In this document: piece after piece, positions 1-64,000 of the stretch | How the letters are laid out: the number at the start of each line of letters is the position of its first letter | Numbering within the stretch: the first letter of the stretch is position 1 | Source of the DNA: Parcubacteria group bacterium GW2011_GWA2_43_13 | Lineage (GTDB): Bacteria; Patescibacteriota; Patescibacteriia; UBA9629; GWA2-43-13 | DNA: 64,000 bases | Direction of reading: 5' to 3' | Assembly (NCBI GenBank): GCA_000999025.1 | Contig: LCFM01000003.1 | Location: 12,253 to 76,252, forward strand | The notes under the pieces: generated by a model | Databases searched by the model: none | Told to the model about the DNA's origin: nothing | Seen by the model: only the letters and a program-made list of their open reading frames with translations | Translations under genes and position numbers: made by a program

Positions 1-1
1 A

Positions 2-355
2 AAAGAGCCCATCATGACTGATGAAAAATGCGAAAAATGCGGCAAACCAATGGTGAAAAAAGACGGGCGGTTCGGCCCATTTCTGGCGTGCTCTGATTAT
101 CCAACCTGCAAAAGCACAAAAAATATCGAACAATCAACCGGTATTACCTGCCCGGCATGCAAAAAAGGCGAGATTATTGCAAAACGCTCACGCAGAGGCA
201 AACCGTTTTGGGCATGCAACCAATACCCTGACTGCGAAAACGCGTACTGGGGAAAACCAACTGGCGAAACCTGCCCTGTGTGCACATCACTGATCGTTCA
301 ATCAACAAAAGACACGACTGCGTGTAGTGACAAAAAATGCAGTTATAAAACGTAG
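2..355 (+). CDS. topA: DNA topoisomerase I, C-terminal zinc-ribbon region (3' partial)
   Basis: The reading frame is open from the window edge. It contains repeated CxxC...CxxC zinc-ribbon modules (CEKCGKPM, CPACKKG, CPVCTS) typical of the Topo I C-terminal domain. The stop TAG lies inside the family A hairpin. Confidence 0.5.
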   Translation, partial: KEPIMTDEKCEKCGKPMVKKDGRFGPFLACSDYPTCKSTKNIEQSTGITCPACKKGEIIAKRSRRGKPFWACNQYPDCENAYWGKPTGETCPVCTSLIVQSTKDTTACSDKKCSYKT

Positions 356-423
356 AGACGCCCCGCTGGGGCGTCTCAAAACGATATGTACTGAATCGAG
401 ACGTGCCAGCGGCGCGTCTCTAC
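352..423. repeat. Family A composite palindromic element (unit X GAGACGCCCCGCTGGGGCGTCTC plus unit Y GAGACGTGCCAGCGGCGCGTCTC inside outer GTAGAGACG/CGTCTCTAC)
   Basis: Read directly: GTAGAGACGCCCCGCTGGGGCGTCTC ... GAGACGTGCCAGCGGCGCGTCTCTAC. The same modules recur at 5406, 12691 and 39574. Confidence 0.8.
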
Positions 424-425
424 AG

Positions 426-878
426 TTACGACCGAATCTTTTTCGCGATCTCGGCAAGAACCGCGTCATCTGCTCGCGCGCTGTCATGCGAAGAAATATA
501 TCCTTCGTAATAATCAAAATATTTTTCAACATGCGATTTACGCTCTCGCCATGCGTCTGTTTTTGTTCCATGCATTGGGAATAATTTTACATGAAGATGA
601 TCCACGCCAAATCCTTCAAAAATCATTCCCGTCCTTCCCACATCGTCTAACTTTTCATCAATGAGTTTGCCAACCTTTTTTGCGACGAGCACTAATCCTG
701 ACAATACATCATCTGGCATATCAAATGCATAACTTGGATAATGGTCTTTCGTAATGACAACCGTAAACCCTTCCGTGTTCGGAAAAATACTTAAAAAGGC
801 CAGATATTTTTCATCTTCCCATACTGTATGGCATGGCGTTGTGCCTGCCACTATGTTGCAAAAAATACAGTCAGTCAT
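426..878 (-). CDS. HIT-family (histidine triad) nucleotide hydrolase
   Basis: MTDCIFCNIVAG N-terminus and an HVHLHV-type histidine triad (DHLHVKLFP). The start was chosen at the internal Met of ORF 426..1034. Confidence 0.75.
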   Translation of the reverse strand: MTDCIFCNIVAGTTPCHTVWEDEKYLAFLSIFPNTEGFTVVITKDHYPSYAFDMPDDVLSGLVLVAKKVGKLIDEKLDDVGRTGMIFEGFGVDHLHVKLFPMHGTKTDAWRERKSHVEKYFDYYEGYISSHDSARADDAVLAEIAKKIRS

Positions 879-1057
879 AGATAGAATAATACGCCCCCTT
901 TTGTCAACACTATCAAAATTTTTATATTTTGTATATACTCTCCTCAACAGGCGAACAACTGACAACGCACACAGGGGGGGGTACATATTGTCGCGACCAG
1001 CGCGATAAGTGTATCCCTCTTTTTTTTTTGACAAAAATATGCTTTAGTAAGAGTACT

Positions 1058-2539
1058 ATGTCTGATGTTTCCATAGAATCGCTGATAGAAATCATCAAAC
1101 TCAATAAACTCAATATTGACACTCAAAAAGTGAAGCAGGCGTTTGAATTTGCCCAAAAGGCGCATGAAGGTCAAACCCGCAAAACAGGAGAGCCCTATAT
1201 TACTCATCCGCTTGCCGTTGCCATGACTTTGGCTGACCTGCGACTGGACGAGGCAACCATTGTCGCAGGCCTTTTGCATGACGTTCCTGAAGATACAAAA
1301 AAAACGCTCATTGATGTACGCAAAGATTTTGGATCTGATGTCGCAATGTTAGTTGAAGGCATTACAAAATTAGGAAAAGTAAAATATCGCGGCATAGAGC
1401 GGTATGTTGAGAATTTACGCAAAATGTTTATTGCCATGGCCGCTGATATCCGCACCATTTTTATTAAATTTGCAGACCGCATCCATAATTTACAAACCAT
1501 TGAAGCACTGGATGCAAAAAAAGCAGAACGCATTGCAAAAGAAACTCTCACAATTTACGCTCCCATTGCAAACCGGCTCGGTATCAATGTATTAAAAGAT
1601 GTGCTTGAAGACCTCGCGTTTCAGCATGCCTATCCAAAAGAATATAAAAATGTTACTGCTCTTTTAGATGGAGGCCAAAAACAACGCGACCGATGTTATC
1701 TTTCTGTGCATACGGCGGTCTTAGACGCGCTAAACAAAGAAAACATTCAGGTTGTTTCATTTTATGGAAGAACAAAACAGCCATACAGTTTGTACCGCAA
1801 ACTCCAGCAACACAGCAATGATCCAAATAAAATATTCGATCTCCTTGCCATGCGATTGATAGTGCCGACAATTCAAGATTGTTATGCAGTGCTCGGCATT
1901 ATCAACGCCCTCTATCGGCCATTGCCCGGCAGAATCAAAGATTATATCGCCCAACCAAAACCGAATGGGTATCAATCATTGCACACCACGGTTTTGTGCG
2001 ATCGCTCTATTATTGAATTCCAAATACGAACACCTGAAATGCACGAACAAGCAGAATACGGTATCGCCTCTCACTGGCATTATGATGAAGAAGGGGCGCG
2101 CATTTCTGATAAAGATATCACGTGGGTACAGGAACTCGCGCGCTGGCAGGAAGAAATCAAAGATGAAAAAAAATATCTTGAATCACTCAAGATTGATGTA
2201 TTCCAAAATCGTATTTTTGTCTTTACCCCCAAAGGAGATGTCATTGATTTACCCGAGGATTCAACCCCTGTTGATTTTGCCTATCATATCCACTCTGACA
2301 TCGGCAATAAATGCGCTTCCGCAAAAATCAATGGTCAAATAGCAAAATTAGATGAAAAACTCAAAAGCGGCGATGTGATTGAAATTATTATTGATAAAAA
2401 CCGCAAAGGGCCGAACACCAACTGGCTTAAATTTGTCAAAACACAACAAGCGCGCGCAAAAATCCGGCAACACGCGCCCAAGCCGGTGTGGGAACAAGTC
2501 ATTTCCGGCGTCACGGAAAAATTCGGGAAAAAGAAATAA
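1058..2539 (+). CDS. rel: bifunctional (p)ppGpp synthetase/hydrolase (RelA/SpoT family, short form)
   Basis: HD hydrolase motif (HDVPEDT), RelA/SpoT synthetase core (YRPLPGRIKDYIAQPKPNGYQSLHTTV) and a TGS-like region. The start was set at MSDVSIESL. Confidence 0.85.
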   Translation: MSDVSIESLIEIIKLNKLNIDTQKVKQAFEFAQKAHEGQTRKTGEPYITHPLAVAMTLADLRLDEATIVAGLLHDVPEDTKKTLIDVRKDFGSDVAMLVEGITKLGKVKYRGIERYVENLRKMFIAMAADIRTIFIKFADRIHNLQTIEALDAKKAERIAKETLTIYAPIANRLGINVLKDVLEDLAFQHAYPKEYKNVTALLDGGQKQRDRCYLSVHTAVLDALNKENIQVVSFYGRTKQPYSLYRKLQQHSNDPNKIFDLLAMRLIVPTIQDCYAVLGIINALYRPLPGRIKDYIAQPKPNGYQSLHTTVLCDRSIIEFQIRTPEMHEQAEYGIASHWHYDEEGARISDKDITWVQELARWQEEIKDEKKYLESLKIDVFQNRIFVFTPKGDVIDLPEDSTPVDFAYHIHSDIGNKCASAKINGQIAKLDEKLKSGDVIEIIIDKNRKGPNTNWLKFVKTQQARAKIRQHAPKPVWEQVISGVTEKFGKKK

Positions 2540-2617
2540 ACATAAAAAAGAGGGGTGTGGATAAATAAGGAGATGAATAATTGAGGCGCATGGTGAGATG
2601 ATCTATACTTACGCTAT

Positions 2618-3034
2618 ATGAAACAATTTTTACAATACGTTATTACATTTGGAGTGCCTGTTTTAGTGCTTGCGTTGATGCTTGCACCTTTTTTTATTTT
2701 TAGAAAAGCGCGCGGTTGGCTGGGCTCTTGGCCCGGCGCGATTTTGCGGTGGGGAGTGGGGGTTGGGATTTGGTATTTAACAACAGATGTTTTTTTTAAT
2801 AAATTTTATTACTCTACATTACCTGGAATAGACAGTGCGAATATCGTCCTTATTTTAGGGTTATTTATATTTTTCCTTCTTTGGCCGTTCTTTGGATTTA
2901 ATCTTGCGCAAGGTAATAAACTAACCAAATCTATTATTTTTCAACTGATAGTAGGTCTGATAAATGTAGCAGTTGGTATTTTTATATTGATTATGGCTAT
3001 TCCATGGGGATTGGCCGGATTGGGAGGACTGTAA
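2618..3034 (+). CDS. hypothetical integral membrane protein
   Basis: 138 aa with several hydrophobic segments. No recognisable family. Confidence 0.45.
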   Translation: MKQFLQYVITFGVPVLVLALMLAPFFIFRKARGWLGSWPGAILRWGVGVGIWYLTTDVFFNKFYYSTLPGIDSANIVLILGLFIFFLLWPFFGFNLAQGNKLTKSIIFQLIVGLINVAVGIFILIMAIPWGLAGLGGL

Positions 3035-3082
3035 CCTCACCCCTACCCTCTCCTTATTAAGGAGAGGGAGACGACGGCACTC
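3035..3082 (+). repeat. Family B palindromic element (CCTCACCCCTACCCTCTCCTT-ATTA-AGGAGAGGGAGACGACGG)
   Basis: Perfect 10-bp stem CCCTCTCCTT/AAGGAGAGGG in the intergenic gap between 2618..3034 and 3089..5395. The right arm is a Shine-Dalgarno-like AAGGAGAGGG. Confidence 0.8.
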
Positions 3083-3088
3083 GTAATT

Positions 3089-5395
3089 ATGCGCAAAAAA
3101 ATTATTATCATCAACGTTATTTTATTATTAGGAGGAGGCATCTTGCTTCCGTTCCATTTTTTATCAGCCATAGATCAGCTGACTCCCATTATTATTGTAC
3201 CTGGTGTCGGCGCTTCGCTTAACTGGCAAACATTCACTGACCATGGGAATAATAGTTGGGATTTTGCACCAAGTGTAAATGACTATAAAACATTAATTCA
3301 AACACTTGAAGCACGTGGATATGTTTTAAACCAAAACCTCTTTATTGCGCATTATGATTGGCGGCAAAGTAATCTTTTATCAGCAACACAATATCTTAAA
3401 CCAGTGATTGATAAAGCAATACTAATCAATCGTACGAATGATGTCTATGTTATTGCTCACAGTATGGGCGGATTAGTAACACGATCATATGTGGAATATA
3501 ATAATGATACAAGAATTGCAAGCTTTATTATGCTTGGAACACCGAATTATGGATCCGGAGATACGTATACACTATGGGAAAATGGAACATTACCAGTAGG
3601 ATATACTGGAAAACGCGCATATGCCATCTTATTTTATCTCTGGTATCTTACAGCTTCTCAAAAATTATTTGGCGATAACTTTACTGCCGTACAACAAAAT
3701 GTCCAATCCGCAAAAGAGTTACTGCCGACATACGATTATCTCAAAAACGCAGAAACAGATGAAATAATTCCTTATGCAACGCATAAACGCAAAGCAAACA
3801 CCTTAAGCCGCAATTCGTTTTTAGAAAGTCTCAATGATCCATGGAGCATGCAAAAAATGATTGATCGTATTTTTAACACACACATTATCGCAGGCACTGG
3901 CGAGCAAACGCTAAAGTATATCCCTGTCGCGCCGGATAATGATACTAACAATGCGCAATGGACTGACGGTGTGCCATTACCTAATCCGCCACTAAAGGAT
4001 ACAGATGAGGGCGACGGGACAGTATTACTCGAAAGCGCGTTGATTAAAAATTTGGATATTCATAAACGGATTGTTTTGGTGCAGTCGTGGTGGAGGAAAG
4101 CGTTATCTTTATTCATACCTCACCCCTCCCTCTCCTTCTTAAGGAGAGGGAACGACGACGCCTCCGGACATCACCCCAACCCTCTTCCCAATCCGCCAGC
4201 TGGCGGATTGGGACAAGCTCTTGTAAAGGAGAGAGGGATTGACGTTGCCTACGCGCAAGAAGATGATGAAGGATATACGCATGAAGAATACATCCAAAAT
4301 TGCATTAATCGCGGAAAAACGCGGGAAGAATGCGAGCAACAACTTGAAAACTATTTTTTATCCAGCAGTTATCCAATTAAACTGCACACCATTGCCTCAA
4401 CCCATGGCGATTTGCCAACAACCGCGATCCCTAAAATCTTTGAAATACTTGGACTTGGCGCAGTGCCTGAAATACCGGCCCAACCATCCCCTATCCAACG
4501 ACTGCTCCAAGTATGGATTGGATCTCCTGTTGCAGTAGACATCACAGCCCCTGATGGAACCCCAATGAATGAAATAGAAAATATCGAAATCGCGACATCA
4601 GGTGGGGATGATCCGATTCAAATCATTTCCATCCCAGAACCGGAACAAGGGGAATATACTGTCACGCTTACTGGCACCGGAACAGGAGAATACCATCTTG
4701 CCGCCTCACTCATAAGCGATACTGAACAAACATTAACAACAAAAAATGGCACGACTGCGCCATCATTGCAAACAACATATACAGTAACAATCCCTGAACA
4801 ACCAGCAGAACCCACACAAAATCAAAACCTCTTTGAGCAAGAACCAACCACGGACTACACCCTTTCACTCTCGCAAGGATGGAATCTTATTTCTATCCCC
4901 TCTTTTATTTCCGACTCGTCTCCGGAATCATTCTTTGAAGAGAATATACAATCCATTGATTCTATTTGGTCGTATGACGCTTTGCAAGAAAATCCATGGC
5001 ACACATATTATCCGAACCGGCCGGAGCTCAACTCACTTACAACTCTCTCCCCCGGGTACGGCTATTGGATCAAATGGACATTGCAAGAGCCACTTACACT
5101 CACAAAACAAATAGCTCCGCTTGAGCAAGGGCCAATGACTCCGCCTTCACGCACACTCACAAATGGATGGAATTTAATCGGGCCATATCATCTCTTTAAT
5201 ACGCGATCAGGTGCTTTTGAAACAGCGTTTCAAACACTCACGCTGAATAATACCCCTTTATGGAAGTCCATACTTGGATATAATAATGACAGAAAAATAT
5301 TTCAACGATTTTCGGATGATGATTTTGACGATGCAGGCAATGGCTACTGGCTGTTTGTGCAAAATAAAAAAGGATCCTCTGTGTTTGCTCCGTAA
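3089..5395 (+). CDS. secreted alpha/beta-hydrolase (lipase/esterase, PGAP1/LCAT-like) with a large C-terminal domain
   Basis: N-terminal signal peptide and a nucleophile elbow GxSxG (VIAHSMGGLV). Residues encoded by about 4118-4212 come from family B and E repeat sequences in frame. Confidence 0.55.
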   Translation: MRKKIIIINVILLLGGGILLPFHFLSAIDQLTPIIIVPGVGASLNWQTFTDHGNNSWDFAPSVNDYKTLIQTLEARGYVLNQNLFIAHYDWRQSNLLSATQYLKPVIDKAILINRTNDVYVIAHSMGGLVTRSYVEYNNDTRIASFIMLGTPNYGSGDTYTLWENGTLPVGYTGKRAYAILFYLWYLTASQKLFGDNFTAVQQNVQSAKELLPTYDYLKNAETDEIIPYATHKRKANTLSRNSFLESLNDPWSMQKMIDRIFNTHIIAGTGEQTLKYIPVAPDNDTNNAQWTDGVPLPNPPLKDTDEGDGTVLLESALIKNLDIHKRIVLVQSWWRKALSLFIPHPSLSFLRRGNDDASGHHPNPLPNPPAGGLGQALVKERGIDVAYAQEDDEGYTHEEYIQNCINRGKTREECEQQLENYFLSSSYPIKLHTIASTHGDLPTTAIPKIFEILGLGAVPEIPAQPSPIQRLLQVWIGSPVAVDITAPDGTPMNEIENIEIATSGGDDPIQIISIPEPEQGEYTVTLTGTGTGEYHLAASLISDTEQTLTTKNGTTAPSLQTTYTVTIPEQPAEPTQNQNLFEQEPTTDYTLSLSQGWNLISIPSFISDSSPESFFEENIQSIDSIWSYDALQENPWHTYYPNRPELNSLTTLSPGYGYWIKWTLQEPLTLTKQIAPLEQGPMTPPSRTLTNGWNLIGPYHLFNTRSGAFETAFQTLTLNNTPLWKSILGYNNDRKIFQRFSDDDFDDAGNGYWLFVQNKKGSSVFAP
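4118..4212 (+). repeat. Family B element plus 26-bp perfect palindrome CCCAATCCGCCAGCTGGCGGATTGGG, inserted in frame within the hydrolase gene
   Basis: CCTCACCCCTCCCTCTCCTTCTTAAGGAGAGGGAACGACGACGCCTCC is nearly identical to the copy at 3035. It is translated as LSLFIPHPSLSFLRRGNDDASGHHPNPLPNPPAGGLGQ. Confidence 0.75.
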
Positions 5396-5405
5396 TGAGG
5401 GAGAT

Positions 5406-5469
5406 GTAGAGACGGGGTTAACCCCGTCTCTACGATTATTAAAAAGACACCCCGCTGGGGCGTCTCTAC
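5406..5469. repeat. Family A composite element (GTAGAGACGGGGTTAACCCCGTCTCTAC plus AGACACCCCGCTGGGGCGTCTCTAC)
   Basis: Lies between the convergent hydrolase gene and parB. Probably acts as a bidirectional terminator. Confidence 0.8.
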
Positions 5470-5499
5470 ACTACTCAAGATATGAGCCAAGCACGTGTA

Positions 5500-6399
5500 T
5501 TATTTTCCTACCAATTTCGCGACAATCGCCCCTAAATCCTCCTCACTATAAAACTCAATATCCACAGAGCCGCGCTCACCGCGCTTATGAATATGCACGC
5601 GCGTGCCAAGCGCTTCTTCAAGAGCGCTCTCCTGCGCGACGGTATCCGAACTTTTCCGCAAGGACCTATCATGAGTGCGTACTTTTATTTTTTGCACTTC
5701 CGCAAGCGCACGCGTGCCGGTCATCTCTCCTTTTTTCATCTTTTCCCATAATGCATTTCTCTCCTCGTCTGTTTTTAAACTCAACAAATTCCGCGCCTGA
5801 TACTCATTGATTTCACCGACTGCGAGCGAATGCTGAATAGCATCAGGCAGTGTTAATAACCTCAGCGTGTTTGCAATAACCGGACGACTTTTGCCCATTC
5901 GTTTTGCTATTTCTTCTTGCGTCAATCCAAACTCATCAGACAATCGGGCGTATGCTTCTGCAAGTTCAATAAAATTCAAATCAGCACGTTGAATATTTTC
6001 AATCATCGCAAGTTCGAGTTTTTCCATTTCATCGGTTTCCCGAATCACCGCGGGAATTGTTTTCAATCCGATTCGTTTTGCGGCCTGCAAACGCCTCTGT
6101 CCGGCAACCAAAATATATCCGCCAACAGGATCAATGCTTACAACCAAGGGCTGTAAAATACCATGCTGTTTAATTGATTCAGCAAGATCATTCAGCGCCA
6201 CGGAATTCATATCTTTGCGCGGCTGATATGGATTTTCTTTAATATCGCCAACGTCAATATGTAAAATCCTGTCTGATCGCACGTCATCATCGCTCTGACG
6301 TGGAGAAATATCATCGGTATCCCCTCTGTGATGCGCAGAAGATTGCGCCATTGGAATCAACGACGACAATCCTCGGCCTAATATTTGTTTTTTTGACAT
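5500..6399 (-). CDS. parB: chromosome partitioning protein ParB/Spo0J
   Basis: ParB N-terminal nuclease-like box (ILQPLVV ... GQRRLQAAKRIGL) followed by an HTH. Adjacent to parA. Confidence 0.85.
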   Translation of the reverse strand: MSKKQILGRGLSSLIPMAQSSAHHRGDTDDISPRQSDDDVRSDRILHIDVGDIKENPYQPRKDMNSVALNDLAESIKQHGILQPLVVSIDPVGGYILVAGQRRLQAAKRIGLKTIPAVIRETDEMEKLELAMIENIQRADLNFIELAEAYARLSDEFGLTQEEIAKRMGKSRPVIANTLRLLTLPDAIQHSLAVGEINEYQARNLLSLKTDEERNALWEKMKKGEMTGTRALAEVQKIKVRTHDRSLRKSSDTVAQESALEEALGTRVHIHKRGERGSVDIEFYSEEDLGAIVAKLVGK

Positions 6400-6489
6400 A
6401 CTGTTAAAAAATTCGAGCCCACCAGCTGGCGGAAAAATTCGAAACTATTTTTAATGTTATATTTTGAATGTCCTACTTTGTGCTTTTTC

Positions 6490-7272
6490 CTATGCCCTCA
6501 AGGTATCTAAAATCTCGCGCGTTAATTTTTCATACGCTTTAGCTCCTCGTGATTTGTCGTCATAATTGATAATCGGCAATCCATGAGAAGGCGCTTCAGC
6601 AAGACGGACATTGCGAGGGATAACGGACCGAAAAATCTTTTTAGGAAAATACTGATACAATTCTTTTAACACTGCCTCGGAGAGCCCGACTCTCTTGTCA
6701 TACATTGTAATCACCGCACCTAAAATATTCAACTCCGCGTGTAAATTTTGTTGCACAAGATTGATCGTATTTAATAACTGCCCCAATCCTTCAAGCGCAT
6801 AATATTCCGCCTGAACAGGAATCAACACATGCGTCGCTCCAACCAAACCATTGATGGTCAAAAGCCCTAAACTCGGCGGGCAATCTATCACAATAAAATC
6901 GTAATCATGAGAAAAGGATTTCAGCGCGTCGTGCAAACGATATTCACGACGCGGAAGATTAACAAGTTCCACTGTTGCACCGGCTAATTGAATCGTTGCC
7001 GGAGCCATATGCAGTCGCTCATCTGCTTTGCCTAAAATAACATGAGGAAACGGATGTACCCCGACCATTGCCTCATACACGCCCTTATCAAGCTCGCTAT
7101 GCCGAATCCCCATGCCACTGGTTGCGTTTGCCTGGGGATCAAGGTCAACCAAAAGAACTTTTTTTCCAAAGTATGCTAAAAACGTCGCAACATTGACCGC
7201 AGTCGTTGTTTTGCCAACACCTCCTTTTTGATTTACAACAGCAATACTATGAGCCATATTTACCTGTATCAT
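6490..7272 (-). CDS. parA: chromosome partitioning ATPase ParA/Soj
   Basis: Deviant Walker A (KGGVGKTTTAVN). The start was chosen at MIQVN; the ORF continues to 7302. Confidence 0.85.
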   Translation of the reverse strand: MIQVNMAHSIAVVNQKGGVGKTTTAVNVATFLAYFGKKVLLVDLDPQANATSGMGIRHSELDKGVYEAMVGVHPFPHVILGKADERLHMAPATIQLAGATVELVNLPRREYRLHDALKSFSHDYDFIVIDCPPSLGLLTINGLVGATHVLIPVQAEYYALEGLGQLLNTINLVQQNLHAELNILGAVITMYDKRVGLSEAVLKELYQYFPKKIFRSVIPRNVRLAEAPSHGLPIINYDDKSRGAKAYEKLTREILDTLRA

Positions 7273-7531
7273 ATCATACGGTTTCTCTTTAGGAAATGGC
7301 AATCAGTAGACAATCTGCAAAAATTCTATTAAAGTATGGATGGTAAGTATAGGCATCACTCTCCAGAATTGAACTTAGAACGCAGGGGAAATTGTGTCTG
7401 GCGTAGTTTTGGAACGAGGGGGATTTGAGCCGTATCCAATGATACGGCGAAAATTTCCTGACGTGAAAAACAAGCCAGGCGCAATCTTAACAAGTTATGG
7501 AGTGCTATTTTGGGGAGTGATGCCTATGTAT

Positions 7532-7615
7532 GCCGCCGTGGTGGAATTGGTAGACACGCAGGTCTCAAAAACCTGTGAGGGCAACTTCATGTCGGTTCGA
7601 CTCCGACCGGCGGCA
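7532..7615 (+). tRNA. tRNA-Leu (anticodon CAA), long variable arm
   Basis: Folded by hand. Acceptor GCCGCCG/CGGCGGC, D-arm with GGTAGAC, anticodon stem CAGGT/ACCTG with loop CTCAAAA, and T-arm GTCGG-TTCGACT-CCGAC. Confidence 0.8.
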
Positions 7616-7623
7616 ATTTTTCT

Positions 7624-7697
7624 ACCAGGGTAGCTCAGTTGGTTAGAGCGAGGGAATCATAACCCCTAGGTCGTGAGTTCGATCCTCACCCCTGGTA
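7624..7697 (+). tRNA. elongator tRNA with anticodon CAT (Met, or Ile2 if lysidinylated)
   Basis: Acceptor ACCAGGG/CCCTGGT, D-loop AGTTGGTTA, anticodon loop ATCATAA, and T-arm GTGAG-TTCGATC-CTCAC. There is an A31-C39 mismatch in the anticodon stem. Confidence 0.7.
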
Positions 7698-7867
7698 CTC
7701 ATTACACACTATGGTTGCTTGCATTAAAATATCATGAATGATATAGTCCCGTACAAAGTATTCGCCATAAAATGCTTTAGTATTTTATGGCGAGAGGAGG
7801 GGCAAGCGTAGGCTGAAGTGTGGCACTTTAGTGACACACGTAAGCCAAAGCTTTGACCCGACGACGA

Positions 7868-7939
7868 CGCGGGGTAGAGAAATGGCATCTCGCCTGGCTC
7901 ATAACCAGGAGACTGCGGGTTCGAATCCCGCCTCCGCCA
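7868..7939 (+). tRNA. initiator tRNA-fMet (anticodon CAT)
   Basis: Unpaired 1:72 (C/C) and A11:U24 are both hallmarks of the bacterial initiator. Anticodon stem CCTGG/CCAGG with loop CTCATAA; T-arm GCGGG-TTCGAAT-CCCGC. Confidence 0.7.
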
Positions 7940-7942
7940 ATC

Positions 7943-7976
7943 AAAAAACCGCCTCTCTCCATGTGCGGTTTTTTGA
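7943..7976 (+). terminator. rho-independent terminator after the tRNA cluster
   Basis: AACCGC-ctctctccatgt-GCGGTT followed by TTTTTT. Confidence 0.6.
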
Positions 7977-7990
7977 TATTCAAAAATAAT

Positions 7991-8371
7991 TTATCTGCGA
8001 TACCCTGACCGATATTCAGAACGATGGGTGTTAAACACAAGCGTAAACAATGAAAGAAGTATGCTAAACACCAATGCCCAACCGAAATTGGCAACTTCAA
8101 ACCCCGTAACAACCGCACTTGCCAACAAAATCAACATCGCATTGATAACAAAGGTTAACAGCCCGAGCGTTAAAATATTAATCGGCAACGTAAAAATAAT
8201 AAGAATAGGTTTAAGCACCGCATTGATAATACCAATCACAATCGCCGCAACAAACGCAGCCCAAAATCCTGCTACATCAACTCCAGGCAAAAGGTACGCT
8301 CCTGCCATAACCGCGACAGTATTCAAAAAAAGATTGATAATAATATGCATAGTTCTTATAGTATACCACAC
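7991..8371 (-). CDS. small 4-TMS membrane protein (phage-holin-4 / DUF360 / YvlD-like)
   Basis: Hydrophobic 126-aa protein. AGAYLLPGVDVAGFWAAFVAAIVIGIINAVLKPIL resembles family pfam04020. Confidence 0.5.
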   Translation of the reverse strand: MWYTIRTMHIIINLFLNTVAVMAGAYLLPGVDVAGFWAAFVAAIVIGIINAVLKPILIIFTLPINILTLGLLTFVINAMLILLASAVVTGFEVANFGWALVFSILLSLFTLVFNTHRSEYRSGYRR

Positions 8372-9441
8372 TATACAATTTCACACCACCCAAGATAATC
8401 TTCTTTTTCGCCATACTGAATGGCTGTCATATCATAATAAAACATCTCCGTCATCGGCCCTATCTTATTATTGTTGATATTCATCTCATTTCCATCATGG
8501 TGAATGAGCCCGATTGGAGCAATAACTGCCGCTGTTCCTGTCCCAAATGCCTCTTGTAACTTCCCTATGTGACCCGCGTCAAACACCTCCTGTATGGTAA
8601 TCGCTCGTTCCTCAACTATCATTCCCTTCTCTCGCGCAAGAGCAAGAACACTATCGCGAGTAATACCCGGTAAAATACTCCCTGATAACGCAGGAGTGAT
8701 CAGTACACTGTTAATAACAAAAAAAACATTCATCACGCCTGCTTCTTCAATAGTTGCATTATCATGGGCATTGAGCCACAAAATCTGGGAAAACCCTTGC
8801 TCATGCGCTTCTTTAAATGGAAGCATACTTGCGGCATAATTGCCTGCTGTTTTCACGTCACCAACGCCTCCGCGTACCGCCCGCACATACTCGCCTGATG
8901 TCATAAGCTTTACCGGCTTCATCCCTTCTGGATAATAATAGCCCATAGGAGATGTTAAAATCGCAAAACGGTACGAAAGCGATGGCTTCAATCCAAGAGA
9001 ATAATCAATAGCAAACACAACCGGCCGAATATACAACGACTTACCGCGTTCCTTCGGTATCCATGTTCTATCCAATTCCATGAGTGTGCGAATTGCTGAA
9101 ATAAAATGATCATAGTCAAACTGCGGAATGCACATGCGTTCGCATGAACGCATCAGACGTTTGTAATGATCACGTGGCCGGAATACGCGCACCTTACCGT
9201 CAGCGCCCCAAAATGCTTTCATTCCCTCAAACACCGATTGACCATAGTGAAGCGCGCTTAACGATAACGCCATGCCCACTTCACCATACGGAAGAATATG
9301 CGAATCGCCCCATACTCCGTCGCGAAAATCCATTGCGAACATGTGATCAGACATCTCTTTCCCAAAAACAAGGTTGTCAAAATCAACATTCTCTCTTCGA
9401 CTCTGTTGTGCTTTTTGTATGGTCATAAATATTTTTCCCAC
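8371..9441 (-). CDS. ilvE: branched-chain amino acid aminotransferase (PLP fold type IV)
   Basis: 356 aa; typical IlvE N-terminus and core. Confirmed by length and motifs. Confidence 0.85.
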   Translation of the reverse strand: MGKIFMTIQKAQQSRRENVDFDNLVFGKEMSDHMFAMDFRDGVWGDSHILPYGEVGMALSLSALHYGQSVFEGMKAFWGADGKVRVFRPRDHYKRLMRSCERMCIPQFDYDHFISAIRTLMELDRTWIPKERGKSLYIRPVVFAIDYSLGLKPSLSYRFAILTSPMGYYYPEGMKPVKLMTSGEYVRAVRGGVGDVKTAGNYAASMLPFKEAHEQGFSQILWLNAHDNATIEEAGVMNVFFVINSVLITPALSGSILPGITRDSVLALAREKGMIVEERAITIQEVFDAGHIGKLQEAFGTGTAAVIAPIGLIHHDGNEMNINNNKIGPMTEMFYYDMTAIQYGEKEDYLGWCEIV

Positions 9442-10190
9442 AGTTCTTCAAATATCCATTTTTGCGTGATAGCAAAATCACTTGAATGAACGATAAATCC
9501 TATAATATCATGCTTAAAACTTACCATTGCCACGCGATCGCCATACATATATACTTCGCTTGAAAAAGGATTTTCTTGGTGTGGTATCACCCGCGTTTCG
9601 CGGAAACATTTTTTATCTTCTTTCATCAATGCGTATGCCTCGGGCGTATCAGACGCGAGAACACGAATTTTAATTTTTTTTAGTATCCGCTCTCGAATAA
9701 AGCGCCTATGCTCAAGAGGAGAAAATACCCTACGCTCTTCTTTTTGATTCGAAAGCAACAGAACTTCGTTGCGCGCATGTTCCAAAACATCATCTGTAAT
9801 CTCTTTCAATCCATGTTTGCCTGAAAAAAACCGCAATACCGGTTTTGCGTCATGTTCAGAATATTCAGCCAACAATGCAGGCAAAATGGAATCAATCTCA
9901 TCAAATCGTTTTCGCAATGTTCTCATCTTTGAACGCAAATGCGAAGCAATCGCTTGAGGCGGACGAGCCCACACCTTTTTAATCGGTTGAGCAACATCTT
10001 CCTCTATCAATCCGTGATCCTTCAGCCGCCCAAAAGCAAGGTACGCAGATGAACGATCCATCCTTAACAGTTGAGCAATATCCCCAATACTCGACTTTCC
10101 CACACGATAACTGGTAAGATAGCATTGGATTTCATTCTTGCTTAATCCCAATTCAGCAAGCGCGCTTTTTAAACTATCAAGTGTATCCAT
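9423..10190 (-). CDS. TrmB-like HTH transcriptional regulator
   Basis: N-terminal winged HTH (LSKNEIQCYLTSYRVGKSSIGDIAQLLRMDRSSAYLAFGRLKDHGLIEE) with a C-terminal sensor-like domain. Confidence 0.55.
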   Translation of the reverse strand: MDTLDSLKSALAELGLSKNEIQCYLTSYRVGKSSIGDIAQLLRMDRSSAYLAFGRLKDHGLIEEDVAQPIKKVWARPPQAIASHLRSKMRTLRKRFDEIDSILPALLAEYSEHDAKPVLRFFSGKHGLKEITDDVLEHARNEVLLLSNQKEERRVFSPLEHRRFIRERILKKIKIRVLASDTPEAYALMKEDKKCFRETRVIPHQENPFSSEVYMYGDRVAMVSFKHDIIGFIVHSSDFAITQKWIFEELWEKYL

Positions 10191-10290
10191 AACTATAGCG
10201 TATTCCCCTCCTTTTGAATAATTATATTCATCAATACAAAAGCATAGTATTATAATATACCTTATATTAGATAAAAAACAACACTCAAAA

Positions 10291-10785
10291 GTGTTGAGGA
10301 TAATTCTACATTTTTATACATTATCCACACCTATGTACGTTACGATCCATTCGGTAATAGGGGCAGGTATTGGAAAATTCATTCCCAACCCATTCATTGC
10401 GTTCACGATAGCGGTTTTACTGCATTTTTTATGCGATGCCATTCCGCACGGTGATTCAAAAAACGGACTTGCGGATAATGAAAAAAAGAAACACATGATG
10501 ATTGCGTTTACTATTGATTCGCTTGCATGGATCGCAGTGATAGGAATTATTTTTCTCTTTGCGCCAATGACGCATCCGATCAGTATGGCATCAGGCGCTT
10601 TGGGAGGACTGTTCCCTGATCTCTTGCGCGTCCCGTATCTTCTTTTTCAATGGAAATTTTTTAAAAAATACTGCGTTTTCCATGATGCCATTCACAGGGT
10701 AGTACGTTACAATATTCCGATGCTTGCGGGAATCGTTGAGCAATCAATCGTTTTGGCCATCTTTTTTGCAATCATCTTCACATAA
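10291..10785 (+). CDS. hypothetical membrane protein
   Basis: Hydrophobic 164-aa ORF with no recognisable family. Confidence 0.4.
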   Translation: MLRIILHFYTLSTPMYVTIHSVIGAGIGKFIPNPFIAFTIAVLLHFLCDAIPHGDSKNGLADNEKKKHMMIAFTIDSLAWIAVIGIIFLFAPMTHPISMASGALGGLFPDLLRVPYLLFQWKFFKKYCVFHDAIHRVVRYNIPMLAGIVEQSIVLAIFFAIIFT

Positions 10786-10794
10786 CCCAAGCCA

Positions 10795-12306
10795 TTACAG
10801 CTCTTTCAAAAACCGCAACAACGTCCTAACGCCAAAACCGGTTGCGCCTTTTTCAGTATATTCTCTTTGTTCGATAGCCCAGGCAGGACCTGCAATATCA
10901 ATATGCGCCCATGGTGTCTCGCCGATAAAATTCTTAATAAACAGCGCGCCGGTAATCGCTCCGCCTCCCACAGCTCGTATCGCGGAAATATTCCGGAAAT
11001 CAGCAATATCGCTTTTCATCAACTTTTCATAACTTTGTTCAAGTGGCAATTGCCACATTTTTTCACCGGCATCATCTGCCGCTGTTTTTATTTTACCCAA
11101 AAGAGATTGATCAGTACCAAATAATCCTGCGATATCCGGTCCCAAGGCAACGATGCAAGCGCCGGTCAAAGTAGCAAGATCAATAATCATATCTGCCTTG
11201 TGATCAACTGCGTACGCGCACGCATCGGCAAGCACGAGCCGGCCTTCAGCATCAGTATTCAAAACCTCGACTGTCTTTTTATTGTACGCGGTCAAAACAT
11301 CACCCGGTTTGATAGCAGTTCCTGATGGCATATTCTCACATGCGGCAATAATGCCATGCACTTCAATTTTAGGAGAAAGCGTCGCAATCTGCGAAAAAAC
11401 GCCTAACACAGCCGCTCCGCCAGCCATATCCATTTTCATATTTTCCATGGAATCAGCCGGCTTGATTGAAATGCCTCCGCTGTCAAATGTGATGCCTTTG
11501 CCTACCAAAAATACCTTTTTCTTTGATGGCATTTTCGGAGTATAACTCAAGTGAATAAGATACGGCGGCTCATCTGATCCGCGCGCAACTCCAAGAATGC
11601 ACCCAAATCCCTTTTTCTTCAGTTCTTTCTCATCCAACACAGAGCACGAGATCTGTTTATGCCTCAAAGATATTTCTTGAGCATGACTCACCAATACCTC
11701 AGGGGTAATATGAGACGATGGCTCGTTCACCAAATCAGAGGCCTGCATTGCGCCTTGAACATACATTTCACCAAGCTCGACGGCGCGTTCTAATCCTAAG
11801 ACCTCACGCTTGTTTTCGTGACATAACACAGCGCGCTGTAAAGAGACGACGTTATTCTCGTTTTCTGATTTATATTTTTTAAATGAATACTGAGAAAGCA
11901 GTATTCCTTCAACAATATCAGGCACGACATCTTTTGCTGTTTCATTGTTTGGAAGATACGCCGCCACACGGAAAGCCAGAGTCCCAACCCCTGCTTTTGA
12001 CGCCGCTCGCGTGGCAAGCCCTGCCGCTTTTCTCAATGTCTCATCAGTGATATCTTTTTGAGGACCAATGCCAACAAGGATAATCCTGCGGCCGGGTTTG
12101 CTCATCCATAATGGAAATGAAAAAAGTTCACCTAATTTGCCTTGAAATTTTTCATGCTTTATTTCTGACACAAGCGTCGCTAATTCATCTTTATGTAAAA
12201 AAGAAAGTGATTTGCTAATTTCCTTTTCATCTTGAGGCACAAATACAGCATAGCCGTCTGTGTGTAATTGATTATTCCATGTTGGATTAATGGTTATCTT
12301 TGTCAT
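10795..12306 (-). CDS. pepA: leucyl aminopeptidase (M17 family)
   Basis: NTDAEGRLVLADA signature. 503 aa. Confidence 0.9.
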   Translation of the reverse strand: MTKITINPTWNNQLHTDGYAVFVPQDEKEISKSLSFLHKDELATLVSEIKHEKFQGKLGELFSFPLWMSKPGRRIILVGIGPQKDITDETLRKAAGLATRAASKAGVGTLAFRVAAYLPNNETAKDVVPDIVEGILLSQYSFKKYKSENENNVVSLQRAVLCHENKREVLGLERAVELGEMYVQGAMQASDLVNEPSSHITPEVLVSHAQEISLRHKQISCSVLDEKELKKKGFGCILGVARGSDEPPYLIHLSYTPKMPSKKKVFLVGKGITFDSGGISIKPADSMENMKMDMAGGAAVLGVFSQIATLSPKIEVHGIIAACENMPSGTAIKPGDVLTAYNKKTVEVLNTDAEGRLVLADACAYAVDHKADMIIDLATLTGACIVALGPDIAGLFGTDQSLLGKIKTAADDAGEKMWQLPLEQSYEKLMKSDIADFRNISAIRAVGGGAITGALFIKNFIGETPWAHIDIAGPAWAIEQREYTEKGATGFGVRTLLRFLKEL

Positions 12307-12341
12307 ATAATGCGAAATCTTTAGTCCCAGATAATACTCTA

Positions 12342-12614
12342 TTATTCCACATTCTCATTCTCGTAATTCTCTGTCAAATACTCCACCGCCTTTTCATCAT
12401 CATCCGCGATCACTGTATCTGTATTCGGATCAACCAACACAGGAACATATCGCTGTCCTGATACTTTTTCAAGTTCATCACGCTCTTCAAGATTACGAGG
12501 AACGTTATGAATAATATACGTCATCCCCAAATCAGTGAGCGCTGTTCGCACTTTCTTGCAATATGGGCATTCCTCAAACTGATACAATTCAAGCATTTTT
12601 TTTGACTGTTCCAT
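12342..12614 (-). CDS. glutaredoxin-like protein
   Basis: CPYC active site (FEECPYCKKVRTAL), 90 aa. Confidence 0.8.
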   Translation of the reverse strand: MEQSKKMLELYQFEECPYCKKVRTALTDLGMTYIIHNVPRNLEERDELEKVSGQRYVPVLVDPNTDTVIADDDEKAVEYLTENYENENVE

Positions 12615-12690
12615 AGTACTTTATTTTAATACGGGCTAAAAACATCTGCTATCATAACGAAAAAATCCCTTTATTGCAAGGGGGGTCGGT

Positions 12691-12754
12691 GTAGAGACGC
12701 GGCGGTGCCACGTCTTATAGATACAAGAGACGCCCCAACGGGGCGCGTCTCTAC
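12691..12754. repeat. Family A composite element (unit Y-like GTAGAGACGCGGCGGTGCCACGTCTTATAG plus unit X GAGACGCCCCAACGGGGCGCGTCTCTAC)
   Basis: Read directly. Sits in the intergenic gap between two minus-strand genes. Confidence 0.8.
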
Positions 12755-12757
12755 ACT

Positions 12758-13306
12758 CTAATATAATGTTTTTTTATTCAAAAAGATGACTCTAAAAAAT
12801 TTATGTCGCCGAAAAAAATACTTATCACATGACACTGCCTTCGATCCGCTTGCAAATAGCAAAACAACTCCTATCACAATCATCAAGAGATTCAGTGTCC
12901 ATCCGGCCGCGCTCATCCAGCCGGAGAGAATAAAAAACATGGCATTCAATTTTATACTGCCGATCGCCGCGATATTCACCAAAAAACCAAGAATCAACAA
13001 AACACCAATAGTAACCTCTGCCCATTGCAAGAGTGTGCCTGCGGTGTGTGCGTTGGGAAGAATATAGTTGTGAAACAATGATGAAAACCACACAGGGACA
13101 TCTCCTGAAAGCATCTTATTGAGCGTCTGTTCGATGCCATTAACAAAATCAGGACTTTTCACTTTTTCATACCCGGCATGCAACCACACCGCACCCATCA
13201 TAATGCGGATCACTGAAAGCCAAAATGAACTGTATTTATCCGGCGCATTTCCTACTGATATGGACATAGTCATTAAACCACAAAAAACAAGAAACAAATA
13301 ACACAA
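12758..13306 (-). CDS. DoxX-family membrane protein
   Basis: Multi-TM 180-aa protein with a DoxX-like hydrophobic profile (MMGAVWLHAGYEKV). Confidence 0.5.
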   Translation of the reverse strand: MCYLFLVFCGLMTMSISVGNAPDKYSSFWLSVIRIMMGAVWLHAGYEKVKSPDFVNGIEQTLNKMLSGDVPVWFSSLFHNYILPNAHTAGTLLQWAEVTIGVLLILGFLVNIAAIGSIKLNAMFFILSGWMSAAGWTLNLLMIVIGVVLLFASGSKAVSCDKYFFRRHKFFRVIFLNKKTLY

Positions 13307-13348
13307 AACTTAAAAATTGTTTACTGTTTTTTGTTTATTGTCGCTCGG

Positions 13349-13588
13349 TTATACTGCTACCACTTCTATTACTTCTGGTACAATTTCTTTGAGTTGTTTT
13401 TCAATGCCGAATTTTAAAGTGAGATTCGAAATCGGGCAGTGTTCGCACGCACCCTGCAACGCCACAGTTACAACTCCATTTGTATAACTCACAAACGACA
13501 CATCCCCGCCATCTTGCTGAATCAATGGGCGAATTCCTTGAATCACTTTTTCAATTTTTTCTAATTCTGACATAGATATAGTATACAC
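13349..13588 (-). CDS. nfu: NifU-like C-terminal domain protein (Nfu-type Fe-S carrier)
   Basis: ALQGACEHCPIS motif (CxxC), 79 aa. Sits at the end of the suf operon. Confidence 0.75.
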   Translation of the reverse strand: MYTISMSELEKIEKVIQGIRPLIQQDGGDVSFVSYTNGVVTVALQGACEHCPISNLTLKFGIEKQLKEIVPEVIEVVAV

Positions 13589-13592
13589 ATTT

Positions 13593-13982
13593 TCACATTA
13601 TTACACCACGACTCAACGCTTCTCTTAAAGCGTCACGAACCAAAAGTGCACACTTGAGGCGCACTGGGGTAAGGGAAATGCCTAATAAATCTGTTACTGT
13701 TTCCGACGTCATTTGCTCTACTTCTTGGATTTCCTTCTCTTTTGCCCATTCAGTCAATAGAGAAGCGCTGGCAATGCATATCGCGCATCCATGGCCATCA
13801 AACCCAATAGCGACAATATTTGACAATTGACAATTGACAATTGACATTTGGACCCACACTTCAACCTCATCCCCACACAACGGATTAGAAACCTTACCAG
13901 AATAATGCGTAAAATCATCCAACCTCCCTCGGTTTCGCGGGTTTTTGTAATGATCTAAAATCTGCTCACGGTACATTGACAT
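13593..13982 (-). CDS. sufU: Fe-S cluster scaffold SufU/IscU-like, carrying an in-frame repeat insertion
   Basis: HYKNPRNRG ... CGDEV ... GCAICIASAS conserved scaffold motifs. The loop between them is expanded by MSIVNCQLSNIV, which is encoded by the family C repeat. Confidence 0.75.
   Translation of the reverse strand: MSMYREQILDHYKNPRNRGRLDDFTHYSGKVSNPLCGDEVEVWVQMSIVNCQLSNIVAIGFDGHGCAICIASASLLTEWAKEKEIQEVEQMTSETVTDLLGISLTPVRLKCALLVRDALREALSRGVIM
13816..13852. repeat. Family C tandem repeat (TTGACAA x4) inside sufU
   Basis: atatttgacaattgacaattgacaattgacatttgga, in frame. Confidence 0.8.
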
Positions 13983-14034
13983 AAAATCATATTTATGGTA
14001 AGAGGTACCTTACCTCAACATAGAAAGGCGCAAC

Positions 14035-14442
14035 ATGTTGTCACGAAAGATCCGGCGCACGCCTCATAGCCCAGTGCCACAAATAACAGTGAGTTACAAT
14101 ATAGTACCACAGGCGAACCTCCGCTCTGCGGACCTCCGCGAGGCGGACCTCCGCTCTGCGAACCTCCGCGAGGCGGACCTCCGCTCTGCGAACCTCAGCT
14201 GGGCGTTCCTCAACTGGGCGGACCTCCGCTCTGCGGACCTCCGCAAGGCGAACCTCCGCTCTGCGGACCTCCGCGAGGCGGACCTCCGCAAGGCGAACCT
14301 CCGCGGGGCGTTCCTCAACTGGGCGGACCTCCGCTCTGCGGACCTCCGCGAGGCGTTCCTCAGCGGAGCGAAATACAATGCACAAACCATGTTCCCCGAA
14401 GGATTTGATCCGAAAACCGCAGGAATGATCAAACAGGAATGA
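14035..14442 (+). CDS. pentapeptide-repeat protein
   Basis: ANLRSADLREADLRSANL repeats (A[DN]LxxA[DN]L). The underlying DNA is a 30-nt-period tandem repeat, so the antisense frames are also open. Confidence 0.55.
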   Translation: MLSRKIRRTPHSPVPQITVSYNIVPQANLRSADLREADLRSANLREADLRSANLSWAFLNWADLRSADLRKANLRSADLREADLRKANLRGAFLNWADLRSADLREAFLSGAKYNAQTMFPEGFDPKTAGMIKQE

Positions 14443-14508
14443 TCAAATCCGAGAACTAACTCCCCCCTGCCGACGCGAAGCTGTATCTACAGTTCCGCGT
14501 TTTTTTTA

Positions 14509-15780
14509 TTACAACCGCTTCTGTACACTTTTTATACCAACCACCAACCTCTCAACATCCTCTTCGGTATTATATACCCATACGCTTGCCCGACACGATG
14601 CGACAAGTCCTAAGTATTCATGCAAAGGCATAGCGCAGTGATGACCAGCGCGGATGGCAATATTTTGTTCATCCAATAATTGGGCTACATCATGAGCGTG
14701 GATGTTAGGGAAGTTAAACGAAATCAAACCAGAGCGTTTTTCAATCTCGCGAGGACCAAGAATCCAGTTTTCAGTTTTCATCTGCCAGCTGGCGGATCGG
14801 TTTTCAAATTTGACATTTGATAACTGACAACTGATATTTGAAAGTATTGCCTCCTCGTGCTTCCGTATATCATTCCAGCCCAAACTCTTTAACCAATTCA
14901 CTGCCGCGGCAAGCCCAATCGCGCCTGCGATATGTGGAGTGCCTGCTTCAAATTTATGCGGAACATCATTCCAAACCGAATAATCGCGATGCACTTCGCG
15001 GATCATATCCCCACCAGTTATAAACGGCTCCATCTCTTGCAGGCGTGATGACTTTGCGTATAACACGCCAATGCCGGTTGGGCCACCTAATTTATGCCCG
15101 GAAAACACCAGAAAATCACAATCTAAATCTCCCACATCCACTTTCATGTGAGGAACTGATTGCGAAGCATCAATCAATACTGGCACATGATGTTCATGCG
15201 CTTGTTTGATGATTTCTTTTATTGGATTGACCGTGCCAAGCACATTGGAGACATGGGTAAGCGCGAGGAAATTGATTGACTCAAAATAATGGTCAGGAAT
15301 AATCAATTCTCCATTTGCATCAACTTCCAAGTACCGTAACGTACTACCTTTGACATTTGACAACTGACATTTGACAACCGACTGCCACGGCACAATATTG
15401 CTGTGATGCTCGGCAATGGATAACCCAATAACCGCACCGTCACCCCCTCCTTTTAAAGGAAAGGGGAGGGGGTGGTTTCGCAACCACGCGTACGCGACTA
15501 AATTGATCGCCTCGGTCGCGTTGCGCGTAAAAATAATCTCGGAAGGATGCGCGCCAATAAAGCTGGCAACATCCTCCCGCGCCTGCTCATACGCCGCGGT
15601 GGCGCGATTAGAAAGCGCATAAATCCCCCTATGAACATTCGCGCTGTATTCGGTGTAATACTTGTTCATCGCGTCAATCACGCACTGCGGTTTTAGTGCT
15701 GTCGCCGCGCTATCTAAATACACCAAATCTGGATGATGGTTAAATATCGGAAATTCTTTTTTAATACTTTGATCAAACAT
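14509..15780 (-). CDS. sufS: cysteine desulfurase SufS (PLP-dependent), with three in-frame repeat insertions
   Basis: RAGHHCA active-site motif and the PLP lysine region (SGHKLGGPTG). The start was set at MFDQSIK to avoid overlap with the upstream gene. Confidence 0.85.
   Translation of the reverse strand: MFDQSIKKEFPIFNHHPDLVYLDSAATALKPQCVIDAMNKYYTEYSANVHRGIYALSNRATAAYEQAREDVASFIGAHPSEIIFTRNATEAINLVAYAWLRNHPLPFPLKGGGDGAVIGLSIAEHHSNIVPWQSVVKCQLSNVKGSTLRYLEVDANGELIIPDHYFESINFLALTHVSNVLGTVNPIKEIIKQAHEHHVPVLIDASQSVPHMKVDVGDLDCDFLVFSGHKLGGPTGIGVLYAKSSRLQEMEPFITGGDMIREVHRDYSVWNDVPHKFEAGTPHIAGAIGLAAAVNWLKSLGWNDIRKHEEAILSNISCQLSNVKFENRSASWQMKTENWILGPREIEKRSGLISFNFPNIHAHDVAQLLDEQNIAIRAGHHCAMPLHEYLGLVASCRASVWVYNTEEDVERLVVGIKSVQKRL
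14771..14844. repeat. Family C/E repeat in sufS (GCCAGCTGGCGGAT plus TTGACA-type heptamers)
   Basis: ctgccagctggcggatcggttttcaaatttgacatttgataactgacaactgatatttg is translated as NISCQLSNVKFENRSASWQMKTENW. Confidence 0.75.
15348..15384. repeat. Family C tandem repeat in sufS
   Basis: ctttgacatttgacaactgacatttgacaaccgactg is translated as KCQLSNVKGST. Confidence 0.8.
15441..15474. repeat. Family B-like palindrome in sufS (CACCCCCTCCTTTTAAAGGAAAGGGGAGGGGGTG)
   Basis: Imperfect hairpin translated as PLPFPLKGGGDG. Confidence 0.65.
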
Positions 15781-15802
15781 AAAATTGTCATGACACTTTA
15801 TT

Positions 15803-16192
15803 TTAATGACCATTCTTGCCACATCCGCACTGCCCCCCGCAACAACCATCCTGTGCCCCACTACCTCCGCAACACTCGTCATCCTCAATCATCACCACAA
15901 CCTCATCTCCCTCCACCAAAACCTTATACGTTTTCAATGGATGCGTCGCAGGCAATGCAAGCACTTTGCCGGTTTTGATATCAAACCGCGCGCCATGGCG
16001 AGGGCACTCAATAATATGATCGTCAATAATCACGCCCTGCACCAAAGACGCTCCTTTATGCGTGCACTCATCATCAAGGGCAAACCACCCATCTTGAAGA
16101 TGATACACAGTAATCTTTTTTCCACTAATCTCAAACCTCTTTTTTTTACCAATAGAAATATCACCTATTGGAATATTTAACTGTTTTGACAT
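15803..16192 (-). CDS. Rieske [2Fe-2S] domain protein with a cysteine-rich C-terminal tail
   Basis: CTHKGASL and CPRHGARF Rieske boxes. The tail is ECCGGSGAQDGCCGGQCGCGKNGH. Confidence 0.75.
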   Translation of the reverse strand: MSKQLNIPIGDISIGKKKRFEISGKKITVYHLQDGWFALDDECTHKGASLVQGVIIDDHIIECPRHGARFDIKTGKVLALPATHPLKTYKVLVEGDEVVVMIEDDECCGGSGAQDGCCGGQCGCGKNGH

Positions 16193-16197
16193 AGATA

Positions 16198-16845
16198 CTA
16201 TGATTGAGGTATTAATTTCATCACTTCGAATAAAAATCCTTTGATGATCATTTCTTGCGCTAATGCCTTTTCTATACCACGACTTTGGAGATAAAACAAC
16301 TGCCTATCATCAATCCTACCAGTCGTTGCGGCATGGCTTGCTTTGACATCATTGGCTTCTATTTCCAACTCCGGCTTGCTTTCTGATTTTGCATGTTTTG
16401 ATAGCAACAACACCCGATTTTCTAAAAACGCGTTTGATTGCTGGGCTGGTTTATCAATTTTGATCATGCCGTTGAACACTTGTTTACTCGCATCTTTCCC
16501 CACGCCTTTGAATAATGTTTTTGATTGCGAGCGCGGACCAAGATGATGAACAGTAAGATTGAATTGATAATGACTATCGTGTTCAGCAAGAACTGCGCCA
16601 CAGATTTCTGCCCGTGCGTCTGCGTGGAGTTCAACGCGCAGAGTACGGCGCGTCATCGTACCCTCTCCTAATGTAGGAGAGGGTACGATGACACTCGTCG
16701 GTACAAAAAAATACCGCACAACTCCAAACGGCTCTACCGTAATCACCGCCTCTCCCGAAACTCCCCCATCATCAACCACCACCAACTCATCGTTGGGATT
16801 AACACAAATATTATTCATCATATCAGACCAATGCAATAACTTCAT
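16198..16845 (-). CDS. sufD: SufD-like Fe-S assembly protein (short)
   Basis: C-terminal SufB/D core ([27 protein letters not shown]). The ORF contains family B element 16651-16692, which also offers an internal SD+ATG (start MTRRTLRVEL at 16656). Confidence 0.65.
   Translation of the reverse strand: MKLLHWSDMMNNICVNPNDELVVVDDGGVSGEAVITVEPFGVVRYFFVPTSVIVPSPTLGEGTMTRRTLRVELHADARAEICGAVLAEHDSHYQFNLTVHHLGPRSQSKTLFKGVGKDASKQVFNGMIKIDKPAQQSNAFLENRVLLLSKHAKSESKPELEIEANDVKASHAATTGRIDDRQLFYLQSRGIEKALAQEMIIKGFLFEVMKLIPQS
16651..16692. repeat. Family B element (CGTCATCGTACCCTCTCCTA-ATG-TAGGAGAGGGTACGATGAC)
   Basis: 19-bp near-perfect inverted repeat. Both orientations read AGGAGAGGG-N4-ATG. Confidence 0.8.
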
Positions 16846-16881
16846 AGTCGTTCATTCAAACACCTCCCCCTACGGTTGGCA

Positions 16882-18276
16882 TCAGCCAACCGATCCCTCC
16901 ATCTCCAACTCAATCAACCGATTCATCTCCACCGCGTACTCCAAAGGCAATTCTTTTACAATCGGCTCTATAAACCCATTCACCATCATTAAACTTGCTT
17001 CTTGCGGCGACAAACCACGGGATTGTAAATAAAACAACTGCTCTGTCCCTATTTTAGAAACCGTTGCTTCATGGCCAATAGAAACATCATCATTGTCAAT
17101 TTCCATCACCGGATAGGTGTCCGAACGCGACGCCTCATCCAAAATCAATGCATCGCACTGTACATTGGATTTTACGCCATACGCCTCCGGATGAATTTTT
17201 AATAACCCGCGATACGAAGTTCTGCCGCCATGATGACTGATGGATTTAGAAACAATATGCGAGGTAGTAAGCGGAGCCACATGCACCACTTTACCGCCCG
17301 CGTCTTGATGCTGACCTTCGCCTGCCATTGCCAAAGATAAAATATCAGCGCGCGCGCCTTTGCCCATTAAATACACAGATGGATATTTCATGGTAACTCG
17401 GCTCCCAAAATTACCATCCACCCATTCCATAGTCGCATCCTCATACGCGACTGCGCGTTTCGTCACGAGGTTGTACACATTTTTTGACCAATTCTGCACC
17501 GTGGTATACCGCACACGCGCGCCACGCAATACAATAATCTCCACCACCGCGCTGTGCAAAGATGCTGATTGATAGATAGGCGCGGTACAACCTTCCACAT
17601 AATGCACAAAACTGCCTTCATCCGCGATAATCAAGGTCCGTTCAAACTGCCCCATATTCTGCGCGTTGATGCGAAAATACGCTTGCAATGGCGTGTTGAC
17701 TTGCACTCCTGGAGGAACATACACAAAACTTCCGCCGCTCCACACCGCGCTATTTAAAGCGGCAAACTTGTTATCCCCAGAAGGAATCACGGTGCCAAAA
17801 TATTGTTTTACCAAATCAGGATGCTCTCGCATCGCGGTTTCAACATCAGAAAACACCACCCCTAAATCAACAAGCTCTTTACGCATATTATGATACACCA
17901 CTTCACTATCATACTGCGCGCCGACTCCCGCTAAAAAATCCTGCTCCATTTGCGGGATGCCTAAACGATCAAATGTTTTTTTAATATCTTTAGGCAAATC
18001 AGACCATTCTTGCGTACTTCGCTCTGTTGGTTTGAGATAATAATACATCTCATCAAAATTGATGCCTGACAAATCCGCGCCCCAATGTGGCATCTTTTTT
18101 TTACAAAACACATCATACGCATGCAGGCGATACTCCAGCATCCATTGCGGTTCATTTTTATAACGCGAAATCATTTCCACAATCGCACGAGACAACCCCT
18201 TGGGGGTTTTAAAAATATGAGCTTCAGTATCCTTAAATCCGTATTGATAATCCGGTTGTATTTGAATAAATGACAT
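16882..18276 (-). CDS. sufB: Fe-S cluster assembly protein SufB
   Basis: 464 aa with a conserved SufB C-terminus ([20 protein letters not shown]). Confidence 0.9.
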
Positions 18277-18290
18277 AATGGATATAAAAT

Positions 18291-18343
18291 ATCAATTTTC
18301 AAATGTCAAATTTGAAAACTGAAAACTGAAATTTGACATTTGG
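18291..18343. repeat. Family C tandem repeat (CTGAAAA/TTGACA heptamers), intergenic between sufC and sufB
   Basis: atcaattttcaaatgtcaaatttgaaaactgaaaactgaaatttgacatttgg. Confidence 0.8.
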
Positions 18344-19075
18344 TTACTGACTTTCTCTATACCCCATTGCTTCAACTTGTTCTGCCAACTCCTTTCCTCC
18401 ACTCTCCATAATCCTCCCCTGTTTCATAATATGCACATGCGTTGGAGTAAGATATTTCAAGATACGATTATAATGAGTAATAATCAACACGGACTTTTCA
18501 GGCGACATCCACTCATTGATGGATTGCGCAACCGCTTGCAGTGCATCAATATCCAAACCGGAATCAATCTCATCTATCACCGCAAACTTAGGATCAAGCA
18601 TTTTTAATTGCAAAATCTCTGCTTTCTTTTTTTCACCGCCTGAAAATCCTTCATTCACATTTCGATCGCTAAACTCTTCGGCAATCCCTAACGGTTGCAT
18701 CGCAGATGTAATCTCTTTTTGAAATTCAGCAACCGAACCGACTTCGGCGTGCGTGCGCTGATACGCAGTGCGCAAAAAACTGGAAAGCGATACCCCCGGA
18801 ATCTCGACAGGATACTGAAAAGCTAAAAAGACGCCCTTGCGAGCTCGCTCTTCTGGTGAAAAAGTCACAATACTTTTGCCTTCAAAAAGAATCTCCCCAT
18901 GAGTAACCTCAAACCCGGGGTTACCTGCAATCACCTGCGCAAGCGTTGATTTTCCGCTCCCATTCGGCCCCATAATCGCATGAATCTCGCCTGCGCGTAT
19001 CTCCAAAGATAGATTATGAATAATCACTTTTTGTTCCACACAAACATCCAAACCACGAACAAATACCATTGACAT
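18344..19075 (-). CDS. sufC: Fe-S cluster assembly ATPase SufC
   Basis: Walker A GPNGSGKST, ABC signature LSGGEKK, Walker B ILDEIDSGLD. Confidence 0.9.
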   Translation of the reverse strand: MSMVFVRGLDVCVEQKVIIHNLSLEIRAGEIHAIMGPNGSGKSTLAQVIAGNPGFEVTHGEILFEGKSIVTFSPEERARKGVFLAFQYPVEIPGVSLSSFLRTAYQRTHAEVGSVAEFQKEITSAMQPLGIAEEFSDRNVNEGFSGGEKKKAEILQLKMLDPKFAVIDEIDSGLDIDALQAVAQSINEWMSPEKSVLIITHYNRILKYLTPTHVHIMKQGRIMESGGKELAEQVEAMGYRESQ

Positions 19076-19213
19076 ACTGCGTATTGTACTAAATAATAAC
19101 CATACTATGTTACTCTCTCGGGCAGGGAGAGTGCTTTCTCACACAAAGGACCACAACGGGCCTATGCGAGAAAGCGTTTTTTTATTTATGATGTATTCAT
19201 CCTCATTCATCTG

Positions 19214-20383
19214 TTATCCATGTTTTCGTTTTATCCCTTCCAAACACTTTTGTACAATCTTGACTGTTTTTTTAATTTCTTTTTCTGTTGTGTATTTTGA
19301 CAATGAAAATCGAATAAATGTTTGGGCATCGTCTTCATCATATCCCAAGGTCTGAATCACATGCGATGACGTATGCGCCCCAGACGCGCATGCGGAACCA
19401 GAAGATACTGCAAGCCCTTCTGCGTCAAAACGCGTTACAAGAACATCATGGTCAATTCCTGGAAACAACATACCTAAAATATGAGGAGCGCTATCATCAG
19501 GATTGATCACTTTCACAACTCCTTTGCATTTTTTTTCAAGTTTATGTTTGAGCAATAACCGCAAATCATCAACTCGATCTGTATATTCCGCGCCCTCATC
19601 GCTCACCACCATTGCCGCGGCACCAAGCCCGACAATCCCTGAAACATTTTCTGTACCAGGACGCATTCCGTATTCCTGACTTCCTCCATATAATATGGGA
19701 TGAAACGGAATTCCTTCTTTTAAATACAGTGCGCCAACTCCTTTGGGGCCATGGATTTTATGGCCACTGATAGTTGCGCAATCAACACCCAATGTTTCAA
19801 CCCTGCAATCCATATACCCAAACGCTTGCACAATATCTGAATGAACTATTGCGGCGGCGTTTTTCTTTTTTACAATCCGCACAATATCACCAATAGGCTG
19901 AACGCTCCCGATTTCATTATTCACCATCATAACAGAAACAAGCGTTGTCTCGCGTATTACCTCGGCTGAGAGTTGTTCAAGGTCAATCATGCCAGCTTTA
20001 TCAACAGGTATCACTGATACTGCCCAGCCCTCGCGTTCAAGATATTCAGCTGACTCCAAAATAGAATGATGTTCAATAGCAGAGATAACAATATGCCTGC
20101 CTTCTGATTGCCGCGCGCGCGCAATCCCTATAATGGCCATTACATTCGCCTCTGTCGCGCCACTGGTAAAAATAACTTCCCGAGGAGCGCACCCAAACAA
20201 CAACGCAACACGCGACCGCGCCTTATCAACAGCTGATCGCGCCTCCCTGCCAATACTATGAGAAGAAGACGGATTGCCAACCATACCCTCGCAATAGGGC
20301 TTCATGGCAACGGCTACCTGTTCATCAATCATTGTTGTGGCGGCATTGTCTAAATAAATCATAGGTCTTTGGTCACAACTCAC
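19214..20383 (-). CDS. cysteine desulfurase (NifS/IscS-like class V aminotransferase)
   Basis: PLP lysine region SGHKIHGPKGVGALY and SSGSACAS active-site loop. Confidence 0.85.
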   Translation of the reverse strand: MSCDQRPMIYLDNAATTMIDEQVAVAMKPYCEGMVGNPSSSHSIGREARSAVDKARSRVALLFGCAPREVIFTSGATEANVMAIIGIARARQSEGRHIVISAIEHHSILESAEYLEREGWAVSVIPVDKAGMIDLEQLSAEVIRETTLVSVMMVNNEIGSVQPIGDIVRIVKKKNAAAIVHSDIVQAFGYMDCRVETLGVDCATISGHKIHGPKGVGALYLKEGIPFHPILYGGSQEYGMRPGTENVSGIVGLGAAAMVVSDEGAEYTDRVDDLRLLLKHKLEKKCKGVVKVINPDDSAPHILGMLFPGIDHDVLVTRFDAEGLAVSSGSACASGAHTSSHVIQTLGYDEDDAQTFIRFSLSKYTTEKEIKKTVKIVQKCLEGIKRKHG

Positions 20384-20775
20384 TACATCATCTGCTGAAG
20401 AGTTACCTTATCAAGCGCATCCCAAACCCTGCGTTCAACATGAGCCCATATATCTTTCTTCGCGCACTTCTTTTGCGAACAATCACACCCTAATCGTTTT
20501 GTGCAGTTGCGCAATGACGGCTTTACCCGCTCAACTGTTTTTACAATATCGGCAAGCGAAACAGATTCTGCCTGTTTTTTTAGATAATATCCGCCGCGCG
20601 CGCCACGCACAGAGGAGACAATTTTTTTCTTTTTCAAATCCTGAGCGATTTTTTCGCAATACTCAAACGGCAACCCGCTTTCAGCCGCAACAACCCTCAA
20701 AGAAACAGGATGGTCTTCTTTGGCAAGAGCAACAAGAAGCACAACAGCATAATGGGCTTTAGTCGAAAAAAACAT
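20383..20775 (-). CDS. Rrf2-family transcriptional regulator (IscR-like)
   Basis: Rrf2 HTH N-terminus. ATGA overlap with the downstream desulfurase gene. First gene of the suf operon. Confidence 0.75.
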   Translation of the reverse strand: MFFSTKAHYAVVLLVALAKEDHPVSLRVVAAESGLPFEYCEKIAQDLKKKKIVSSVRGARGGYYLKKQAESVSLADIVKTVERVKPSLRNCTKRLGCDCSQKKCAKKDIWAHVERRVWDALDKVTLQQMM

Positions 20776-20831
20776 ATCGGAGTACTTTAGTGTGAATTAT
20801 AATGAGTATACGTCCCTCGCCGTGCGTTGTC

Positions 20832-20864
20832 AAAAAAAAGCCCTCTCAAGAGAGAGGGCTTTTG
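20832..20864. terminator. bidirectional rho-independent terminator (AAAAAAAAGCCCTCTC-AAGA-GAGAGGGCTTTT)
   Basis: Perfect 8-bp GC-rich stem flanked by an A-run and a T-run. The core CCCTCTC/GAGAGGG is related to family B. Confidence 0.7.
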
Positions 20865-20885
20865 ACAACATACGCCAGAGCGATA

Positions 20886-20987
20886 CTATGCTGCCATATC
20901 GCCGCCGACTTCTTCATCCGTATCATCATCCATGGTACAGGTACATGGATCGCTCCCGCAATTGGGACACATGTCTTCGTTCTCCAT
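20886..20987 (-). CDS. candidate 33-aa CPxCG zinc-ribbon-like peptide (MENEDMCPNCGSDPCTCTMDDDTDEEVGGDMAA)
   Basis: Small ORF between the response-regulator stop and the terminator hairpin. Translated by hand. Below the 60-aa cutoff of the ORF track. No clear SD. Confidence 0.2.
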   Translation of the reverse strand: MENEDMCPNCGSDPCTCTMDDDTDEEVGGDMAA

Positions 20988-21049
20988 ATCATGCGTGCGC
21001 CTGATGATGCTTTAAAATAAAGCACAATCAACGCATTATGAATAAAATA

Positions 21050-21427
21050 CTACAATAATTCTCCGGACAGAAACGCAATAATATCCCGCATTTCATGTTC
21101 GCCTTTGACAAAATACCCTTGCGCTCCAAGAGAGCGCGCTTCCTCATGGGTCACCAAGCCAGAAGTGCCTGAAAAGAAAACAACCGGAATCGTGCGCGAT
21201 TTCTCCCATTCCCTTAATTCAGCCAAAACGGTAAACCCATGTTTATCAGGTAAAATGACATCTAACAGAATACAATCAATCGCAATTTCTTTCAAGGTCT
21301 CCCGAAGATGAGACCATGAATACGCCTCATGCGCAACAAAACCCGCGCGCTCAAGTTCACAAGCAACATACGAAGCAAACAACTCATCATCGTCAACAAT
21401 TAAAATAACTTTTTTACTCTCCTCCAT
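21050..21427 (-). CDS. single-domain response regulator (CheY-like receiver)
   Basis: ILIVDDDELF, phospho-acceptor D in IDCILLDVILPD, 125 aa. No output domain. Confidence 0.8.
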   Translation of the reverse strand: MEESKKVILIVDDDELFASYVACELERAGFVAHEAYSWSHLRETLKEIAIDCILLDVILPDKHGFTVLAELREWEKSRTIPVVFFSGTSGLVTHEEARSLGAQGYFVKGEHEMRDIIAFLSGELL

Positions 21428-21429
21428 AC

Positions 21430-22257
21430 TTAGGGGGCTAACAAAGCTCGTATATATTCTACCACACGTTTTGACCTCTTTAGAAACAATACCACAACGC
21501 ACACAATAACCACACTAATACTCACAAAAAGAGGAAGCCGTATCCCGATGACCAAAGGCACTGCATCAATGCGTAACAGCTCCATCACGGCCCGAATCAT
21601 TCCAGTAACTAAAAAATAATACACAATCACATCACTCGCAGGCATGGCATCTTTCAAACGCACAACTCTTTTCAATAACACATATCCTAATATCAACAAT
21701 AAAAGCGATTCATAAAAAAAAACAGGATGATAATAGGCACTATGTTCAAACCCTTGCATGCGATGCGCGGAATCAATAAAAATCGCCCACGGAAGCTGGC
21801 TCGGCTGGCCGTATAATTCTTGATTGAAATAATTTCCCCACCTTCCGATTGCCTGACCTATCGCGAGCCATGGAACAAGCGAAGCAAAAACGAATGATAC
21901 GGCAAGGTTGTTTTTTTTACACACAATCACCCCAGCGATCAATCCTCCGATCAAGGCGCCATGGATAGCCAATCCTCCATGCCATATCGCAACGATTTCA
22001 AATAGTCGCGTACTATACCATGAATACTCATTCACCACATGATACAGCCGCGCGCCAATCATACCTCCAATCACTATCCAAAAACACAATGAATCAAAAC
22101 GCAATACATTCTTGCCTAACTTCATCATCGTCTTTTTCCAACCAAAATAGACAACACAAAACGCAACGGCAATAAAAAAACCATACCAATAGATATGGAA
22201 AAATCCTATTGAAAATAAAAGCGGTGATGGAGCAAAGGCATGCCAAAAAGCCAGCAT
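21430..22257 (-). CDS. lgt: prolipoprotein diacylglyceryl transferase
   Basis: Lgt signature (YYHPVFFYESL) and a multi-TM profile. Confidence 0.85.
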   Translation of the reverse strand: MLAFWHAFAPSPLLFSIGFFHIYWYGFFIAVAFCVVYFGWKKTMMKLGKNVLRFDSLCFWIVIGGMIGARLYHVVNEYSWYSTRLFEIVAIWHGGLAIHGALIGGLIAGVIVCKKNNLAVSFVFASLVPWLAIGQAIGRWGNYFNQELYGQPSQLPWAIFIDSAHRMQGFEHSAYYHPVFFYESLLLLILGYVLLKRVVRLKDAMPASDVIVYYFLVTGMIRAVMELLRIDAVPLVIGIRLPLFVSISVVIVCVVVLFLKRSKRVVEYIRALLAP

Positions 22258-22259
22258 AG

Positions 22260-23177
22260 TTACGCTTTGTCAGCTGAACCCAATAAACGTATTTTTCTCA
22301 TAACCTCGTGCTTCATAACATCTCGAGCAACGCCGATATACCCTCGCATATCAATTTCTTCAGGATGCAGAGCAAGCGCTTTGCGAATAGCAGACGTTGC
22401 GGCAAGACGCAAATCAGTATCTGTATTCACCTTACAAATCCCCAATAAAACAGCTCGCTTGATTGCTTGATCAGAGACACCTTGAGCATGCGGAACCGCG
22501 CCGCCATACTGTTCAATCGTGCGAATGATGGCGGATCGCACCGATGATGCTCCATGCAATACCAAAGGGACGGCAACAACTGCGCGAATACGCTTCAAAA
22601 GGGCGTAATCCAAACAAACTTTTGTGCGAGATTTTACCGGACCGTGCGCAGTGCCAATAGAAACAGCCAATGCCGCGCATCCTGTTTTTTGTACAAACTC
22701 ACGCGCTGATTCAGGATCTGTGTACAATAATTCTCTTCTCTTGACTGTAACCAAATCCTCTTTCCCTGGAATTCTGCCTAACTCCGCTTCCACTGAACTA
22801 CCATACTGCCGCGCCCATTGAACAACCTGCCGAGTGCGATGCACATTATCTTCAAATGAAAGGTGGGAACCATCATACATCACAGAGGTATACCCGGATC
22901 GAAGCGCGTGCCGAATAATATCAAGGTTTTTCCCATGGTCAAGATGCAAAACAACAGGAATGGAAGATTTTGCCGCAATACGAATAATCGCACTTAAATA
23001 ATCCATGCCAGCATATTCAATCGCGCCTTCACTGGTTTGCATAATCACTGGAGCAGACACTTCACATGCCGCCTGAATAATGGCCTGCGCCGTTTCAAGA
23101 TTATTCACATTAAAAGCGCCCACAGCATACCCATGGGCTTGCGCTTTTTTTAAGACTGAGGCAAGCGTTACCAGCAT
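22260..23177 (-). CDS. fba: class II fructose-bisphosphate aldolase
   Basis: GYAVGAFNVNNLE N-terminus and zinc ligands (HLDHG). Confidence 0.9.
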   Translation of the reverse strand: MLVTLASVLKKAQAHGYAVGAFNVNNLETAQAIIQAACEVSAPVIMQTSEGAIEYAGMDYLSAIIRIAAKSSIPVVLHLDHGKNLDIIRHALRSGYTSVMYDGSHLSFEDNVHRTRQVVQWARQYGSSVEAELGRIPGKEDLVTVKRRELLYTDPESAREFVQKTGCAALAVSIGTAHGPVKSRTKVCLDYALLKRIRAVVAVPLVLHGASSVRSAIIRTIEQYGGAVPHAQGVSDQAIKRAVLLGICKVNTDTDLRLAATSAIRKALALHPEEIDMRGYIGVARDVMKHEVMRKIRLLGSADKA

Positions 23178-23199
23178 AAATAGTCAACCATTCGCCATG

Positions 23200-23937
23200 T
23201 TACTCACTTTTAGCTCCTTTTTTCTTTTTCTGAATAATTTCACTATTCCGTATCCCCTTATACACAGGGATCATTGCAGCGCCAAATACAATGGCATACA
23301 CATATTCCTCCAGAGGGATAGTAAACACATACCCCAAACTCGTTCCTTGCGTCAATTGTAAATGCGTGCTTACAAATTCAGGAAACAGCCAATCAACAAA
23401 CAACAGTGTCATCAAGTACAGAGCTCCAAACAGCGAAGCGCCGTACAGCACTTCTCTTAAAATTTTTCGTTCGTTCCATACCACATACCAGAGAATAACA
23501 AGCCCCATAATAAGCGCGCCACGCACAACAGACAGTTGCGTAAAATAACTAATACTACTTGCGACAATCCCAGAAATTAACAGCAATACATAAATCACAA
23601 TAGCATTTGTTTTTTGCTGACGCGAAAGAAGTTCTGGTTTTTTAAACCTTAATTTAAAGACCTCTTCAAATAATACCGCAATAATACCGCCTAAAAAGAA
23701 AATCCACAAAAATCCTCCAATGTCAGTAAATGTTTCAAATTGTTCCCGCACGCTTGCATGCCAATACCCCGGCACAAAATACGGCTGTGTGAGGCCGAAT
23801 GGCAATAAAATCAAACTCATAAACAGCATGCGCTTTATAAAATTTCTCCGCGGCATATACGCGATTAACCACAGCACTGCCAAAATCAATGTCCAAAGCG
23901 TGTATGAATCAAAAATACCAGCGAATGAAATACTCAT
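23200..23937 (-). CDS. hypothetical polytopic membrane protein
   Basis: 245 aa with about 7 hydrophobic helices. Family not recognised. Confidence 0.4.
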   Translation of the reverse strand: MSISFAGIFDSYTLWTLILAVLWLIAYMPRRNFIKRMLFMSLILLPFGLTQPYFVPGYWHASVREQFETFTDIGGFLWIFFLGGIIAVLFEEVFKLRFKKPELLSRQQKTNAIVIYVLLLISGIVASSISYFTQLSVVRGALIMGLVILWYVVWNERKILREVLYGASLFGALYLMTLLFVDWLFPEFVSTHLQLTQGTSLGYVFTIPLEEYVYAIVFGAAMIPVYKGIRNSEIIQKKKKGAKSE

Positions 23938-23966
23938 AGATAGAATCCATCATCTTCCCATGGGAT

Positions 23967-24956
23967 TTACATCGAAAGAGAATGAGGATAAATTGTTTTA
24001 TATTTTTTCATCCATTGAAAAAGGACGCGCTGTGTCAACAGTCCATTGTGAGGTCCAATCTGCGACACTACTGATCCTGAATTAAGGATACCCCACTTCA
24101 GCGCGTCACGCCAGTGATTCCCCAAAACTAAAGAAGATACAAATCCGCTTGCAAAACTATCCCCAGCGCCAGTGCTATCAACCGCCTTAAACGGAAGAGC
24201 GTCAATCTGATATGCGTGCTCTCCATCATATCCGCACGCGCCTTCCCGTGAATTGGTCATCACAATAATTCCGCACCCAAGCGCGTGAAATTTTTTCAGC
24301 AACCCCACATCTGATGAAAGAGAGGTTGACAGCAATGTCTGCGCTTCATGCTTATTTACGATAACAACATCAGCGGCGCGAAGAGCCCACTGCCACGCGG
24401 ATAATCCGTCTTCCATTTGATGACTTCCGGGATTTATCGCAATACGATACCCGTATTTCTTTTTTCCTTCAACAACAGACCGCCATATCTTTTCATACCC
24501 CGACGCCATTGAGGTAAGATACACCCATTGAGTAGGAAAAAACGGCTTTGCCGTATACTGACGATCCGCATGATACGAAAGAATGGTTCTCTCTCCGCGA
24601 TACAGCAATATGGTGGAATAATTCGTTTTACTCTTTGCCTGAAGCGTTGTCAGTGACACATCAATCCCTTTTCGATCCAAGTCGTCGCGGATAAAAATAC
24701 CAAAATCATCATCTCCGAGTACGCCCCAGTACGCGGTTTTCAATCCAAAAGAAACGCACCCGCAAGCGACATTCGCGCCGTTTCCTCCAACCATGCGCAG
24801 TGGCTCGGCAATAGGAATCTTTTCTCCGAACGGGAGACAAATATTCGTGTGATTGCCTTTCGATTTTTGCACGCACGCATCATCAAGCATCACATACACA
24901 TCCTGCGTCGCATCGCCTATGACAATCACATCACAGTGTTTTTTTTGAAATAGCAT
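23967..24956 (-). CDS. PfkB-family carbohydrate kinase (ribokinase-like)
   Basis: GG dipeptide (VGGNGANVA) and the DSTGAGDSFASG anion-hole motif. Confidence 0.8.
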   Translation of the reverse strand: MLFQKKHCDVIVIGDATQDVYVMLDDACVQKSKGNHTNICLPFGEKIPIAEPLRMVGGNGANVACGCVSFGLKTAYWGVLGDDDFGIFIRDDLDRKGIDVSLTTLQAKSKTNYSTILLYRGERTILSYHADRQYTAKPFFPTQWVYLTSMASGYEKIWRSVVEGKKKYGYRIAINPGSHQMEDGLSAWQWALRAADVVIVNKHEAQTLLSTSLSSDVGLLKKFHALGCGIIVMTNSREGACGYDGEHAYQIDALPFKAVDSTGAGDSFASGFVSSLVLGNHWRDALKWGILNSGSVVSQIGPHNGLLTQRVLFQWMKKYKTIYPHSLSM

Positions 24957-24963
24957 ACTGACT

Positions 24964-25929
24964 CTATTTTTTTAATACGCGATTCAGAGCGTCCATAATA
25001 GCGGAAGAATCCAAATGATATTTTTCAATCAGCGCGTCAGCCGGCCCTGATTCCCCAAACGTGTCATCAATTCCGACCATTTCAATGGGAATGGGATACT
25101 CCTGCGCCATGTACTCTGCAATCGCGCTTCCAAGTCCGCCACTCTTTTGATGATCTTCAACTGTAACAAAGGCGCGCGTTTTTCTCGCGACAGTGCGCAA
25201 TGCCTCGGTATCAAGTGGCTTGATTGTTGCCATATTCATAACTTGAATATGAATGCCATATTCCTTTTCCATGTCCCGCGCGGCGCACAACGCCTGATGC
25301 ACAAGAGGCCCTGCGCCAATAATCGTCACATCACTTCCTTGTTTTATAATAGATGCCGCGCCTATCTCAAACGAACTTTTTAAAGATGTGATACAAGGAG
25401 TTTTCTCTCGTGTTAAACGGATATACACAGGACCCGGATAATGTGCCGCGGCGATTGTTGCTTTATATGCTTCGTGTTCATCGCATGGAACAATCACCGT
25501 CATATTGGGAAGCACTCGCATCAGCGCGATATCTTCAAGCGCCTGGTGCGTCGCTCCGTCCGCGCCGACTGTTAATCCGGCATGGCATCCGATAATCTTT
25601 ACATTCAGTTTACTATAACACACTGAAACGCGCACCTGATCCCATGTGCGGCCCGGAGAAAAAACAGCATATGCTGTTGCGAAAGGCACTTTCCCTTCCA
25701 TCGCAAGCCCTGCCGCAACGCCGATCATATTTTGTTCAGAAACGCCCATTTCAATAAATCTGTCTGGATATTTTTGAGCAAACCAATGCGTGCGCGTTGA
25801 TTCAGCGACATCTGCGCACAACACCACAACATCGTGATTCTTTTTCCCCAACTCAACCAATGCTCTGCCAAATCCGTCACGAGTTGATCCTTCTTTTAAT
25901 TTTTGTGATAACAGTCGCTCTTTATTCAT
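24964..25929 (-). CDS. tktB: transketolase, C-terminal (pyrimidine-binding) subunit
   Basis: Split-type transketolase subunit B, 321 aa. Confidence 0.85.
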   Translation of the reverse strand: MNKERLLSQKLKEGSTRDGFGRALVELGKKNHDVVVLCADVAESTRTHWFAQKYPDRFIEMGVSEQNMIGVAAGLAMEGKVPFATAYAVFSPGRTWDQVRVSVCYSKLNVKIIGCHAGLTVGADGATHQALEDIALMRVLPNMTVIVPCDEHEAYKATIAAAHYPGPVYIRLTREKTPCITSLKSSFEIGAASIIKQGSDVTIIGAGPLVHQALCAARDMEKEYGIHIQVMNMATIKPLDTEALRTVARKTRAFVTVEDHQKSGGLGSAIAEYMAQEYPIPIEMVGIDDTFGESGPADALIEKYHLDSSAIMDALNRVLKK

Positions 25930-26039
25930 ATTCTACTTTCCCTCTCAACTGACGCAACTCCTTAAGGGGGCTGTCGCCAAATGCTCTTTTGAGGAGAAAA
26001 TCTTAAATTACGCTTCGCGAACTTCGTGCGAGGAAATTT

Positions 26040-26840
26040 TTACGAAAAATTTTGAGGTAATTTTGGCGCTTTGCCATGCCATTGATACTGGCCTTCCATA
26101 AAATCAACGCCTTTCCCCGGAATCGTATGCGCGATAATCGCACACGATGTTTCTAACATCGCCTGCGCAGTATGACATGCGTCAATGATATGATTAAAAT
26201 TATGGCCATCAATTTCAATCACATGAAATCCAAAACTTTCTAATTTCTCTCGCAACGGCTCAAGTGGCATTACATCTTCTGTAACGCCGTCAATTTGAAT
26301 ATTATTTCTATCAATAATAACCGTCAAATTTGAAAGCCGATATTTTGCAATAAATAAAAACGCCTCCCATGATTGACCTTCGTCAAGTTCGCCATCACTC
26401 ATTAATACATACACCCTGTATGTCGCATGTCTCATTTTTCCGGCATACGCCACCCCTGCGGCAATGGAAATCCCTTGCCCCAACGGGCCTGCTGTATTTT
26501 CAATTCCCGGGGCTGACCGATAATGCGGATGGCCTTGAAGCCGTGAATCAATATCCCGCAGTGTTTTCAGTTCCTCGCGTTTAAAATATCCCGCATGCGC
26601 AAGCGTCACATACCATATAGGGCAAATATGGCCATTTGAAAGAATCACCCTATCGCGCTCGCGCCACCACGGTTTTTGCGGATTTTTTTTCAGAATATCA
26701 AAATAGAGCGCAGTAAAAATATCAGCCATGCCTAAACTGCCAGCGGCATGTCCGCTTCCAGCGGATGTTAATGTTATGATGCTGTCCGCCCGAATTTCTT
26801 GTGCCTTTTTTTCAAGAGTGTGTATTTTTTTTTGAATCAC
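26040..26840 (-). CDS. tktA: transketolase, N-terminal (TPP-binding) subunit
   Basis: GSGHAAGSLGMADI and a GDG-type TPP motif (MSDGELDEGQSWEA). Confidence 0.85.
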   Translation of the reverse strand: MIQKKIHTLEKKAQEIRADSIITLTSAGSGHAAGSLGMADIFTALYFDILKKNPQKPWWRERDRVILSNGHICPIWYVTLAHAGYFKREELKTLRDIDSRLQGHPHYRSAPGIENTAGPLGQGISIAAGVAYAGKMRHATYRVYVLMSDGELDEGQSWEAFLFIAKYRLSNLTVIIDRNNIQIDGVTEDVMPLEPLREKLESFGFHVIEIDGHNFNHIIDACHTAQAMLETSCAIIAHTIPGKGVDFMEGQYQWHGKAPKLPQNFS

Positions 26841-27466
26841 ATGGCATTTATTTTTTGTATGATTTCCTCAATAGTATCATGGTCAAATAATCCGCTTCCC
26901 ATCACCAACTGGTCTGCCCCGCTTTCAATAATCTGTTGAGCATTTTCATATTTCACTCCCCCATCAACCGCAATCGTTATGGTTGCGTACCGCGCCCGAG
27001 CCATACGAATACGATCATATGTTTGCTCTAAAAACTCCTGCCCTCCATATCCTGGATGCACACCCATAATCAAACAACCATCCACTTTTTCTCGATATGC
27101 ATCAATCATCGTCAGCGGTGTTTCCGGATTCAGGGCAAGAAATACCTGCTTGCCCGCATCGCGCACTTTTGCAATACAGGTCTCCATATCTTGCGTCGCT
27201 TCAATGTGCAGTGTAACCCGAGCGACAATCGGCGCAAGCCATCTGTCAATGATAATTTCAGGCAATTCTATCATTAAGTGAAGATCTATCTTCGCCTCTG
27301 TTGTAATCAAATCTAAAACTCCCGGATCATTCATTATTTCATCAGGAATAAAAACACCGTCTCCAATATCAAGGTGGATACAATCAGCAAGACCGGCAAT
27401 GCGATCGAGCTTTTCCTGAATATCGCCAACGCTCTGCTCTAATATCGCCGGAATAACCCGATTCAT
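26837..27466 (-). CDS. rpe: ribulose-phosphate 3-epimerase
   Basis: Rpe TIM-barrel motifs (HLDIGDG, MGVHPGYGGQ). The start was chosen at MNRVIPAIL. Confidence 0.85.
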   Translation of the reverse strand: MNRVIPAILEQSVGDIQEKLDRIAGLADCIHLDIGDGVFIPDEIMNDPGVLDLITTEAKIDLHLMIELPEIIIDRWLAPIVARVTLHIEATQDMETCIAKVRDAGKQVFLALNPETPLTMIDAYREKVDGCLIMGVHPGYGGQEFLEQTYDRIRMARARYATITIAVDGGVKYENAQQIIESGADQLVMGSGLFDHDTIEEIIQKINAM

Positions 27467-27476
27467 AAAATATACA

Positions 27477-27917
27477 TTAGCGTTCGAATAAAGAAATTTT
27501 TTGAATACGGCGAAGATGCCTTTCTTCATCCGATGGTTCAGTGGTTAAAAATGCTTCAACAATACGATTCATTTCTTCATCTTGAGCCCCCGCACCGGCA
27601 AGCGCAAGAATATTCGCATGATCATGCGAACGGGCTAACCGAGCGGACTCCTCATCCCATGCCTGCACAGCCCTGATGCCTGTCATTTTATTTGCCGCAA
27701 TAACCATACCTCCCCCACTCCCACAGAGTAAAATTCCCAACGACTCGGGAGTCCTTACCACCTCTTGCGCTACGTTTTGAGCAATATCAGGATAATCATC
27801 ATCTGGAATATATTCATATGCACCACAATCATTCAATTCATATCCATGATCAATAAGCAACGCTTTCAGCGCTTCTTTTGCTTTAAATCCGGCATGGTCA
27901 GCTCCAATGTAAATCAT
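27477..27917 (-). CDS. rpiB: ribose-5-phosphate isomerase B
   Basis: MIYIGADHAGF N-terminus and the catalytic CGSGGGM motif. Confidence 0.85.
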   Translation of the reverse strand: MIYIGADHAGFKAKEALKALLIDHGYELNDCGAYEYIPDDDYPDIAQNVAQEVVRTPESLGILLCGSGGGMVIAANKMTGIRAVQAWDEESARLARSHDHANILALAGAGAQDEEMNRIVEAFLTTEPSDEERHLRRIQKISLFER

Positions 27918-27942
27918 AGGTGATACGGATAGTATACCATTA

Positions 27943-28326
27943 TTACTGTTTTGTTTGAAAATACAGCCGAGCGACACGGCAGTCATTTTCAATCGCGTCA
28001 ATCAACAATCTGATTGAATCAAACATTTTAATGGGACGAATATAAGAAACAACTTCAACTTCAACATCCTTACCTACGACATTTTGATCAAAATCAAACA
28101 CATGCACCTCGCATGTTACTGTATCCGGCTCAAACATCAGCACTGGGCCAAAATGCATAACAGCGCCCCTCCACACATCATCAATGCATATACGACACAC
28201 ATAAATGCCATGCTGAATATTCGGGATATCCTGATACTGAATATTCATCGTCGGAATCCCCAAGTGCTTGCCTCTGCCTGCCCCTCGTACCACTTCACCT
28301 TTAATTTTCGCCAATACTTTGTACAT
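27943..28326 (-). CDS. riboflavin kinase (monofunctional, RibF C-terminal-domain type)
   Basis: GRGKHLGIPTMNI flavokinase motif, 127 aa. Confidence 0.75.
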   Translation of the reverse strand: MYKVLAKIKGEVVRGAGRGKHLGIPTMNIQYQDIPNIQHGIYVCRICIDDVWRGAVMHFGPVLMFEPDTVTCEVHVFDFDQNVVGKDVEVEVVSYIRPIKMFDSIRLLIDAIENDCRVARLYFQTKQ

Positions 28327-28329
28327 ACA

Positions 28330-29745
28330 TTATTCTTTTGTGATTTTCACCTGCGTTCCAATATCAGCCCAATTCCACAGCGCCTCGGCCGCGCCCACAG
28401 GCAAACGGATACACCCGCCTGAAACACGTTTCCCTAAATGATCAGCCCCTTCTTTTGCGCCATTCGGCCATTCAGGTAATTCATGAAACCCCCATGCCGG
28501 AATTTTATATGCCATCCAATAGGGCATATATAATTTCGCAAGACGGGAATACGGTCTACGATATTTATTTTCGATTTTAAACTCACCGATCGGCGTCGGT
28601 GTTGAGGGCTTGCCAGTTGAAACCATAACTGAAGCAATTTGAAACCCGTCATCATAATAACGCAAACGCTGATCGGTAATAGAAACCTCCATTAACTGTC
28701 CCTGCTTGCCAGTCACTGGTTTGGGAACTGCGGAATCATACACAATCAATTCCGGAAACACCACCCCTTTTAATGAAGTATAGATAAAATCCTGCGCCAT
28801 ATCGCTTGTGATGCCAGCCAACTGATATGCCTGCTGAAGTTCGCCAAATCCATTCAGAATCTTCATACGCTGATCCTTTTCTCCTGTTATCAATACAAGC
28901 ATCTCTTCTTTTTCATCACCCACAACATCTTCAGTTCCAATTGAAACAATACCTGACTCACTACTGACGAATACGGAAAATGAAGCAACCTCTGTTCCAT
29001 CTCCTCTGACAAGATGAACCATCCCTTTTTCATCAACGCGATTGGCAATAATAAGCTCTGATGTTCCATCGCCCCCAAGATCAATAGGCGCAACTAGCAA
29101 CCCTGATACATTCAATAAAGAAAAGTCAACCTTCATGGATATGCGTTTCCCTTTCGCATCAAACACGGCGATTGCAGGCATAAATCCTCTACCTGTGGAA
29201 ACAATAATCTCCGGTTTTGCGTCGCCTTGTATATTTGCAACAGCAATTGCGTATTCACCGAATTGCTGTTTGTCAAATGCGTAAAACGAACGCACTTCTT
29301 TCCCAAAACTATTAAATATTTTCACCTGCGGATGACCATCTGAAGCAGGAATAGTCACTATTTCAGGTTTTGTATCGCCATCAAAATCTGCAACCGCAAC
29401 CTTTACCCCTCCGCGCATTGTTGTGGGATACGCCTCAAAACTATTCAGCACAGACCCGTCATTCCGTAACAACCATACGCGAGGATCATTCCCTGCATAC
29501 GCGCCAATAATCAATTCTTTCAGCCCATCTTTTCCTAAATCCACAACAGCAACACTTGCAGGGCGCACACCTTCTAATGACATCGCACGACTTGAAGTAA
29601 AGGACTCTCCGTCAAACAACAGCAACTCATTGCGACTTTGCGCAAAAACAACATCAGATAAAGACAATACTCCACCATAGAATAATCCGCCTATGGCGGA
29701 AAAAAACAAAATATAAAACGCTGTTGCGCTCAAAAATTTCTTCAT
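28330..29745 (-). CDS. secreted L,D-transpeptidase (YkuD domain) with N-terminal FG-GAP/VCBS-like repeats
   Basis: C-terminal catalytic HLGKRVSGGCIRLP, with DFDGDTKPEIV and DLGGDGTSELI repeats. N-terminal signal/TM segment. Confidence 0.75.
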   Translation of the reverse strand: MKKFLSATAFYILFFSAIGGLFYGGVLSLSDVVFAQSRNELLLFDGESFTSSRAMSLEGVRPASVAVVDLGKDGLKELIIGAYAGNDPRVWLLRNDGSVLNSFEAYPTTMRGGVKVAVADFDGDTKPEIVTIPASDGHPQVKIFNSFGKEVRSFYAFDKQQFGEYAIAVANIQGDAKPEIIVSTGRGFMPAIAVFDAKGKRISMKVDFSLLNVSGLLVAPIDLGGDGTSELIIANRVDEKGMVHLVRGDGTEVASFSVFVSSESGIVSIGTEDVVGDEKEEMLVLITGEKDQRMKILNGFGELQQAYQLAGITSDMAQDFIYTSLKGVVFPELIVYDSAVPKPVTGKQGQLMEVSITDQRLRYYDDGFQIASVMVSTGKPSTPTPIGEFKIENKYRRPYSRLAKLYMPYWMAYKIPAWGFHELPEWPNGAKEGADHLGKRVSGGCIRLPVGAAEALWNWADIGTQVKITKE

Positions 29746-29784
29746 GCAATTAGTATATCACAAAAAATCAGCTGGGTGTGGTTC

Positions 29785-30240
29785 CTACACACCCAGCATC
29801 AAAACATCGGAGATGCCAATCGAAGGCAAGAAGTGGTCACCTGCAACAGTAACCGTAAACTGCACCACTCCATGCCGATGCACGTCCTCTAACTCGCGCC
29901 ACTGTTGCTCATACACCACATCCCATTCTTCTGGCTTTGCGGCTTTAAATCCCTTTCGGTATGCAATCTGACCATCAAAGATTCTCCGCGCCTCTTGAGA
30001 ATCTTCCGCATACCCTACATGCATACCAAAATGATGGGGATCAGAGTATATCTCTGGAATGGTCGCTTCGCACATTCCTATATACTCTGTGATAATGTAC
30101 ACACCTTGTGGAAGGCAGGAAAAGAGCATAATGGCGCACACGTTCCCTGTCCTGCGATCCCATAGAATCCGAGCGTCAATTAACTCCGGCCACGGATTCC
30201 CCCACATCGAAAGCCCCCTTCCCAAAAAGAAAAACCGCAC
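29785..30240 (-). CDS. hypothetical protein
   Basis: 151-aa ORF with no recognisable motif. Confidence 0.35.
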   Translation of the reverse strand: MRFFFLGRGLSMWGNPWPELIDARILWDRRTGNVCAIMLFSCLPQGVYIITEYIGMCEATIPEIYSDPHHFGMHVGYAEDSQEARRIFDGQIAYRKGFKAAKPEEWDVVYEQQWRELEDVHRHGVVQFTVTVAGDHFLPSIGISDVLMLGV

Positions 30241-30291
30241 TCAAAAAGTGCGCCTCCCATTCTTGTTAACCTGATTGATACGATTGAAGTG

Positions 30292-30735
30292 TCATAGCAG
30301 GTTATCAAGCTCTTTTAGCACGGCATCTGCATGGCCATCCACCGTTACTGCCAGAAAAAGCTTTTTCACAATGCCGTGAGTATCAATAACACATGTCGTG
30401 CGTTCCGCCATGCCGCTTTCTTTTAACACGCCGTATAATTTCGCAATCTCGCCTTTCTCATCCGCAATCAATATAAGATCAAGATGATGGTCGGTACAAA
30501 ATGTTTTATGAGAGAGTACCCCTTGCGTTGATATGCCGATTACAACAGTATTTCTTTTTTCAAATTCTGCTTTTTTTTGAGAAAAATCAATCGCCTCCCG
30601 CGTGCACCCGGGAGTATTGTCTTTAGGATAAAAATACAGCACCACGTTTTTATTCTCAAAATCAGACAATGAAACATGTGTGCCGTCCTGATCTTCTCCA
30701 CTCCACAATGGTGCTCGTTCCTCTGCTCGAACCAT
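30292..30735 (-). CDS. bcp: peroxiredoxin (Bcp/AhpC-TSA family)
   Basis: FYPKDNTPGCTRE peroxidatic cysteine motif. Confidence 0.85.
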   Translation of the reverse strand: MVRAEERAPLWSGEDQDGTHVSLSDFENKNVVLYFYPKDNTPGCTREAIDFSQKKAEFEKRNTVVIGISTQGVLSHKTFCTDHHLDLILIADEKGEIAKLYGVLKESGMAERTTCVIDTHGIVKKLFLAVTVDGHADAVLKELDNLL

Positions 30736-30778
30736 AGGGTGAATAGTAATGTGATATCTGATAACTGACATTTAGAAT

Positions 30779-31003
30779 TTACTTCTGTGGCCAGATTTGC
30801 ATGCCACTCTCATCTTCCACAATAATCGCGTCAACAGGGCATGACTTTGCCGATTCAAGCAACTCCGCATCACTGGTTTGCGAAACCGTGTCTTTTACAA
30901 TCGCCTTGCCCTCTGAATCGAGTTCAAAGGCCAAAGGAGCAAGCGCAACGCAAGATGCGGCGCCGATGCATAAATCACGGACTACACGAACTTTGTATGA
31001 CAT
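30779..31003 (-). CDS. small single-cluster ferredoxin
   Basis: CIGAASC ... SCP ligand pattern, about 74 aa. Confidence 0.7.
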   Translation of the reverse strand: MSYKVRVVRDLCIGAASCVALAPLAFELDSEGKAIVKDTVSQTSDAELLESAKSCPVDAIIVEDESGMQIWPQK

Positions 31004-31088
31004 AGAAGGTAAAGACAAAAAACTACTACACCCCCCCTTATAAAAAACAGAATACACCCTATTTTTTATATTTACAACTGTCTATAAA

Positions 31089-31118
31089 CACTCTTCCCGT
31101 AGAGACGTATAGAGCCAT
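31089..31118. repeat. Family A single hairpin (GTAGAGACGTAT-AGAGCC-ATACGTCTCTAC)
   Basis: 12-bp perfect stem. Confidence 0.8.
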
Positions 31119-31803
31119 ACGTCTCTACGAACACAAAACAACAACTCCCGCCTTGTTCAGGCGGGAGGAAAGAAGATGATTAACATCTGTCATGAATGAC
31201 AGTATTTATTTCTTCTTTTTTCCGCCTTTCTTCTTTTTAGCTGCCATAATACCAGTGTGATCGTTGCAGATGCGCTAACACAGGGTGCTCCCGAAGAAGC
31301 GTCAACGTGGTCGCATCATTAACAATCAATAATGCACGCAAGAATGATTACTCACTCTTGCTCTACACAAAGCACGCGTGTGCTTTTCAATTAATAGTAT
31401 ACATGAAAAATAAAAAAAATTCATCAATGTGGATAACTTTTTTTGACAGTGCTCGCGTAAAAATCCTTTACAGTAAAAAAATAAGGTGCTTTGCGCAAGC
31501 ACCCCCACCATAGAACGCCGTTGTTCTCGTCGTTCTATAGCATGATCATAGCCGAATGGCCATCCACGCCATCCCAAGTATGCCGCTATCAGACACACTA
31601 TAATGAACACAATGATACCAACGATCCACCCGCGTCTTTCGATAGAAGGAAGAATGATTTCGATCCTCGTATTGGCATCAGCATCTGATTCCTGTTTCAT
31701 GAAAAGTGCTCCCCTCTATGTATTTTGTTGTACTCCTTATACAAAAAAAATCAAATACAAAACTCCCCCGTTATACGCGAGGGAGTTCTTTGTCAGATTA
31801 AAT

Positions 31804-32154
31804 TTATCTGTCACGGTTACTGCGAAAACAATCGCGGCAATAAATATCTCGTGACGGATCTGGGTCAAACGGCAATTGGGTAATTGCAGTTCCGCACCCG
31901 GCGCATTTGATGTTCAAATGAGAAACATCTTTCAGCGGCCGAGGCATGTGCTGAGCACCGCCGCCTTGATATCTGCTTCCGCCACTTCCACCACCTGAGC
32001 GGAATGACTGCTGATTGCGATGGCAATCACGGCAGTAAACATCTTGGCCTGGGCGCGGCTGGAATGGCAATTGAGTAATTGCCGTATTGCAGGATGCGCA
32101 TGTCAGCCCCTGATCTGTTACGTCCACCATGGGACGGCTTGATTGAAAATCCAT
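31804..32154 (-). CDS. hypothetical tandem zinc-ribbon protein
   Basis: Two copies of CxxCxTAITQLPFxPxPxxDxYCRDC, separated by a Gly-rich linker. Confidence 0.5.
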   Translation of the reverse strand: MDFQSSRPMVDVTDQGLTCASCNTAITQLPFQPRPGQDVYCRDCHRNQQSFRSGGGSGGSRYQGGGAQHMPRPLKDVSHLNIKCAGCGTAITQLPFDPDPSRDIYCRDCFRSNRDR

Positions 32155-32332
32155 ACGTATTTCACCGATAGATTAGCTTATAAATTCGTTTCCGGTGAAA
32201 TACGCTTGATAATCGACTTACTATTGCCTTAATCAAGCATAATGCTTATTTAAGGACTTATCTCACAAATATTCCCCGATGAAACACTATTATTATACAC
32301 TACTTGAAATAAAAAGTAAAGCACCTGTACCT

Positions 32333-33607
32333 TCAAAACCGATATAACGAGGCCCGTGAGCCCAATTCTTCTTCTATGCGCATCAATTGGTTGTACTTGC
32401 ACAATCTGTCTGTCCGTGACATTGATCCTGTCTTTATTTGTCCAGTTCCCAGCCCTACAACCAAATCAGCAATCGTCGTATCTTCTGTTTCACCGGAACG
32501 ATGCGAGATAATCGCGCGCCAGCCGGCCTCATGCGCCATCTGAACCGTTTGCACCGTCTCGGTTACCGTGCCGATCTGATTTAATTTTACGAGCACCGCA
32601 TTTGCCCATTTTTCATCAATTGCTTGACGTAAAATCTTTGGATTGGTCACAATCAAATCATCGCCAACAATCTGGATTGTTTTCCCCAATCGCTCACTCA
32701 ATCGCACCCAATGCGCGCTATCATGCTCATTCAACCCATCCTCAATAGACCTCATTGGATATTTTGAGACCCATTGCTCATATAACCCAATCAATCCGTC
32801 TGAATCCAATGTGAGATTATCTTTTGATAACACATATGTGCCGTCTTTTGAAAATTGATCAGATGCCGCGTCTATTGCCAACACCACATCTTTCCCTGCC
32901 TCATATCCTGCCTGCGCAATGGCTTCCAAAATCACCTTAAATGCATCTTCATTCGAATCAAGCGTAGGCGCAAACCCGCCCTCATCTCCGACATTGGTAT
33001 TAAGCCCTCGTTTTTTTAACACTGATTTTAATGCATGAAATGTTTCTCCTGCCATTTGAACTGCCTGCCGTATTGATTGCGCGCCAATGGGCATAATCAT
33101 AAATTCTTGAATATCTGATGAATTATCAGCATGCGCTCCGCCATTTAAAATATTCACCATCGGCACTGGCAGTACATACGCGCCATCCGGGTTATATGTA
33201 TCGTGAATATACTCATACAACGGTTTTTCACTATCAAGCGCGCCGGCTTTCAGCACTGCCGATGAAACACCTAATATTGCATTTGCGCCAAGATGAGATT
33301 TATTTTCCGTGCCATCAAGCTCTATCATGCGCGTGTCTATTTTTTCTTGCTCTGTCGGATCCATGCCGGCGAGATCAGGAGCAATAAGCGTATGGATATT
33401 TTCAATTGCCTTCAGCACTCCTTTCCCGGCGAATCGTTTTGCATCCTCATCGCGCAATTCAATTGCCTCTTTTTCACCAGTTGATGCTCCGCTTGGCACA
33501 CTTGCCCGACTCCGTTGTCCGGAATCAAGAACAACATCAACTTCAACCGTCGGATTCCCGCGGGAGTCCAAAATTTCTCTTGCATGGATTTCTTTAATTT
33601 TTGCCAT
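32333..33607 (-). CDS. eno: enolase
   Basis: [23 protein letters not shown] and full-length conservation (424 aa). Confidence 0.95.
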
Positions 33608-33641
33608 AGAATAAAAATAGAATAAGAAAAGTTAATTCACT

Positions 33642-34184
33642 GTGATTATACCGCCTCTTATCCAAAAGTCCAGAAAAAGTATATACTATACAGATATGGT
33701 TCAAGAAAAGAAAAAACTGCGCATAGGGTGGTTTACATTCAGCTGTTGCGAGGATAGCACGGTTTTGATGACTGAAATTTTAAATGACCACTGGCAGGAA
33801 TGGGCGCCATTGTTGGATATCCGCCATGCGCGGGTATTGCAAAAAGAAAATATTTTAGATTCTATGGATGTCGCGTTTGTGGAAGGCGCGCTGGCAAGCG
33901 AAGAGCATATCGAAAAACTCAAAGAAATTCGCACCCTCGCGACCAAGGTGGTTGCCGTTGGCGCGTGCGCCTGCATTGGTATGCCTTCTGGAAACAGAAA
34001 TCAGTTTGATGATCACACTCAAGAAGAAATATCATTTTTAACCGCGAGATTTAGTCATTTGCCCAAAGTGTTAAAATTAGAAGATGTCGTAGCAGTTGAT
34101 GCAAAACTCCCCGGCTGTCCCATGAATGAACAGCAATTTATTCATTTGATGAAAGCGATGTTGCAGACATTTCGTATCACCTAA
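33642..34184 (+). CDS. [NiFe]-hydrogenase small subunit (group 3-like, minimal)
   Basis: Proximal-cluster motifs FSCCEDS and VAVGACACIG; VEGALASEE matches the HoxY/MvhG/HydD-type block. An alternative start at M19 (33696) is possible. Confidence 0.65.
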   Translation: MIIPPLIQKSRKSIYYTDMVQEKKKLRIGWFTFSCCEDSTVLMTEILNDHWQEWAPLLDIRHARVLQKENILDSMDVAFVEGALASEEHIEKLKEIRTLATKVVAVGACACIGMPSGNRNQFDDHTQEEISFLTARFSHLPKVLKLEDVVAVDAKLPGCPMNEQQFIHLMKAMLQTFRIT

Positions 34185-34200
34185 ATATTGCTGTATTCCA

Positions 34201-34267
34201 AATATCAAATGTCAGTTATCAGTTTTCAAATTTGACAACTGAAAATTGACAACTGAAAACTGCCAGT
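34201..34267. repeat. Family C tandem repeat between the hydrogenase subunit genes
   Basis: aatatcaaatgtcagttatcagttttcaaatttgacaactgaaaattgacaactgaaaactgccag. Confidence 0.8.
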
Positions 34268-35599
34268 ATGCACTTAATAGACCTCGACCTCACCATTGAC
34301 GAAATGACCAAAGTAGAAGGCGCGGCATCTGTTGATGTCAAAATTCGCAGTGGCGTGGTTGAATCAGTCAAGTTCGGCATCACAGAATACAAACGATTTT
34401 ATACCCAAGCCATGCGCGGAAAATCCATCACTGCCCTGCCCCAACTATTAGCCCGAATTTGTGGCACCTGCAGTAACGCGCATTTACTGTGCAGTATTGA
34501 AGCATGCGAACACGCGCTTGGCATCACCCCATCCCCTCAAACCCAAATTCTAAAACGACTTACCATGTATGGATTAAACATCCGAGATCACGCATTACAT
34601 TTGTATCTTTTTGTTGCTCCTGACTTGCGTAATAAAGACAATTTTTTAAGTTTTGACGAGCATGATCCTATAGAACACGATATGCTCCACGATGCATTTG
34701 CCATCAAAGCCGCTGGCAATCATCTCGCCCAAATCGTCGCAGGCAGAAGCGTGCATGGCATGTATCCTGCTATTGGAGGATTTACCAAAACCCCTACGCA
34801 ACAAGAAACGCAGTCAATTATTAAGCAACTTCAAGAGGTACGGCCACGCGTATTGCGACTCATTAAAACATTTGAACAATGCGATTGGAAATTTGATCGC
34901 ACAACCAAGTATATGGGTATGTCGGCTGATCATTATTCTTTTTTAGAAGGAGTTATCATCAGCGATACTGGCCAACGGATAGAAGAACAGGACTACCACA
35001 ATCATTTGGAACATGTCGTCATCCCCTATTCTCAAGCATCTGGATACAAACACGATAATGAATGTTATATGGTTGGTGCTCTCGCGCGTGTTAATTTATC
35101 AAAGGAAAAACTGCATCCGAATACAAAAAAAGACGCAAATTCTGCTATTGCGCTCTTTCCATCAACCAATATCTATCACAATAATCTTGCACAGGCGATT
35201 GAAATTTTGCATTGCATTGATGACGCGATTGACCTGCTTAATAATACCCAATTTAAACAAGAACCCCTCCCAAAACCGGTGTTTCGCGAAGCAATGGGCA
35301 TTGGAGTTGTAGAAGCGCCGCGCGGGATGCTGTATCATCGCGTGCATATTGATGATAACGGCATTGTGATGGAAGGCGATATTGTGGTACCGACCGGACA
35401 AAATCAAATCAATATTGAACAAGATTTAAAAACCCTTATTCAGCGATTGATTGATAATGATGTTGAAAATAAACATGAAATCCAGCACGAGATGGAAAAA
35501 CTCATCCGCGCCTACGACCCCTGCATGTCCTGCGCCAGTCATTTTTTAAAAATCAATTGGATAGAAAAAAATAACATCCTTACATTCTCAAGTTTATAA
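34268..35599 (+). CDS. [NiFe]-hydrogenase large subunit (group 3-like)
   Basis: N-terminal TKVEGAAS (RIEGH-like) and RICGTCSNAH (L1), with C-terminal DPCMSCASHF (L2, DPCxxCxxH). Confidence 0.8.
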   Translation: MHLIDLDLTIDEMTKVEGAASVDVKIRSGVVESVKFGITEYKRFYTQAMRGKSITALPQLLARICGTCSNAHLLCSIEACEHALGITPSPQTQILKRLTMYGLNIRDHALHLYLFVAPDLRNKDNFLSFDEHDPIEHDMLHDAFAIKAAGNHLAQIVAGRSVHGMYPAIGGFTKTPTQQETQSIIKQLQEVRPRVLRLIKTFEQCDWKFDRTTKYMGMSADHYSFLEGVIISDTGQRIEEQDYHNHLEHVVIPYSQASGYKHDNECYMVGALARVNLSKEKLHPNTKKDANSAIALFPSTNIYHNNLAQAIEILHCIDDAIDLLNNTQFKQEPLPKPVFREAMGIGVVEAPRGMLYHRVHIDDNGIVMEGDIVVPTGQNQINIEQDLKTLIQRLIDNDVENKHEIQHEMEKLIRAYDPCMSCASHFLKINWIEKNNILTFSSL

Positions 35600-35963
35600 G
35601 GATATTATTAATAGATTCTGCTATATCATTGACATCCATTCCTCCCGTCGGTACACCAATAATGGTGATTTTTTTTATTGTACCAAGTTTTTTCAGCCAT
35701 TTCAGATTTGCGACGACATCAAAATCATGCAAAGAAACAAGTGGCGTTTGTTCTATTTTTTCAAGATCATTAAATACCATCACCCCATCAATGCCTTGTA
35801 CCGTATCAATCATCACAAAATGTTCTGGAATCTCGCCCCATTCTTCATTAGGATCAAGATGAACAAAGTCGAAATTGGGAACTTGTTTTTTGAGTTGCGG
35901 CATGAGCTTGACAGGCAACGAATCTTCCTCAATATCTGGATTACCAAAGATGAATATTTTCAT
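35580..35963 (-). CDS. hydrogenase maturation endopeptidase (HycI/HoxW family)
   Basis: MKIFIFGNPDIEEDSLP N-terminus and a conserved D/H pattern. The 3' ends overlap convergently by about 20 nt with the large-subunit gene. Confidence 0.7.
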   Translation of the reverse strand: MKIFIFGNPDIEEDSLPVKLMPQLKKQVPNFDFVHLDPNEEWGEIPEHFVMIDTVQGIDGVMVFNDLEKIEQTPLVSLHDFDVVANLKWLKKLGTIKKITIIGVPTGGMDVNDIAESINNILINLRM

Positions 35964-35992
35964 ACATATCCAATAATGAGATTGTTTATACT

Positions 35993-37672
35993 TCACACTG
36001 TCCGGTTCGCCAGCGCCAAATGCATGTTAGTAAAGCGCGCTAAATTTGCGACTTGCCGCGCATGCAACCTCTCGCATGGCAAATCCCAGTGCATGGAAAT
36101 CCAATCACCTATAGCCGCATCATCCATTGACCCATCATCAGCCAAATGACGCCTGATAACGCGTTGCTCAACCGTAGCAAGATACAACTTCGCGCCATCA
36201 AACCGAATCGGCTGGCGCTCAACTGTAATTACTGGTCCGTCAATCGCAATCACTTTCCCCCAGCTAATCCTACAAGAATCAATACTCTCCACAGTATGCG
36301 GCTCCTCTTTATGCCCCATCCTCTGCCAGATGTTCATCACCTGAAACGAATGGTGCATTTTTGCCCCGCCAGATATTTTATCCTCAATATATCCAAAATA
36401 CTTACTACCAAACCGATCTTTTACTTTGAGTGTATCTTTCAAGTGGATATACATATCCTGCTTGGATGGTGTATCCAAAAGCTCATTTCCAACCCAATAC
36501 GCTTCAACCACTTTTTCATGCAAAGGGTCGGAAAGATGATTGGCGTCAGCAATGGCTTTTAAATAGGGATACATCACTTCAAACTGTGACAACAAATACC
36601 GCAGACCATAGTCCGCGGTGTTTTCGCCAAGATACGCCAACATCTCGCCCGATTTATCTGGTCCGCAAAAGTGCAATCTGTTCGGTGAAAACGCGTATCG
36701 CGCGCAACGAATAATCCCCTGCTCTTGAGATAGTAATTGAGGTGAGACCATAGAAACCATCGTCTCCCTCTCCTTTATTAAGGAGAGGGCTGGGGTGAGA
36801 TTTTTTTGTCGTGATGACATCACAAATACACCTGCTCCAGCCACAAGCAATATCATCGGAACAATCAATGCGCTTGGCCATTGTCCTGTTGTGATGTTTT
36901 GCAGTACAACCGTAATCGGAAACGCCAACACTAACACTGTTGATACAAACGAAGCGGATAATTTTTTTAATCCCGTATACCAACACGCAACATACCCACA
37001 CAACACCATACCTGTCACCAATGCCCAACCCACCTGCTCCCATGTTTGAGGAATCAACGCTTGTCCGCTCCCTTGAGCAATACTGTAAACAATCAAAAGC
37101 ACCGCACCAAACGCCATCCGTGCCCAAGCTCCAACCAGAGCCGGAATATTCTGCAATATTTTTTTTGCAATGATCGTCTCAATTGCCCATAAAATCGTAG
37201 CCCCCAATGCAAGAAAAAATCCTATTCCCCAGTCCCATCCCTTTAGGCCGCCTAACATCACCACGCCTATCATCATCACCACTATCCCAAGCCATTGCAA
37301 TCTACTCACCTTTTCTTTCAAGTAAACGGCAGACATAACAGCAACCCACACAAATAGGGTTTTATGAATAAACGCGGCTTGCGTTGCCGGCACCAACGTC
37401 AAACTCTTGAAAAATAAGACAAATGGCACAGAACCGCCAATCACACCGATTACAACAAGGTTGATCCATTGCTTCTTATTTAACAATTTCAATACTCGCC
37501 ATTGGGCAACCGCGCCCACCAACCCTGCCAGCAAACATGCGGCAATGATATTTTTTGTTGTTGTATACGCTACCGCATCAGACCAACTTCCCACACCAAA
37601 TTTATTGATAAACACCGCCACGCCACTGATAAGCGCTGTAATAAAGGGTAAAATAAATACATTATTTTTCAT
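35993..37672 (-). CDS. continuous ORF: N-terminal DMT/EamA-type transporter (about 37672-36800) joined in frame, through family B element 36758-36818, to a 255-aa unknown soluble domain (internal SD+ATG at 36760)
   Basis: Ten hydrophobic helices typical of EamA. The element reads AAGGAGAGGGAGACG-ATGGTTTCT on the coding strand. These are likely two genes, or a fusion created by the element. Confidence 0.5.
   Translation of the reverse strand: MKNNVFILPFITALISGVAVFINKFGVGSWSDAVAYTTTKNIIAACLLAGLVGAVAQWRVLKLLNKKQWINLVVIGVIGGSVPFVLFFKSLTLVPATQAAFIHKTLFVWVAVMSAVYLKEKVSRLQWLGIVVMMIGVVMLGGLKGWDWGIGFFLALGATILWAIETIIAKKILQNIPALVGAWARMAFGAVLLIVYSIAQGSGQALIPQTWEQVGWALVTGMVLCGYVACWYTGLKKLSASFVSTVLVLAFPITVVLQNITTGQWPSALIVPMILLVAGAGVFVMSSRQKNLTPALSLIKERETMVSMVSPQLLSQEQGIIRCARYAFSPNRLHFCGPDKSGEMLAYLGENTADYGLRYLLSQFEVMYPYLKAIADANHLSDPLHEKVVEAYWVGNELLDTPSKQDMYIHLKDTLKVKDRFGSKYFGYIEDKISGGAKMHHSFQVMNIWQRMGHKEEPHTVESIDSCRISWGKVIAIDGPVITVERQPIRFDGAKLYLATVEQRVIRRHLADDGSMDDAAIGDWISMHWDLPCERLHARQVANLARFTNMHLALANRTV
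36758..36818 (-). repeat. Family B element (reverse orientation relative to the 3035 copy)
   Basis: The reverse complement reads CTCACCCCAGCCCTCTCCTTAATAAAGGAGAGGGAGACGATGG. Confidence 0.8.
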
Positions 37673-37798
37673 AGAGAATATGCGTTATTGCATGCAATAT
37701 ACCATAAAAATTGCGCAAAAAAAAGCTAATGCTATACTATTTACAAAACAAAACAATCCCTCTATGATAGACACCAACCTCGTATCAAGGAGAAACAC

Positions 37799-38320
37799 AT
37801 GACCTCCCATAAGCGATGTGCGTTGTTTACGGTCATTGCGTTGTTAACGGTCGTAAGCTGTGGGACTCTCCCAGTCCCGGCAACCAGCGTCAATGTGCTT
37901 ATCATTGATGAAATCGGGATCACGCGGCCAGAGGCGATTTCTCTGGCAAAACAAACTACCCAATCGTACCGGTTTGATGCGATCATCTTCATTTCCGACC
38001 CCTCCGCCTTCCCGCCCCCTGAAGATGGGTTCATCCCGCAATTTCATGGAGCAATCATCCATGCGTTTACCGAGCAGGACACGATTAAAGAGGCCATTCA
38101 TAGGGCTACTGATTTCATCAACGAACGCGCACTCCCCAAAAGGAACAAAGGGGTGATCGTGCTCTATACAACATCCACAGTACGGGAAAATAATATCGAT
38201 ACCCTTGTAACTGCACAGGAACAGGGGATTGATATCTTCATTCTCAACCCTGAACCCAAACCTCGCCTCAACGCCCGTAGCGCACCGTCCACGCGCTACG
38301 GGCCTCATTTTATGTATTGA
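37799..38320 (+). CDS. hypothetical lipoprotein
   Basis: Signal peptide with a lipobox-like LTVVSCG. 173 aa. Confidence 0.45.
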   Translation: MTSHKRCALFTVIALLTVVSCGTLPVPATSVNVLIIDEIGITRPEAISLAKQTTQSYRFDAIIFISDPSAFPPPEDGFIPQFHGAIIHAFTEQDTIKEAIHRATDFINERALPKRNKGVIVLYTTSTVRENNIDTLVTAQEQGIDIFILNPEPKPRLNARSAPSTRYGPHFMY

Positions 38321-38353
38321 ATATACCTCAAATATCGCCTATACTACCAAGAT

Positions 38354-39577
38354 ATGCAAAACTACGATTACATCATTATCGGTGGTGGAGTGGCAGGTAC
38401 GGTTGCCGCAGAAACCATTCGGCAGAATGATACAAACGGGACAATCGCCATTATCTCGGATGAACCATACCCGTTTTACTCCCGCATCATGCTATCAAAG
38501 CCAAACTTTTTTTTAGGCAAAATGTCGTTTGAGTCAATTTTCCGGCATGATAAGCAATGGTATATTCAAAACAATATAGATTTAAAAAATAGTATCAGGG
38601 CAACTACTCTCAATACTGATACAAAAAAGGTTACACTCAATACTAACGAATCCCTTACATACAACAAACTCCTCCTTGCCCTTGGCGTCTGCGCCCGAAC
38701 ATTAGGACTCCCAAACGAAACGATAAGCGGTGTCTATTGCGTTCGCACGCTTGATGATGCAAAAGGCATCATGAAAACCATAAAAACGGCAAAAAAAGCC
38801 GTTGTTGTTGGCGCTGGATTTATTGGGTTTGAAATGTGCGATATTCTCAAACTCGCTGGCCTTGATGTTACCCTCATTATCCGCGAGCCATTCTTTTGGG
38901 GACACCTCTTACATAACAAGGCCGGAAGTATTATAGAAAAAGCAATAACTGAAAAAGGAGTAACTATCATAAAAGAAGATGAAGTCGCAACTATTGAAGG
39001 CGCGGAAATAGTAACTGGTATCACAACAAAAAAGCAGGTCCATCTTAATGCAGATCTCCTTGCGATTGGTGTTGGATCCGTATGTCCTAAAGATATCCTT
39101 TTACAAAAAACAATGGAAACAAGAAATGGCATTATTGTGAACGAATATCTTGAAACCAATATGCCTGATATATGGGCCGCTGGTGATTGCGCTGAATATT
39201 TTGATACTATTTTGGATGAATATATCCAAATGGGAAACTGGGCAAATGCGCAATTGCAAGGAAAAATTGCCGGCCTCAATATGACTGGCACAAAAACTGC
39301 TTTTAGCGCCGTAACTAATTATACGTGTAGCGGATTTGGGCTTTCAATCGCTTTTGTAGGAGATGTAAAAAGCGGAGAAGGTAAAGAGTTAATAGAACGT
39401 ATGCCAGACGACACACATTCGTATGGCCACTTTATTCTTAAAGATAACCGCATTATTGGCGCGGCGCTCATTAACAGAACATCAGAACTGAATACCATTA
39501 CTACATTGATACAAAACAAAATTGATATTTCAAATAAAAAAGAACTCCTTGTATCAGGAGATATTGCAATATCGTAG
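38354..39577 (+). CDS. FAD-dependent pyridine nucleotide-disulfide oxidoreductase (NADH oxidase / rubredoxin reductase-like)
   Basis: Two Rossmann motifs (IIGGGVAGTVAAE and VVVGAGFIGFEM). The stop TAG is part of the family A hairpin. Confidence 0.75.
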   Translation: MQNYDYIIIGGGVAGTVAAETIRQNDTNGTIAIISDEPYPFYSRIMLSKPNFFLGKMSFESIFRHDKQWYIQNNIDLKNSIRATTLNTDTKKVTLNTNESLTYNKLLLALGVCARTLGLPNETISGVYCVRTLDDAKGIMKTIKTAKKAVVVGAGFIGFEMCDILKLAGLDVTLIIREPFFWGHLLHNKAGSIIEKAITEKGVTIIKEDEVATIEGAEIVTGITTKKQVHLNADLLAIGVGSVCPKDILLQKTMETRNGIIVNEYLETNMPDIWAAGDCAEYFDTILDEYIQMGNWANAQLQGKIAGLNMTGTKTAFSAVTNYTCSGFGLSIAFVGDVKSGEGKELIERMPDDTHSYGHFILKDNRIIGAALINRTSELNTITTLIQNKIDISNKKELLVSGDIAIS

Positions 39578-39656
39578 AGACGCCCCACTGGGGCGTCTTC
39601 AGGAAAATGCGACAATAGTGCATCTCTCATAAAGACGTGCCATCGGCACGTCTCTA
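39574..39656. repeat. Family A composite element (unit X GTAGAGACGCCCCACTGGGGCGTCTTC plus unit Y AAAGACGTGCCATCGGCACGTCTCTAC)
   Basis: Same architecture as 352-423. Lies between convergent genes. Confidence 0.8.
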
Positions 39657-39662
39657 CAAACA

Positions 39663-40943
39663 TTAACGAACTTTCAACACAACCAAGTGTTCAATATGCG
39701 GAGTATGCGGAAAAAAGTTATACCCGCGTGAACATACCACAGAATAAGTATCAGCAAGCAATGCGATATCTCTTGCTTGAGTAGAAAGGTTGCATGACAA
39801 ATACATCATAGTACGCGGACGCGCTTTTTTTAATTGTTCAATGATTCTATGATGTAACCCCGCGCGGGGAGGATCAACAATCACAGTTGAATCACTATCA
39901 ATCGCGGTTTCATAATCCTCTGCCCTGCCTTCAATAATCTGCGCATGATCATAGCCATTCATCTTGCTATTCTTTTTTGCAGACGCGCAGGCAAAAGTAT
40001 CATTCTCAATCAACACCAATTCTGACGCCTGACGCGCGATAGACAATCCGATTGATCCAACCCCACTATACACATCAACTACGCGACCACTCTCAACCCA
40101 TTGCGCAATATCTTTTAATGCCAAAACGTACACTGGCACATTTACCTGAAAAAAACTTAATGGAGAATACGAAAATACACATTCACCAATATCATCAATC
40201 AAATCATCACTCCCATACCGTGCCAGTACTTTTGTCGGCACAGACGCAGGGCTTTTGTGCGTTGAATAATATACTGTAAACGATTCAAGTGGTTTTTCTA
40301 TAACAAATTCAGGAAGCGAGATATCGTCTTTTTTAATAAACAATGCCGCGTGCACCATTCCTTTTTGTGTTGCTCGTACAATCAATGATTTAACATGCCA
40401 GCCACGAATTCCTGCTATTGCTAACTGATCCCGAATATCTTGCGCTACCTGATTGATTTCATTTTTTGCCAAACAACACCCTAAAATAGGAATTTTCCGT
40501 TTTCCGCCACGGCTAAAAAAAGCAAGCGAAAGATCGTTCTCTGTCTCTGACCAAAAACTAAACTCCATTTTATTGCGATACCCGTACTCAACCCCATCTG
40601 TCACAATGGCATCAGGAGAGAGATCAACATTTTCGCGTGCAAACGCCTCCTGTATAATTCTTTCTTTCCATTTATTTTCTTTGCTAAAATCCAAAATTTG
40701 CCACGGACTGCATGAAAGAAAATGATTTTCACGCGCATCGCGCCGCTGTGGAGATGAGGTAATAATGTGTTCAGTAACTGCCTCTCCGTAATCAGGCTTA
40801 TTTTTGGTAACACGCGCTTCAACAGTTTCTCCAGGCAGAGCATTCCACACAAAAAATTTCTTACCGTCAACTTCTCCCATTCCTTGCCCGCCAAACACTA
40901 ATCTATCAATCTTAATCTTAATAGTACTCATATAATATGCCAC
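39663..40943 (-). CDS. TRAM-domain RNA (uracil-5-)-methyltransferase (RlmD/TrmA family)
   Basis: N-terminal TRAM domain with a SAM-methyltransferase C-terminus (VVDPPRAGL, catalytic Cys region). Confidence 0.8.
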   Translation of the reverse strand: MAYYMSTIKIKIDRLVFGGQGMGEVDGKKFFVWNALPGETVEARVTKNKPDYGEAVTEHIITSSPQRRDARENHFLSCSPWQILDFSKENKWKERIIQEAFARENVDLSPDAIVTDGVEYGYRNKMEFSFWSETENDLSLAFFSRGGKRKIPILGCCLAKNEINQVAQDIRDQLAIAGIRGWHVKSLIVRATQKGMVHAALFIKKDDISLPEFVIEKPLESFTVYYSTHKSPASVPTKVLARYGSDDLIDDIGECVFSYSPLSFFQVNVPVYVLALKDIAQWVESGRVVDVYSGVGSIGLSIARQASELVLIENDTFACASAKKNSKMNGYDHAQIIEGRAEDYETAIDSDSTVIVDPPRAGLHHRIIEQLKKARPRTMMYLSCNLSTQARDIALLADTYSVVCSRGYNFFPHTPHIEHLVVLKVR

Positions 40944-41836
40944 TTTCCTTTATGGAAAACCATACATCCTTCCCGAGTGAGCGCGTCTAAAATATCCCCT
41001 AACTCATGGGCGTATTTCTCCAAATACGGATTACCTGCACATGATTTCAAAATCTCTTGTGATGATGCTTTTTTATGTTCCAAAAGATACCGCACAATAT
41101 GTGCGCGCACATACCGTTTTGATCCTTCAAATTTTGACTGCTTTATATAGTGTTTACTTTTTCTGTTAGGATTGAGAATTCCCTCCATTGCCAATGCCCC
41201 ATAATCCATCAGTGCTGAATACCACATCCGCGGGTCTTTTTTATACAGATATTTTTCTATCAAAGGCATTAATTCTGCGTCTGACACTATTCTGTCATCG
41301 CGAGGATTCTCCCGAAGGGGAAAGACGTGGCGATCTCGAGATTGCTTCGTCGCCTGCGGGCTCCTCGCAATGACAGAAGAAGTAAAAAAGAAATAAATAA
41401 ACACCCTCCTCACATTCGTCTCAATCAGCACCTCTGGATTATTAAACGCAAATACGCTCACTGCCCGAGCAGTATACGGCCCCACACCTGGTAGTTTCTC
41501 CAATTCTTGCGCAGTACGAGGAAACCTGGCGCCATACTCCTTTTGCACCACCTGACACGCGCGCTGTAAATACAACGCTCTACGATTATACCCTAACCCC
41601 TGCCACGCTTTCAAAACATCAGCAACTTTTGCCTGTGCCAAAGCCCGCGCGGTTGGGAAGTTCTTAAGAAACGCGCTATATTTTGGAATTACGCGATCCA
41701 CCTGCGTCTGTTGCAACATTAATTCAGACACCAAAATCCGATACGCTGACTGGTTCACCTTCCTTCGCCATGGCAACGTATGCCTCCCGTTTTTCTTATA
41801 CCAACTTAAAATCTCTTTTTGAAATTCAGCAGACAT
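40928..41836 (-). CDS. HhH-GPD DNA glycosylase (MutY/Nth-like, no Fe-S loop) carrying an in-frame MITE-like insertion
   Basis: QTQVDRVIPKY ... LPGVGPYTARAV helix-hairpin-helix GPD core. An inserted segment at 41291-41377 is translated. Confidence 0.7.
   Translation of the reverse strand: MSAEFQKEILSWYKKNGRHTLPWRRKVNQSAYRILVSELMLQQTQVDRVIPKYSAFLKNFPTARALAQAKVADVLKAWQGLGYNRRALYLQRACQVVQKEYGARFPRTAQELEKLPGVGPYTARAVSVFAFNNPEVLIETNVRRVFIYFFFTSSVIARSPQATKQSRDRHVFPLRENPRDDRIVSDAELMPLIEKYLYKKDPRMWYSALMDYGALAMEGILNPNRKSKHYIKQSKFEGSKRYVRAHIVRYLLEHKKASSQEILKSCAGNPYLEKYAHELGDILDALTREGCMVFHKGKWHII
41291..41377. mobile_element. Family D MITE-like element with 16-bp terminal inverted repeats (TCTGTCATCGCGAGGA ... 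TCCTCGCAATGACAGA)
   Basis: The TIRs match at 15 of 16 positions. Internal hairpin TCCCGAAGGGGA. In frame within the glycosylase gene. Confidence 0.65.
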
Positions 41837-41845
41837 AATCTATTT

Positions 41846-42493
41846 TTACCGAAGCGCTAAAATCACAGGATCATCTGTTAGGTGTACTTTTCGCGCTGGA
41901 GAATATTTCCTTCCGTATTCGATCATGAGATAGGTGAATTCAAACCACTGTTTTTTCGGAACAATCTGCATAAGATCTTGTTCGATTTTTTTAGGATCAT
42001 TGTTATCAGTCAAACCGAATTTTTGAGATAACCGGCGCACATGCGTGTCAACCGCAATTCCTTCAACAACACCATATGCGTTCCCCAACACCACATTTGC
42101 TGTTTTTCTGCCAACGCCAGGGATTGTCATCAATGTATCCATAGTGCGAGGGATAACACCGCTATATTTTTCTTTCACCATTTTCGCGGCTTGTAAAATA
42201 TGTTTTGCTTTATTTTTATAAAATCCTGTTTTAAAAATATCCCGCTCAAATTCCGCGCGATCTGCGTTCACATAATCATCTAATGTTGTATATTTTTGAA
42301 ATAATTTTTCTGTCACGTGGTTGACCATCACATCAGTGCACTGCGCAGAAAGAATGACAGCAACAAGCAATTCCCATGAATTGGAAAATTTCAAAACTAT
42401 TCCCGCTACAGGGAATAGTTTTTTTAATTCTCGAATAACCAATCGCACTCGTTTTTTTCTTTGTGCCAATACGGCTGAGGGCATATATGTCAT
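41846..42493 (-). CDS. nth: endonuclease III-like HhH-GPD glycosylase
   Basis: LVAVILSAQCTD and IPGVGRKTANVVL motifs. No C-terminal 4Cys cluster visible. Confidence 0.8.
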   Translation of the reverse strand: MTYMPSAVLAQRKKRVRLVIRELKKLFPVAGIVLKFSNSWELLVAVILSAQCTDVMVNHVTEKLFQKYTTLDDYVNADRAEFERDIFKTGFYKNKAKHILQAAKMVKEKYSGVIPRTMDTLMTIPGVGRKTANVVLGNAYGVVEGIAVDTHVRRLSQKFGLTDNNDPKKIEQDLMQIVPKKQWFEFTYLMIEYGRKYSPARKVHLTDDPVILALR

Positions 42494-42498
42494 CCTGT

Positions 42499-43101
42499 TT
42501 ACACACTCAACCCAACTTGCGACAATTCCTGCTTTAGTTGATCCGCATTTCGAAAATAAATAGCATGAATACCTAAACTTGTGGCAAGTTTTGCAGAATC
42601 CTCATCATCATCAATAAACACAGTTTCATCCGGTTGAACGCCAAAATGTTCAAGCACCATTTTATAGGATCGTTCCGTTGCTTTGGTAAATCCGTTTTCG
42701 CATGAAAAATACATAAAATCAAACAACTGCATTGATGGGAATGTTTTTTTAATCCAATCAGCCCGCTCAAAAAAATTATCAGACATCACGGCAACTTTTT
42801 CAACTTGGGATTTTACTTTTTTCACCAACTCAAAATGTTCCATCACTTCATGCGTACCCTCTGTTTTAAACCATAAATCAAAAAACTCCTGCTCATTCAC
42901 ATGCAAACCCCATACAGAAAGATACGGCTCCCATGCGGGAAACGAAGGCGTGTTGATATCGCATTTTGGCGGCATTACTCTGCCACGCAAAATACCTAAA
43001 AATTCCGGCTTGGAAACATGATATTCTTTTTCCAAAAAATCGCTAAATCGCGATCCTTGGAGCAAAAATCCGTCAAGATCAAATATCGCAAGTTTGATCA
43101 T
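42499..43101 (-). CDS. HAD-superfamily hydrolase
   Basis: DxD motif I (IFDLDGF) and motif IV DD (FIDDDEDS). Confidence 0.8.
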   Translation of the reverse strand: MIKLAIFDLDGFLLQGSRFSDFLEKEYHVSKPEFLGILRGRVMPPKCDINTPSFPAWEPYLSVWGLHVNEQEFFDLWFKTEGTHEVMEHFELVKKVKSQVEKVAVMSDNFFERADWIKKTFPSMQLFDFMYFSCENGFTKATERSYKMVLEHFGVQPDETVFIDDDEDSAKLATSLGIHAIYFRNADQLKQELSQVGLSV

Positions 43102-43102
43102 A

Positions 43103-43195
43103 CCCTCGTTCCCCTCCCCTATAATCGGGGAGGGCAGGGTGGGGTATATGACCTCCCTCTACCCCCTCCTTCACAAGGAGAGGAAGATATTATCG
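43103..43195. repeat. two Family B-like hairpins (CCCCTCCCC-TATAATC-GGGGAGGG and CCCCCTCCTT-CACA-AGGAGAGG)
   Basis: Intergenic between the HAD gene and pgk. Confidence 0.7.
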
Positions 43196-44389
43196 CTATC
43201 CGTTATTCAACGCTTCAAACCCAGGCAATGTGCCTTGTTCAATAAACTCAAGCATTGCCCCTCCACCAGTTGATATGTGAGTAATTTTTTCCAAATATTC
43301 TTTTTTAGATACAGCGGCTAATGTTTCACCCCCACCGATCACGGAAACAGCATCCTTATTCTGCGTGATTGCATAATAAATAAAATCAGTGCCACGGCCA
43401 AATGCGGGATTCTCAAACAAACCAACCGGTCCATTCCATATAATGGTTTTTGCTTTTGCAATAATTGCCCCAAACCGCGCCTGCGTTTCTGGGCCGATAT
43501 CTAAAATATACCCGTCTTGTGGCACTTCATCAACTTTTTTAATTTCTCCGCCTTCTTTTGAATTATCCGGCTCGCCGATCACAACATCAGATGGCAACAC
43601 CACTGCAGTGTTTTTTTGCGCGGCCATATACAAAATCCTGCGCGCATTTTCAATTTCTTCATACTCAACCAAGCTCTTGCCAATTTCAAATCCCTGCGCC
43701 GCGATAAAATTATTCGCCAATCCGCCACCGACAAGCAAATAATCGGCAAGTTCAAGCAACCTGCCTATGAATTTAATTTTCCCTGAAATTTTTGCGCCAC
43801 CGATAATGGCAACCAACGGCTTTTGCGGTTTGGCGATAACGGATGAAATCATTTCAATTTCTTTTTTCAACAGCAACCCGCCATATGATGGAATCAATGC
43901 CGCAACACCGACAACCGAAGTGTCAGTCCGATGACACACCCCAAACGCGTCGTTTACATACACATCTGCAAGTTCTGCTAATTTTTTTGCAAATTCAGGA
44001 TCATTCTTTTTTTCTTCGGCATAAAATCGGATATTTTCAAGTACCAATATCTCATTCTCTTTTTGTGCGGAAAATGTTTCCTTGGGTTCAATCAAAAAAT
44101 CATCAACTAATTTTACAGTAAAACCATCAAGATATTCTTGTAAACGAGCAACAACAGGTTTTAACGAAAGTTTAGGATCGCGTTTTTCAGGCCTATCGAG
44201 ATGAGACACCAATATCAATTTATTGCCTTTTTCAAGTAAATATTTAATCGTAGGCAGACCCTGTTGAATACGGGCATCGTCCGCGATAGTAAGATTGTCA
44301 TGCAACGATACATTAAAATCAACCCGCAATAATACCCGTTTATGCAAAATATCATGCTCATCAATAAAATGAATGTTAAAATCCGTCAT
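43196..44389 (-). CDS. pgk: phosphoglycerate kinase
   Basis: Full-length Pgk with conserved N- and C-lobe motifs (RVDFNVS, GGGA). Confidence 0.9.
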   Translation of the reverse strand: MTDFNIHFIDEHDILHKRVLLRVDFNVSLHDNLTIADDARIQQGLPTIKYLLEKGNKLILVSHLDRPEKRDPKLSLKPVVARLQEYLDGFTVKLVDDFLIEPKETFSAQKENEILVLENIRFYAEEKKNDPEFAKKLAELADVYVNDAFGVCHRTDTSVVGVAALIPSYGGLLLKKEIEMISSVIAKPQKPLVAIIGGAKISGKIKFIGRLLELADYLLVGGGLANNFIAAQGFEIGKSLVEYEEIENARRILYMAAQKNTAVVLPSDVVIGEPDNSKEGGEIKKVDEVPQDGYILDIGPETQARFGAIIAKAKTIIWNGPVGLFENPAFGRGTDFIYYAITQNKDAVSVIGGGETLAAVSKKEYLEKITHISTGGGAMLEFIEQGTLPGFEALNNG

Positions 44390-44416
44390 AGAATATCATG
44401 TATCAACAAAACCAAT

Positions 44417-44444
44417 GTAGAGACGGGGTGAACCCCGTCTCTAC
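44417..44444. repeat. Family A single hairpin (GTAGAGACGGGGTGAACCCCGTCTCTAC)
   Basis: Read directly. Confidence 0.8.
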
Positions 44445-44455
44445 ACAGTATACCT

Positions 44456-45562
44456 CTAATCGTGCTTCAACTCAAACGTGCTATCAAGACGATTCAATCG
44501 TTCCACAATGCCGCCGTATTCCAATTCTTCGCGCGGAAGCATAGATGGCTCGGTAAAGCCCTGTTCACGCATGGCAATAGATTTCTCCGCGGCTTTTTGA
44601 CGAACATAATCCCAGAATGGATCAACAAACACATCTACCCACTCTGTCATCTTTCCATTACGCATTGAAAACGTTATGCCTTGAACAATTGGAATGCAAT
44701 AATGCACAGATGCGGGCGAATTTATCGGCACCGGCATCAACGGCTGTTGGTGTGATCCGCGACAGTCGCCACCAACATAATGCGCATTGCGAAAGCACGC
44801 TCCCATTTCTTCTGTTGCCGGAAACATCTTTTGCACGCGCACCAATGCCACAGGATCATCCTTGCCAACGTATTTCCCTGCAATATGTTTTAACCGCGTT
44901 GTGGCTACAGAAACCACATGCTGATCTGGATACTTGCGAGAATAAATCGAGCGAACCACATATCGCCGTGTTTCCCGCAACAGCGCCGCGATATCATATA
45001 AATCCTCTGGCGCGTTTAATCGAATAACTTTGTCTGCTTCCAAATATTCTGTATCAATAATTTCAAAGGTAAAGCCCTTGTTCATTTCAGGCGCCACCAA
45101 CAGACCTGGAGACCACATTGGATCTGCGAACGCAAGATACATGGGCAAGTTAAACGCGCCCGGCTCGGTTTTATCCATAGTAAACACCATCACGGATTCA
45201 TTCGGCCGCTCTTCAAATTCAATTTCCGCAACCCCAGGCCCCATCCCTTGAATATTGCCGGTAAACGCGTCTTTTAATAAATCCTGCCCAGCGCCGTACA
45301 GACCTTGTGACTTTGCAACTTCAGTGCCTGCCACAAACGCGTCCCATACTAATTGATGAATCTTTTCATGCTTTGGGCCGTTGGTATGAGTCATCAGCAC
45401 TGCAATATCATCGCCAGTATAAAACACGCGGTGATCAGTTAAAAGATACTGGCCTTTTGCTTCAATAAAAGCGCGAACTGTTTCCAAAACTTTTTCTGAC
45501 GGTTTTGTATGCCCGCCAACCCCTCCGATATCTGCTTTAATGAGTGATAGTGTTATTTTCAT
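44456..45562 (-). CDS. fbp: bifunctional fructose-1,6-bisphosphate aldolase/phosphatase (archaeal-type, FBPase class V)
   Basis: MKITLSLIKADIGGVGGHTKP N-terminus, diagnostic of the FBP aldolase/phosphatase family. Confidence 0.8.
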   Translation of the reverse strand: MKITLSLIKADIGGVGGHTKPSEKVLETVRAFIEAKGQYLLTDHRVFYTGDDIAVLMTHTNGPKHEKIHQLVWDAFVAGTEVAKSQGLYGAGQDLLKDAFTGNIQGMGPGVAEIEFEERPNESVMVFTMDKTEPGAFNLPMYLAFADPMWSPGLLVAPEMNKGFTFEIIDTEYLEADKVIRLNAPEDLYDIAALLRETRRYVVRSIYSRKYPDQHVVSVATTRLKHIAGKYVGKDDPVALVRVQKMFPATEEMGACFRNAHYVGGDCRGSHQQPLMPVPINSPASVHYCIPIVQGITFSMRNGKMTEWVDVFVDPFWDYVRQKAAEKSIAMREQGFTEPSMLPREELEYGGIVERLNRLDSTFELKHD

Positions 45563-45624
45563 AGCCCCAATACAATACACTTTTGACTTATTTTTGTCAA
45601 AAAAATGCGTGAAGAAAAAAATCC

Positions 45625-46305
45625 TCACGCACGCCTTTGATACTCCTGCCGCAAGGCATCTACGGCCTGTTCAAGTGCCTTTGTCAGCGCTTCCTGCGTT
45701 CCATACAAATGAGAATCAATCGCCTGTCCCAATCTCACTTGTATGCGTGCGCGAAATAGCATTGATAAAGAAAAAAGCCGGCTCTTTTTCGACCACACGA
45801 GATGCGTCCCGAAGATAAAAATCGGGACTACTTGCAAAGGAACAAGCTCGGCCTTGCGAACGATGACTGATACCCCATCCTTAAAAGGCATGCCACGCAA
45901 AGGATCTGACTGCCGTCCCCCTTCTGGATACATAATAAGCGCATGCCCCTGATGAAGCACGGTGTTAATCAGGGTCAAATCCTTTCCAAGTTGATACCCG
46001 CGCGCGTTGCTTCTTTCAATAAGAAGCACATGAAAGCACTCGCACATAAACGCTCGAATCCGACCTTTTATGCCCCAATAGTCGCGCGCTCCGACAACAT
46101 AGAGCTCAACCCCTTGCAGTTTTGCCCACTGTGTAAGCAAGGAAACAAGCAAGGGAGTGTCAAAGTGGCTCGCGTGGTTCGACACAAACACCACTGGCGC
46201 TGTTTTCGGAAGATTCTCCCATCCGCAAACCTCAACGCGGTATAAATACCGCGCAATGTTTTGAAGGAGAGGAAACATCACCCTTTGTTTCAACCACTGT
46301 TTCAT
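45625..46305 (-). CDS. plsC: 1-acyl-sn-glycerol-3-phosphate acyltransferase
   Basis: HxxxxD catalytic motif (NHASHFD) and a PEGG-like block (YPEGG). Confidence 0.8.
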   Translation of the reverse strand: MKQWLKQRVMFPLLQNIARYLYRVEVCGWENLPKTAPVVFVSNHASHFDTPLLVSLLTQWAKLQGVELYVVGARDYWGIKGRIRAFMCECFHVLLIERSNARGYQLGKDLTLINTVLHQGHALIMYPEGGRQSDPLRGMPFKDGVSVIVRKAELVPLQVVPIFIFGTHLVWSKKSRLFSLSMLFRARIQVRLGQAIDSHLYGTQEALTKALEQAVDALRQEYQRRA

Positions 46306-46326
46306 CTCTCCGCCTCCTTCGCGTAA

Positions 46327-46740
46327 CTAAATCGCCACAACAAGAATTGATTCAAACTGGCCTTTGTTGTTTTGTGAAACCTCCCGCTCATGCCGTTCCA
46401 CCTTTGGCATCAGTTCTATCTCTTCCTCCAAAGGAAAGCCCTCAAGTTCTGCCTCCAGATACGTCTCTGAAAAATCACTAATAATAATATTAGTGTACAC
46501 TTCATTATACGAGCGTGAAAGCCCTAATAATTCGTTTACAAAAGATACAAGCAAATCGGTCTCATCATCCGCCTCGAGCGCGAGTGTCCGCGTAATGGTC
46601 GGCTCCTCCACAGGAGCATCCAAAGCAAGTAAATTCATCGCGCCTTCGAATGCTGAATAAAAAATATCTTCTAACTCTTTGCCATGAAGGTGTAAGTGTA
46701 ACCCTTCTTCATGGTCTTCTATTGAATACGGCATATTCAA
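46327..46740 (-). CDS. archease-family protein
   Basis: 137 aa with a MPYSIEDHEEG archease-like N-terminus. Acidic. Confidence 0.6.
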   Translation of the reverse strand: MNMPYSIEDHEEGLHLHLHGKELEDIFYSAFEGAMNLLALDAPVEEPTITRTLALEADDETDLLVSFVNELLGLSRSYNEVYTNIIISDFSETYLEAELEGFPLEEEIELMPKVERHEREVSQNNKGQFESILVVAI

Positions 46741-46936
46741 AAAAAATAATTAACTAAACCTCCGCGCGTTATCATTGCGATCCCCCACACAGGGATAAGC
46801 AATCTCGGAGAAAATAACGAACAAAAAAACAACCGCTCTTATTGTTAGATGATCTGTCAAAATTGTCAAGGAAAACAATATTGAAATAAAAAAAATCGAG
46901 TGGTTTCTCGTTCTTACGATTGAGAAACCACCTATA

Positions 46937-49900
46937 CTATGATGATCGTCGTGATAATACCTTATCAACTTCAGCAAGCACCTTCTGTGGATCAATATCG
47001 GATGCTCCTATTCGCCTACCATTTTCTTCAACAAAATGAGAACTTTTATATTCATCAGCCCATGCCTTATTGTAGGTACTCCCCCCTTGTTTGTAAATTC
47101 CCCGCGCTACAGGATGCAAAACTCTTCTCGTCGCAGGACCAGACCATGTGATGGGGTTTCCAAGAATCATCATAATATTTGGTGTGCCATACATTGAAGA
47201 AATATGGCCAATACCAGTATCCGGGGTAATAGTCATATCAGCAATATGAACAAGTACGCCGATACTCCCAAGGTCTTCTTTCGCCCGAGTAATATGATAA
47301 CCCTTATCACGAATCAGGCGATCCACCAGTCCTTCACTATACATACTCACCCGTTCTGGCCGAGTATCGTCGAGAAATACAATATGTGCATCAGGATACT
47401 TAGTGCAAATCCCGTCAAAAACCTTTTCCCATTGATCAGGATGATATTCCTTAGGCATAACAGACGAACCTGCAGAAACCACAATCACACGCTCTCCTGA
47501 TTGGATATTATACTTATCTCTTAACGCTTGTTCTCGTTGCGGGAAGTCATGACCTGGTTCCCAATAACGCTCTATTTTATTGATATTGTCAAATAACTTT
47601 TGTCCAAACATCACTTCAAAATTTCTCAAAATACGAGCAGGAAGCATATCATATCGAGTAATTCCTTTAGACACTGCTTTCTCATATACCGTATCTCTCC
47701 TCCTGCGAGGAGCTTCTTCAAGCCGCCAACTCGCATAGTCAATAGACATAACCCGAGAAGAATCAGTAATATCATTTTCACTCAACCCTAATATGTCATA
47801 GCTCTCAAAATTCTTATCAGCGTTTATGAGAAATCGCTCTTTACGCCCCTCCCACACAAAAAATTGTTTCATGCCACCAACTCCATATACTGAAACACCA
47901 GGAAACTGATTTTCCAATGGCTTCATTAAAGAAACCTGATTATTAGCAACAAAGACACGAATTGGCTTTCCTGAAATATTATTCCGTTTCATATATTCAT
48001 GCAACGCCATAATCATAGGCGTTGTAAGTACTGCGTCGCCAATAGGATGATCTAATATAACAACAATTTCTTCAGCGCGCTCAATGCCAGCAATAAGAGG
48101 GCTACGATCATAATATTCCTGTTCAAATGGACGCAATCCGATCCGTGTTTCTTCTAAATAAATATTTTCTATTTGATAATGGATTCGCCGTAACTCTTGT
48201 TGCACGAATGCATCCAAAGAATTATTTTTACCATATTGCTTGTTATATTTCTCAAGTTCTTTTTCATATTTCTGCCGCTGTACTGCCGAAATCGTTGAAA
48301 TCTGTTGCAACTCATGATATCTCTTTATTAAATAATCATATCTCCCCTTCAAACGAGAATCTGCAGCAAACCGCTCAAAGAACTTCTCACTTTCTGTGAG
48401 TGAATGACGGTACACTGCCATATCTGTATAATGTTTTTTCACTTCTCCACGATAATAATCAGGGGTCCGTTCAGGTCCATCTGGAGTTGGTTGCCGAGGT
48501 GGCATAGATGGCCCTCCACGCAACGGTGCGGCTTTGAGTTGGTTGCGTTTCCAGAATGGGAGCGCCCATGGCGACTCAACTGGCCCGCCCGGTGCAGGGG
48601 GCATGATGAGCGGGTTATGTATTGTCGCTTCTATCAACTGCTTTGTCATGTCATTGCCGATTGTAGTAGCTAATGCATGCCCATCTAACCGAATCTCCAT
48701 AAATTTCACCGGATGATGAAGATAATGCAAACTCTGCTCTGTGGTAAACAGTTTTGCGATTTCAGGCGGAAGTGTCAAACGGCCGTCAGGACTTGCGCCG
48801 TCAACTAAAATACTTAACCCCTTTTTATTTAATTCATCTGTCGGAAAAATCGCAAGTTGTAAGTGTTTTAATAATGACCCTTCACTATTCCACTGCCGCA
48901 ACTGATCCCGCAAATGTTCTAATTTGGAATCAAAACTTCCGTCCGGATTTCTGCCAAATTTGTCAAACGCATTTTCCGCGTTTTTCATCAAATTATTGGC
49001 AATGCCTCGAATGTCAAAATAGACCTTTCCATCTGCGGATTTATGCACATACCCCATTTGCTGTTTGCCTTCAAATTCAATCAAGCGATTAAAGAAATTA
49101 CTAAACCGCTTGCCGGGCTCATCATGCCAATCAGCGCGCGCATGTTTATCCAGCATGTCTTTCACATAGTCCATCGGATCAACCACCTTGCTTTCTTTTG
49201 TAATAACATCTTCCATGTTAAATCCATGCTCTTTGAGTTGCGAGATAGTATCTTCGGTCAAACTTCCATCCGGGTTGAAATGCAAATTTTCAAAAATCAC
49301 TTTGCCTTTTTCATTTACCAAATCAAATCCATCTCCTTTGCTATCGGGAATAATATTCATCCCGTCCGGTATTTTTACATTCACATCCTCTGCCCCGGGC
49401 AAATCAACATGCACATCATGAAACCCGGGACGGGGCGCTAACTCTTTAGCATGCTCTGCCACCTCGCCTGCGGCGCCTCCGGCGCCTTGCGCAACCTCAT
49501 GCGCCACGCCAGCGCCTCTTTCACCACTGCCGGTCATGTGATGCCACAACGCCTCAATATAACTGTCAGTTTTCGGCGCATGGCCAACTGCCTCTAATCC
49601 CTTAAACCATGCAAACTGCCCAACCGTTCCGGCTAACCCGCCTACTGCCACGCCAGCCAGCCCTGCGATAACTGCCTGGCCTCTTTTATACCTATCAAAT
49701 GCTTTATCATTCTCTTGGATATTTGAAACCAATGCATTCTTGCGATTATTAAAACGATTCAGAATTTCTACTGGGAGGTTATCATCATCTTCGAATCCAA
49801 ATTTTTTACGTACATCGCGCAATCGAATTTTTACATCAGTCATTGCAATTTCTTTTGTTTTATGCGGAAGGCCATACTGCACACCAATTAAATCAACTGA

Positions 49901-52453
49901 TTTTTTTTGCTCAACCTGAATCCGCGCCATAATATCTGCGACATAATCACGATCAGCATCAGCTAAACTACTTTGCGCATAAATCGCATCAAGTCGAGGA
50001 ATAACTGTTTCCGCTTTAATATGATCGTAATGAAACCGCTCAAGCGCTTTACGCTGGCGATCATTGGCCACTGTTTCCGCTCCAAGCGTTGATTGCCTTA
50101 TCGCAAGCCCGCGATCATATTTCAAATCCCTCATCCTGCGCATTGCCACAAACGCTCCACCGACTGCCATACTTGCAAGCAAAGGTGCCCAGGCAGGAGC
50201 CGTACTTGCAACGGTTGCAATAAATCCAGCAGTCGCAACTGCTTTTGCGCCGCGTCGAAACAAAGCATTGCCGACAAATCCACCTAATACGCCATATGCA
50301 ACTGGATTCGCAAGCACTTTACCGGCATGCTTCCCTAATACAGGAATATTTTCAACAAAATCAACATATTTTTCAAACCGAGTCAGAACCTCTTTAGGCT
50401 TATTATCATACAAATCACGCTGTTTTAATCCGAGCTGAATATCTAATGCCATTTCACGACGCAGATGAGTGAGAACCTTTTCCTCTTCTCCAGGATATTG
50501 TTCTGTAAGCTCTTGAATCCGTGCGCGGTATTCTTGCGCCAATTCCCAAAAATTATTTGCAAACAACAGCCCCCTTGCCTCGCGCTCGCGCGTTGCATCA
50601 TCTGAATAATTCTTTCCATGCAACAATGGTAATAATTGATGTTCAAGTTCCTCATCAAACGCTTGTCGCGTCATGGGATGCATGGCATGACGATAAAATA
50701 AATCAGCCGACACACTATTAATAGTTGCATTATCAGAAACGACCGCGCCTTTTTCATTTTGTTGGTTGATTTCTTCTGCAAATTGACGAATGACTGCGTC
50801 CAACACCTGATACGAAATATCTTGGCTTCCCGCATCAATCTGAATATTACTGTCGCCGCGAACTTTTGCTTCGATTTGTGTAAGTAAATTCTTATTACTT
50901 TGAATTGCGCTTAACGCCTCTTGATAGAATTTAATCAAATACCCTTTCTCGCTTGACCGTACCCACCAGCGTTTCACCATATTAGAATTATCAAGTAAGA
51001 CACGAAGTTTTTCTTCTGCCTCGCGCCATGCGTAGGCCTTTGCGATTTCTGACACATCAATAAGATACGCTTTCTTTTTGCCCAACGGCTGTGGTTGACG
51101 ACGTTCCGGAGTTGGCGTTGGAGTTTGCTCGGTTGGAGGTGTTGGAGTAGGTGCTGGGGTCGGGGACTGAGTTGGTACTGGCGCGGGCGATGTCGCAACT
51201 CTCGGCCGCGGAGTTGCGAGTAAATATTTCCAATGTTTGTGAGGTGTAATGGCTAAAAGGTTGAATGTTTTAGGATCCAACTGCACATGCCCAGCGGCGT
51301 CAACTGTCCCCAGCTGTTTTAGCGTATCAAGCATGACTTGTATATTATGCACATGACTTTGCCATACGCTGTCAACTAATGTTTGTATTTCCGGGGATGA
51401 CCGGGCCATGGTGCGCAAACTTGGATGCCCACCAGAAGCTTGAGCCAAGTAATCATAGATACCGTTTTCCTGCGTCAAAAGCGTTAAGAGCTGATCAAGC
51501 GATATATGGTTTGAATAGGTGTATGCTAACACTTCTTCTTTCCCCCACTTGGCAATATGTTCAAATACAATACGACCAACATGCGAGGAAATAACATCAC
51601 GTATTGTCTTATCAGGAAGTGCCTGCCACCAATCTACAATATTCCAATCCTCCGGTACCTGTGCATTCGGATCACCTATTTTTTTACGAATATTTTCAAC
51701 TTCATTTTGAATACCCCAGTGATCAATATGCTCAGGGAACATTGCTGAATTTGCCCGATGCCGCCATTCATGGCTTTGAATAGTAGCACCAGAAAGAGCA
51801 CCTGTTGTTGATCCATCTACAACAATGATACATCCTCGTAAATCAGGAGCATTCTTTGTAATGCGTGGATCACTATAGGAAAGAAATGCAGCGAGCCCGC
51901 CACTCCCAATAATAGTAATGTAATCGCGCTTATCATAAAAGGTAATATTGATGGTCGAAGGCGTAGGGCTTGTAATGTCAACATCGCCATATAATGACGT
52001 TTCAAAAATATCTGATGCCCATTGTTTGGGATCAGACATCATTTTTTGTGTCCGAAGTACAGCTGCGCATTGATCCACCACTAACCGCACTCGTTGTTCA
52101 ACAAGTTTTCGTTGATAAGTGGTTAATTTATCCATCTGTTCAGGAACCAATACCTCTCTCTCAACTTCTTGATACGTAATAGTCCCTGTCGGTCCGCCAC
52201 TGGGATTATTTTGACGAAACCCTTCAATCACCTCTATGGCATGATCAACAATCCCTGCCATAACCTTATATTCCACAACTAACTCATCGCGCGTATTTTT
52301 ATCAACACGATCTCTACGCGACGGCTCTCCCGGCGCAACAGCCACTAATAGTTGATTGCGGTACTCAGCCAAATCATAATTTGGCGTGGTATCTTGTGAG
52401 TGCGATGAGTCATCCGCTCTACTGATACCAATATACTCTCTTGTTTCTCCCAT
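46937..52453 (-). CDS. giant multidomain protein (1838 aa): membrane-anchored, Pro/Thr-rich linker, HExxH-containing N-region, and a C-terminal GT9 (heptosyltransferase-like) glycosyltransferase domain
   Basis: C-terminus VVILDHPIGDAVLTTP ... IADMTITPDTGIGHISSMYGTPNIMMILGNP matches ADP-heptose:LPS heptosyltransferase (GT9) motifs. Also an HEWRH motif, a PTPAPTPTPP linker and two hydrophobic segments. Confidence 0.7.
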   Translation of the reverse strand: MGETREYIGISRADDSSHSQDTTPNYDLAEYRNQLLVAVAPGEPSRRDRVDKNTRDELVVEYKVMAGIVDHAIEVIEGFRQNNPSGGPTGTITYQEVEREVLVPEQMDKLTTYQRKLVEQRVRLVVDQCAAVLRTQKMMSDPKQWASDIFETSLYGDVDITSPTPSTINITFYDKRDYITIIGSGGLAAFLSYSDPRITKNAPDLRGCIIVVDGSTTGALSGATIQSHEWRHRANSAMFPEHIDHWGIQNEVENIRKKIGDPNAQVPEDWNIVDWWQALPDKTIRDVISSHVGRIVFEHIAKWGKEEVLAYTYSNHISLDQLLTLLTQENGIYDYLAQASGGHPSLRTMARSSPEIQTLVDSVWQSHVHNIQVMLDTLKQLGTVDAAGHVQLDPKTFNLLAITPHKHWKYLLATPRPRVATSPAPVPTQSPTPAPTPTPPTEQTPTPTPERRQPQPLGKKKAYLIDVSEIAKAYAWREAEEKLRVLLDNSNMVKRWWVRSSEKGYLIKFYQEALSAIQSNKNLLTQIEAKVRGDSNIQIDAGSQDISYQVLDAVIRQFAEEINQQNEKGAVVSDNATINSVSADLFYRHAMHPMTRQAFDEELEHQLLPLLHGKNYSDDATREREARGLLFANNFWELAQEYRARIQELTEQYPGEEEKVLTHLRREMALDIQLGLKQRDLYDNKPKEVLTRFEKYVDFVENIPVLGKHAGKVLANPVAYGVLGGFVGNALFRRGAKAVATAGFIATVASTAPAWAPLLASMAVGGAFVAMRRMRDLKYDRGLAIRQSTLGAETVANDRQRKALERFHYDHIKAETVIPRLDAIYAQSSLADADRDYVADIMARIQVEQKKSVDLIGVQYGLPHKTKEIAMTDVKIRLRDVRKKFGFEDDDNLPVEILNRFNNRKNALVSNIQENDKAFDRYKRGQAVIAGLAGVAVGGLAGTVGQFAWFKGLEAVGHAPKTDSYIEALWHHMTGSGERGAGVAHEVAQGAGGAAGEVAEHAKELAPRPGFHDVHVDLPGAEDVNVKIPDGMNIIPDSKGDGFDLVNEKGKVIFENLHFNPDGSLTEDTISQLKEHGFNMEDVITKESKVVDPMDYVKDMLDKHARADWHDEPGKRFSNFFNRLIEFEGKQQMGYVHKSADGKVYFDIRGIANNLMKNAENAFDKFGRNPDGSFDSKLEHLRDQLRQWNSEGSLLKHLQLAIFPTDELNKKGLSILVDGASPDGRLTLPPEIAKLFTTEQSLHYLHHPVKFMEIRLDGHALATTIGNDMTKQLIEATIHNPLIMPPAPGGPVESPWALPFWKRNQLKAAPLRGGPSMPPRQPTPDGPERTPDYYRGEVKKHYTDMAVYRHSLTESEKFFERFAADSRLKGRYDYLIKRYHELQQISTISAVQRQKYEKELEKYNKQYGKNNSLDAFVQQELRRIHYQIENIYLEETRIGLRPFEQEYYDRSPLIAGIERAEEIVVILDHPIGDAVLTTPMIMALHEYMKRNNISGKPIRVFVANNQVSLMKPLENQFPGVSVYGVGGMKQFFVWEGRKERFLINADKNFESYDILGLSENDITDSSRVMSIDYASWRLEEAPRRRRDTVYEKAVSKGITRYDMLPARILRNFEVMFGQKLFDNINKIERYWEPGHDFPQREQALRDKYNIQSGERVIVVSAGSSVMPKEYHPDQWEKVFDGICTKYPDAHIVFLDDTRPERVSMYSEGLVDRLIRDKGYHITRAKEDLGSIGVLVHIADMTITPDTGIGHISSMYGTPNIMMILGNPITWSGPATRRVLHPVARGIYKQGGSTYNKAWADEYKSSHFVEENGRRIGASDIDPQKVLAEVDKVLSRRSS

Positions 52454-52457
52454 AGGG

Positions 52458-52769
52458 CTAACTGTTTAAATAAATATCCCGAAACTCCATCATGGTTTTT
52501 GCCATAATTTCATCAATACTCGGAATTCGTTCATGTAAAAATGACTGTACCTCTTGGCTATTGAAATCATGATTCTCTATGAGCTTTTCAAAATCCTTCG
52601 CATCCTGCGATGAGAATTCCTGAAAAATCGCCGTACCGATATACGCGTTCAAGCGTTGAGTAAGACCTGCCATCATATCTTGACGCAAATTATCTGATAC
52701 TCCGCCCTGTTCTGCCTCATCAATCAATTTTTCTAAAAAATCATGAATAAATTGTTCTCCTTGTTCCAT
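52458..52769 (-). CDS. hypothetical acidic protein (first gene of the giant-protein operon)
   Basis: Ends 4 nt upstream of the giant gene start. The start was set at MEQGEQF to exclude the family A hairpin. Confidence 0.45.
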   Translation of the reverse strand: MEQGEQFIHDFLEKLIDEAEQGGVSDNLRQDMMAGLTQRLNAYIGTAIFQEFSSQDAKDFEKLIENHDFNSQEVQSFLHERIPSIDEIMAKTMMEFRDIYLNS

Positions 52770-52779
52770 AGAAGCGTAT

Positions 52780-52807
52780 GTAGAGACCGGGTGAACCCCA
52801 TCTCTAC
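52780..52807. repeat. Family A-like single hairpin (GTAGAGACCGGGTGAACCCCATCTCTAC, degenerate)
   Basis: Two mismatches relative to the 44417 copy. Confidence 0.7.
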
Positions 52808-52828
52808 AGATTATATCAAAAACAAACA

Positions 52829-53086
52829 CTACGTGCCATTATCTCCATTCCCTCGATCGCTTTTTGCGATTCTCATAGAAAAAAATGCAACAATACCAGT
52901 AATAATCAACGCATAGATAATCTTTGCCATAACTGTTCCGCGGTCTAATGGGAAAATCTCTTCAATAAGCGCCACGATGGCATCGTTCCACGCAAGTCCT
53001 GCTACAACTCCAAGGCCTGCCACAATATAACCCAGTGTTTGCCTATGTAGTTCCTTGGTTAATTTGTCTTGTTTGTTTTTTTTCAT
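52829..53086 (-). CDS. small two-TM membrane protein
   Basis: 85 aa with two hydrophobic helices. Confidence 0.45.
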   Translation of the reverse strand: MKKNKQDKLTKELHRQTLGYIVAGLGVVAGLAWNDAIVALIEEIFPLDRGTVMAKIIYALIITGIVAFFSMRIAKSDRGNGDNGT

Positions 53087-53607
53087 AGTTCAGCTAATAC
53101 CTCAATAACTGTCTTCATAAATACTGGTAAATCATCTGGTTTGCGCGAAGTGATCATATTCCCATCCTGCACTACGGCTTGATCTTCCCAATCGCCTCCT
53201 GCGTTTTTCATATCATCTTTAATTGCAAAAAAAGATGTAACCCGCTTTGCGCGAATCACATCCGCAGATACTAACATCCATCCGCCATGGCAAATCGCGG
53301 CAACCACTTTTCCCGTTTGCGCCATCTGGCGCACAAAATCAACCATTTGTTTGTGGCGACGCATGTAATCAGGAGCAAAGCCACCAGGAATAATCACTGC
53401 ATCAAAATGATGTTCAACAAGTTCATCCATTCCCATCTCCGCAATTGCCTCATATCCGTACTTTCCTTTATACATTTCTCCCTTTTTCACGCCAACAAAA
53501 AATACCTGCGCTCCTTCTTCTTTTAAGCGGTAATACGGATACCATGCTTCCATATCCTGATACAGCGTCTCCATTAAAATCGCAACTGTTTTCCCTTGAA
53601 GTAACAT
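53083..53607 (-). CDS. DJ-1/PfpI-family protein
   Basis: Nucleophile elbow AICHGG and the VIIPGG motif. The start was set at MLLQGK, downstream of the hairpin. Confidence 0.8.
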   Translation of the reverse strand: MLLQGKTVAILMETLYQDMEAWYPYYRLKEEGAQVFFVGVKKGEMYKGKYGYEAIAEMGMDELVEHHFDAVIIPGGFAPDYMRRHKQMVDFVRQMAQTGKVVAAICHGGWMLVSADVIRAKRVTSFFAIKDDMKNAGGDWEDQAVVQDGNMITSRKPDDLPVFMKTVIEVLAEL

Positions 53608-53646
53608 AGATTCTTTCTGTATTGTAACAGAAATCTCCCACCAGTT

Positions 53647-53675
53647 GTAGAGACACCCCCCTGAGGCGTCTCTAT
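53647..53675. repeat. Family A-like single hairpin (GTAGAGACACCCCCCTGAGGCGTCTCTA)
   Basis: Read directly. Confidence 0.7.
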
Positions 53676-54226
53676 AATCCCAAATCATCAGCAATGTCTT
53701 TCATGGCCTCAAGCTCAAGCACAACTAATTCTTCAAGCGTCATACCAAGCAGTTCTTGGCATCTGGCAATAAGATCGCGATCTACTCCGCGAGCAAACCC
53801 CGGTGTTTTAAATTTTTTCAATATTGATTCAGAAATAACTGATGCGAGTTTTTTATCCGGCTGTACCAATGCGCACGCTACAATCAACCCGGTCAATTCT
53901 TCTGCACAATACAATGCCTTTTCAAGCATAGTTTGCGGTTCAATCCCATGCAAATGATTATGCACATAAATCGCTCGGACAACGTCATCATCCACTCCTG
54001 CTGTTTTTAAATATCCTTGCGACATAATGGAATGTTGCAAGGGATCATCTGCTGTTTCTTCCCAATCAATATCATGCAACAGTCCTGCAAGCGCCCATTT
54101 TGCTTGATCTTGTTCAAACCTTTTTGCCAGCGCTTTCATAACTGCTTCTGCCGCAACCATGTGTTTGATTAAACTTTCATTTTTTACATGTTCTCGTAAT
54201 AATGCCATTGATTGTTGTTGTGTCAT
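53672..54226 (-). CDS. HD-domain phosphohydrolase
   Basis: HD motif LLHDIDWEE with additional conserved His and Asp residues. 184 aa. Confidence 0.7.
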   Translation of the reverse strand: MTQQQSMALLREHVKNESLIKHMVAAEAVMKALAKRFEQDQAKWALAGLLHDIDWEETADDPLQHSIMSQGYLKTAGVDDDVVRAIYVHNHLHGIEPQTMLEKALYCAEELTGLIVACALVQPDKKLASVISESILKKFKTPGFARGVDRDLIARCQELLGMTLEELVVLELEAMKDIADDLGL

Positions 54227-54242
54227 AGTATTATTTTCATAC

Positions 54243-54350
54243 CACCCCCTCCTTATACAGGATGGGGAAACTGATACATCACCTCTCCTTTACAAAGAGA
54301 GTGCCCATACGTCTCCCTCTCCGTTGCAAGGAGAGGGTAGGGTGAGGTTT
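54243..54350. repeat. cluster of three Family B hairpins (last copy reverse: CCTCACCCTACCCTCTCCTT-GCAAC-GGAGAGGGAGACGTAT)
   Basis: Intergenic between the HD gene and the MazG-like gene. Also encodes the last residues of the MazG-like ORF. Confidence 0.75.
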
Positions 54351-54678
54351 ACCGACCATCCCCGCTCCCACCTAACACACCACGGTCTTTGCGAGAAAAT
54401 AATTTTTCAATATTTGCTTGCGCGATATCATCTAATGATAATCCAAATTCTGTTGCGCATTGTGAAACATACCACAACACATCACCAAGCTCGCTCTTAA
54501 TATCTTCGCGTTTCTCATCAGATACAACACCACTATCATCCCGCATTATTTTTTTCACTTTTCCGGCAACCTCGCCTGCCTCGCTCGCAAGGCCCAATGT
54601 CGGGTAAATAAAATTCTTTCCCACATTGGGATACAGTGCCGTTGTTTTCGATTTTTGCTGATACTCTTCAAAGTTCAT
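54349..54678 (-). CDS. MazG-like nucleotide pyrophosphohydrolase
   Basis: ASEAGEVAGKVKK ... ELGDVLWYV all-alpha NTP-PPase motifs (EExxE...DxxW). Confidence 0.75.
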   Translation of the reverse strand: MNFEEYQQKSKTTALYPNVGKNFIYPTLGLASEAGEVAGKVKKIMRDDSGVVSDEKREDIKSELGDVLWYVSQCATEFGLSLDDIAQANIEKLFSRKDRGVLGGSGDGR

Positions 54679-54760
54679 AGGATAAAAATAATATCATTAT
54701 CAATATTTTAATGCAAAAAAACAGCTGTCCCGTACGACAGCTGGTGAGAGAAGTCAACGA

Positions 54761-55078
54761 TCAGTACAGTAAGAGAACAACACCTTGTGGGAAACTGATA
54801 ACAAGCACCTTGGGGCATACCGCCTGCAACCACAACGATTGATATATGACAATCGCATCTCGCAACCGAGAAAAGAATCGCTGTTTCACAGATCTGCTAA
54901 GTTGTTCCCACAAAAAACCGACACCCTCCAATGCCATACACGCACACTCAAGGGAATAGCATACCTCCATCTCACCCTGCGCTCGGACAACTCCGCGCAA
55001 TTCATAGATGAATTGTTCGAGCACGCCATCAAAAGCAATGGCGAGATCCGACTGGTCCATGAAAGTCCCCTTCATCAC
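54761..55078 (-). CDS. hypothetical protein
   Basis: 105-aa ORF immediately downstream of the OLD-family gene. Confidence 0.35.
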   Translation of the reverse strand: MMKGTFMDQSDLAIAFDGVLEQFIYELRGVVRAQGEMEVCYSLECACMALEGVGFLWEQLSRSVKQRFFSRLRDAIVIYQSLWLQAVCPKVLVISFPQGVVLLLY

Positions 55079-55137
55079 GTTGTGTTATTTTTATGATACT
55101 CTTCTCCGCCACCACTGTCGAGAAATAAAAAAATACA

Positions 55138-56448
55138 TTATAACACGTCTAAAATGCTCTTAATCACCCGCATTTCTTGTGTATCCAAATCCTGCGCCGT
55201 AATGCCGTGCGCGGCGCGCAAGGCATTGATCGGCTTTTTATCATCTCTCCGCTGATACTTACGCGGATAGCTTTTTTCCAAATCGCCATTAAGAATAAAA
55301 ATATTCGCTCGGCGCAACAGCTGTATCTTTTTATTCCGATTGGCGCGTTCATTCCCATACAGTGTCTGCGCAATCACATCAGACCAATGGCTCCGCAAAG
55401 CATCACCATCCAACATAATCAGGTATGGGATTTTAAACGCCTCAAATACTTTTGCGTAAATATCAATATTATCCTTACTATTGGCATACATAACTTTCAC
55501 ATCCAATTCGCCATGATAAAACCGGTCAATCAATCCGCGCATTAAAATTCTGTCAGACACGCCTTCTACCAATAACACTTGATCCGCAAAAAACATTTCA
55601 GAATTATCAGCATCAAGTTCTTGCTCAAGGCGGTTGGTGTTAATGGCAATACCAGAGTCGGTAAGTTGGTATATTTTTGTATTCCTGTTTTCATCGCGCG
55701 CAACCCGCCATAAATGCGCAATCTGCTGGGGCTGAACAAACACAGGGCTATGCGTGGTTAAAAATATCTGATTATTCAATTTTTTATCCTTTAATACCCG
55801 AACAAATTTTTTGATCAGCGTGGGATGAAGATGCGTTTCCGGCTCATCAATCAGCACAATATCATAATCAGGATGATACACATAAAATAACATCACAAAT
55901 AATCGCTTAAATCCTTCACCCATGCGCCCTAATGGACGATCTTTGCGATCTGAAAACACGGTTGCCAAAAACAGGCGATCGCTGATTTCAATATCATTAA
56001 AATATTCTTTGAGCATCGCGCAAAATTGAGCATATACGGCAGGATGCGTGGATGAAAACTGTTTCAACTCTTGCGCTACTTTTAATGTGTCTGTCTTCTC
56101 TACTCCAATCCGTATCACGCGTTTTTGAATATGTAAGATCGTAGATGTATTTTTTTGCACTTTTCCCCCATCTATCAACCATTGTTGAATATTTTTATGC
56201 TGTTTGATGCTAACATATTCTCCGCTTTTCAAACGCAGAGTAAGTTCCAAATCAGCGCGCGAATCATAAAATCGGTCAGGATCAGGAGATGGATTAAAAA
56301 ACTGCTCAATCGCATCTAATACATTGGTTTTGCCGGAATTATTTGGGCCGATCAAAATCTGAAGATGCGAAAAACGATCAAGCACAATCGGCTCTTCAAC
56401 TGTTTTGTAATGATTGATACGCAACGCTTGTATATGCATAGTAATCAA
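55138..56448 (-). CDS. OLD-family ATP-dependent endonuclease (ABC-type ATPase plus Toprim)
   Basis: Walker A LIGPNNSGKTNVLDAI, Walker B with the OLD signature VLIDEPETHLHP, TTHSP block, and C-terminal Toprim LLVEGVSDRIL. Confidence 0.75.
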   Translation of the reverse strand: MITMHIQALRINHYKTVEEPIVLDRFSHLQILIGPNNSGKTNVLDAIEQFFNPSPDPDRFYDSRADLELTLRLKSGEYVSIKQHKNIQQWLIDGGKVQKNTSTILHIQKRVIRIGVEKTDTLKVAQELKQFSSTHPAVYAQFCAMLKEYFNDIEISDRLFLATVFSDRKDRPLGRMGEGFKRLFVMLFYVYHPDYDIVLIDEPETHLHPTLIKKFVRVLKDKKLNNQIFLTTHSPVFVQPQQIAHLWRVARDENRNTKIYQLTDSGIAINTNRLEQELDADNSEMFFADQVLLVEGVSDRILMRGLIDRFYHGELDVKVMYANSKDNIDIYAKVFEAFKIPYLIMLDGDALRSHWSDVIAQTLYGNERANRNKKIQLLRRANIFILNGDLEKSYPRKYQRRDDKKPINALRAAHGITAQDLDTQEMRVIKSILDVL

Positions 56449-56499
56449 AATATCAGATTTCGATTCTCACATATCAAATTCTCTACGATTAACGCGGTC

Positions 56500-56536
56500 G
56501 TCATTTGAAAACTGACATCTGACATTTGATAATTGG
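56500..56536. repeat. Family C tandem repeat
   Basis: gtcatttgaaaactgacatctgacatttgataattgg. Confidence 0.75.
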
Positions 56537-56539
56537 ATA

Positions 56540-57778
56540 TTATTCATACCGCAACGCCTCGATCGGGCTTTTTCCTGCGGCCTTTTTTGCGGGATACAAG
56601 CCAAATACTAATCCGATAAGAGCGGAAACCCCCAGTCCTAACAGAGCCGCGTCAATAGGGAACACAAATGCCCACTGCATGGTTGCAAACCGCGATAACA
56701 GAAACGACGCGCTCCACGAAAGAAAAGCGCCAAACGCAATACCCACTATCCCGCCGATACCAGTAAGCATCACTGCCTCGCATAAAAATTGTATCAAAAT
56801 ATCGCGATCCCTGGCACCCACTGCCTTTCGTAACCCAATTTCGCGCGTCCGTTCCGCAACTGCCACAAGCATAATATTCATAATACCGATACCGCCCACA
56901 ACCAACGATATCGCCGCAACCGCACCCAACAACAATGTCAGTACTCCAGTTATAACTCCAACCCGCTCAATCGCGTCCGCCTGGGTAGTAACATGAAAAT
57001 CATCTTTTGATGGATCAGCAATCCCATGCGTCTCCCGTAATGTAAGCTCCACATCGCGTGCAACCCGCTCAACGCTTTCATCCGTCACCGCTTGCGCAAT
57101 AATGGAATGATAATAATTGATGCCGAGTAAATATTCCTGCGCCGTGGTGTAAGGAATAAAAATAATATCATCAACATTAACCAGCGACACGCGCCCCTTT
57201 TTCCCCATCACACCAATCACGCGTAAAGATTGATTTTTGACTTTAATTTTTTCGCCTATCGCATTTTGGCCATTAAATAATTTATTTTTTATTTCCGCGC
57301 CAAGCACTGCAACTGACGCGCGCTGGCGTACATCTTCATCCGTAAACATGGCACCTTCGGCAGGCCGAATATCCAAAATATCAGTCAACAAATCGGAAGA
57401 TCCCCATACTGTTGTTCGCACTGATTCATTTTTATAATTCACAGACGCGGCAACAGTAACAACCGGCGTCATATCTTTTAAATCCTGTACATTTGCGAGT
57501 TTGCTCAATGCGCGAATATCTTTTTCTGTTAACGAATCAGTATACATTTCAGCAAAATCAGATGGGCCTTGTGGTTCTCTCCCCGGCTCTATCGAGATTG
57601 TACGGCTCCCCCACCCTTGAATTTGGCTCAAAATCAATTCCTGCGCTCCGGCGCCGATTGCCATCACCATCATAATGGCGGTAATGCCGATCACAATCCC
57701 CAGAATAGTCAAAGCAGATCGAGACCGATTCGATTTTAACCCATGTACTGCTTGTATGATTGCGTAACGAAGCTTCAT
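56540..57778 (-). CDS. ABC transporter permease (MacB/FtsX-like)
   Basis: N-terminal TM, large periplasmic domain, and C-terminal FtsX 3-TM block. Confidence 0.85.
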   Translation of the reverse strand: MKLRYAIIQAVHGLKSNRSRSALTILGIVIGITAIMMVMAIGAGAQELILSQIQGWGSRTISIEPGREPQGPSDFAEMYTDSLTEKDIRALSKLANVQDLKDMTPVVTVAASVNYKNESVRTTVWGSSDLLTDILDIRPAEGAMFTDEDVRQRASVAVLGAEIKNKLFNGQNAIGEKIKVKNQSLRVIGVMGKKGRVSLVNVDDIIFIPYTTAQEYLLGINYYHSIIAQAVTDESVERVARDVELTLRETHGIADPSKDDFHVTTQADAIERVGVITGVLTLLLGAVAAISLVVGGIGIMNIMLVAVAERTREIGLRKAVGARDRDILIQFLCEAVMLTGIGGIVGIAFGAFLSWSASFLLSRFATMQWAFVFPIDAALLGLGVSALIGLVFGLYPAKKAAGKSPIEALRYE

Positions 57779-57798
57779 AAGTGTTCATGAACCCACTC

Positions 57799-57893
57799 CG
57801 TCATCCGTAGGGTGGCACCTCTCCTTGTTAAGGAGAGGAGGACGACGGCGTATCCCCCCTCCTTAACAAGGAGGGGGTAGGGGGTGGTCTACC
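57799..57893. repeat. two Family B elements head-to-head (forward copy ...CACCTCTCCTT-GTTA-AGGAGAGGAGGACGACGGCG; reverse copy CCACCCCCTACCCCCTCCTT-GTTA-AGGAGGGGGG)
   Basis: Intergenic between the ABC permease and ATPase genes. Confidence 0.8.
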
Positions 57894-57896
57894 TCC

Positions 57897-58613
57897 TTAT
57901 TTTTTATACTCTCTCTTCTCTCCATCTTTCCCAACACGCCGATCATGCTCAACATGGCCGTCCTTCATGGTGATAACCCGATGCGCGAATGCGGCAGTTA
58001 CTGTTTCGTGGGTAATAAGAATAATCGTTGTGCCTTGTTTTCTATTCACCTCATCCAAAATAGTCATTACTGCTTTCCCAGACACGGAATCAAGATTCCC
58101 GGTCGGCTCGTCTGCAAAAATCACTTCTGGATCCAGCACTAACGCGCGCGCAATGGCAACACGCTGTTTTTCACCACCAGAAAGTTTTGATGTATGAAAT
58201 TGAGAACGATGCGAAAGCCCGACTGCATCAATCGCGTGTTCAACACGATTATGCCATTCTTTTTTAGAAATACGAGAATATAGCAAAGGCAAAGTAACAT
58301 TTTCATACACTGAAACACGCGCAAGGAGATTAAATGCCTGAAAAATAAACCCCATTTTCTCGTTACGCACCAATGCTATTTCATCTGATGAGTACTCATC
58401 CATTGTTTTGTTTTCAAACCGATACACGCCATCAGTATGGCGGTCTAAAAAACCCAATACATGAAGCAGTGTTGACTTACCTGATCCAGACGGCCCCATA
58501 ATCGCGACAAACTCGCCCTTATCAATTGCAAAAGAAACACCGCATAACGCATGTGTTTCAACCCCGTCTGACTCATACACTTTGGTAATATTCTCTATTT
58601 CCATCAGCGCCAT
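57897..58613 (-). CDS. ABC transporter ATP-binding protein (MacB/LolD-type)
   Basis: Walker A GPSGSGKST, signature LSGGEKQRVAIARAL, Walker B IFADEPTGNLD. Confidence 0.9.
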   Translation of the reverse strand: MALMEIENITKVYESDGVETHALCGVSFAIDKGEFVAIMGPSGSGKSTLLHVLGFLDRHTDGVYRFENKTMDEYSSDEIALVRNEKMGFIFQAFNLLARVSVYENVTLPLLYSRISKKEWHNRVEHAIDAVGLSHRSQFHTSKLSGGEKQRVAIARALVLDPEVIFADEPTGNLDSVSGKAVMTILDEVNRKQGTTIILITHETVTAAFAHRVITMKDGHVEHDRRVGKDGEKREYKK

Positions 58614-58622
58614 ACTATCGAA

Positions 58623-60383
58623 TTATTTTTCTTCAATAAATGAAATAATCGTATCCCCTTTGGCAATGCCTTGTGTAATTTCCGTATTGCCGTCAGACCC
58701 TCGCAACCCAATGAGGATATCTCGCTCCTCATAGAGCGGATTTCCTTTTTTATCTTTACCTGTTAACACGCGGGCAAACCATTTTCCATCTTTTTGCACC
58801 AATGCGCGTTGCGGAAGTATAATCACTCCTTCCCGCATATCAGTCAGAATATCAATATTTACTGTCATGCCTGATTTTATGCGATTGTCATCTTTCTCAA
58901 ACTGCACCTTTGTCATATATGTTGACACACCGTCAACCGCGGTTTCAGCAGGGTCAATAGTAACAACATGCCCTTGAAATGTAATGTCAGGCCCATACGC
59001 GTCAAGCGTCATGACAACAGGGTCAGAGATAGAAACAAAAGAAATATCAACTTCTGGAATATTTGCTTCTATTTCGTATTGAGCATCCGATATAACCGTA
59101 ACAACAGGACTACTCGCAGAAACAATTTCTCCGCGCTTCGCGCTCACCTGCGTCACAACGCCTGTGATGGGAGAGCGAATCATCCTTTTTGCAATTTGTG
59201 CCTGAATAGATCCAATATTCGCGTCCGCTTGCTTAATAAGCGCTTGCTGGGATTTGACAGTTGCCTCTGACTGACTAAGTTGCGCGCGCTGAGCTTCAAC
59301 CTGCTCATCTGTCGCGCCTGCTTTTTTCAACGCAAACTCGCTTTGTGCCAATGCCAATGCGTTTGTTGCGTCAGTCACTTGCGCCTGCGCAGATGTAATC
59401 GCTGATTCATTTGTCGCTTTTTGCACGGCAATGGCTTGTTGTTTCGCAGATGCTGTAATAATCTCGGCGTTAATGTTTGCTTTTTCCGTATTCAGATTTG
59501 AAGTATTCGCCACTGACACTCGATTCTCAATAGCAACCGAAGTCAATGCCGACTGAATGGCAAATAACGATGTTTTCATACTGCTGATTGCTTCGTCAAT
59601 ATCCGCATGCGATTGAGAACGTTGGGCTTGGATAACCTTCCCACGCGCACCGTTTTCTATCGAATTCATAAATTCTTTCGCCATTTGCCTGCCATTACTC
59701 TCTCCTAAAAAAAGAAAAATAGCATCCGCCTTTGCCTGGGCTAAGACAAAACTATTGGTATCATTATTTAAAAAATAGGCAAACTGAATATCAGTCAGCG
59801 TGTACAACGCACCTAATCCAATACTCACAGATTGAGACAGCGCGGATAACGCATTTTGATATGCCTCATTGATATCTGCCTCTGCTTTTTTTTGCGTTGA
59901 TATCAGCTCTGATTGAGCATCTTTTACCCCCTGCTCCGCATGGGCAACTTTGATTTGGAAAATAACAAGCTCTTCACTGCGCATGCCCTTAATCACTTCA
60001 TTTAATTTTACTTGCTGGGATTTTACACCAGCTTGATACTGCAATAATAAAGCACGCGCGCTTTCCGCGCTGGCCTGCGCCTGCCGAAGTTGCGCTCCCA
60101 GTTCCTGCGTTTCCAAAGACACTAACAACGCGCCCTGTTGCACATAATCTCCAACTACTGCAGGAAGTACGGCGATTTTCCCACCCACTTCAAACGCCAA
60201 ATCAACCTCTGTTGCAGGTACAACTTTACCGGTCACACTCACTTCATGTGTTACATCTTGAATGCGCGCTTCTGTTGTTTCAAATTGCACCGGCTTCTGC
60301 GACCCTATTACAATAAGTCCAATTCCTCCGGTCGCAATAACAAAAACAATAATCATGATGATGATTTTTTTCATTCTTTTCAT
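58623..60383 (-). CDS. HlyD/MacA-family periplasmic adaptor with extended coiled coil
   Basis: N-terminal TM, long alpha-helical hairpin region, C-terminal beta-barrel/MP domains. Confidence 0.75.
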   Translation of the reverse strand: MKRMKKIIIMIIVFVIATGGIGLIVIGSQKPVQFETTEARIQDVTHEVSVTGKVVPATEVDLAFEVGGKIAVLPAVVGDYVQQGALLVSLETQELGAQLRQAQASAESARALLLQYQAGVKSQQVKLNEVIKGMRSEELVIFQIKVAHAEQGVKDAQSELISTQKKAEADINEAYQNALSALSQSVSIGLGALYTLTDIQFAYFLNNDTNSFVLAQAKADAIFLFLGESNGRQMAKEFMNSIENGARGKVIQAQRSQSHADIDEAISSMKTSLFAIQSALTSVAIENRVSVANTSNLNTEKANINAEIITASAKQQAIAVQKATNESAITSAQAQVTDATNALALAQSEFALKKAGATDEQVEAQRAQLSQSEATVKSQQALIKQADANIGSIQAQIAKRMIRSPITGVVTQVSAKRGEIVSASSPVVTVISDAQYEIEANIPEVDISFVSISDPVVMTLDAYGPDITFQGHVVTIDPAETAVDGVSTYMTKVQFEKDDNRIKSGMTVNIDILTDMREGVIILPQRALVQKDGKWFARVLTGKDKKGNPLYEERDILIGLRGSDGNTEITQGIAKGDTIISFIEEK

Positions 60384-60399
60384 ATACTACTGATGCTGA

Positions 60400-60999
60400 T
60401 TACTTTTCCTCTTTCAACCCTATCAATGCGCGATACAACCACATGGCAAGAACCGCACCGACAATCGGCCCTACAAGATACATCACGTTACGCGCTCCAA
60501 ACACAAGCGCGACAGCAGGGTTCAGAAGCCCCAATGAAACAGTAGAGGCAACGCTGATACCGATAAGAAACGCGCCTCCAATAACAACGCCTGATAATGA
60601 TTGAGAGGCCTTTTTCTCAATCACCGCGCTCACACCAAAAGCCAACACGAACGCGCCGATCAATTCTGCAAGACCGACAATGCTGGTATTTTTAACCAAT
60701 GGATTCATTGGGCTTATGATAAATACCCCTGCCAGCGCCGCCGCAAGCCCGGCGCCTGCTAATTGCGCGATGATATATCCAAGCGCATCCTGAACACCTA
60801 TTTTACGCACAGAAAATACCGCAAGCGTAATAGCGGGATTCAAATGCGCTCCTGATACCATGCCGAGTGTATACACGCAAAAACCGAGCACAAGAGCGGC
60901 AAGCGCCGGTGTGCCGATGCGGGTAATAAGTCCAGTTGAAACAAGCACGCTGAATGCAAGCAAAAACGTGCCGATAAATTCTGCAAGATATTTTTTCAT
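60400..60999 (-). CDS. aquaporin / MIP-family channel
   Basis: Two NPA boxes (AHLNPAITLA and LNPAVALV). Confidence 0.85.
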   Translation of the reverse strand: MKKYLAEFIGTFLLAFSVLVSTGLITRIGTPALAALVLGFCVYTLGMVSGAHLNPAITLAVFSVRKIGVQDALGYIIAQLAGAGLAAALAGVFIISPMNPLVKNTSIVGLAELIGAFVLAFGVSAVIEKKASQSLSGVVIGGAFLIGISVASTVSLGLLNPAVALVFGARNVMYLVGPIVGAVLAMWLYRALIGLKEEK

Positions 61000-61010
61000 A
61001 GTATCGCGAT

Positions 61011-61073
61011 CCCCTCCCCTTGGTAAGGGGATGGCAGGGTGTCACCCTGCGGGTGATCCCCCGAAGGGGGAAG
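61011..61073. repeat. degenerate Family B-like hairpin cluster (CCCCTCCCC...AAGGGGATGG, CAGGGTGTCACCCTG, TCCCCCGAAGGGGGA)
   Basis: Three short GC-rich hairpins. Confidence 0.6.
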
Positions 61074-61106
61074 GTTTAATTTTACAAAATAAAAATTTTT
61101 ATCAAT

Positions 61107-62792
61107 TTAATGCCGTACTCCACCCCACTCAACCACAGTAAACCCTTTCCGAGGAATAGTCCGCAACATAAGTGGCTCAACATCAATCGGCTGATCAAGT
61201 GGGATGAAATCCATTAAGACACGAATAACCGTATCTGGTTGCGGATCCACAGTCAAAGGCGCCAAAGCATCCATGGCTTGATTTCCCATAAAAGTAACAA
61301 AATAATACGGCTTTGCCTGCATTTCAGGAACCCAGTACTCAACAAAATCATCTATTTCCGTATTATTCAATCCGATCAATGACAACTTCTCGCGCAATAA
61401 TCGCTCAACGCCAACGCGTTCAACCACAAACCCTTGTTCTGGAATCTCATAATATCCACCTCGCCCTTCCCAAAACAAGTAAGGATATTCTTTCCTGCTA
61501 TGGGTATCAACCAACCTGCCGTCTGGAAACGCTATCACGTCCCAACCGCCGTTATACGCTGGCTCGGAATAGGTGAATCCGCCTTCTGGTTTTAAATCCA
61601 CAGTAACGCGCTGTTCTTGTTGAGGATACAAATAAATAACCGGTTTTGCGCATTCTGCCACAGGCAAAAATGCTCTGCTTTGGAATTTAATAATCCTACC
61701 AAACGAATCTTTCCAAAAAAATACCGGATGTTTTTTGACAAACTCATCATACGAAAGTTTTTGCGCTCCAGTCCCATCGTAATCAATGACAAAATACTCT
61801 TCATCATATATTTTTTTCAGCAATGGATGGTCTGCTTTTTTGAATTCCCACATCACATCTCCTTGAGTATTCTTTCCTGCTACCACCAAATCATTTTTAG
61901 AGTCAATATCTTTTGCAGTCATCACAGAAGCAACATTTGATGATCCGCATCCTCCGATATCTGTTGAACTATATTCGCCTCTATTGCGCGTGCCATCATT
62001 CCATATCACCTGCGGAACAGCGTCTTCTTCACTCACAAAATCAATCGCCAGTTTATAGGCAATCTCGGTCCCATCAGGGGACTTAAACGAAAACCCATGA
62101 CCTGCATTTTCATACACTGTGCCATAATCAGGATGTATGAATGCAACAGTTTTATCCTTACTATCAAACCAACTCATCCCCGTCCAAAAAGGATTATACC
62201 TATTTAATGTTTGTCTTGATTTTGGACCGTATATGGTATCCGGGAAAATCAATTCTTCTAAAATGATATTCTTTGCAATAAATGTGTGGCTCGTATCGAT
62301 GGTTGTCTCATATACTTGCGCAGTGACCATGTCCGAAGAATGCACCTCAATAATATAATTTGATCCGTTATGAACAATAACATAATAATGCTCACTATCC
62401 ATGCCGTAATCCGCCAAAACCAGAACCAACTCATCTCCTTCGAACGTACCTGATTTTTTAACCTTTCCTATCGTTGAATAAGTAATTGACTCATACCTTG
62501 GAGCTATGAGCAAACCCAATGACGCACGTTCTTGATGTTCAATCCATTCTATATCGCTTTTTTTAAAAGTATCGCTCTCATCAAAGAAAGAAAGCTTTGA
62601 TGCCTCGCTTTCGTCTGTCGTGTCAAAAACGCCAGAATCACTCACTGGTGATTGTTGTTCTGATTGTGGTTGAGATACATTCACAGCATCACGCTGTATC
62701 AATGCATATCCCCAATACCCGACACCAACGCCGATAATCAATAATGCAACCCCCATAAGCGCTAATCGAAACACTGTTATAACAATTTTCAT
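61107..62792 (-). CDS. hypothetical membrane-anchored extracytoplasmic protein
   Basis: N-terminal TM/signal anchor. 561 aa with no recognised domain. Confidence 0.4.
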   Translation of the reverse strand: MKIVITVFRLALMGVALLIIGVGVGYWGYALIQRDAVNVSQPQSEQQSPVSDSGVFDTTDESEASKLSFFDESDTFKKSDIEWIEHQERASLGLLIAPRYESITYSTIGKVKKSGTFEGDELVLVLADYGMDSEHYYVIVHNGSNYIIEVHSSDMVTAQVYETTIDTSHTFIAKNIILEELIFPDTIYGPKSRQTLNRYNPFWTGMSWFDSKDKTVAFIHPDYGTVYENAGHGFSFKSPDGTEIAYKLAIDFVSEEDAVPQVIWNDGTRNRGEYSSTDIGGCGSSNVASVMTAKDIDSKNDLVVAGKNTQGDVMWEFKKADHPLLKKIYDEEYFVIDYDGTGAQKLSYDEFVKKHPVFFWKDSFGRIIKFQSRAFLPVAECAKPVIYLYPQQEQRVTVDLKPEGGFTYSEPAYNGGWDVIAFPDGRLVDTHSRKEYPYLFWEGRGGYYEIPEQGFVVERVGVERLLREKLSLIGLNNTEIDDFVEYWVPEMQAKPYYFVTFMGNQAMDALAPLTVDPQPDTVIRVLMDFIPLDQPIDVEPLMLRTIPRKGFTVVEWGGVRH

Positions 62793-62852
62793 AGATAAAA
62801 AAATAAAATACTTACTTTCTTAAGAATACCACTCAAAAACATAATAATCAAC

Positions 62853-63749
62853 TCACTCTACCACAAACACCCCGGTGATATAACTCGTTGCGTCAGGGAT
62901 GTCTTTGCCAATCAATTTTGCGGAATTAGTGTTTTCAAATAACTCAAAACGGCGCGCTCCATATTCGTCAAGTAATTGCAGTACTACAGCAAGCGCAGGC
63001 CTCGAATCAACAGAAACATCCATAATATGAGCATAATCAAACTCCTGAACAACTTTTTTGCTCACTTTATCTCGCGTTTCGGCAACAGACGATGGGGCAT
63101 TATGCGAAAAATCAAGAGACGCGATAACAATAGCGTCATCAGGGAGCAATGGTGCCACTGCGCGAGCAAACTCCCGCGCCTGATCAATAGAAAGAGTATC
63201 TTTAAAAATAATCGGGATAATACGCGCTTGTGGCAGTTCTTTTTTTATCAACGGAACAATTCCGGACACTCCGTGTTCATGATCAAACGGCACAGGATCA
63301 ATCACCGCCATTCCGGTACGAGCAATGATTGTAATCGTTTCAGCGTCTGCTGACAAAATACCATAGGGTGTTTTCCAATCATAAAAAGTTGTTGTAATCC
63401 GGCCTTTGCCTGCGAAAAAATGATCAGGACTCAACACCACCACAGTCACTGGTTTGTCTGTATGAAATTGATGCAAAATATCTACAATGGTACGCAAAGA
63501 CAGCAGATGATGATTCACTATCCCGCCGCGAGGAACGCCTGCAAATTCCCTGACAGGAATTGCTTTTACATACGCCTGCTCAAAAAATTCCCTTTGACTA
63601 AACAATGAGCGATGCATAACATAAGCATCTTCACCTCTATTCACGCGATGCGTGGAACCATACGCATATATACCAACCCCTATTCCAAGCCCCAGCGCCA
63701 CCAAAGCGCCAACAAACATCAACCCCAAAAAACCTTTTATTTTATTCAT
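62853..63749 (-). CDS. MEMO1/LigB-superfamily protein (AmmeMemoRadiSam protein B-like) with N-terminal membrane anchor
   Basis: His-rich motifs NHHLLS, SPDHF, FDHEHG, DFSH spaced as in the Memo family. N-terminal hydrophobic segment. Confidence 0.45.
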   Translation of the reverse strand: MNKIKGFLGLMFVGALVALGLGIGVGIYAYGSTHRVNRGEDAYVMHRSLFSQREFFEQAYVKAIPVREFAGVPRGGIVNHHLLSLRTIVDILHQFHTDKPVTVVVLSPDHFFAGKGRITTTFYDWKTPYGILSADAETITIIARTGMAVIDPVPFDHEHGVSGIVPLIKKELPQARIIPIIFKDTLSIDQAREFARAVAPLLPDDAIVIASLDFSHNAPSSVAETRDKVSKKVVQEFDYAHIMDVSVDSRPALAVVLQLLDEYGARRFELFENTNSAKLIGKDIPDATSYITGVFVVE

Positions 63750-64000
63750 AAAACATGTGTAGTGTATCTTTTTTCACACTTTGACGCAAAAACGAAATGT
63801 TGACATGAGAAAATCATGAGAGTATAATACCCAACGATGTATGAATTACACCACCCCACATTACTGCACAGACCGATTCCGCATGAGATATCTTTTCTCA
63901 CATTGTTCATAACCCTGCAAGGGTTATTTTTTTATGCTATGAAACATTGTATCTCTATTGCTCAATTTTCACGACAAGACATCGAAACGCTTTTGCAAAA

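What the first reader, a model, noticed from the sequence alone, without database searches (positions are those of the whole stretch)
41291..41377. MITE-like element with 16-bp terminal inverted repeats inserted in frame in an HhH-GPD DNA glycosylase gene
TCTGTCATCGCGAGGA at 41291-41306 and TCCTCGCAATGACAGA at 41362-41377 are inverted repeats matching at 15 of 16 positions. They flank about 55 bp containing an internal hairpin (TCCCGAAGGGGA). The unit lies inside the MutY/Nth-like gene 40928..41836 and is read through as ...VRRVFIYFFFTSSVIARSPQATKQSRDRHVFPLRENPRDDRIVSD..., directly after the conserved HhH-GPD region. This is a different element class from families A to C. A related TCCCCCGAAGGGGGA hairpin appears at 61058.
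Basis: seen in the sequence. Interest (0 to 1): 0.65.

Follow-up and report, generated by a model that had tools for sequence, protein, structure and literature searches.

The report
Palindromic repeat inside a repair gene
An 87-base palindromic DNA repeat, from a family found in many bacterial phyla and in viral contigs, sits in frame inside a DNA-repair gene of a tiny groundwater bacterium and is read through as a floppy 27-residue loop; the phenomenon is known (as in Rickettsia), but this lineage and this recurrent insertion spot are new.

Summary
Two 17-nt arms (41290-41306 and 41362-41378, 16/17 complementary) flank 55 nt with two small hairpins, in frame in gene 40928..41836(-). It is not a classical MITE. 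It is an inverted dimer of two REP units of the "CGTC/TGTC-tagged" kind (Di Nocera 2013), the superfamily that includes Rickettsia RPE-4/-6 and Neisseria dRS3. Each unit has a TGTC tag, a 5-bp stem starting with AT (ATTGC/GCAAT or ATCGC/GCGAT), a loop with a variable hairpin, and a 3-nt tail. There is no target-site duplication. It lies in frame in RecF, TsaD, MurB, ValS, GuaA, Tgt, a glycosyltransferase and probably UvrA. The host is a MutYX-type clusterless adenine glycosylase. A solved homologue (8UUC) is contiguous where this protein has 27 extra residues, which AlphaFold models as disordered. The host gene is under purifying selection (dN/dS 0.07-0.14). The same loop carries palindromic inserts in at least eight separate places on the homologue tree, so it is a hotspot. 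The element core is far more conserved than the surrounding synonymous sites. Verdict: a new member of a known kind; moderate interest.

The parts
41290..41378 (.). Whole element: an inverted dimer of two REP units with tags outward and tails abutting at CTCGAG (41335-41340). 89 nt including the 17-nt arms.
41293..41337 (+). REP unit 1 ('C-type'), read on the + strand. Tag TGTC 41293-41296; stem ATCGC 41297-41301 pairing with GCGAT 41330-41334; 28-nt loop 41302-41329; tail CTC 41335-41337.
   Evidence: Unit search; within-half covariation; tail statistics CCA 48%, CTC 31%
41338..41375 (-). REP unit 2 ('T-type'), read on the - strand, which is the gene's sense strand. Tag TGTC (complement of 41372-41375); stem ATTGC (41367-41371) pairing with GCAAT (41341-41345); 21-nt loop 41346-41366; tail CTC (41338-41340).
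41310..41321 (.). Apical hairpin of unit 1 (TCCC GAAG GGGA; a cUUCGg-type loop on the mRNA strand). This hairpin is replaced wholesale in orthologues: CCCACTTT GAA AAGTGG in L001, CTGC CCAT GCAG in L004.
41352..41361 (.). Apical hairpin of unit 2 (GCC TGCG GGC). It is replaced by GCCG CCATT CGGC in L004.
40928..41836 (-). Host gene: a MutYX-type clusterless adenine DNA glycosylase, 302 aa. It has an HhH-GPD domain plus a C-terminal X domain and no 4-Cys loop. Catalytic E38 and E139 and the 8-oxoG-recognition residues Q233 and R241 are conserved.
   Evidence: Pfam; PDB 8UUC at E 9e-56; PMC12631127; invariant columns; dN/dS 0.07-0.14
41300..41380 (-). Codons 153-179: the 27 residues that are extra relative to insert-free homologues (SSVIARSPQATKQSRDRHVFPLRENPR). 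They are modelled as a disordered loop between helices 140-151 and 186-195.
   Evidence: 8UUC aligns as query 20-152 to chain 19-149 and query 180-255 to chain 150-225. The canonical loop is 34 aa against 61 here. pLDDT is below 50 for residues 154-179.

Best explanation
The element is a non-autonomous palindromic repeat: two REP (repetitive extragenic palindrome) units of the CGTC/TGTC-tagged superfamily in inverted orientation. It landed in a permissive surface loop of a MutYX adenine glycosylase gene of a Candidatus Jacksonbacteria (Patescibacteria/CPR) genome. Its length (a net 81 nt) and stop-free frame keep the gene open, so it is transcribed and translated as a 27-residue hydrophilic, disordered loop, and the enzyme stays functional. 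Shown: the anatomy of the units; membership of a very large family spread across phyla and viral contigs; absence of a target-site duplication; in-frame copies in many other housekeeping genes; the exact position of the extra residues; purifying selection on the host gene. Inferred: spread is by a trans-acting enzyme that recognises the unit as a hairpin in single-stranded DNA, with seamless excision and insertion as in the IS200/IS605-RAYT world, although no dedicated enzyme is known for CGTC REPs. Also inferred: the loop is hit again and again because it is one of the few tolerant places in the protein, and perhaps because its T-tract/A-rich DNA is a favoured target. Finally, the near-identity of the element cores among diverged orthologues most likely reflects turnover (re-insertion, or conversion from other copies) rather than in-place conservation.
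For: Anatomy: both halves have a TGTC tag, a 5-bp AT-first stem, a loop with a hairpin, and a CTC tail. It is found in Alpha-, Gamma- and Deltaproteobacteria, Bacteroidota, Chloroflexota, Patescibacteria, Planctomycetota, Cyanobacteria, Aminicenantes and Opitutaceae. This element's own central stem gives 44 metagenome loci. Among 318 copies, 81% have a complementary Y/R pair just outside GTCAT/ATGAC, i.e. a CGTC or TGTC tag. The tail is CCA in 48% and CTC in 31%. Covariation is within a half and not across halves, and further stem types ATTCC/GGAAT and ATCTC/GAGAT occur in the sister alleles. There is no TSD. The family fits the published description of CGTC REPs: tag CGTC or TGTC, stem starting with AT, 3-nt tail CCA, mostly dimers, no dedicated transposase, intragenic dimers encoding 20-30 aa, many in repair genes (PMC3733652). 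In-frame copies lie in RecF, a glycosyltransferase, TsaD, MurB, ValS, GuaA and Tgt, with Pfam matches spanning the insert; in UvrA the insert lies between separate domain matches. The insert is delimited by 8UUC and is disordered in AlphaFold. Host dN/dS is 0.07-0.14. Hotspot: all five proteins of the Jacksonbacteria clade, P0006, P0008, P0010, P0011, P0024, and a Treponema-like group carry inserts at the same loop; all ten CPR inserts fold as hairpins; insert-free sequences are their sisters on the tree.
Against: Only one copy of this family is present in the 64-kb window, so multi-copy status in this genome is not shown. The units depart from the published CGTC families: the stem is 5 bp rather than 8-9, and the loop is 12-28 nt with a nested hairpin rather than 4-5 nt. 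The peptides typical of this family (VIAS....LAMT) are absent from that paper's intragenic list. Each unit alone folds weakly (-4.2 and -5.6 kcal/mol, no better than shuffles), so thermodynamics favour the long hairpin while covariation favours the unit stems. No mobilising enzyme was identified. Translation of the insert is inferred from the open frame and from selection on the gene, not observed.
Confidence: 0.8

Rival explanations
1. It is a classical MITE: a deletion derivative of a DDE-transposase insertion sequence, mobilised through its 16-bp terminal inverted repeats.
For: It has terminal inverted repeats, is small, is repeated elsewhere, and lacks coding capacity.
Against: There is no target-site duplication beyond chance in 290 copies. 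No transposase lies between paired copies. The arms covary with inner segments of the same half and not with each other. The tag, AT-stem and CCA-tail architecture is that of CGTC REPs (PMC3733652).
Confidence: 0.05
2. It is an exapted structured nucleic acid. On this view the hairpin, as mRNA or DNA, is kept by selection for a function at this locus. Candidate functions are mRNA stabilisation, an RNase or translation-pausing signal, or a protein-binding site that tunes expression of the repair enzyme.
For: The 54-nt conserved core is 54/54 identical between window and L001, although synonymous sites differ at pS 0.51. It is 52/54 identical to L004, where synonymous sites are saturated. The side hairpins change sequence yet remain hairpins, and one outer-stem pair changes T-A to C-G. 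There is a cUUCGg-type loop on the sense strand. All four independent low-GC intragenic copies of this subfamily have the same orientation relative to the gene. The REP literature proposes RNA-level roles (PMC3733652).
Against: The same family is mostly intergenic, and its length modulo 3 is evenly spread. No Rfam family matches. Close relatives carry an unrelated palindrome at the same site (L002, L006) or nothing. Hairpin-preserving changes can arise from template switching in palindromes without selection. An orientation count of 4 out of 4 is not significant.
Confidence: 0.12
3. It is a locally generated palindrome, arising from template switching or inverted duplication within the loop, or an ancestral loop sequence that happens to be self-complementary.
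For: One allele (P0024, L175) looks like an inverted duplication that even replaces the FFF codons.
Against: The element shares 12-nt ends and a 20-nt central stem with hundreds of copies in unrelated genomes and genes.
Confidence: 0.01
4. It is an intervening sequence that is removed (a mini-intron, a translational bypass or an intein-like segment), so the mature protein lacks it.
For: It forms a very stable hairpin inside a coding region.
Against: There is no match to any intron or ribozyme family. There is no stop codon or frame shift that would require removal. All inserted alleles examined are open and in frame. At 27 aa it is far too short for an intein.
Confidence: 0.02

Closest known systems
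CGTC-tagged REPs (families CGTC-1 to -4; Di Nocera, De Gregorio & Rocco 2013, BMC Genomics 14:522, PMC3733652)
   Same: A 5' tag of CGTC or TGTC; a stem whose first two pairs are A-T; a 3-nt unpaired tail (consensus CCA; CTC here). The units are mostly inverted dimers with tags outward. No dedicated transposase is known. The repeats occur in several phyla. Intragenic dimers encode 20-30 residues, often in DNA repair and replication genes.
   Different: The stem is only 5 bp (ATTGC/ATCGC) rather than 8-9. The loop is 12-28 nt and carries a hypervariable nested hairpin, rather than 4-5 nt. The encoded peptides (VIARS..KQSRDR..PRDD; elsewhere SLRG....LAMT) are not in that paper's list. Patescibacteria, Chloroflexota, Planctomycetota and viral contigs were not among the CGTC hosts reported there.
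Rickettsia palindromic elements (RPE; Ogata et al. 2000 Science, 2002; from my own knowledge and as cited in PMC3733652, which equates RPE-6 and RPE-4 with CGTC-1 and CGTC-4)
   Same: Palindromic repeats inserted in frame in housekeeping genes of a reduced-genome bacterium and translated as extra surface peptides without destroying function.
   Different: The host lineage differs (CPR, not Rickettsiales), as does the stem sequence. RPE-1 is longer (about 100-150 bp). Sequence relatedness to RPE consensus sequences was not tested here.
REPINs / RAYT-mobilised GTAG REPs (Bertels & Rainey 2011; Nunvar 2010, PMC2817692; Ton-Hoang 2012)
   Same: The replicating unit is a doublet of inverted REPs that can fold as one long hairpin. 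There is no target-site duplication. A single-strand hairpin is presumably recognised.
   Different: The tag is (C/T)GTC, not GTAG. No flanking RAYT gene was seen. REPINs are typically extragenic and species-specific, whereas this family keeps its sequence across phyla.
Bacterial MITEs such as Correia/NEMIS elements
   Same: Short, non-coding, with terminal inverted repeats, and occasionally co-transcribed or read into ORFs.
   Different: MITEs have target-site duplications and ends derived from a known IS. Neither is found here.
Neisseria dRS3 repeats (= CGTC-1 in PMC3733652)
   Same: The same tag and AT-stem logic: ATTCCC..GGGAAT there, ATTGC..GCAAT here. Sister alleles of this very loop (P0006, P0008, P0010, P0011) carry ATTCC/GGAAT units.
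   Different: dRS3 repeats are 20-bp units in large intergenic arrays and are known as integration targets. They are not in-frame dimers.

Membership tests
CGTC/TGTC-tagged REP superfamily | An unpaired 5' tag of CGTC (or TGTC/CCTC) at one end of each unit | tested here: met
   TGTC is at 41293-41296 (+) and, as its complement, at 41372-41375. In 318 family copies, 81% have a complementary pair just outside GTCAT/ATGAC: C/G in 175 and T/A in 78.
CGTC/TGTC-tagged REP superfamily | A stem whose first and second positions are complementary A-T pairs | tested here: met
   ATCGC/GCGAT and ATTGC/GCAAT here. Family-wide counts: ATTGC 304, ATCGC 64, ATTCC 41.
CGTC/TGTC-tagged REP superfamily | A stem of 8-9 bp and a loop of 4-5 nt | tested here: not met
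   The stem is 5 bp and the loops are 21 and 28 nt here. The family median is 16 nt, with modes at 12 and 18, and the loop carries a nested hairpin. The paper notes that Bradyrhizobium CGTC-1 has loops of different length, but its figure could not be read.
CGTC/TGTC-tagged REP superfamily | A 3-nt unpaired tail, consensus CCA | tested here: met
   The family tail is CCA in 278/574 units and CTC in 176/574. This element has CTC on both units.
CGTC/TGTC-tagged REP superfamily | Units pair as inverted dimers; the unit, not the dimer, is the conserved hairpin | tested here: met
   The variable arm base covaries with the same-half partner (p 2.9e-4 and 3.7e-6). It does not covary across the outer stem (p 1.0) or the central stem (p 0.24).
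CGTC/TGTC-tagged REP superfamily | Many copies per genome | tested here: inconclusive
   There is one copy of this family, plus one other YGTCAT...ATGACR palindrome (16652-16692), in the 64-kb window. The rest of the genome was not available. Other contigs hold 2-3 copies within 6-12 kb (L147, L218, L233, L253).
MITE (IS-derived) | A target-site duplication flanking the element | tested here: not met
   Direct repeats of 2-7 nt at the flanks occur at chance frequency in 290 copies, e.g. 4 observed against 4.5 expected for k=3. None is present at this copy.
MITE (IS-derived) | Ends shared with an autonomous IS that encodes a transposase | tested here: inconclusive
   Among 24 pairs of copies 0.3-3.5 kb apart, the ORFs that were printed and read by eye (8 intervals) looked like ordinary genes, e.g. 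a phage-portal-like 398-aa ORF and membrane or glycosyltransferase-like ORFs. No Pfam scan was run on them, and no transposase was recognised. This is not an exhaustive search.
REPIN / RAYT system | A GTAG tag and an associated RAYT (Y1 HUH) gene flanked by the REPs | tested here: not met
   The tag is YGTC. No RAYT was seen next to any copy. PMC3733652 states that CGTC REPs lack a dedicated transposase. The window was not fully scanned for Y1 transposases.
Rickettsia palindromic elements (functional analogy) | An in-frame insertion, translated, at the protein surface, with host function kept | tested here: met
   The frame is open. A 27-aa loop has pLDDT below 50 between two confident helices. 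The insert is absent from the solved homologue 8UUC. dN/dS is 0.07-0.14 and catalytic residues are invariant. Translation itself was not observed.
MutYX (clusterless adenine glycosylase) - host gene | No 4-Cys [4Fe-4S] loop; a catalytic Glu replacing the Asp; Gln/Arg recognition of 8-oxoG; a short C-terminal X domain | tested here: met
   The best PDB match is 8UUC at E 9e-56, including the NPxRxSxHxxxQSxFEGSxR region. There is no invariant Cys among 24 homologues, while E38, E139, Q233 and R241 are invariant. The description of MutYX is in PMC12631127.

The most novel reading that the evidence does not exclude
The MutYX loop is not just a tolerant place but a true integration hotspot. On this reading, several unrelated hairpin elements (ATTGC-type and ATTCC-type REP dimers, and the AATAACCCTCCCC/GGGGGAGTTATT family) are repeatedly and cleanly exchanged there by a shared single-strand mechanism. 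That mechanism would target the T-tract/A-rich quasi-hairpin of the FFF-loop codons. The family's conserved shell (tag plus 5-bp stem) with freely swapped apical hairpins would then be a modular, actively turning-over system that keeps one sequence across at least ten phyla and their viruses. This would imply a still-unidentified, widely shared mobilising or maintaining factor for CGTC REPs, possibly linked to DNA repair genes.
Probability: 0.15. Interest if true: 0.6.

Novelty: new member of a known kind. Interest (0 to 1): 0.35.

Why it matters
The finding extends in-frame REP/RPE-type "selfish DNA in genes" to the Patescibacteria (CPR). The literature I could search contains no description of it there. 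It also shows that one CGTC-type family keeps its sequence across about ten phyla and many viral contigs.

For annotation, this explains odd 20-30-residue low-complexity insertions (VIARS..KQS.., SLRG.., ..LAMT, ..PRND/PRDD) in CPR housekeeping proteins, and many spurious small ORFs.

For biology, there are three points:
- It adds a base-excision enzyme (MutYX) to the list of repair genes that carry REPs.
- It provides a natural series of alleles at one loop: empty, REP of type A, REP of type B, and another palindrome. Such a series could be used to study how these elements are gained, lost and replaced.
- CGTC REPs still have no known transposase, so a hotspot with clear turnover is a useful handle on that open question.

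Tried and rejected
- **Rfam.** I ran the whole window at gathering threshold, the local region at E<=10, and 18 loci holding typical copies. Only tRNAs and sub-threshold matches to microRNA-precursor and BsrC models came back, which I treat as noise. It is not a described RNA family.
- **tRNA or tmRNA.** The cloverleaf-like fold made me check; ARAGORN finds nothing there.
- **Full-text search for sequence strings and typical peptides.** Only primer coincidences were returned.
- **Literature on palindromic repeats or RPEs in CPR/Patescibacteria.** Nothing relevant was found. The 2025 RepRanger paper does not mention Patescibacteria or intragenic REPs in its main text.
- **Target-site duplication and flanking palindromes.** There is no TSD. 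Complementarity stops after the tag base, apart from a weak signal at the next position. The idea that elements sit inside pre-existing palindromes is therefore not general, though a few copies do (L092, L122, L128 group).
- **Transposase between paired copies.** None was recognised. Three viral contigs have a portal-like gene between two copies.
- **Other copies in the window.** The 11-mer with up to 2 mismatches gives 23 hits against 20 expected, i.e. none beyond the two arms.
- **Precise common junction among alleles.** The left and right boundaries differ by a few codons. This is the same loop, not the same nucleotide, which weakens a strict site-specific model.
- **Insert-free variants within the 90% protein clusters.** None; all full-length members carry the insert.
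- **Thermodynamic support for separate unit hairpins.** Weak; the support for unit hairpins comes from covariation only.
- **The GGGGGAGTTATTG family of L002/L006 in the window.** No convincing copies were found.
Full report
**1. The observation**

The repeat finder extends them to 17-nt arms, 41290-41306 and 41362-41378, with 16/17 complementary and 55 nt between them. In the 64-kb window the 16-mer with up to 3 mismatches matches only these two arms, against 0.26 expected. The segment folds as a long stem closing three small hairpins. The RNA energies are -53.1 and -49.6 kcal/mol on the two strands, with z-scores of -7.0 and -6.1. With DNA parameters the energy is -23.4 kcal/mol, z -4.2. G+C rises to 0.60 against about 0.40 around it.

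The element lies in ORF 40928..41836 on the minus strand, which has Pfam HhH-GPD and HHH matches, and it is read through without a stop. The identical 302-aa protein is on record from 18 contigs and several accessions of Candidatus Jacksonbacteria / Parcubacteria MAGs. The insert is therefore not an assembly artefact.

**2. It is an insertion, and the host is a MutYX glycosylase**

The closest solved structure is 8UUC (E 9e-56). It aligns in two pieces: query 20-152 to chain 19-149, and query 180-255 to chain 150-225. The solved protein is therefore contiguous exactly where this protein has 27 extra residues, 153-179.

8UUC is Eggerthella MutYX, described as follows (PMC12631127):
- It is a clusterless adenine glycosylase.
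- A catalytic Glu replaces the usual Asp.
- It recognises 8-oxoG through a Gln and an Arg.
- It has a short C-terminal "X" domain.

In an alignment of 24 homologues no Cys is invariant, while E38, E139, Q233 and R241 are.

Among the 120 closest homologues, the distance between the ETNxRRxFx motif and LMDYG is 34 residues in the great majority and 61 here. AlphaFold2, run with that alignment, gives mean pLDDT 84.8. It drops below 50 for residues 154-179, between confident helices 140-151 and 186-195. Outside the insert, dN/dS between this gene and its relatives is 0.07-0.14. The gene is under purifying selection.

**3. What the element is**

The hosts are:
- Alphaproteobacteria (Bradyrhizobium, sphingomonads, Rickettsiales, Micavibrio)
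- Gamma- and Deltaproteobacteria
- Bacteroidota (Pedobacter, Mucilaginibacter, Flavobacterium)
- Chloroflexota
- Patescibacteria
- Planctomycetota
- Cyanobacteria
- Aminicenantes
- Opitutaceae

The pattern hit the same limit in IMG/VR viral contigs. The 20-nt central stem of this particular copy gave 44 metagenome loci, most of them complete elements.

The copies share one architecture:
- (C/T)GTC
- ATTGC
- GAG, a small variable hairpin, then CGAA
- GCAAT
- CCA or CTC
- then the mirror image of all of this.

In 318 non-redundant copies, the base outside GTCAT pairs with the base outside ATGAC in 81%. It is C/G in 175 and T/A in 78. Further out, complementarity is at chance level. The three bases after GCAAT are CCA in 48% and CTC in 31%.

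The search pattern left one base free in each arm, which allows a covariation test. That base covaries with its partner in the same half. In left halves, C goes with G in 3 of 4 cases against 3 of 115 (p 2.9e-4). In right halves the figures are 5 of 7 against 2 of 102 (p 3.7e-6). It does not covary with the opposite arm: there are 0 compensated cases, 11 T.G and 5 C.A (p 1.0). Nor does it covary across the central stem (p 0.24).

The conserved hairpin is therefore the half, and the "terminal inverted repeats" are a by-product of two units lying head-out. Here the two units are of different types: ATTGC/GCAAT on the sense strand and ATCGC/GCGAT on the other. Each unit alone folds weakly, so this inference rests on covariation, not on energy.

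Flanking direct repeats occur at chance frequency, so there is no target-site duplication. Element length modulo 3 is evenly spread, so in-frame copies are a selected subset.

**4. Comparison with what is known**

No Rfam family matches, either here or in typical copies elsewhere. The description fits the "CGTC-tagged REPs" of Di Nocera et al. 2013 (PMC3733652). That paper reports the following features:
- The tag is CGTC, often TGTC.
- The stems start with two A-T pairs.
- There is a 3-nt tail, consensus CCA.
- The units are mostly inverted dimers.
- There is no dedicated transposase.
- Hosts span several phyla.
- Intragenic dimers encode 20-30 residues, many in replication and repair genes.

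The paper also reports different REPs at about the same site of recB in two Xanthomonas species. It equates CGTC-1 and CGTC-4 with Rickettsia RPE-6 and RPE-4, and with Neisseria dRS3.

The present family departs from the four published families. The stem is 5 bp rather than 8-9. The loop is 12-28 nt with a nested hairpin rather than 4-5 nt. The peptides it encodes are absent from that paper's table of intragenic REPs. Patescibacteria are not among the hosts listed there. A search of the held literature found no description of such insertions in CPR bacteria.

**5. In-frame copies elsewhere**

In low-GC contigs, most of them CPR-like, the same family lies in frame in the genes below. For these seven, Pfam domain matches run across the insert:
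- RecF
- a group-1 glycosyltransferase
- TsaD
- MurB
- ValS
- GuaA
- Tgt

In UvrA the insert lies between separate domain matches, and in a transglycosylase it lies N-terminal of the match. The MutYX case is thus one instance of a common behaviour of this family.

In the window itself, a second YGTCAT...ATGACR palindrome (16652-16692) lies in the SufD-like ORF. It is read as VIVPSPTLGEGTMT, although the true start codon may lie downstream of it.

**6. The loop is a hotspot with turnover**

All ten CPR homologues with an enlarged loop carry a hairpin-forming element there:

| Allele (protein, locus) | Element at the loop |
|---|---|
| P0001 (window), P0003 (L001), P0004 (L004) | This family |
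| P0008, P0011, P0010 | Dimers of ATTCC/GGAAT-type units, one of them in another reading frame |
| P0006 | An ATTCC/ATCCC dimer with CCA tails |
| P0002 (L002), P0005 (L006) | A different family with arms AATAAC(C)CTCCCC / GGGGGAGTTATT |
| P0024 (L175) | An 80-nt palindrome |

A Treponema-like group also has a 19-21-residue insert there.

On a tree built with the loop masked, the insert-bearing sequences are interspersed with empty ones. The two families also alternate inside both Jacksonbacteria subclades. L001 and L002 are syntenic with the window at about 85% nucleotide identity, yet they differ at this site. The junctions differ by a few codons, so it is the same loop and not the same nucleotide.

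The conserved 54 nt of the element are 54/54 identical between window and L001. They are 52/54 identical to L004. Meanwhile the flanking coding DNA is 77-84% and 65-68% identical, and synonymous sites differ at pS 0.51 or are saturated. The apical hairpins, by contrast, are replaced wholesale.

I read this as repeated re-insertion or conversion from other copies at a tolerant, AT-rich loop. Selection on the nucleic-acid structure cannot be excluded and is kept as a rival.

**7. Mechanism, with its status**

Shown:
- the unit anatomy
- family membership
- the absence of a TSD
- the exact site
- the disordered extra loop
- a selected, intact host gene
- recurrent occupation of the loop

Inferred:
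- The insert is translated.
- It is neutral or nearly so.
- Spread is through a trans-acting enzyme that recognises the unit as a single-stranded hairpin, with seamless excision and insertion. No candidate enzyme was found near paired copies, in line with the published statement that CGTC REPs lack one.
- The hotspot arises from tolerance plus possible target bias.

**8. Verdict**

The feature is real and correctly located. The MITE label should be replaced by [quoted passage not shown]. It is a new member (a new family and a new host phylum) of a known kind. The recurrent, cleanly exchanged occupation of one MutYX loop and the cross-phylum and viral spread give it some extra interest, but neither is outside what REP biology already allows.

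Noticed in passing
window 16652-16692: A second YGTCAT...ATGACR palindrome, CGTCATCGTACCCTCTCC-TAATGT-AGGAGAGGGTACGATGAC. It lies inside the SufD-like ORF 16198..16845(-) and is read as VIVPSPTLGEGTMT. Its inner hairpin is the CCCTCTCC/GGAGAGGG type that is common between genes in this window. It may be an in-frame insert, or it may lie upstream of the true start (the ATG of ATGAC is Met64).
   Followed up: partly
window 351, 5405, 5440, 12690, 12723, 39573, 44415, 52778, 53646: GTAG-tagged palindromes of the form GTAGAGACG-N-CGTCTCTAC. They look like GTAG-type REPs, the other superfamily of Di Nocera 2013. At least the copy at 39573 lies just past the end of an ORF (38354..39577).
   Followed up: no
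window 3047, 4129, 15438, 43107, 43163, 54246-54344, 57818, 61007-61075: G+C-rich hairpins of the CCCTCTCC..GGAGAGGG and CCCCTCCCC..GGGGAGGG types, often in clusters. The hairpin TCCCCCGAAGGGGGA at 61058 resembles the apical hairpin of the element (TCCCGAAGGGGA). This suggests that apical hairpins are drawn from a local repertoire.
   Followed up: partly
L002 3150-3260 and L006 1000-1120 (orthologous MutYX loop): Another palindromic family occupies the same loop in two different Jacksonbacteria subclades. It has arms AATAAC(C)CTCCCC / GGGGGAGTTATT and one or two variable inner hairpins. No clear copy is present in the window.
   Followed up: partly
L175 (P0024 allele of the same loop): An 80-nt near-perfect palindrome replaces even the conserved FFF codons, which now read WKMGKM. 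It looks like an inverted duplication or template-switch event rather than an insertion of a repeat family.
   Followed up: no
window 41846..42493 (-): The adjacent endonuclease III-like HhH-GPD gene has a single Cys and no C-terminal 4-Cys motif. Both glycosylases of this locus therefore appear to lack the iron-sulfur cluster.
   Followed up: no
L221 1107-2560, L237 460-1917, L252 3430-4899 (viral contigs): Two copies of the REP dimer flank a conserved 398-aa ORF that looks like a phage portal protein, at a constant spacing of about 1.3 kb. The family is common in IMG/VR contigs, a possible route for its spread across phyla.
   Followed up: partly
L147 4324-5529 (-): A CPR-like glycosyltransferase carries two different in-frame palindromic inserts: RPHPNPLPKGEGDHG and VIANEVKQSRDRHVIFRQEKSARDD. 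RecF on the same contig carries a third.
   Followed up: partly
L128, L133, L140, L141, L154, L155, L156, L161 (one metagenome series): Here the REP dimer is embedded in a larger repeated palindrome of about 30 nt per arm (GTAACTATTCAGATTCACTGACACAGAATT ... ATTGTGTCCATAACTCTGAATAGTTAC). The copies differ by wholesale exchange of the two apical hairpins.
   Followed up: no
window 14082-14396; 13806-15381, 18291, 30748, 34198-34269, 56484: A tandem array with a 15-nt period (about 21 units), and dispersed TTGACA/CTGACA-rich repeats of 7-nt periodicity. Both are unrelated to the element studied.
   Followed up: no

Follow-up and report, generated by a model that had tools for sequence, protein, structure and literature searches.

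The protein of 1838 amino acids encoded at 46937..52453 of the window (the whole 64-kb stretch of DNA analysed) represents a hitherto undescribed family of giant proteins with a modular build, which is distributed across the CPR/Patescibacteria and is built around a core of about 850 residues (aa ~456-1311). The genes of this family are regularly preceded by a gene for a small acidic DUF5663 protein, and the ends of the giant proteins are exchanged as cassettes, the one present here being a predicted glycosyltransferase of the GT9 type. The reading we favour, with a probability of roughly 40%, infers export, chaperoning and membrane insertion alike: the type IV system of the CPR would export the giant protein, which would be chaperoned by DUF5663, insert into a membrane and carry enzymes of an intracellular type.

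The giant gene, which like all the features described here lies on the reverse strand, is a single uninterrupted ORF from its ATG start to the stop codon. Its product is identical to KKS94241.1, OGY70592.1 and HAZ16371.1, which are annotated as "hypothetical protein" of Candidatus Jacksonbacteria (Parcubacteria). A sequence-only reading of this DNA, which had pointed out the giant protein, left room for a frameshift-corrected fusion of several ORFs. This is not the case: the exact protein is recorded on nine contigs from several projects and under several independent accessions, so a frameshift-repaired fusion is excluded. The wider possibility that several genes were merged by assembly or annotation into one chimeric ORF would be favoured by two loci (L011 and L013) where the giant gene is split into two ORFs, but its probability is practically negligible in view of these nine contigs, of a second protein (P0067) with the same architecture of core and GT9 domain, and of the size of 1.2-2.3 kaa found throughout the family. 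The short motifs picked out earlier, namely SHEWRH, IGDAVLTTP and TPDTGIGH, as well as the Pro/Thr-rich linker and the Gly/Ala-rich hydrophobic segments, were all located in the translation.

The central region had been described as long and of unknown function, but it had been overlooked that aa 456-1311 constitute a core conserved CPR-wide. Core part 1 (aa 456-960, 49574..51088), which defines the family, comprises an alpha/beta domain, a hydrophobic region A, a helical domain and a hydrophobic helix B. Core part 2 (aa 1011-1311, 48521..49423) is an alpha/beta domain predicted with a pLDDT of about 90, and terminates in PWALPFWKRN, after which a Pro-rich junction follows. Region A (aa 713-772, 50138..50317), for which the AF2 confidence is low, contains two family-wide helices with Arg/Lys flanks, and helix B (aa 927-950, 49604..49675) is glycine-zipper-like and ends a helix of 60 residues. 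Both regions are rich in Gly and Ala and moderately hydrophobic at most; hydrophobic segments are confined to these two, and a signal peptide was found in no family member.

The family came to light through an exhaustive HMMER search; a word-indexed homologue search returned only two relatives with the full protein and only one with a 12-sequence core profile. With the HMMER profile, at least 257 clusters were recovered at E ≤ 1e-3, 96 of which reached E ≤ 1e-30. All of them fall within the size range given above and share aa ~440-965 and ~1000-1310, and every named member and every genome locus is derived from CPR phyla. Scanning of genome contigs with N-terminal patterns gave no match, alignment A5 diverged too far to supply any patterns, and scanning of viral contigs gave no relative. 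In addition, aa 1-1320 of the giant protein had no match in Pfam, NCBIfam, PHROGs or PADLOC, including Rhs/YD, LXG, CdiA or MARTX repeats, and a PDB sequence search with the giant protein and the profiles A2 and A5 gave nothing significant. A relative of known fold was not detected for the core, and the core is a worthwhile structural target.

The core is joined by the Pro/Thr-rich linker (aa 416-455, 51089..51208) to a variable N-terminal domain (aa 1-415, 51209..52453), which is common to P0001 and P0002 only. This domain carries the HExxH-type motif HEWRH (aa 228-232, 51758..51772; SHEWRH being aa 227-232), followed by FPEH. HEWRH...FPEH is invariant across three homologues, a set too small for a zincin call. 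For aa 1-415 any Pfam match was absent even at E ≤ 1, as was any PDB sequence match.

At the other end, the swappable C-terminal cassette (aa 1312-1838, 527 aa, 46940..48520) is collinear with the whole of a stand-alone protein, P0010 (530 aa), and with aa 1079-1598 of P0067, so that the fusion of GT9 with a giant protein, noticed in the sequence-only reading, is real and recurrent. Stand-alone GT9 proteins collinear with the cassette are 410-530 aa in length. They are encoded after secA (secA/Mur ligases) or beside a DegT sugar aminotransferase, housekeeping or glycan contexts which speak against export. As judged from its homologues and its predicted structure, the cassette is a genuine GT9-type GT-B glycosyltransferase. 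Twelve homologues with 32-42% identity span 99% of the GT9-like domain (aa 1441-1838, 46940..48133; motifs IGD, PKEY and TPDTGIGH), and 11 of them match PF01075. The giant protein itself scores 18.9 bits as a whole and 21.7 bits as the C-terminal piece, just under the cut-off of 22, so the assignment rests on the homologues and the fold. The AF2 model of the domain (pLDDT 84) has the GT-B fold which had been supposed, and its best Foldseek matches are 3tov, 1psw (WaaF) and 2h1h/6dfe (WaaC), with E values of 3e-13 to 5e-9. G32-D33, K228-E229-Y230 and P304-D305-T306-G307 of the domain are invariant in alignment A3, and its G-D and D-T-G motifs align with the GD and DsG motifs of 3tov. The motifs of the domain also align with K192 and D261 of WaaC. 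The domain resembles the LPS heptosyltransferases WaaC and WaaF and the Veillonella GT9 protein 3tov (E 3e-13 to 1e-10) in its predicted GT-B fold, and known GT9 enzymes in its N-terminal GD and its donor-site K-x-(W/Y) and D-T-G motifs as well as in homologues with PF01075. However, the domain shares 12-16% sequence identity with the solved GT9 enzymes, and it differs from them in a helical N-terminal extension of about 130 aa, in an insertion in the acceptor domain, and in its fusion to an unrelated protein of about 1300 aa in a lineage without LPS.

An analogy to the BAHT family (TibC and AAH), whose members heptosylate autotransporter adhesins, had been proposed, and is not supported. A giant surface adhesin with a fused BAHT-like heptosyltransferase, glycosylating itself or an adhesin nearby, could be imagined from the GT9-like GT-B fold with a possible protein acceptor, from the presence of TibC among the structural matches, and from the reported abundance of giant membrane proteins in CPR genomes (PMC8080830). 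We consider it very improbable: TibC (E 6e-7) ranks far below WaaC, WaaF and 3tov (best E 3e-13), to which the domain is structurally nearer, and nothing in the domain points to a dodecamer like that of BAHT. The TibC structures 4rap and 4rb4 contain an iron-binding site made of four Cys residues. Since aa 1441-1838 include only one Cys, and no Cys is invariant in alignment A3, such an iron-finger site is absent here. Furthermore, a signal peptide, adhesin-type repeats and an autotransporter are all missing; the neighbours of the giant gene encode PfpI, HD, archease, acyltransferase, FBP aldolase/phosphatase and PGK proteins, none of them an autotransporter adhesin. Moreover, GT9 is just one of many alternative modules.

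This last point, which the sequence-only reading had overlooked while rightly recognizing the GT9 part, is illustrated by a close relative at a syntenic locus (L003), the flanking DNA of which is 79% identical. There the homology ends at 48519 and restarts at 46914, and the place that the GT9 cassette has here is taken by a GT-A-like domain together with an FkbM methyltransferase. This is a clean cassette replacement between close relatives. The GC content of the cassette is 0.405 as compared with 0.435-0.458, a modest drop which is not decisive for a recent foreign origin, so that this idea was not adopted. Nor was an immunity gene tied to the cassette recognized in the window, an observation against the export reading; the small ORFs that follow in L002 and L003, considered for this role, are mutually unrelated and have no Pfam match. 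Across the family the end modules include GT9, GT-A-like domains, FkbM methyltransferases, PP2C and protein kinases, and clustering of the variable regions gives recurrent module types. Glycosyltransferases (GT-A-like and GT9) are the commonest C-terminal modules, the GT-A-like one being present in 14 of 42 members. In addition, one and the same domain of about 360 aa precedes the core in three members and follows it in four, which suggests that both ends reside in one compartment. All recognizable end modules need an NDP-sugar, SAM or ATP, and the ends would therefore work in a compartment that contains nucleotides.

The constant companion of the giant gene is the DUF5663 gene at 52458..52769, which encodes 103 aa with a pI of 4.3 and a net charge of -13 and matches PF18908 with 28.6 bits (cut-off 23.7). 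Its stop codon and the ATG of the giant gene are separated by 4 nt (CCCT), in agreement with what had been seen of a small acidic gene at this distance. Starting from an alternative GTG at 52829 the product would have 123 aa, but the ATG at 52769 is favoured because the homologues are all of 100-118 aa and because room is left for a promoter-like site and a hairpin (52781..52839). This stretch, just upstream of the gene, consists of ATGGCA, an 18-nt spacer and a TG-extended TATAAT followed by a hairpin with a 9-bp stem, its basis being solely the consensus match and a fold z of -2.6. The DUF5663 homologues have pI values of 4.2-5.7. In 17 of the 18 loci that could be assessed, which come from many phyla, such a homologue directly precedes the family gene, often with the same gap of 4 nt. 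PF18908 is also matched by those at L021, L022 and L023, and DUF5663 genes are in tandem at L022. No paper mentioning DUF5663 was found in the literature. The DUF5663 gene and the gene of the giant core protein make up a well-defined gene pair that is readily recognized across the CPR phyla.

The small membrane protein gene noticed further upstream (52829..53086) does exist and encodes a DUF5654 protein of 85 aa with two hydrophobic helices; its first 4 nt are also the last 4 of the PfpI gene. However, it had been taken as a part of a three-gene operon, and as a conserved unit this is not supported: DUF5654 is missing from all other loci examined, only DUF5663 is kept beside the giant gene, and the promoter-like site and the hairpin stand between the DUF5654 and DUF5663 genes. 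A relationship of DUF5654 to T4SS pilins was also considered and dropped, BLAST similarity being absent.

Type IV secretion genes are frequent in the neighbourhood of the family. A gene for a VirD4-like coupling protein (T4CP) adjoins the family gene in four loci (L011, L013, L018 and L019), and T4SS-pilin-like genes are close to it in three (L009, L010 and L023), which makes 7 of 19 loci, although L018/L019 and L009/L010 are related pairs and two of the pilin calls are weak. In L020 a HopA1-domain gene comes after the giant gene. In the 64-kb window itself no T4SS gene was found by tblastn and Pfam, the neighbours being housekeeping genes. The C-termini of the family are also peculiar: over the last 30 aa, the mean net charge of 44 members is +3.8, and 73% have +3 or more, as against a mean of +0.23 and 18% for 39 ORFs of the window taken as background. 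This basic bias persists although the C-terminal domains of the members are unrelated. The tail of the window protein is only weakly basic: its final 8 residues (KVLSRRSS) carry a net charge of +3, and its final 30 residues sum to 0. The tail of P0001 has -1. The weak tail, the lack of T4SS genes in the window and their proximity in no more than 7 of 19 loci weigh against export. Vergunst et al. are said to have reported in 2005 that substrates of VirB/D4 are marked by a positively charged C-terminus.

The type IV systems of the CPR are widespread and are essential for epibiotic growth in the single species tested; they are without relaxases, and their substrate is still unidentified (PMC12102498). 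The T4CP genes are mostly located away from virB4, and the T4CP, non-essential in the same species, may be exapted for another role (PMC12102498), the non-essentiality being a further observation against the export reading. The authors of that study favour import as the function of the system (PMC12102498). Together with the T4CP genes adjoining the family genes in four loci, this would be in line with a non-secreted partner of orphan T4CP ATPases, in which the core is a membrane component, e.g. for the uptake of host macromolecules, and the modules process the cargo that is imported or exported. We regard such a partner as quite improbable, because the extreme variability of the end modules is unusual in a component of a machine, similarity of the core to VirB6, VirB8 or other T4SS parts was not found, and in many loci no T4CP gene is nearby.

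The acidic partner, the swapped enzyme ends and the frequent T4SS neighbours make the giant proteins candidate cargo of the T4SS. The host-interaction or effector-like role suspected in the sequence-only reading is thus plausible, and the linkage to T4CP and pilin genes and the basic tails give it independent genomic support. In the reading which we prefer, DUF5663, as a dedicated chaperone or adaptor in the manner of VirE1 or IcmS/IcmW, would keep the hydrophobic core in solution inside the producer and would present the giant protein to the type IV coupling protein. The giant protein would then be exported through the monoderm-type CPR T4SS into or onto a partner (host) cell, where the core may integrate into the membrane of the target and the end modules may work in the nucleotide-containing compartment. 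There the GT9 module would glycosylate a putative acceptor of the target cell, and cassette exchange between close relatives would diversify the activity delivered. A bolder version, that the DUF5663-giant pairs are the T4SS cargo of the Patescibacteria, i.e. phylum-wide bipolar cassette-swapping effectors, each with DUF5663 as its chaperone, which the orphan VirD4-like ATPases recruit for injection into the bacterial host and which a core of new fold anchors in the host membrane, seems rather doubtful to us. If it were true, the GT9 domain of the giant protein would be the first GT9 enzyme acting as an inter-bacterial effector; that GT9 enzymes are not known to have any precedent as delivered effectors counts against export.

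In the main rival reading, the giant protein is a scaffold in the producer's own membrane, where the hydrophobic regions would anchor it permanently, either as a hairpin or with an even number of spans, with both ends in the cytoplasm. Working at the inner face of the membrane, the modules would assemble or decorate a surface glycoconjugate, or else modify export-bound proteins. DUF5663 would be a regulatory or assembly subunit, and cassette exchange would vary the surface glycan in response to pressure exerted by phages or by host recognition. The prevalence of glycosyltransferases at the C-terminus, the company of the GT-A module with an FkbM methyltransferase, the likeness of the GT9 module to LPS-core enzymes, which work at membranes, and the gene neighbours of its stand-alone homologues would all suit such a scaffold, and modules that need cofactors and a domain found at either end fit the cytoplasm. 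The locus is housekeeping and syntenic, and envelope-glycan genes are near some loci (LCP in L007, GtrA in L018 and L019), which is at the same time an observation against export. We nevertheless hold this explanation to be somewhat unlikely, for it accounts neither for the kinase, PP2C and HExxH modules nor for basic tails across unrelated domains, the recurrent adjacency of T4CP and pilin genes and the tandem DUF5663 genes of L022, and the segments, which are short and rich in Gly and Ala, have a weak hydrophobicity for helices that span a membrane constitutively. Were it correct, a new type of modular machinery for surface glycosylation in the CPR would be at hand.

The CPR/Patescibacteria account for a considerable part of bacterial diversity and grow attached to other microbes, whose manipulation by them is little understood. 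The DUF5663-giant pairs are concrete candidates with which translocation assays and pull-downs could be done in cultivable Saccharibacteria systems, and the family is represented in Saccharibacteria (P0128 at L015). No literature linking heptosyltransferases or giant modular proteins to secretion in the CPR was found.

Among known systems, the family resembles the polymorphic toxins and modular effectors (Rhs, CdiA, MARTX and the large clostridial toxins) in combining a conserved carrier with interchangeable enzymatic ends and in the clean cassette replacement which separates close relatives, and the large clostridial toxins also in a central hydrophobic, translocation-like region. However, the giant proteins have no Rhs, LXG, CdiA or MARTX domains and no recognized immunity gene, their N-terminus varies too, and their modules are transferases and phosphatases, whereas nucleases or deaminases are common in polymorphic toxins. 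Effectors of type IV systems with small acidic chaperones or adaptors are VirE2 with VirE1 in Agrobacterium and those of IcmS/IcmW in Legionella, the latter including glucosyltransferases, kinases, proteases and methyltransferases. Compared with these, the giant proteins are far larger and without sequence or fold similarity, their modules vary on both sides of the conserved middle, and their putative route, unlike that of VirE2 and the Legionella effectors, is the monoderm, conjugation-derived T4SS of the CPR. Yet the likeness to the VirE1-VirE2 and IcmS/IcmW systems extends to the small acidic gene directly upstream, the basic C-terminal tails, the coupling-protein gene nearby in several loci and the effector-typical repertoire of enzymes, and, in the case of VirE2, to the potential to act on membranes.

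The giant gene of the window (46937..52453, minus strand) is a single unbroken ORF with an ATG start encoding 1838 aa, and the features claimed for its product in the sequence-only reading are all found in the translation: an HExxH motif (HEWRH, aa 228-232), a Pro/Thr-rich stretch (aa ~416-455), two hydrophobic Gly/Ala-rich segments (aa 713-772 and 927-950, regions A and B) and the GT9 motifs IGDAVLTTP and TPDTGIGH close to the C-terminus. According to an exact-sequence look-up, the same 1838-aa protein lies on 9 contigs and is deposited as KKS94241.1, OGY70592.1 and HAZ16371.1, each labelled "hypothetical protein" (Candidatus Jacksonbacteria; Parcubacteria, CPR). Because the identical protein has been deposited repeatedly, the long ORF is no assembly or frameshift artefact; a frameshift-corrected fusion of ORFs, an origin raised earlier, is ruled out, and an artefact of any kind has practically no probability left. 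The genes directly downstream (43196..46740, minus strand) encode PGK, a short archease and a bifunctional FBP aldolase/phosphatase of archaeal type (509 bits).

The C-terminus had been called GT9-like, and this is upheld. The protein scores 18.9 and 21.7 bits against Pfam GT9, slightly below the cut-off of 22, and aa 1441-1838 have 12 homologues with 32-42% identity over 99% of the length, nearly all of them stand-alone proteins of 406-530 aa bearing PF01075. The AF2 model of the domain (pLDDT 84, pTM 0.84), run as a structural check, best matches the GT-B-type GT9 relatives 3tov of Veillonella, WaaF and WaaC (E 3e-13 to 5e-9). The GD motif after the first strand and the donor-site motifs PKEY and PDTG are invariant in the domain family and align to the corresponding motifs of 3tov and also to K192 and D261 of WaaC. 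Judged from sequence comparison and predicted fold, the C-terminus is a genuine GT9-type cassette; taken alone, its GT9 domain adds one more ordinary member to a known family. The suspected likeness to BAHT (TibC/AAH protein heptosyltransferases) found no support. TibC does match the model, but more weakly (E about 6e-7) than 3tov, WaaF and WaaC; TibC-type enzymes have a four-Cys iron site, which the GT9 domain lacks because it contains one cysteine only, and a reading as a BAHT-adhesin system is very improbable. The complete cassette (aa 1312-1838, 527 aa) includes a helical leader of ~130 aa and is collinear with an entire stand-alone homologue (P0010, 530 aa, 34% identity) and, at 41% identity, with residues 1079-1598 of P0067, which is likewise a giant protein. 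The gene of a further stand-alone homologue, P0005, starts 12 nt past secA and immediately precedes a NUDIX hydrolase gene in two loci (L004 58..4262, L005 1..3605), with Mur ligase and MurL genes downstream, a position which might point to a coupling of glycosylation with export or wall synthesis; the gene of yet another such homologue adjoins a DegT aminotransferase gene.

The only close relatives of the giant protein, P0001 (2044 aa, 72% identity) and P0002 (1842 aa, 58% identity), align with it over aa 1-~1312 and are wholly divergent beyond that point, P0002 carrying a GT-A-like domain and P0001 a GT-A-like domain plus an FkbM methyltransferase where the giant protein has GT9. On the metagenome contig L003, a P0001-type gene occupies the position equivalent to that of the giant gene and is followed by the same genes (archease, acyltransferase, FBP aldolase/phosphatase, PGK), the block at 43196..46740 being syntenic. 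DNA homology between the two is 79% up to window position 48519 (codon ~1311), is absent across the C-terminal module and returns at 46914, 23 nt past the stop codon, with 75-88% identity thereafter. The difference is a clean cassette replacement at the Pro-rich junction. The GC content of the GT9 cassette, 0.405, is slightly below that of the rest of the gene (0.435-0.458). With the GT-A-like plus FkbM cassette comes an additional ORF of 174 aa that matches nothing in Pfam (L003 5149..5673; L001 6248..6685); the window lacks it, and it is not related to the ORF that follows P0002.

An exhaustive HMMER search of 1.84 billion representative proteins with aa 1-1200 of the three relatives gave 257 clusters with E<=1e-3, of which 132 reach E<=1e-10 and 96 reach E<=1e-30; almost all have a length of 1.2-2.3 kaa. 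The regions in common are aa ~440-965 and ~1000-1310, and the N-terminal HExxH domain (aa 1-415) occurs in the three close relatives alone. Every named member and every genome locus belongs to a CPR lineage (Jackson-, Komeili-, Buchanan-, Gribaldo-, Moranii- and Magasanikbacteria, Paceibacterota and Saccharibacteria). The core defining this family (aa ~456-1311) gave no match in Pfam, NCBIfam, PHROG or PADLOC and no relative in a sequence search of the PDB. Its AF2 model (aa 456-1320, 42-sequence alignment, mean pLDDT 79.5) predicts, with confidence, an alpha/beta domain at aa ~456-700 and a helical domain at aa ~755-935, whose terminal 60-residue helix holds region B, then an alpha/beta domain at aa ~1011-1285; region A and the Gly/Ala linker are modelled with low confidence. 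Both hydrophobic regions are Arg/Lys-flanked with moderate Kyte-Doolittle peaks (1.3-2.0), and across the family A has two conserved helices and B has one; the regions may span the membrane permanently as helices, form a monotopic hairpin or insert on demand. No family member examined has a signal peptide or a hydrophobic stretch outside these regions. In the loci L011 (4502..10108) and L013 (728..4268), the giant gene is present as two consecutive or overlapping ORFs, which may reflect a genuine split, a frameshift or an error in sequencing.

Both ends of the protein vary around the core. Among 42 members whose variable regions were clustered, 97-968 aa precede the core and 162-1128 aa follow it; one N-terminal domain type is common to 18, a C-terminal GT-A-like module occurs in 14, GT9 is found in two (the window protein and P0067), and the remaining regions include many singletons. 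The modules recognised by Pfam are GT2, GT9, protein kinase (P0076), C-terminal PP2C (P0081/P0204) and FkbM, and every recognisable one requires an intracellular cofactor (NDP-sugar, SAM or ATP). Three members (P0065, P0069 and P0112) have a domain of ~360 aa before the core, and four (P0066, P0070, P0091 and P0097) have it after the core, the copies sharing 25-50% identity (E down to 1e-100); its occurrence at either end argues that both ends probably share one compartment.

The small acidic protein encoded upstream (52458..52769, minus strand) is a DUF5663 member (28.6 bits, cut-off 23.7), and its TAG stop is followed by CCCT and then the ATG of the giant gene. A DUF5663 homologue lies directly upstream in 17 of the 18 loci having upstream sequence (listed for L001, L002, L007-L013 and L017-L023), the sole exception being L014; the spacing is often 4 nt, as in the window, and all homologues are of 100-118 aa with pI 4.2-5.7. 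In L022 (9663..20440), two such genes occur in tandem, one preceding the kinase-bearing P0076 and the other, after a 62-aa ORF, a core-less 1267-aa protein, so the large proteins that DUF5663 serves may be of more than one class. Further upstream, the DUF5654 gene (52829..53086, minus strand), whose start codon (ATG) overlaps the stop of a DJ-1/PfpI gene, encodes 85 aa with two hydrophobic helices. Conservation of the three-gene arrangement was not borne out: DUF5654 was sought in the other family loci and found in none, and the spacer between it and the DUF5663 gene in the window (52781..52839, minus strand) holds a consensus-level promoter-like site (TG-extended TATAAT -10, 10/12 matches) and a hairpin (9-bp stem, -21 kcal/mol, z = -2.6), so that the conserved unit is the pair, not the trio. 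The spacer element might be a 5'-UTR regulatory element of the pair.

Two genes upstream of the giant locus, an OLD-family ATPase plus TOPRIM nuclease gene (55138..56448, minus strand; PADLOC Old 123 bits, GajA-like; Pfam AAA_21/AAA_15/OLD-like_TOPRIM) lies ahead of a 105-aa ORF that Pfam does not recognise (54761..55078, minus strand) and a MazG pyrophosphohydrolase gene (54349..54678, minus strand), a stretch which may be a small defence island. The window also contains a MacB-type ABC exporter set (56540..60999, minus strand: FtsX/MacB_PCD permease, ABC ATPase and a 586-aa protein named MFP subunit by its source) followed by a MIP-family channel, a NiFe-hydrogenase large-subunit-like protein in this small CPR genome (34268..35599, plus strand), an EamA transporter-DUF6390 fusion (35993..37672, minus strand) and a cluster of three tRNAs, Leu-CAA and two Met-CAT (7531..7939, plus strand).

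Type IV secretion genes adjoin the pair in several loci. VirD4-like coupling-protein (T4CP) genes (TrwB_AAD_bind/DUF8128, ~830-840 aa) stand beside it in four, in the orders giant gene, 147-aa gene, T4CP (L011), T4CP, DUF5663, giant gene (L013) and giant gene, ~100-aa gene, T4CP (L018 and L019), and T4SS-pilin-like genes (PF18895) are near it in L009, L010 and L023. In addition, the last 30 residues of 44 family members have a mean net charge of +3.8 (73% at +3 or more) versus +0.23 (18%) in 39 window ORFs of at least 200 aa, and this bias spans unrelated C-terminal domains; in VirB/VirD4 substrates, positive charge at the C-terminus is known to act as the export signal. Directly after the gene of family member P0066, on a Moraniibacteriota contig, comes a gene (L020 16485..17957) for a 490-aa protein with a HopA1 domain, HopA1 being a type III effector family. 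Two loci unrelated to each other have ftsZ shortly downstream of the giant gene (L017 12389..13576, L023 10477..11670), in L023 with a 409-aa T4SS_pilin-like gene between. A 2025 survey (PMC12102498) describes Patescibacteria T4SS as widespread, derived from monoderm conjugation and devoid of relaxases, with T4CP homologues near virB4 in only 148/5,713 and with function and substrates reported unknown. Neighbouring T4CP genes would also suit a non-secreted partner of orphan T4CPs, a rather improbable reading.

We tentatively favour, with a probability of about 0.4, DUF5663-chaperoned carriers that would use the CPR type IV system to deliver exchangeable enzymes of intracellular type. DUF5663 would chaperone the carrier, the core would insert into a membrane, and the end modules would be the enzymes delivered, the activity brought to the target by the window protein being a GT9 glycosyltransferase and possibly also an HExxH hydrolase. 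What the analysis establishes is the architecture, the cassette swap, the partner gene, the gene neighbourhoods, the charge bias and the GT9 fold, while chaperoning, export, insertion and target are inferred. A stronger reading, in which the family supplies the cargo still missing for the CPR T4SS, is possible but somewhat unlikely. Against the carriers it must be said that no T4SS gene lies within the 64-kb window, that the tail of the window protein is itself only weakly basic, and that T4SS genes are near only 7 of 19 loci, some of which are related to each other. Moreover, GT9 enzymes and the stand-alone homologues (secA/NUDIX and DegT aminotransferase neighbours) resemble envelope-biosynthesis enzymes, and LCP and GtrA genes are close to some family loci. 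The last two points suit the main rival, a cytoplasm-facing scaffold in the cell's own membrane for envelope or protein glycosylation, in which cassette exchange would diversify the surface; it leaves the tail charges and coupling-protein neighbours unexplained, and it is possible but somewhat unlikely.

A literature search found no paper describing the giant-protein family or DUF5663, and the 850-aa core with no known relative, the modular make-up of both ends, including the cassette swap documented here, the DUF5663 partner present at nearly every locus and the T4SS linkage appear to be undescribed so far. As carriers, the proteins would be placed with modular, chaperoned secretion substrates or polymorphic effectors.

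What the first reader, a model, noticed from the sequence alone, without database searches (positions are those of the whole stretch)
53083..56448. Candidate defence/nucleotide-metabolism cluster: OLD-family ATPase-Toprim nuclease with HD, MazG-like and DJ-1 neighbours
ORF 55138..56448 has the OLD-family signature set (Walker A LIGPNNSGKT, IDEPETHLHP, TTHSP, Toprim LVEGVSDRIL) in a compact 436-aa form, with no UvrD partner (class 1-like). Downstream are a 105-aa unknown gene, a MazG-like NTP pyrophosphohydrolase, an HD phosphohydrolase and a DJ-1/PfpI protein, separated by family A and B repeat clusters. OLD nucleases (P2 Old, Gabija GajA, PARIS AriAB) are antiphage effectors. MazG and HD enzymes are also used in nucleotide-depletion defence. 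The combination here is not a described system.
Basis: inference. Interest (0 to 1): 0.6.

Follow-up and report, generated by a model that had tools for sequence, protein, structure and literature searches.

The report
Lone compact OLD nuclease, housekeeping neighbours
The genes are real, but they are not a multi-gene defence system: a stand-alone compact OLD-family nuclease, typical of Patescibacteria, happens to lie next to unrelated housekeeping genes (a MazG-like dNTP pyrophosphatase, a small HD hydrolase and a DJ-1/PfpI protein).

Summary
ORF 55138..56439(-) is an intact OLD-family ABC-ATPase/Toprim nuclease, and MazG-like, HD and DJ-1/PfpI genes follow it. (1) The genes lie together only in same-genus relatives, where the whole ~20 kb is collinear. 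None of 14 other loci carrying the same compact OLD clade has a MazG, HD or DJ-1 homologue nearby. None of the 8 MazG or 5 HD loci from other lineages carries the other genes. (2) The 109-aa MazG is a phylum-wide, highly conserved family. Elsewhere it sits beside thymidylate-synthesis genes (ThyX/ThyA, dCTP or dCMP deaminase, Tmk), which is a housekeeping context. The HD protein is also a fixed-length, phylum-wide family, found in varied housekeeping contexts. The 105-aa ORF is not a conserved partner. It has no homologue among 1.84 billion representative proteins and weak codon usage, and it lies in a 460-nt segment that replaces a different gene in relatives. What remains is a single-gene, Class 1-like OLD nuclease from a compact (415-445 aa) Patescibacteria clade. 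That clade is inherited vertically at stable chromosomal positions. Interest is low to moderate.

The parts
55138..56439 (-). Stand-alone compact OLD-family nuclease (ABC ATPase + Toprim), 433 aa from the ATG. The open frame extends to a TTG at 56448.
   Evidence: Pfam, PADLOC and NCBIfam hits. Identical to public gene call P0001 and has >400 homologues of 415-445 aa in Patescibacteria. Invariant in 116 sequences: G31, K37, T38, E199, H205, E292, G293, D296, D344, D346, E388, K402. AF2 model pLDDT 92.3. Best fold and sequence match is 6p74, Ts OLD Class 1.
54688..55147 (.). Lineage-specific 460-nt segment between OLD and MazG. It holds the doubtful 105-aa ORF (54761..55078, -).
   Evidence: Homology to same-genus loci stops at 55148 and resumes at 54687. 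Relatives carry an unrelated convergent 186-aa gene in this position. The ORF's only hit among 1.84e9 representative proteins is itself. Its codon score is +0.001, against 0.209+/-0.073 for real genes and -0.124+/-0.108 for spurious ORFs. No Rfam match and no unusual RNA folding.
54722..54743 (-). Intrinsic-terminator-like hairpin (CAGCTGTC-GTACGG-GACAGCTG followed by T7) that closes the OLD (+ORF105) unit.
   Evidence: Terminator scan and the sequence itself.
54349..54678 (-). MazG-like single-domain NTP pyrophosphohydrolase, 109 aa. Housekeeping; probably a dUTP/dCTP-type pyrophosphatase.
   Evidence: PF03819. 7687 homologues; the top listed hits are 64-75% identical and nearly all exactly 109 aa, across Patescibacteria. 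In three other lineages it lies beside ThyX/ThyA, DCD or dCMP deaminase, and Tmk. Profile matches to YpjD, iMazG and E. coli MazG, and weakly to DCTPP1. No PADLOC hit.
54227..54348 (-). MazG-HD spacer with three tandem hairpins of the CCYCTCC/GGAGRGG family.
   Evidence: Sequence. RNA fold -53.5 kcal/mol, z = -4.99. The hairpins are conserved in relatives, with stem changes on both arms of the second hairpin. The same motif occurs at 6 sites across the window.
53672..54226 (-). Small HD/HDIG phosphohydrolase, 184 aa; substrate unknown.
   Evidence: PF01966 and TIGR00277. 1900 homologues; the listed hits are 52-70% identical and nearly all 184 aa. Other lineages place it beside a class-II aminoacyl-tRNA synthetase and chorismate mutase, or near ClpB and NUDIX, never with MazG, DJ-1 or OLD. 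Weak profile match to YqeK Ap4A hydrolases.
53083..53607 (-). DJ-1/PfpI family protein (174 aa from the ATG at 53607). First gene of a tight DJ-1-DUF5654-DUF5663-giant protein operon.
   Evidence: PF01965 1e-49 and TIGR01382 above its cut-off. Its stop overlaps the DUF5654 start by 4 nt. Same arrangement in relatives.
46937..53086 (-). DUF5654 (52829..53086), DUF5663 (52458..52829) and an 1838-aa protein (46937..52453). All are packed against DJ-1, so DJ-1 belongs with these genes and not with OLD.
   Evidence: Coordinates and overlaps. Pfam DUF5654 and DUF5663. A weak GT9-like C-terminus in the giant protein. Synteny in relatives.
56540..60383 (-). Upstream MacAB-type efflux genes: HlyD-like 58623..60383, ABC ATPase 57897..58613, MacB permease 56540..57778. 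They neighbour OLD only within this genus-level group.
   Evidence: Pfam. Synteny in L081 and L169-L174, absent from all other OLD loci.

Best explanation
The interval is not one system. It is a run of co-oriented but separately organised chromosomal genes in a Patescibacteria (CPR) genome, where almost every gene is on this strand.

The only defence-type gene is a single-gene, Class 1-like OLD nuclease. It belongs to a compact (415-445 aa) clade spread across Patescibacteria. This clade keeps every ATPase and Toprim catalytic residue but has about 90 fewer residues ahead of Walker B than Thermus scotoductus OLD. In the model, the helical 'dimerisation' insertion is reduced to three helices (inferred from the model only).

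Most likely mechanism, inferred by homology to P2 Old, Ts OLD, Vc OLD and GajA: an ATP-binding/hydrolysing ABC head controls a two-metal Toprim nuclease that nicks or cleaves invading nucleic acid, or tRNA. It acts alone, without a partner.

The other genes:
- MazG-like is a housekeeping dNTP pyrophosphatase. By its context elsewhere it is tied to dUMP/dTMP synthesis.
- HD is a widespread small phosphohydrolase of unknown substrate.
- DJ-1/PfpI heads a separate operon with DUF5654, DUF5663 and a giant protein.
- The 105-aa ORF lies in a strain-specific replacement segment and is probably not a functional partner.
For: OLD identity.

No conserved partner:
- OLD-clade loci fall into five synteny groups with different neighbours: MacB-OLD; hisIE-HAD-OLD; AP endonuclease-Germane-OLD-GDE_C; OLD-MnmA-AlaRS; 440aa-OLD-312aa-340aa.
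- No small neighbouring ORF is shared between groups.

Co-occurrence: OLD, MazG, HD and DJ-1 lie together only in L169-L174, where the whole ~20 kb is collinear. They co-occur in 0 of 14 other OLD loci, 0 of 8 MazG loci and 0 of 5 HD loci.

Housekeeping character: MazG and HD.

Transcription-unit breaks: a terminator after ORF105, hairpin spacers, and the DJ-1/DUF5654 overlap.

No other convincing defence hit in 13 flanking proteins; the only one is HD to Cas3c at E = 0.0076.

ORF105 is an ORFan with weak codon usage, in a replaced segment.
Against: - All the genes share one strand and lie close together, and the arrangement is kept in at least two same-genus populations. Co-transcription or a local functional link cannot be excluded by sequence alone.
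- The sample of independent contexts is small: five OLD synteny groups, three MazG contexts and two HD contexts.
- MazG- and HD-type enzymes do occur in some defence systems.
- The promoter and terminator scans do not exceed chance expectation overall.
- No activity of this OLD clade has been measured, so its role in defence is inferred.
Confidence: 0.8

Rival explanations
1. The compact OLD is not primarily an antiphage gene. It would be a resident genome-maintenance (repair, replication or recombination) nuclease of Patescibacteria, kept by vertical inheritance.
For: - Within each of five synteny groups the gene keeps its chromosomal position while the flanking housekeeping proteins have diverged to 45-64% identity.
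- OLD identity tracks the flanks. L088/L091: OLD 61%, MnmA 62%, AlaRS 64%. L084/L086: OLD 59%, GDE_C 50%, AP endonuclease 53%. L082/L083: OLD 50%, HAD 45%, PRA-CH 60%.
- The neighbours are housekeeping genes, not defence islands, integrases or mobile elements.
- No member of the clade was found in 2.9 million viral contigs or in BFVD.
- OLD ATPase heads resemble SMC/Rad50-type genome-maintenance ATPases (PMC7049728).
Against: - Every OLD protein tested so far (P2 Old, Vc OLD, GajA, retron Eco8, PARIS, E. coli YbjD) gives phage-related phenotypes (PMC12392090, PMC13261556, PMC10568477).
- The clade is far from universal. A search of 5.8 billion clusters returned only 407 proteins at E <= 1e-5, and that total includes more distant OLD relatives.
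- Chromosomal, vertically inherited Class 1 OLD genes such as ybjD still show antiphage effects.
- Synteny says nothing about biochemical role.
Confidence: 0.25
2. One reading: OLD, MazG, HD (and possibly DJ-1 and the 105-aa ORF) act together as a new defence system that couples a nuclease to nucleotide depletion.
For: Same strand and close spacing. The arrangement is conserved in same-genus relatives L169-L174. The MazG family is also found in phages (phrog_229, 5.5e-37), so it can be recruited into conflicts.
Against: - There is no co-occurrence outside the genus in any of 14 OLD, 8 MazG or 5 HD loci.
- MazG has a recurrent thymidylate-pathway context elsewhere.
- MazG, DJ-1 and the 105-aa ORF have no PADLOC match; HD has only a marginal Cas3c hit (E = 0.0076).
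- A terminator and hairpin spacers lie between the genes.
- DJ-1 is translationally coupled to a different operon.
- In relatives a convergent gene separates OLD from MazG.
Confidence: 0.04
3. OLD works with a fast-changing partner encoded in the variable slot just downstream: the 105-aa ORF here and the convergent 186-aa protein in relatives. This would resemble a sensor or antitoxin cassette.
For: The slot has sharp borders, about 10 nt after the OLD stop and 9 nt before the MazG start, and its content differs between close relatives. The 186-aa protein is conserved (56% identity) between two relatives and matches no known family. A promoter-like site precedes ORF105.
Against: The other four synteny groups have no equivalent slot or shared small ORF. 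ORF105 has weak codon usage and no homologue. The 186-aa gene is convergent, not co-transcribed. In L083 the OLD gene is followed directly by ribosomal protein L32.
Confidence: 0.06

Closest known systems
Thermus scotoductus OLD (PDB 6P74), the structural reference for Class 1 OLD nucleases
   Same: Best sequence, profile and fold match (1.3e-14, 2.5e-27 and Foldseek 2e-22). Single gene with no helicase. The Walker A Lys, Walker B Glu (IDEPE vs IEEPE), D-loop His (HLHP), H-loop His, Toprim E-G-x-x-D, DxD and the distal Glu all align.
   Different: 433 aa against 525 aa. About 90 residues are missing ahead of Walker B, where Ts OLD has its four-helix dimerisation domain; the model shows three helices at residues 118-163. 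Only about 17% identical. Oligomeric state unknown.
Phage P2 Old, Vibrio cholerae Vc OLD and E. coli YbjD (functionally studied Class 1 OLDs)
   Same: Single-gene ATPase-Toprim proteins at varied loci. The PADLOC 'Old' model is the top hit (3.8e-36). The expected mechanism is a metal-dependent nuclease whose in vivo function needs the ATPase motifs (PMC7049728, PMC12392090, PMC13261556).
   Different: Those proteins are 500-600 aa. Published Class 1 surveys discard hits under 500 aa (PMC12392090), so this clade falls outside them. The target (DNA nicking or tRNA cleavage) and the trigger are unknown here. This one is chromosomal and vertically inherited, not prophage-borne.
Gabija GajA (Class 2 OLD)
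   Same: Same domain pair. Many PADLOC GajA models hit at 1e-32 to 1e-21. Second-best structural match.
   Different: No GajB/UvrD-like helicase is adjacent here or in any related locus. The protein is too short for the C-terminal helical domain of Class 2.
Stand-alone MazG-like NTP pyrophosphohydrolases (B. subtilis YpjD 2GTA, integron iMazG 2Q73, DCTPP1/RS21-C6)
   Same: The 109-aa neighbour is a single MazG domain with the invariant acidic residues E33, E36, E63 and D66.
   Different: Weak similarity (E about 1e-4 or worse). Substrate untested. A dUTP/dCTP role is inferred only from its position beside thymidylate-synthesis genes in other Patescibacteria.

Membership tests
OLD family nuclease | N-terminal ABC-type ATPase with Walker A, Walker B and H-loop | tested here: met
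   GPNNSGKT (K37), LIDEPE (E199), HLHP (H205) and TTH (H230). K37, E199 and H205 are invariant and H230 nearly invariant in 116 homologues. Pfam AAA_21 and AAA_15. Aligns to the Ts OLD motifs.
OLD family nuclease | C-terminal Toprim domain with catalytic acidic residues (E-G-x-x-D, DxD, distal Glu) and a basic residue | tested here: met
   PF20469 OLD-like_TOPRIM 1e-14. E292, G293, D296, D344, D346, E388 and K402 are invariant. The Toprim strands are modelled with high confidence.
OLD family nuclease | Overall fold like solved OLD proteins | tested here: met
   AF2 model pLDDT 92.3, pTM 0.89. The top Foldseek PDB hits are Ts OLD (2e-22), GajA and retron Eco8 OLD.
Class 1 OLD | Isolated gene with no UvrD/PcrA/Rep-like helicase immediately downstream | tested here: met
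   The neighbours are MacB and ORF105/MazG. No adjacent helicase in any of five synteny groups.
Class 1 OLD | Length about 500-600 aa, as used in published Class 1 surveys | tested here: not met
   433 aa, and the clade is 415-445 aa. The 500-600 aa filter is stated in PMC12392090.
Class 1 OLD | Four-helix dimerisation domain inserted in the ATPase domain; homodimer | tested here: inconclusive
   The model shows a shorter three-helix insertion at residues 118-163, and about 90 residues fewer than Ts OLD ahead of Walker B. Oligomeric state cannot be tested with these tools.
Class 1 OLD | Antiphage or interference phenotype; nuclease activity | not testable with these tools
   Needs expression and phage challenge, and in vitro nuclease and ATPase assays.
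Gabija (Class 2 OLD, GajA+GajB) | GajB helicase encoded next to GajA | tested here: not met
   No helicase domain among the seven genes scanned or next to the homologues.
PARIS (AriA/AriB) and retron-associated OLD (Classes 4 and 3) | ATPase and Toprim split into two genes (PARIS), or an adjacent reverse transcriptase plus ncRNA (retron) | tested here: not met
   ATPase and Toprim are fused in one ORF. No RT domain in the neighbours. No retron ncRNA in Rfam. The NCBIfam retron Eco8 effector model scores 72.8 bits against a 250-bit cut-off.
Multi-gene defence system (the proposed OLD-MazG-HD-DJ-1 cluster) | Component genes co-localise across unrelated genomes | tested here: not met
   They co-occur only in same-genus collinear loci, and in 0/14 OLD, 0/8 MazG and 0/5 HD loci elsewhere.
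Nucleotide-depletion defence enzymes (defence-associated dNTPases or deaminases) | Match to a known defence-system model | tested here: not met
   PADLOC gives no hit for MazG or DJ-1. HD has only a marginal Cas3c hit, E = 0.0076.
MazG-like NTP pyrophosphohydrolase | MazG domain with conserved acidic metal-binding residues | tested here: met
   PF03819 at 43.8 bits against a 22-bit cut-off. E33, E36, E63 and D66 are invariant in 21 homologues.
DJ-1/PfpI | Family model above its curated cut-off; Cys-His nucleophile elbow | tested here: met
   TIGR01382 at 173.9 bits against 139.05. The motif AAICHGG is present.

The most novel reading that the evidence does not exclude
The compact (415-445 aa) OLD clade would be a long-term resident, vertically inherited chromosomal gene of many Patescibacteria lineages. 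It would be either a 'domesticated', always-kept single-gene immune nuclease in very small genomes, or a genome-maintenance enzyme. It has been missed by Class 1 OLD surveys because those discard proteins under 500 aa. Its shortened dimerisation insertion would imply a different assembly or regulation from Ts OLD and P2 Old.
Probability: 0.3. Interest if true: 0.55.

Novelty: new member of a known kind. Interest (0 to 1): 0.25.

Why it matters
As proposed, a new OLD-MazG-HD defence system would have been a real addition to the list of antiphage systems. The evidence says it is not one, so this should not be followed up as a cluster.

Three smaller points remain:
- Patescibacteria, which have tiny genomes and few recognised defence systems, widely keep a compact stand-alone OLD nuclease at stable chromosomal positions. 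The length filters used in Class 1 OLD surveys exclude it.
- The phylum-wide 109-aa MazG-like protein sits next to thymidylate-synthesis genes. It is therefore a candidate dUTP/dCTP pyrophosphatase of that pathway in these organisms.
- The case shows that same-strand proximity plus genus-level synteny is not evidence of a system in genomes where nearly all genes share one strand.

Tried and rejected
They returned mostly generic OLD/ABC relatives and only 3 and 5 true clade members, so no phylum-wide statistics were possible.
- The afdb50 fold library was unavailable.
- The viral-contig scan and BFVD fold search found no compact-clade member, so a phage origin was rejected.
- ORF105 had no Pfam, NCBIfam, PADLOC or PHROGs hit, no homologue, no Rfam family and no unusual RNA folding. 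It had no DNA similarity to the relatives' spacer or to any fetched locus.
- The relatives' 186-aa convergent gene has no family match and no trace in the window.
- I looked for a small partner ORF shared across OLD synteny groups and found none.
- Single-sequence PDB searches for MazG and HD found nothing. Profile searches gave only weak matches.
- Membership of Gabija, PARIS and retron systems was considered and rejected (see the membership test).
- The promoter and terminator scan was no better than shuffled sequence overall. Only the one clear terminator after ORF105 is used as evidence.

Full report
**What is there**

Between 52.4 and 60.4 kb every gene is on the - strand, as are almost all genes in the 64-kb window. 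GC skew is negative throughout. In the direction of transcription the order is:

| Gene | Coordinates | Note |
|---|---|---|
| HlyD-like | 58623..60383 | |
| ABC ATPase | 57897..58613 | |
| MacB-type permease | 56540..57778 | |
| OLD-like ORF | 55138..56448 | |
| 105-aa ORF | 54761..55078 | |
| MazG-like | 54349..54678 | |
| HD | 53672..54226 | |
| DJ-1/PfpI | 53083..53694 | true start probably 53607 |
| DUF5654 | 52829..53086 | |
| DUF5663 | 52458..52829 | |
| 1838-aa protein | 46937..52453 | |

**The OLD protein**

- It matches Pfam AAA_21, AAA_15 and OLD-like_TOPRIM.
- It matches PADLOC Old (3.8e-36) and many GajA and AriA models.
- It falls far below the NCBIfam cut-offs for retron Eco8, PtuA and MADS ATPases.
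- From the ATG at 56439 it is 433 aa and identical to a public gene call.
- Homology search found 407 proteins at E <= 1e-5. Nearly all of the 120 best listed are 415-445 aa. Wherever a source names the organism, it is Patescibacteria (Komeilibacteria or 'Patescibacteria group').
- In a 116-sequence alignment the following are invariant: the Walker A residues (G31, K37, T38), the Walker B Glu (E199), the D-loop His (H205), and the Toprim E292-G293-x-x-D296, D344-x-D346, E388 and K402. The H-loop His (H230) is nearly invariant.
- An AlphaFold2 model built on that alignment is confident (pLDDT 92.3, pTM 0.89).
- The best solved match by sequence, profile and fold is the Class 1 OLD of Thermus scotoductus, 6p74. 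Gabija GajA and retron Eco8 OLD follow.
- The profile alignment puts the Ts OLD catalytic motifs opposite those of this protein. It also shows about 90 fewer residues ahead of Walker B, where Ts OLD has its four-helix dimerisation domain. The model has three helices there, at residues 118-163 (PMC7049728).
- No helicase, reverse transcriptase or split Toprim partner is adjacent.

It is therefore a Class 1-like, single-gene OLD, but shorter than the 500-600 aa range used to define and survey Class 1 (PMC12392090).

**Linkage test, starting from OLD**

The closest relatives (OLD 79-85% identical; L081, L169-L174) share the whole neighbourhood: Memo, a 557-aa protein, aquaporin, HlyD, ABC ATPase, MacB, OLD, MazG, HD, DJ-1, DUF5654, DUF5663, the giant protein and archease. 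This is genus-level collinearity and carries no information about function.

More distant members of the same clade (34-51% identical) fall into four other synteny groups:
- hisIE-HAD-OLD (L082, L083)
- AP endonuclease-Germane-...-OLD-GDE_C (L084, L086, L087, L089, L090, L093)
- OLD-MnmA-x-AlaRS (L088, L091, partly L092)
- 440aa-OLD-312aa-340aa (L001-L003)

A tblastn of all window neighbours against every fetched locus found no homologue of MazG, HD, DJ-1, DUF5654, DUF5663 or ORF105 in any of these 14 loci. No small ORF is shared between the groups.

**Linkage test, starting from the neighbours**

*MazG-like.* The 109-aa protein has 7687 homologues. The top hits are 64-75% identical and nearly all exactly 109 aa, across Yonath-, Jackson-, Moran- and Parcubacteria. 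In three other lineages it sits as follows:
- directly after ThyX and dCTP deaminase, and before ArgRS
- after DCD-ThyA-DHFR-dNMP kinase-Tmk, overlapping the end of tmk, and before GatB
- after ThyX-dCMP deaminase-Tmk, and before ArgRS

This is a recurrent housekeeping context. It suggests a dUTP/dCTP-type pyrophosphatase that feeds thymidylate synthesis; that role is an inference.

*HD.* The protein has 1900 homologues. The listed ones are 52-70% identical and nearly all 184 aa. In other lineages it lies between a class-II aminoacyl-tRNA synthetase and chorismate mutase, or between DUF2784 and ClpB/NUDIX.

None of these loci carries the other genes of the proposed cluster. MazG and DJ-1 match no PADLOC model. 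HD has only a marginal Cas3c hit (E = 0.0076), and six further flanking proteins match none.

**The 105-aa ORF**

- It has no family match.
- A full HMMER scan of 1.84 billion representative proteins returned only itself.
- Its codon-usage score is +0.001. Only about 1% of real 105-codon windows from this genome score lower (0.209 +/- 0.073), and the value is within the range of spurious antisense ORFs (-0.124 +/- 0.108).
- DNA homology with same-genus loci stops at 55148, about 10 nt after the OLD stop, and resumes at 54687, 9 nt before the MazG start.
- In relatives that slot holds an unrelated, convergent 186-aa gene. That gene is conserved at 56% identity between two relatives and has no family match.

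ORF105 is therefore not a conserved partner. It may be a young orphan gene or non-coding filler. No Rfam family or unusual fold was found.

**Transcription units**

- A clear terminator-like hairpin with a T7 run follows ORF105, at 54743..54722.
- The MazG-HD spacer carries three tandem hairpins (z = -4.99). Relatives keep them, with stem changes on both arms of the second hairpin.
- A further hairpin lies between HD and DJ-1.
- The DJ-1 stop overlaps the DUF5654 start, and DUF5663 and the giant protein are packed directly behind. DJ-1 therefore belongs to that operon.
- The hairpin families occur in intergenic regions across the whole window, so they are not a feature of this interval.

**How the OLD clade evolves**

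Within synteny groups, OLD identity tracks the identity of the flanking housekeeping proteins.

| Locus pair | OLD | Flanking proteins |
|---|---|---|
| L088/L091 | 61% | MnmA 62%, AlaRS 64% |
| L084/L086 | 59% | GDE_C 50%, Germane 45%, AP endonuclease 53% |
| L082/L083 | 50% | HAD 45%, PRA-CH 60% |
| L002/L003 | 48% | 69%, 45%, 54% |

The gene is a vertically inherited chromosomal resident, not cargo of a mobile defence island. This does not tell us its role. Chromosomal Class 1 OLDs such as E. coli YbjD still show antiphage phenotypes (PMC13261556). It does keep open a genome-maintenance role.

**Verdict**

The interval contains a stand-alone compact Class 1-like OLD nuclease beside unrelated housekeeping genes.

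The likely mechanism is inferred from homologues: an ATP-controlled two-metal Toprim nuclease acting alone on invading nucleic acid or tRNA. The domains, the catalytic residues, the fold, the lack of a partner and the lack of linkage are shown here. The target, the trigger, the oligomeric state and a defence role are inferred.

Novelty is modest. This is a new member of a known kind, from a compact sub-lineage that published surveys exclude by length. Interest is 0.25.

Noticed in passing
window 54688-55147; L169:9300-10000; L081:3790-4401: There is a sharply bounded variable slot between the OLD stop and the MazG start. The window has a unique 460-nt segment containing ORFan ORF105. Two related populations have about 690 nt carrying a convergent 186-aa gene with no known family (56% identical between them).
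   Followed up: partly
window 56400-60591 vs L171:1-5460: L171 (a public metagenome scaffold) is about 100% identical to the window from 60591 down to ~57500. Identity then decays through the 3' part of MacB (98 to 93%) to 80-90% across OLD. Downstream, L171 encodes proteins at the same identities to the window as L169 does (and the identical MazG, P0121). This is either homologous recombination between populations within the highly conserved MacB gene or a chimeric assembly.
   Followed up: partly
window 54227-54348, and sites near 3047, 4129, 16662, 36767, 57818; also near 352/416, 5406, 12691, 31099, 39574, 44417, 52780, 53647: Two families of intergenic hairpin elements occur across the whole window: CCCTCTCC-loop-GGAGAGGG and GTAGAGAC...GTCTCTAC. 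The MazG-HD spacer has three in tandem (fold z = -4.99), kept in relatives with stem changes on both arms. They look like REP-like or terminator/insulator elements of this lineage.
   Followed up: partly
L175-L182 (MazG homologue loci); window 54349-54678: The phylum-wide 109-aa MazG-like protein lies next to ThyX/ThyA, dCTP or dCMP deaminase and thymidylate kinase in three other Patescibacteria lineages. In one it overlaps the end of tmk. It is a candidate dUTP/dCTP pyrophosphatase of the dTMP pathway. No canonical dut gene was seen in those flanks.
   Followed up: partly
window 46937-53607: There is a tight operon of DJ-1/PfpI, DUF5654, DUF5663 and a giant 1838-aa protein with a proline-rich linker and a weak GT9-like C-terminus. 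The giant protein is 2044 aa with a Methyltransf_21 hit in relatives and only 72% identical there, much more diverged than its neighbours.
   Followed up: no
L082:818-2774; L083:9351-11302: In two lineages about 50% diverged, the compact OLD gene starts inside the end of a HAD-family hydrolase gene that follows a histidine-biosynthesis operon (overlapping starts). This is the only tight coupling seen for any OLD-clade member.
   Followed up: no
window 1-64000: Strand bias is extreme: almost all long ORFs are on the - strand and GC skew is negative in 31 of the 32 2-kb bins. The whole window is probably one replichore arm of a small genome. Same-strand proximity is therefore weak evidence for operons here.
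   Followed up: no
window 7531-7939: A tRNA cluster on the + strand: tRNA-Leu(CAA) and two tRNA-Met(CAT).
   Followed up: no
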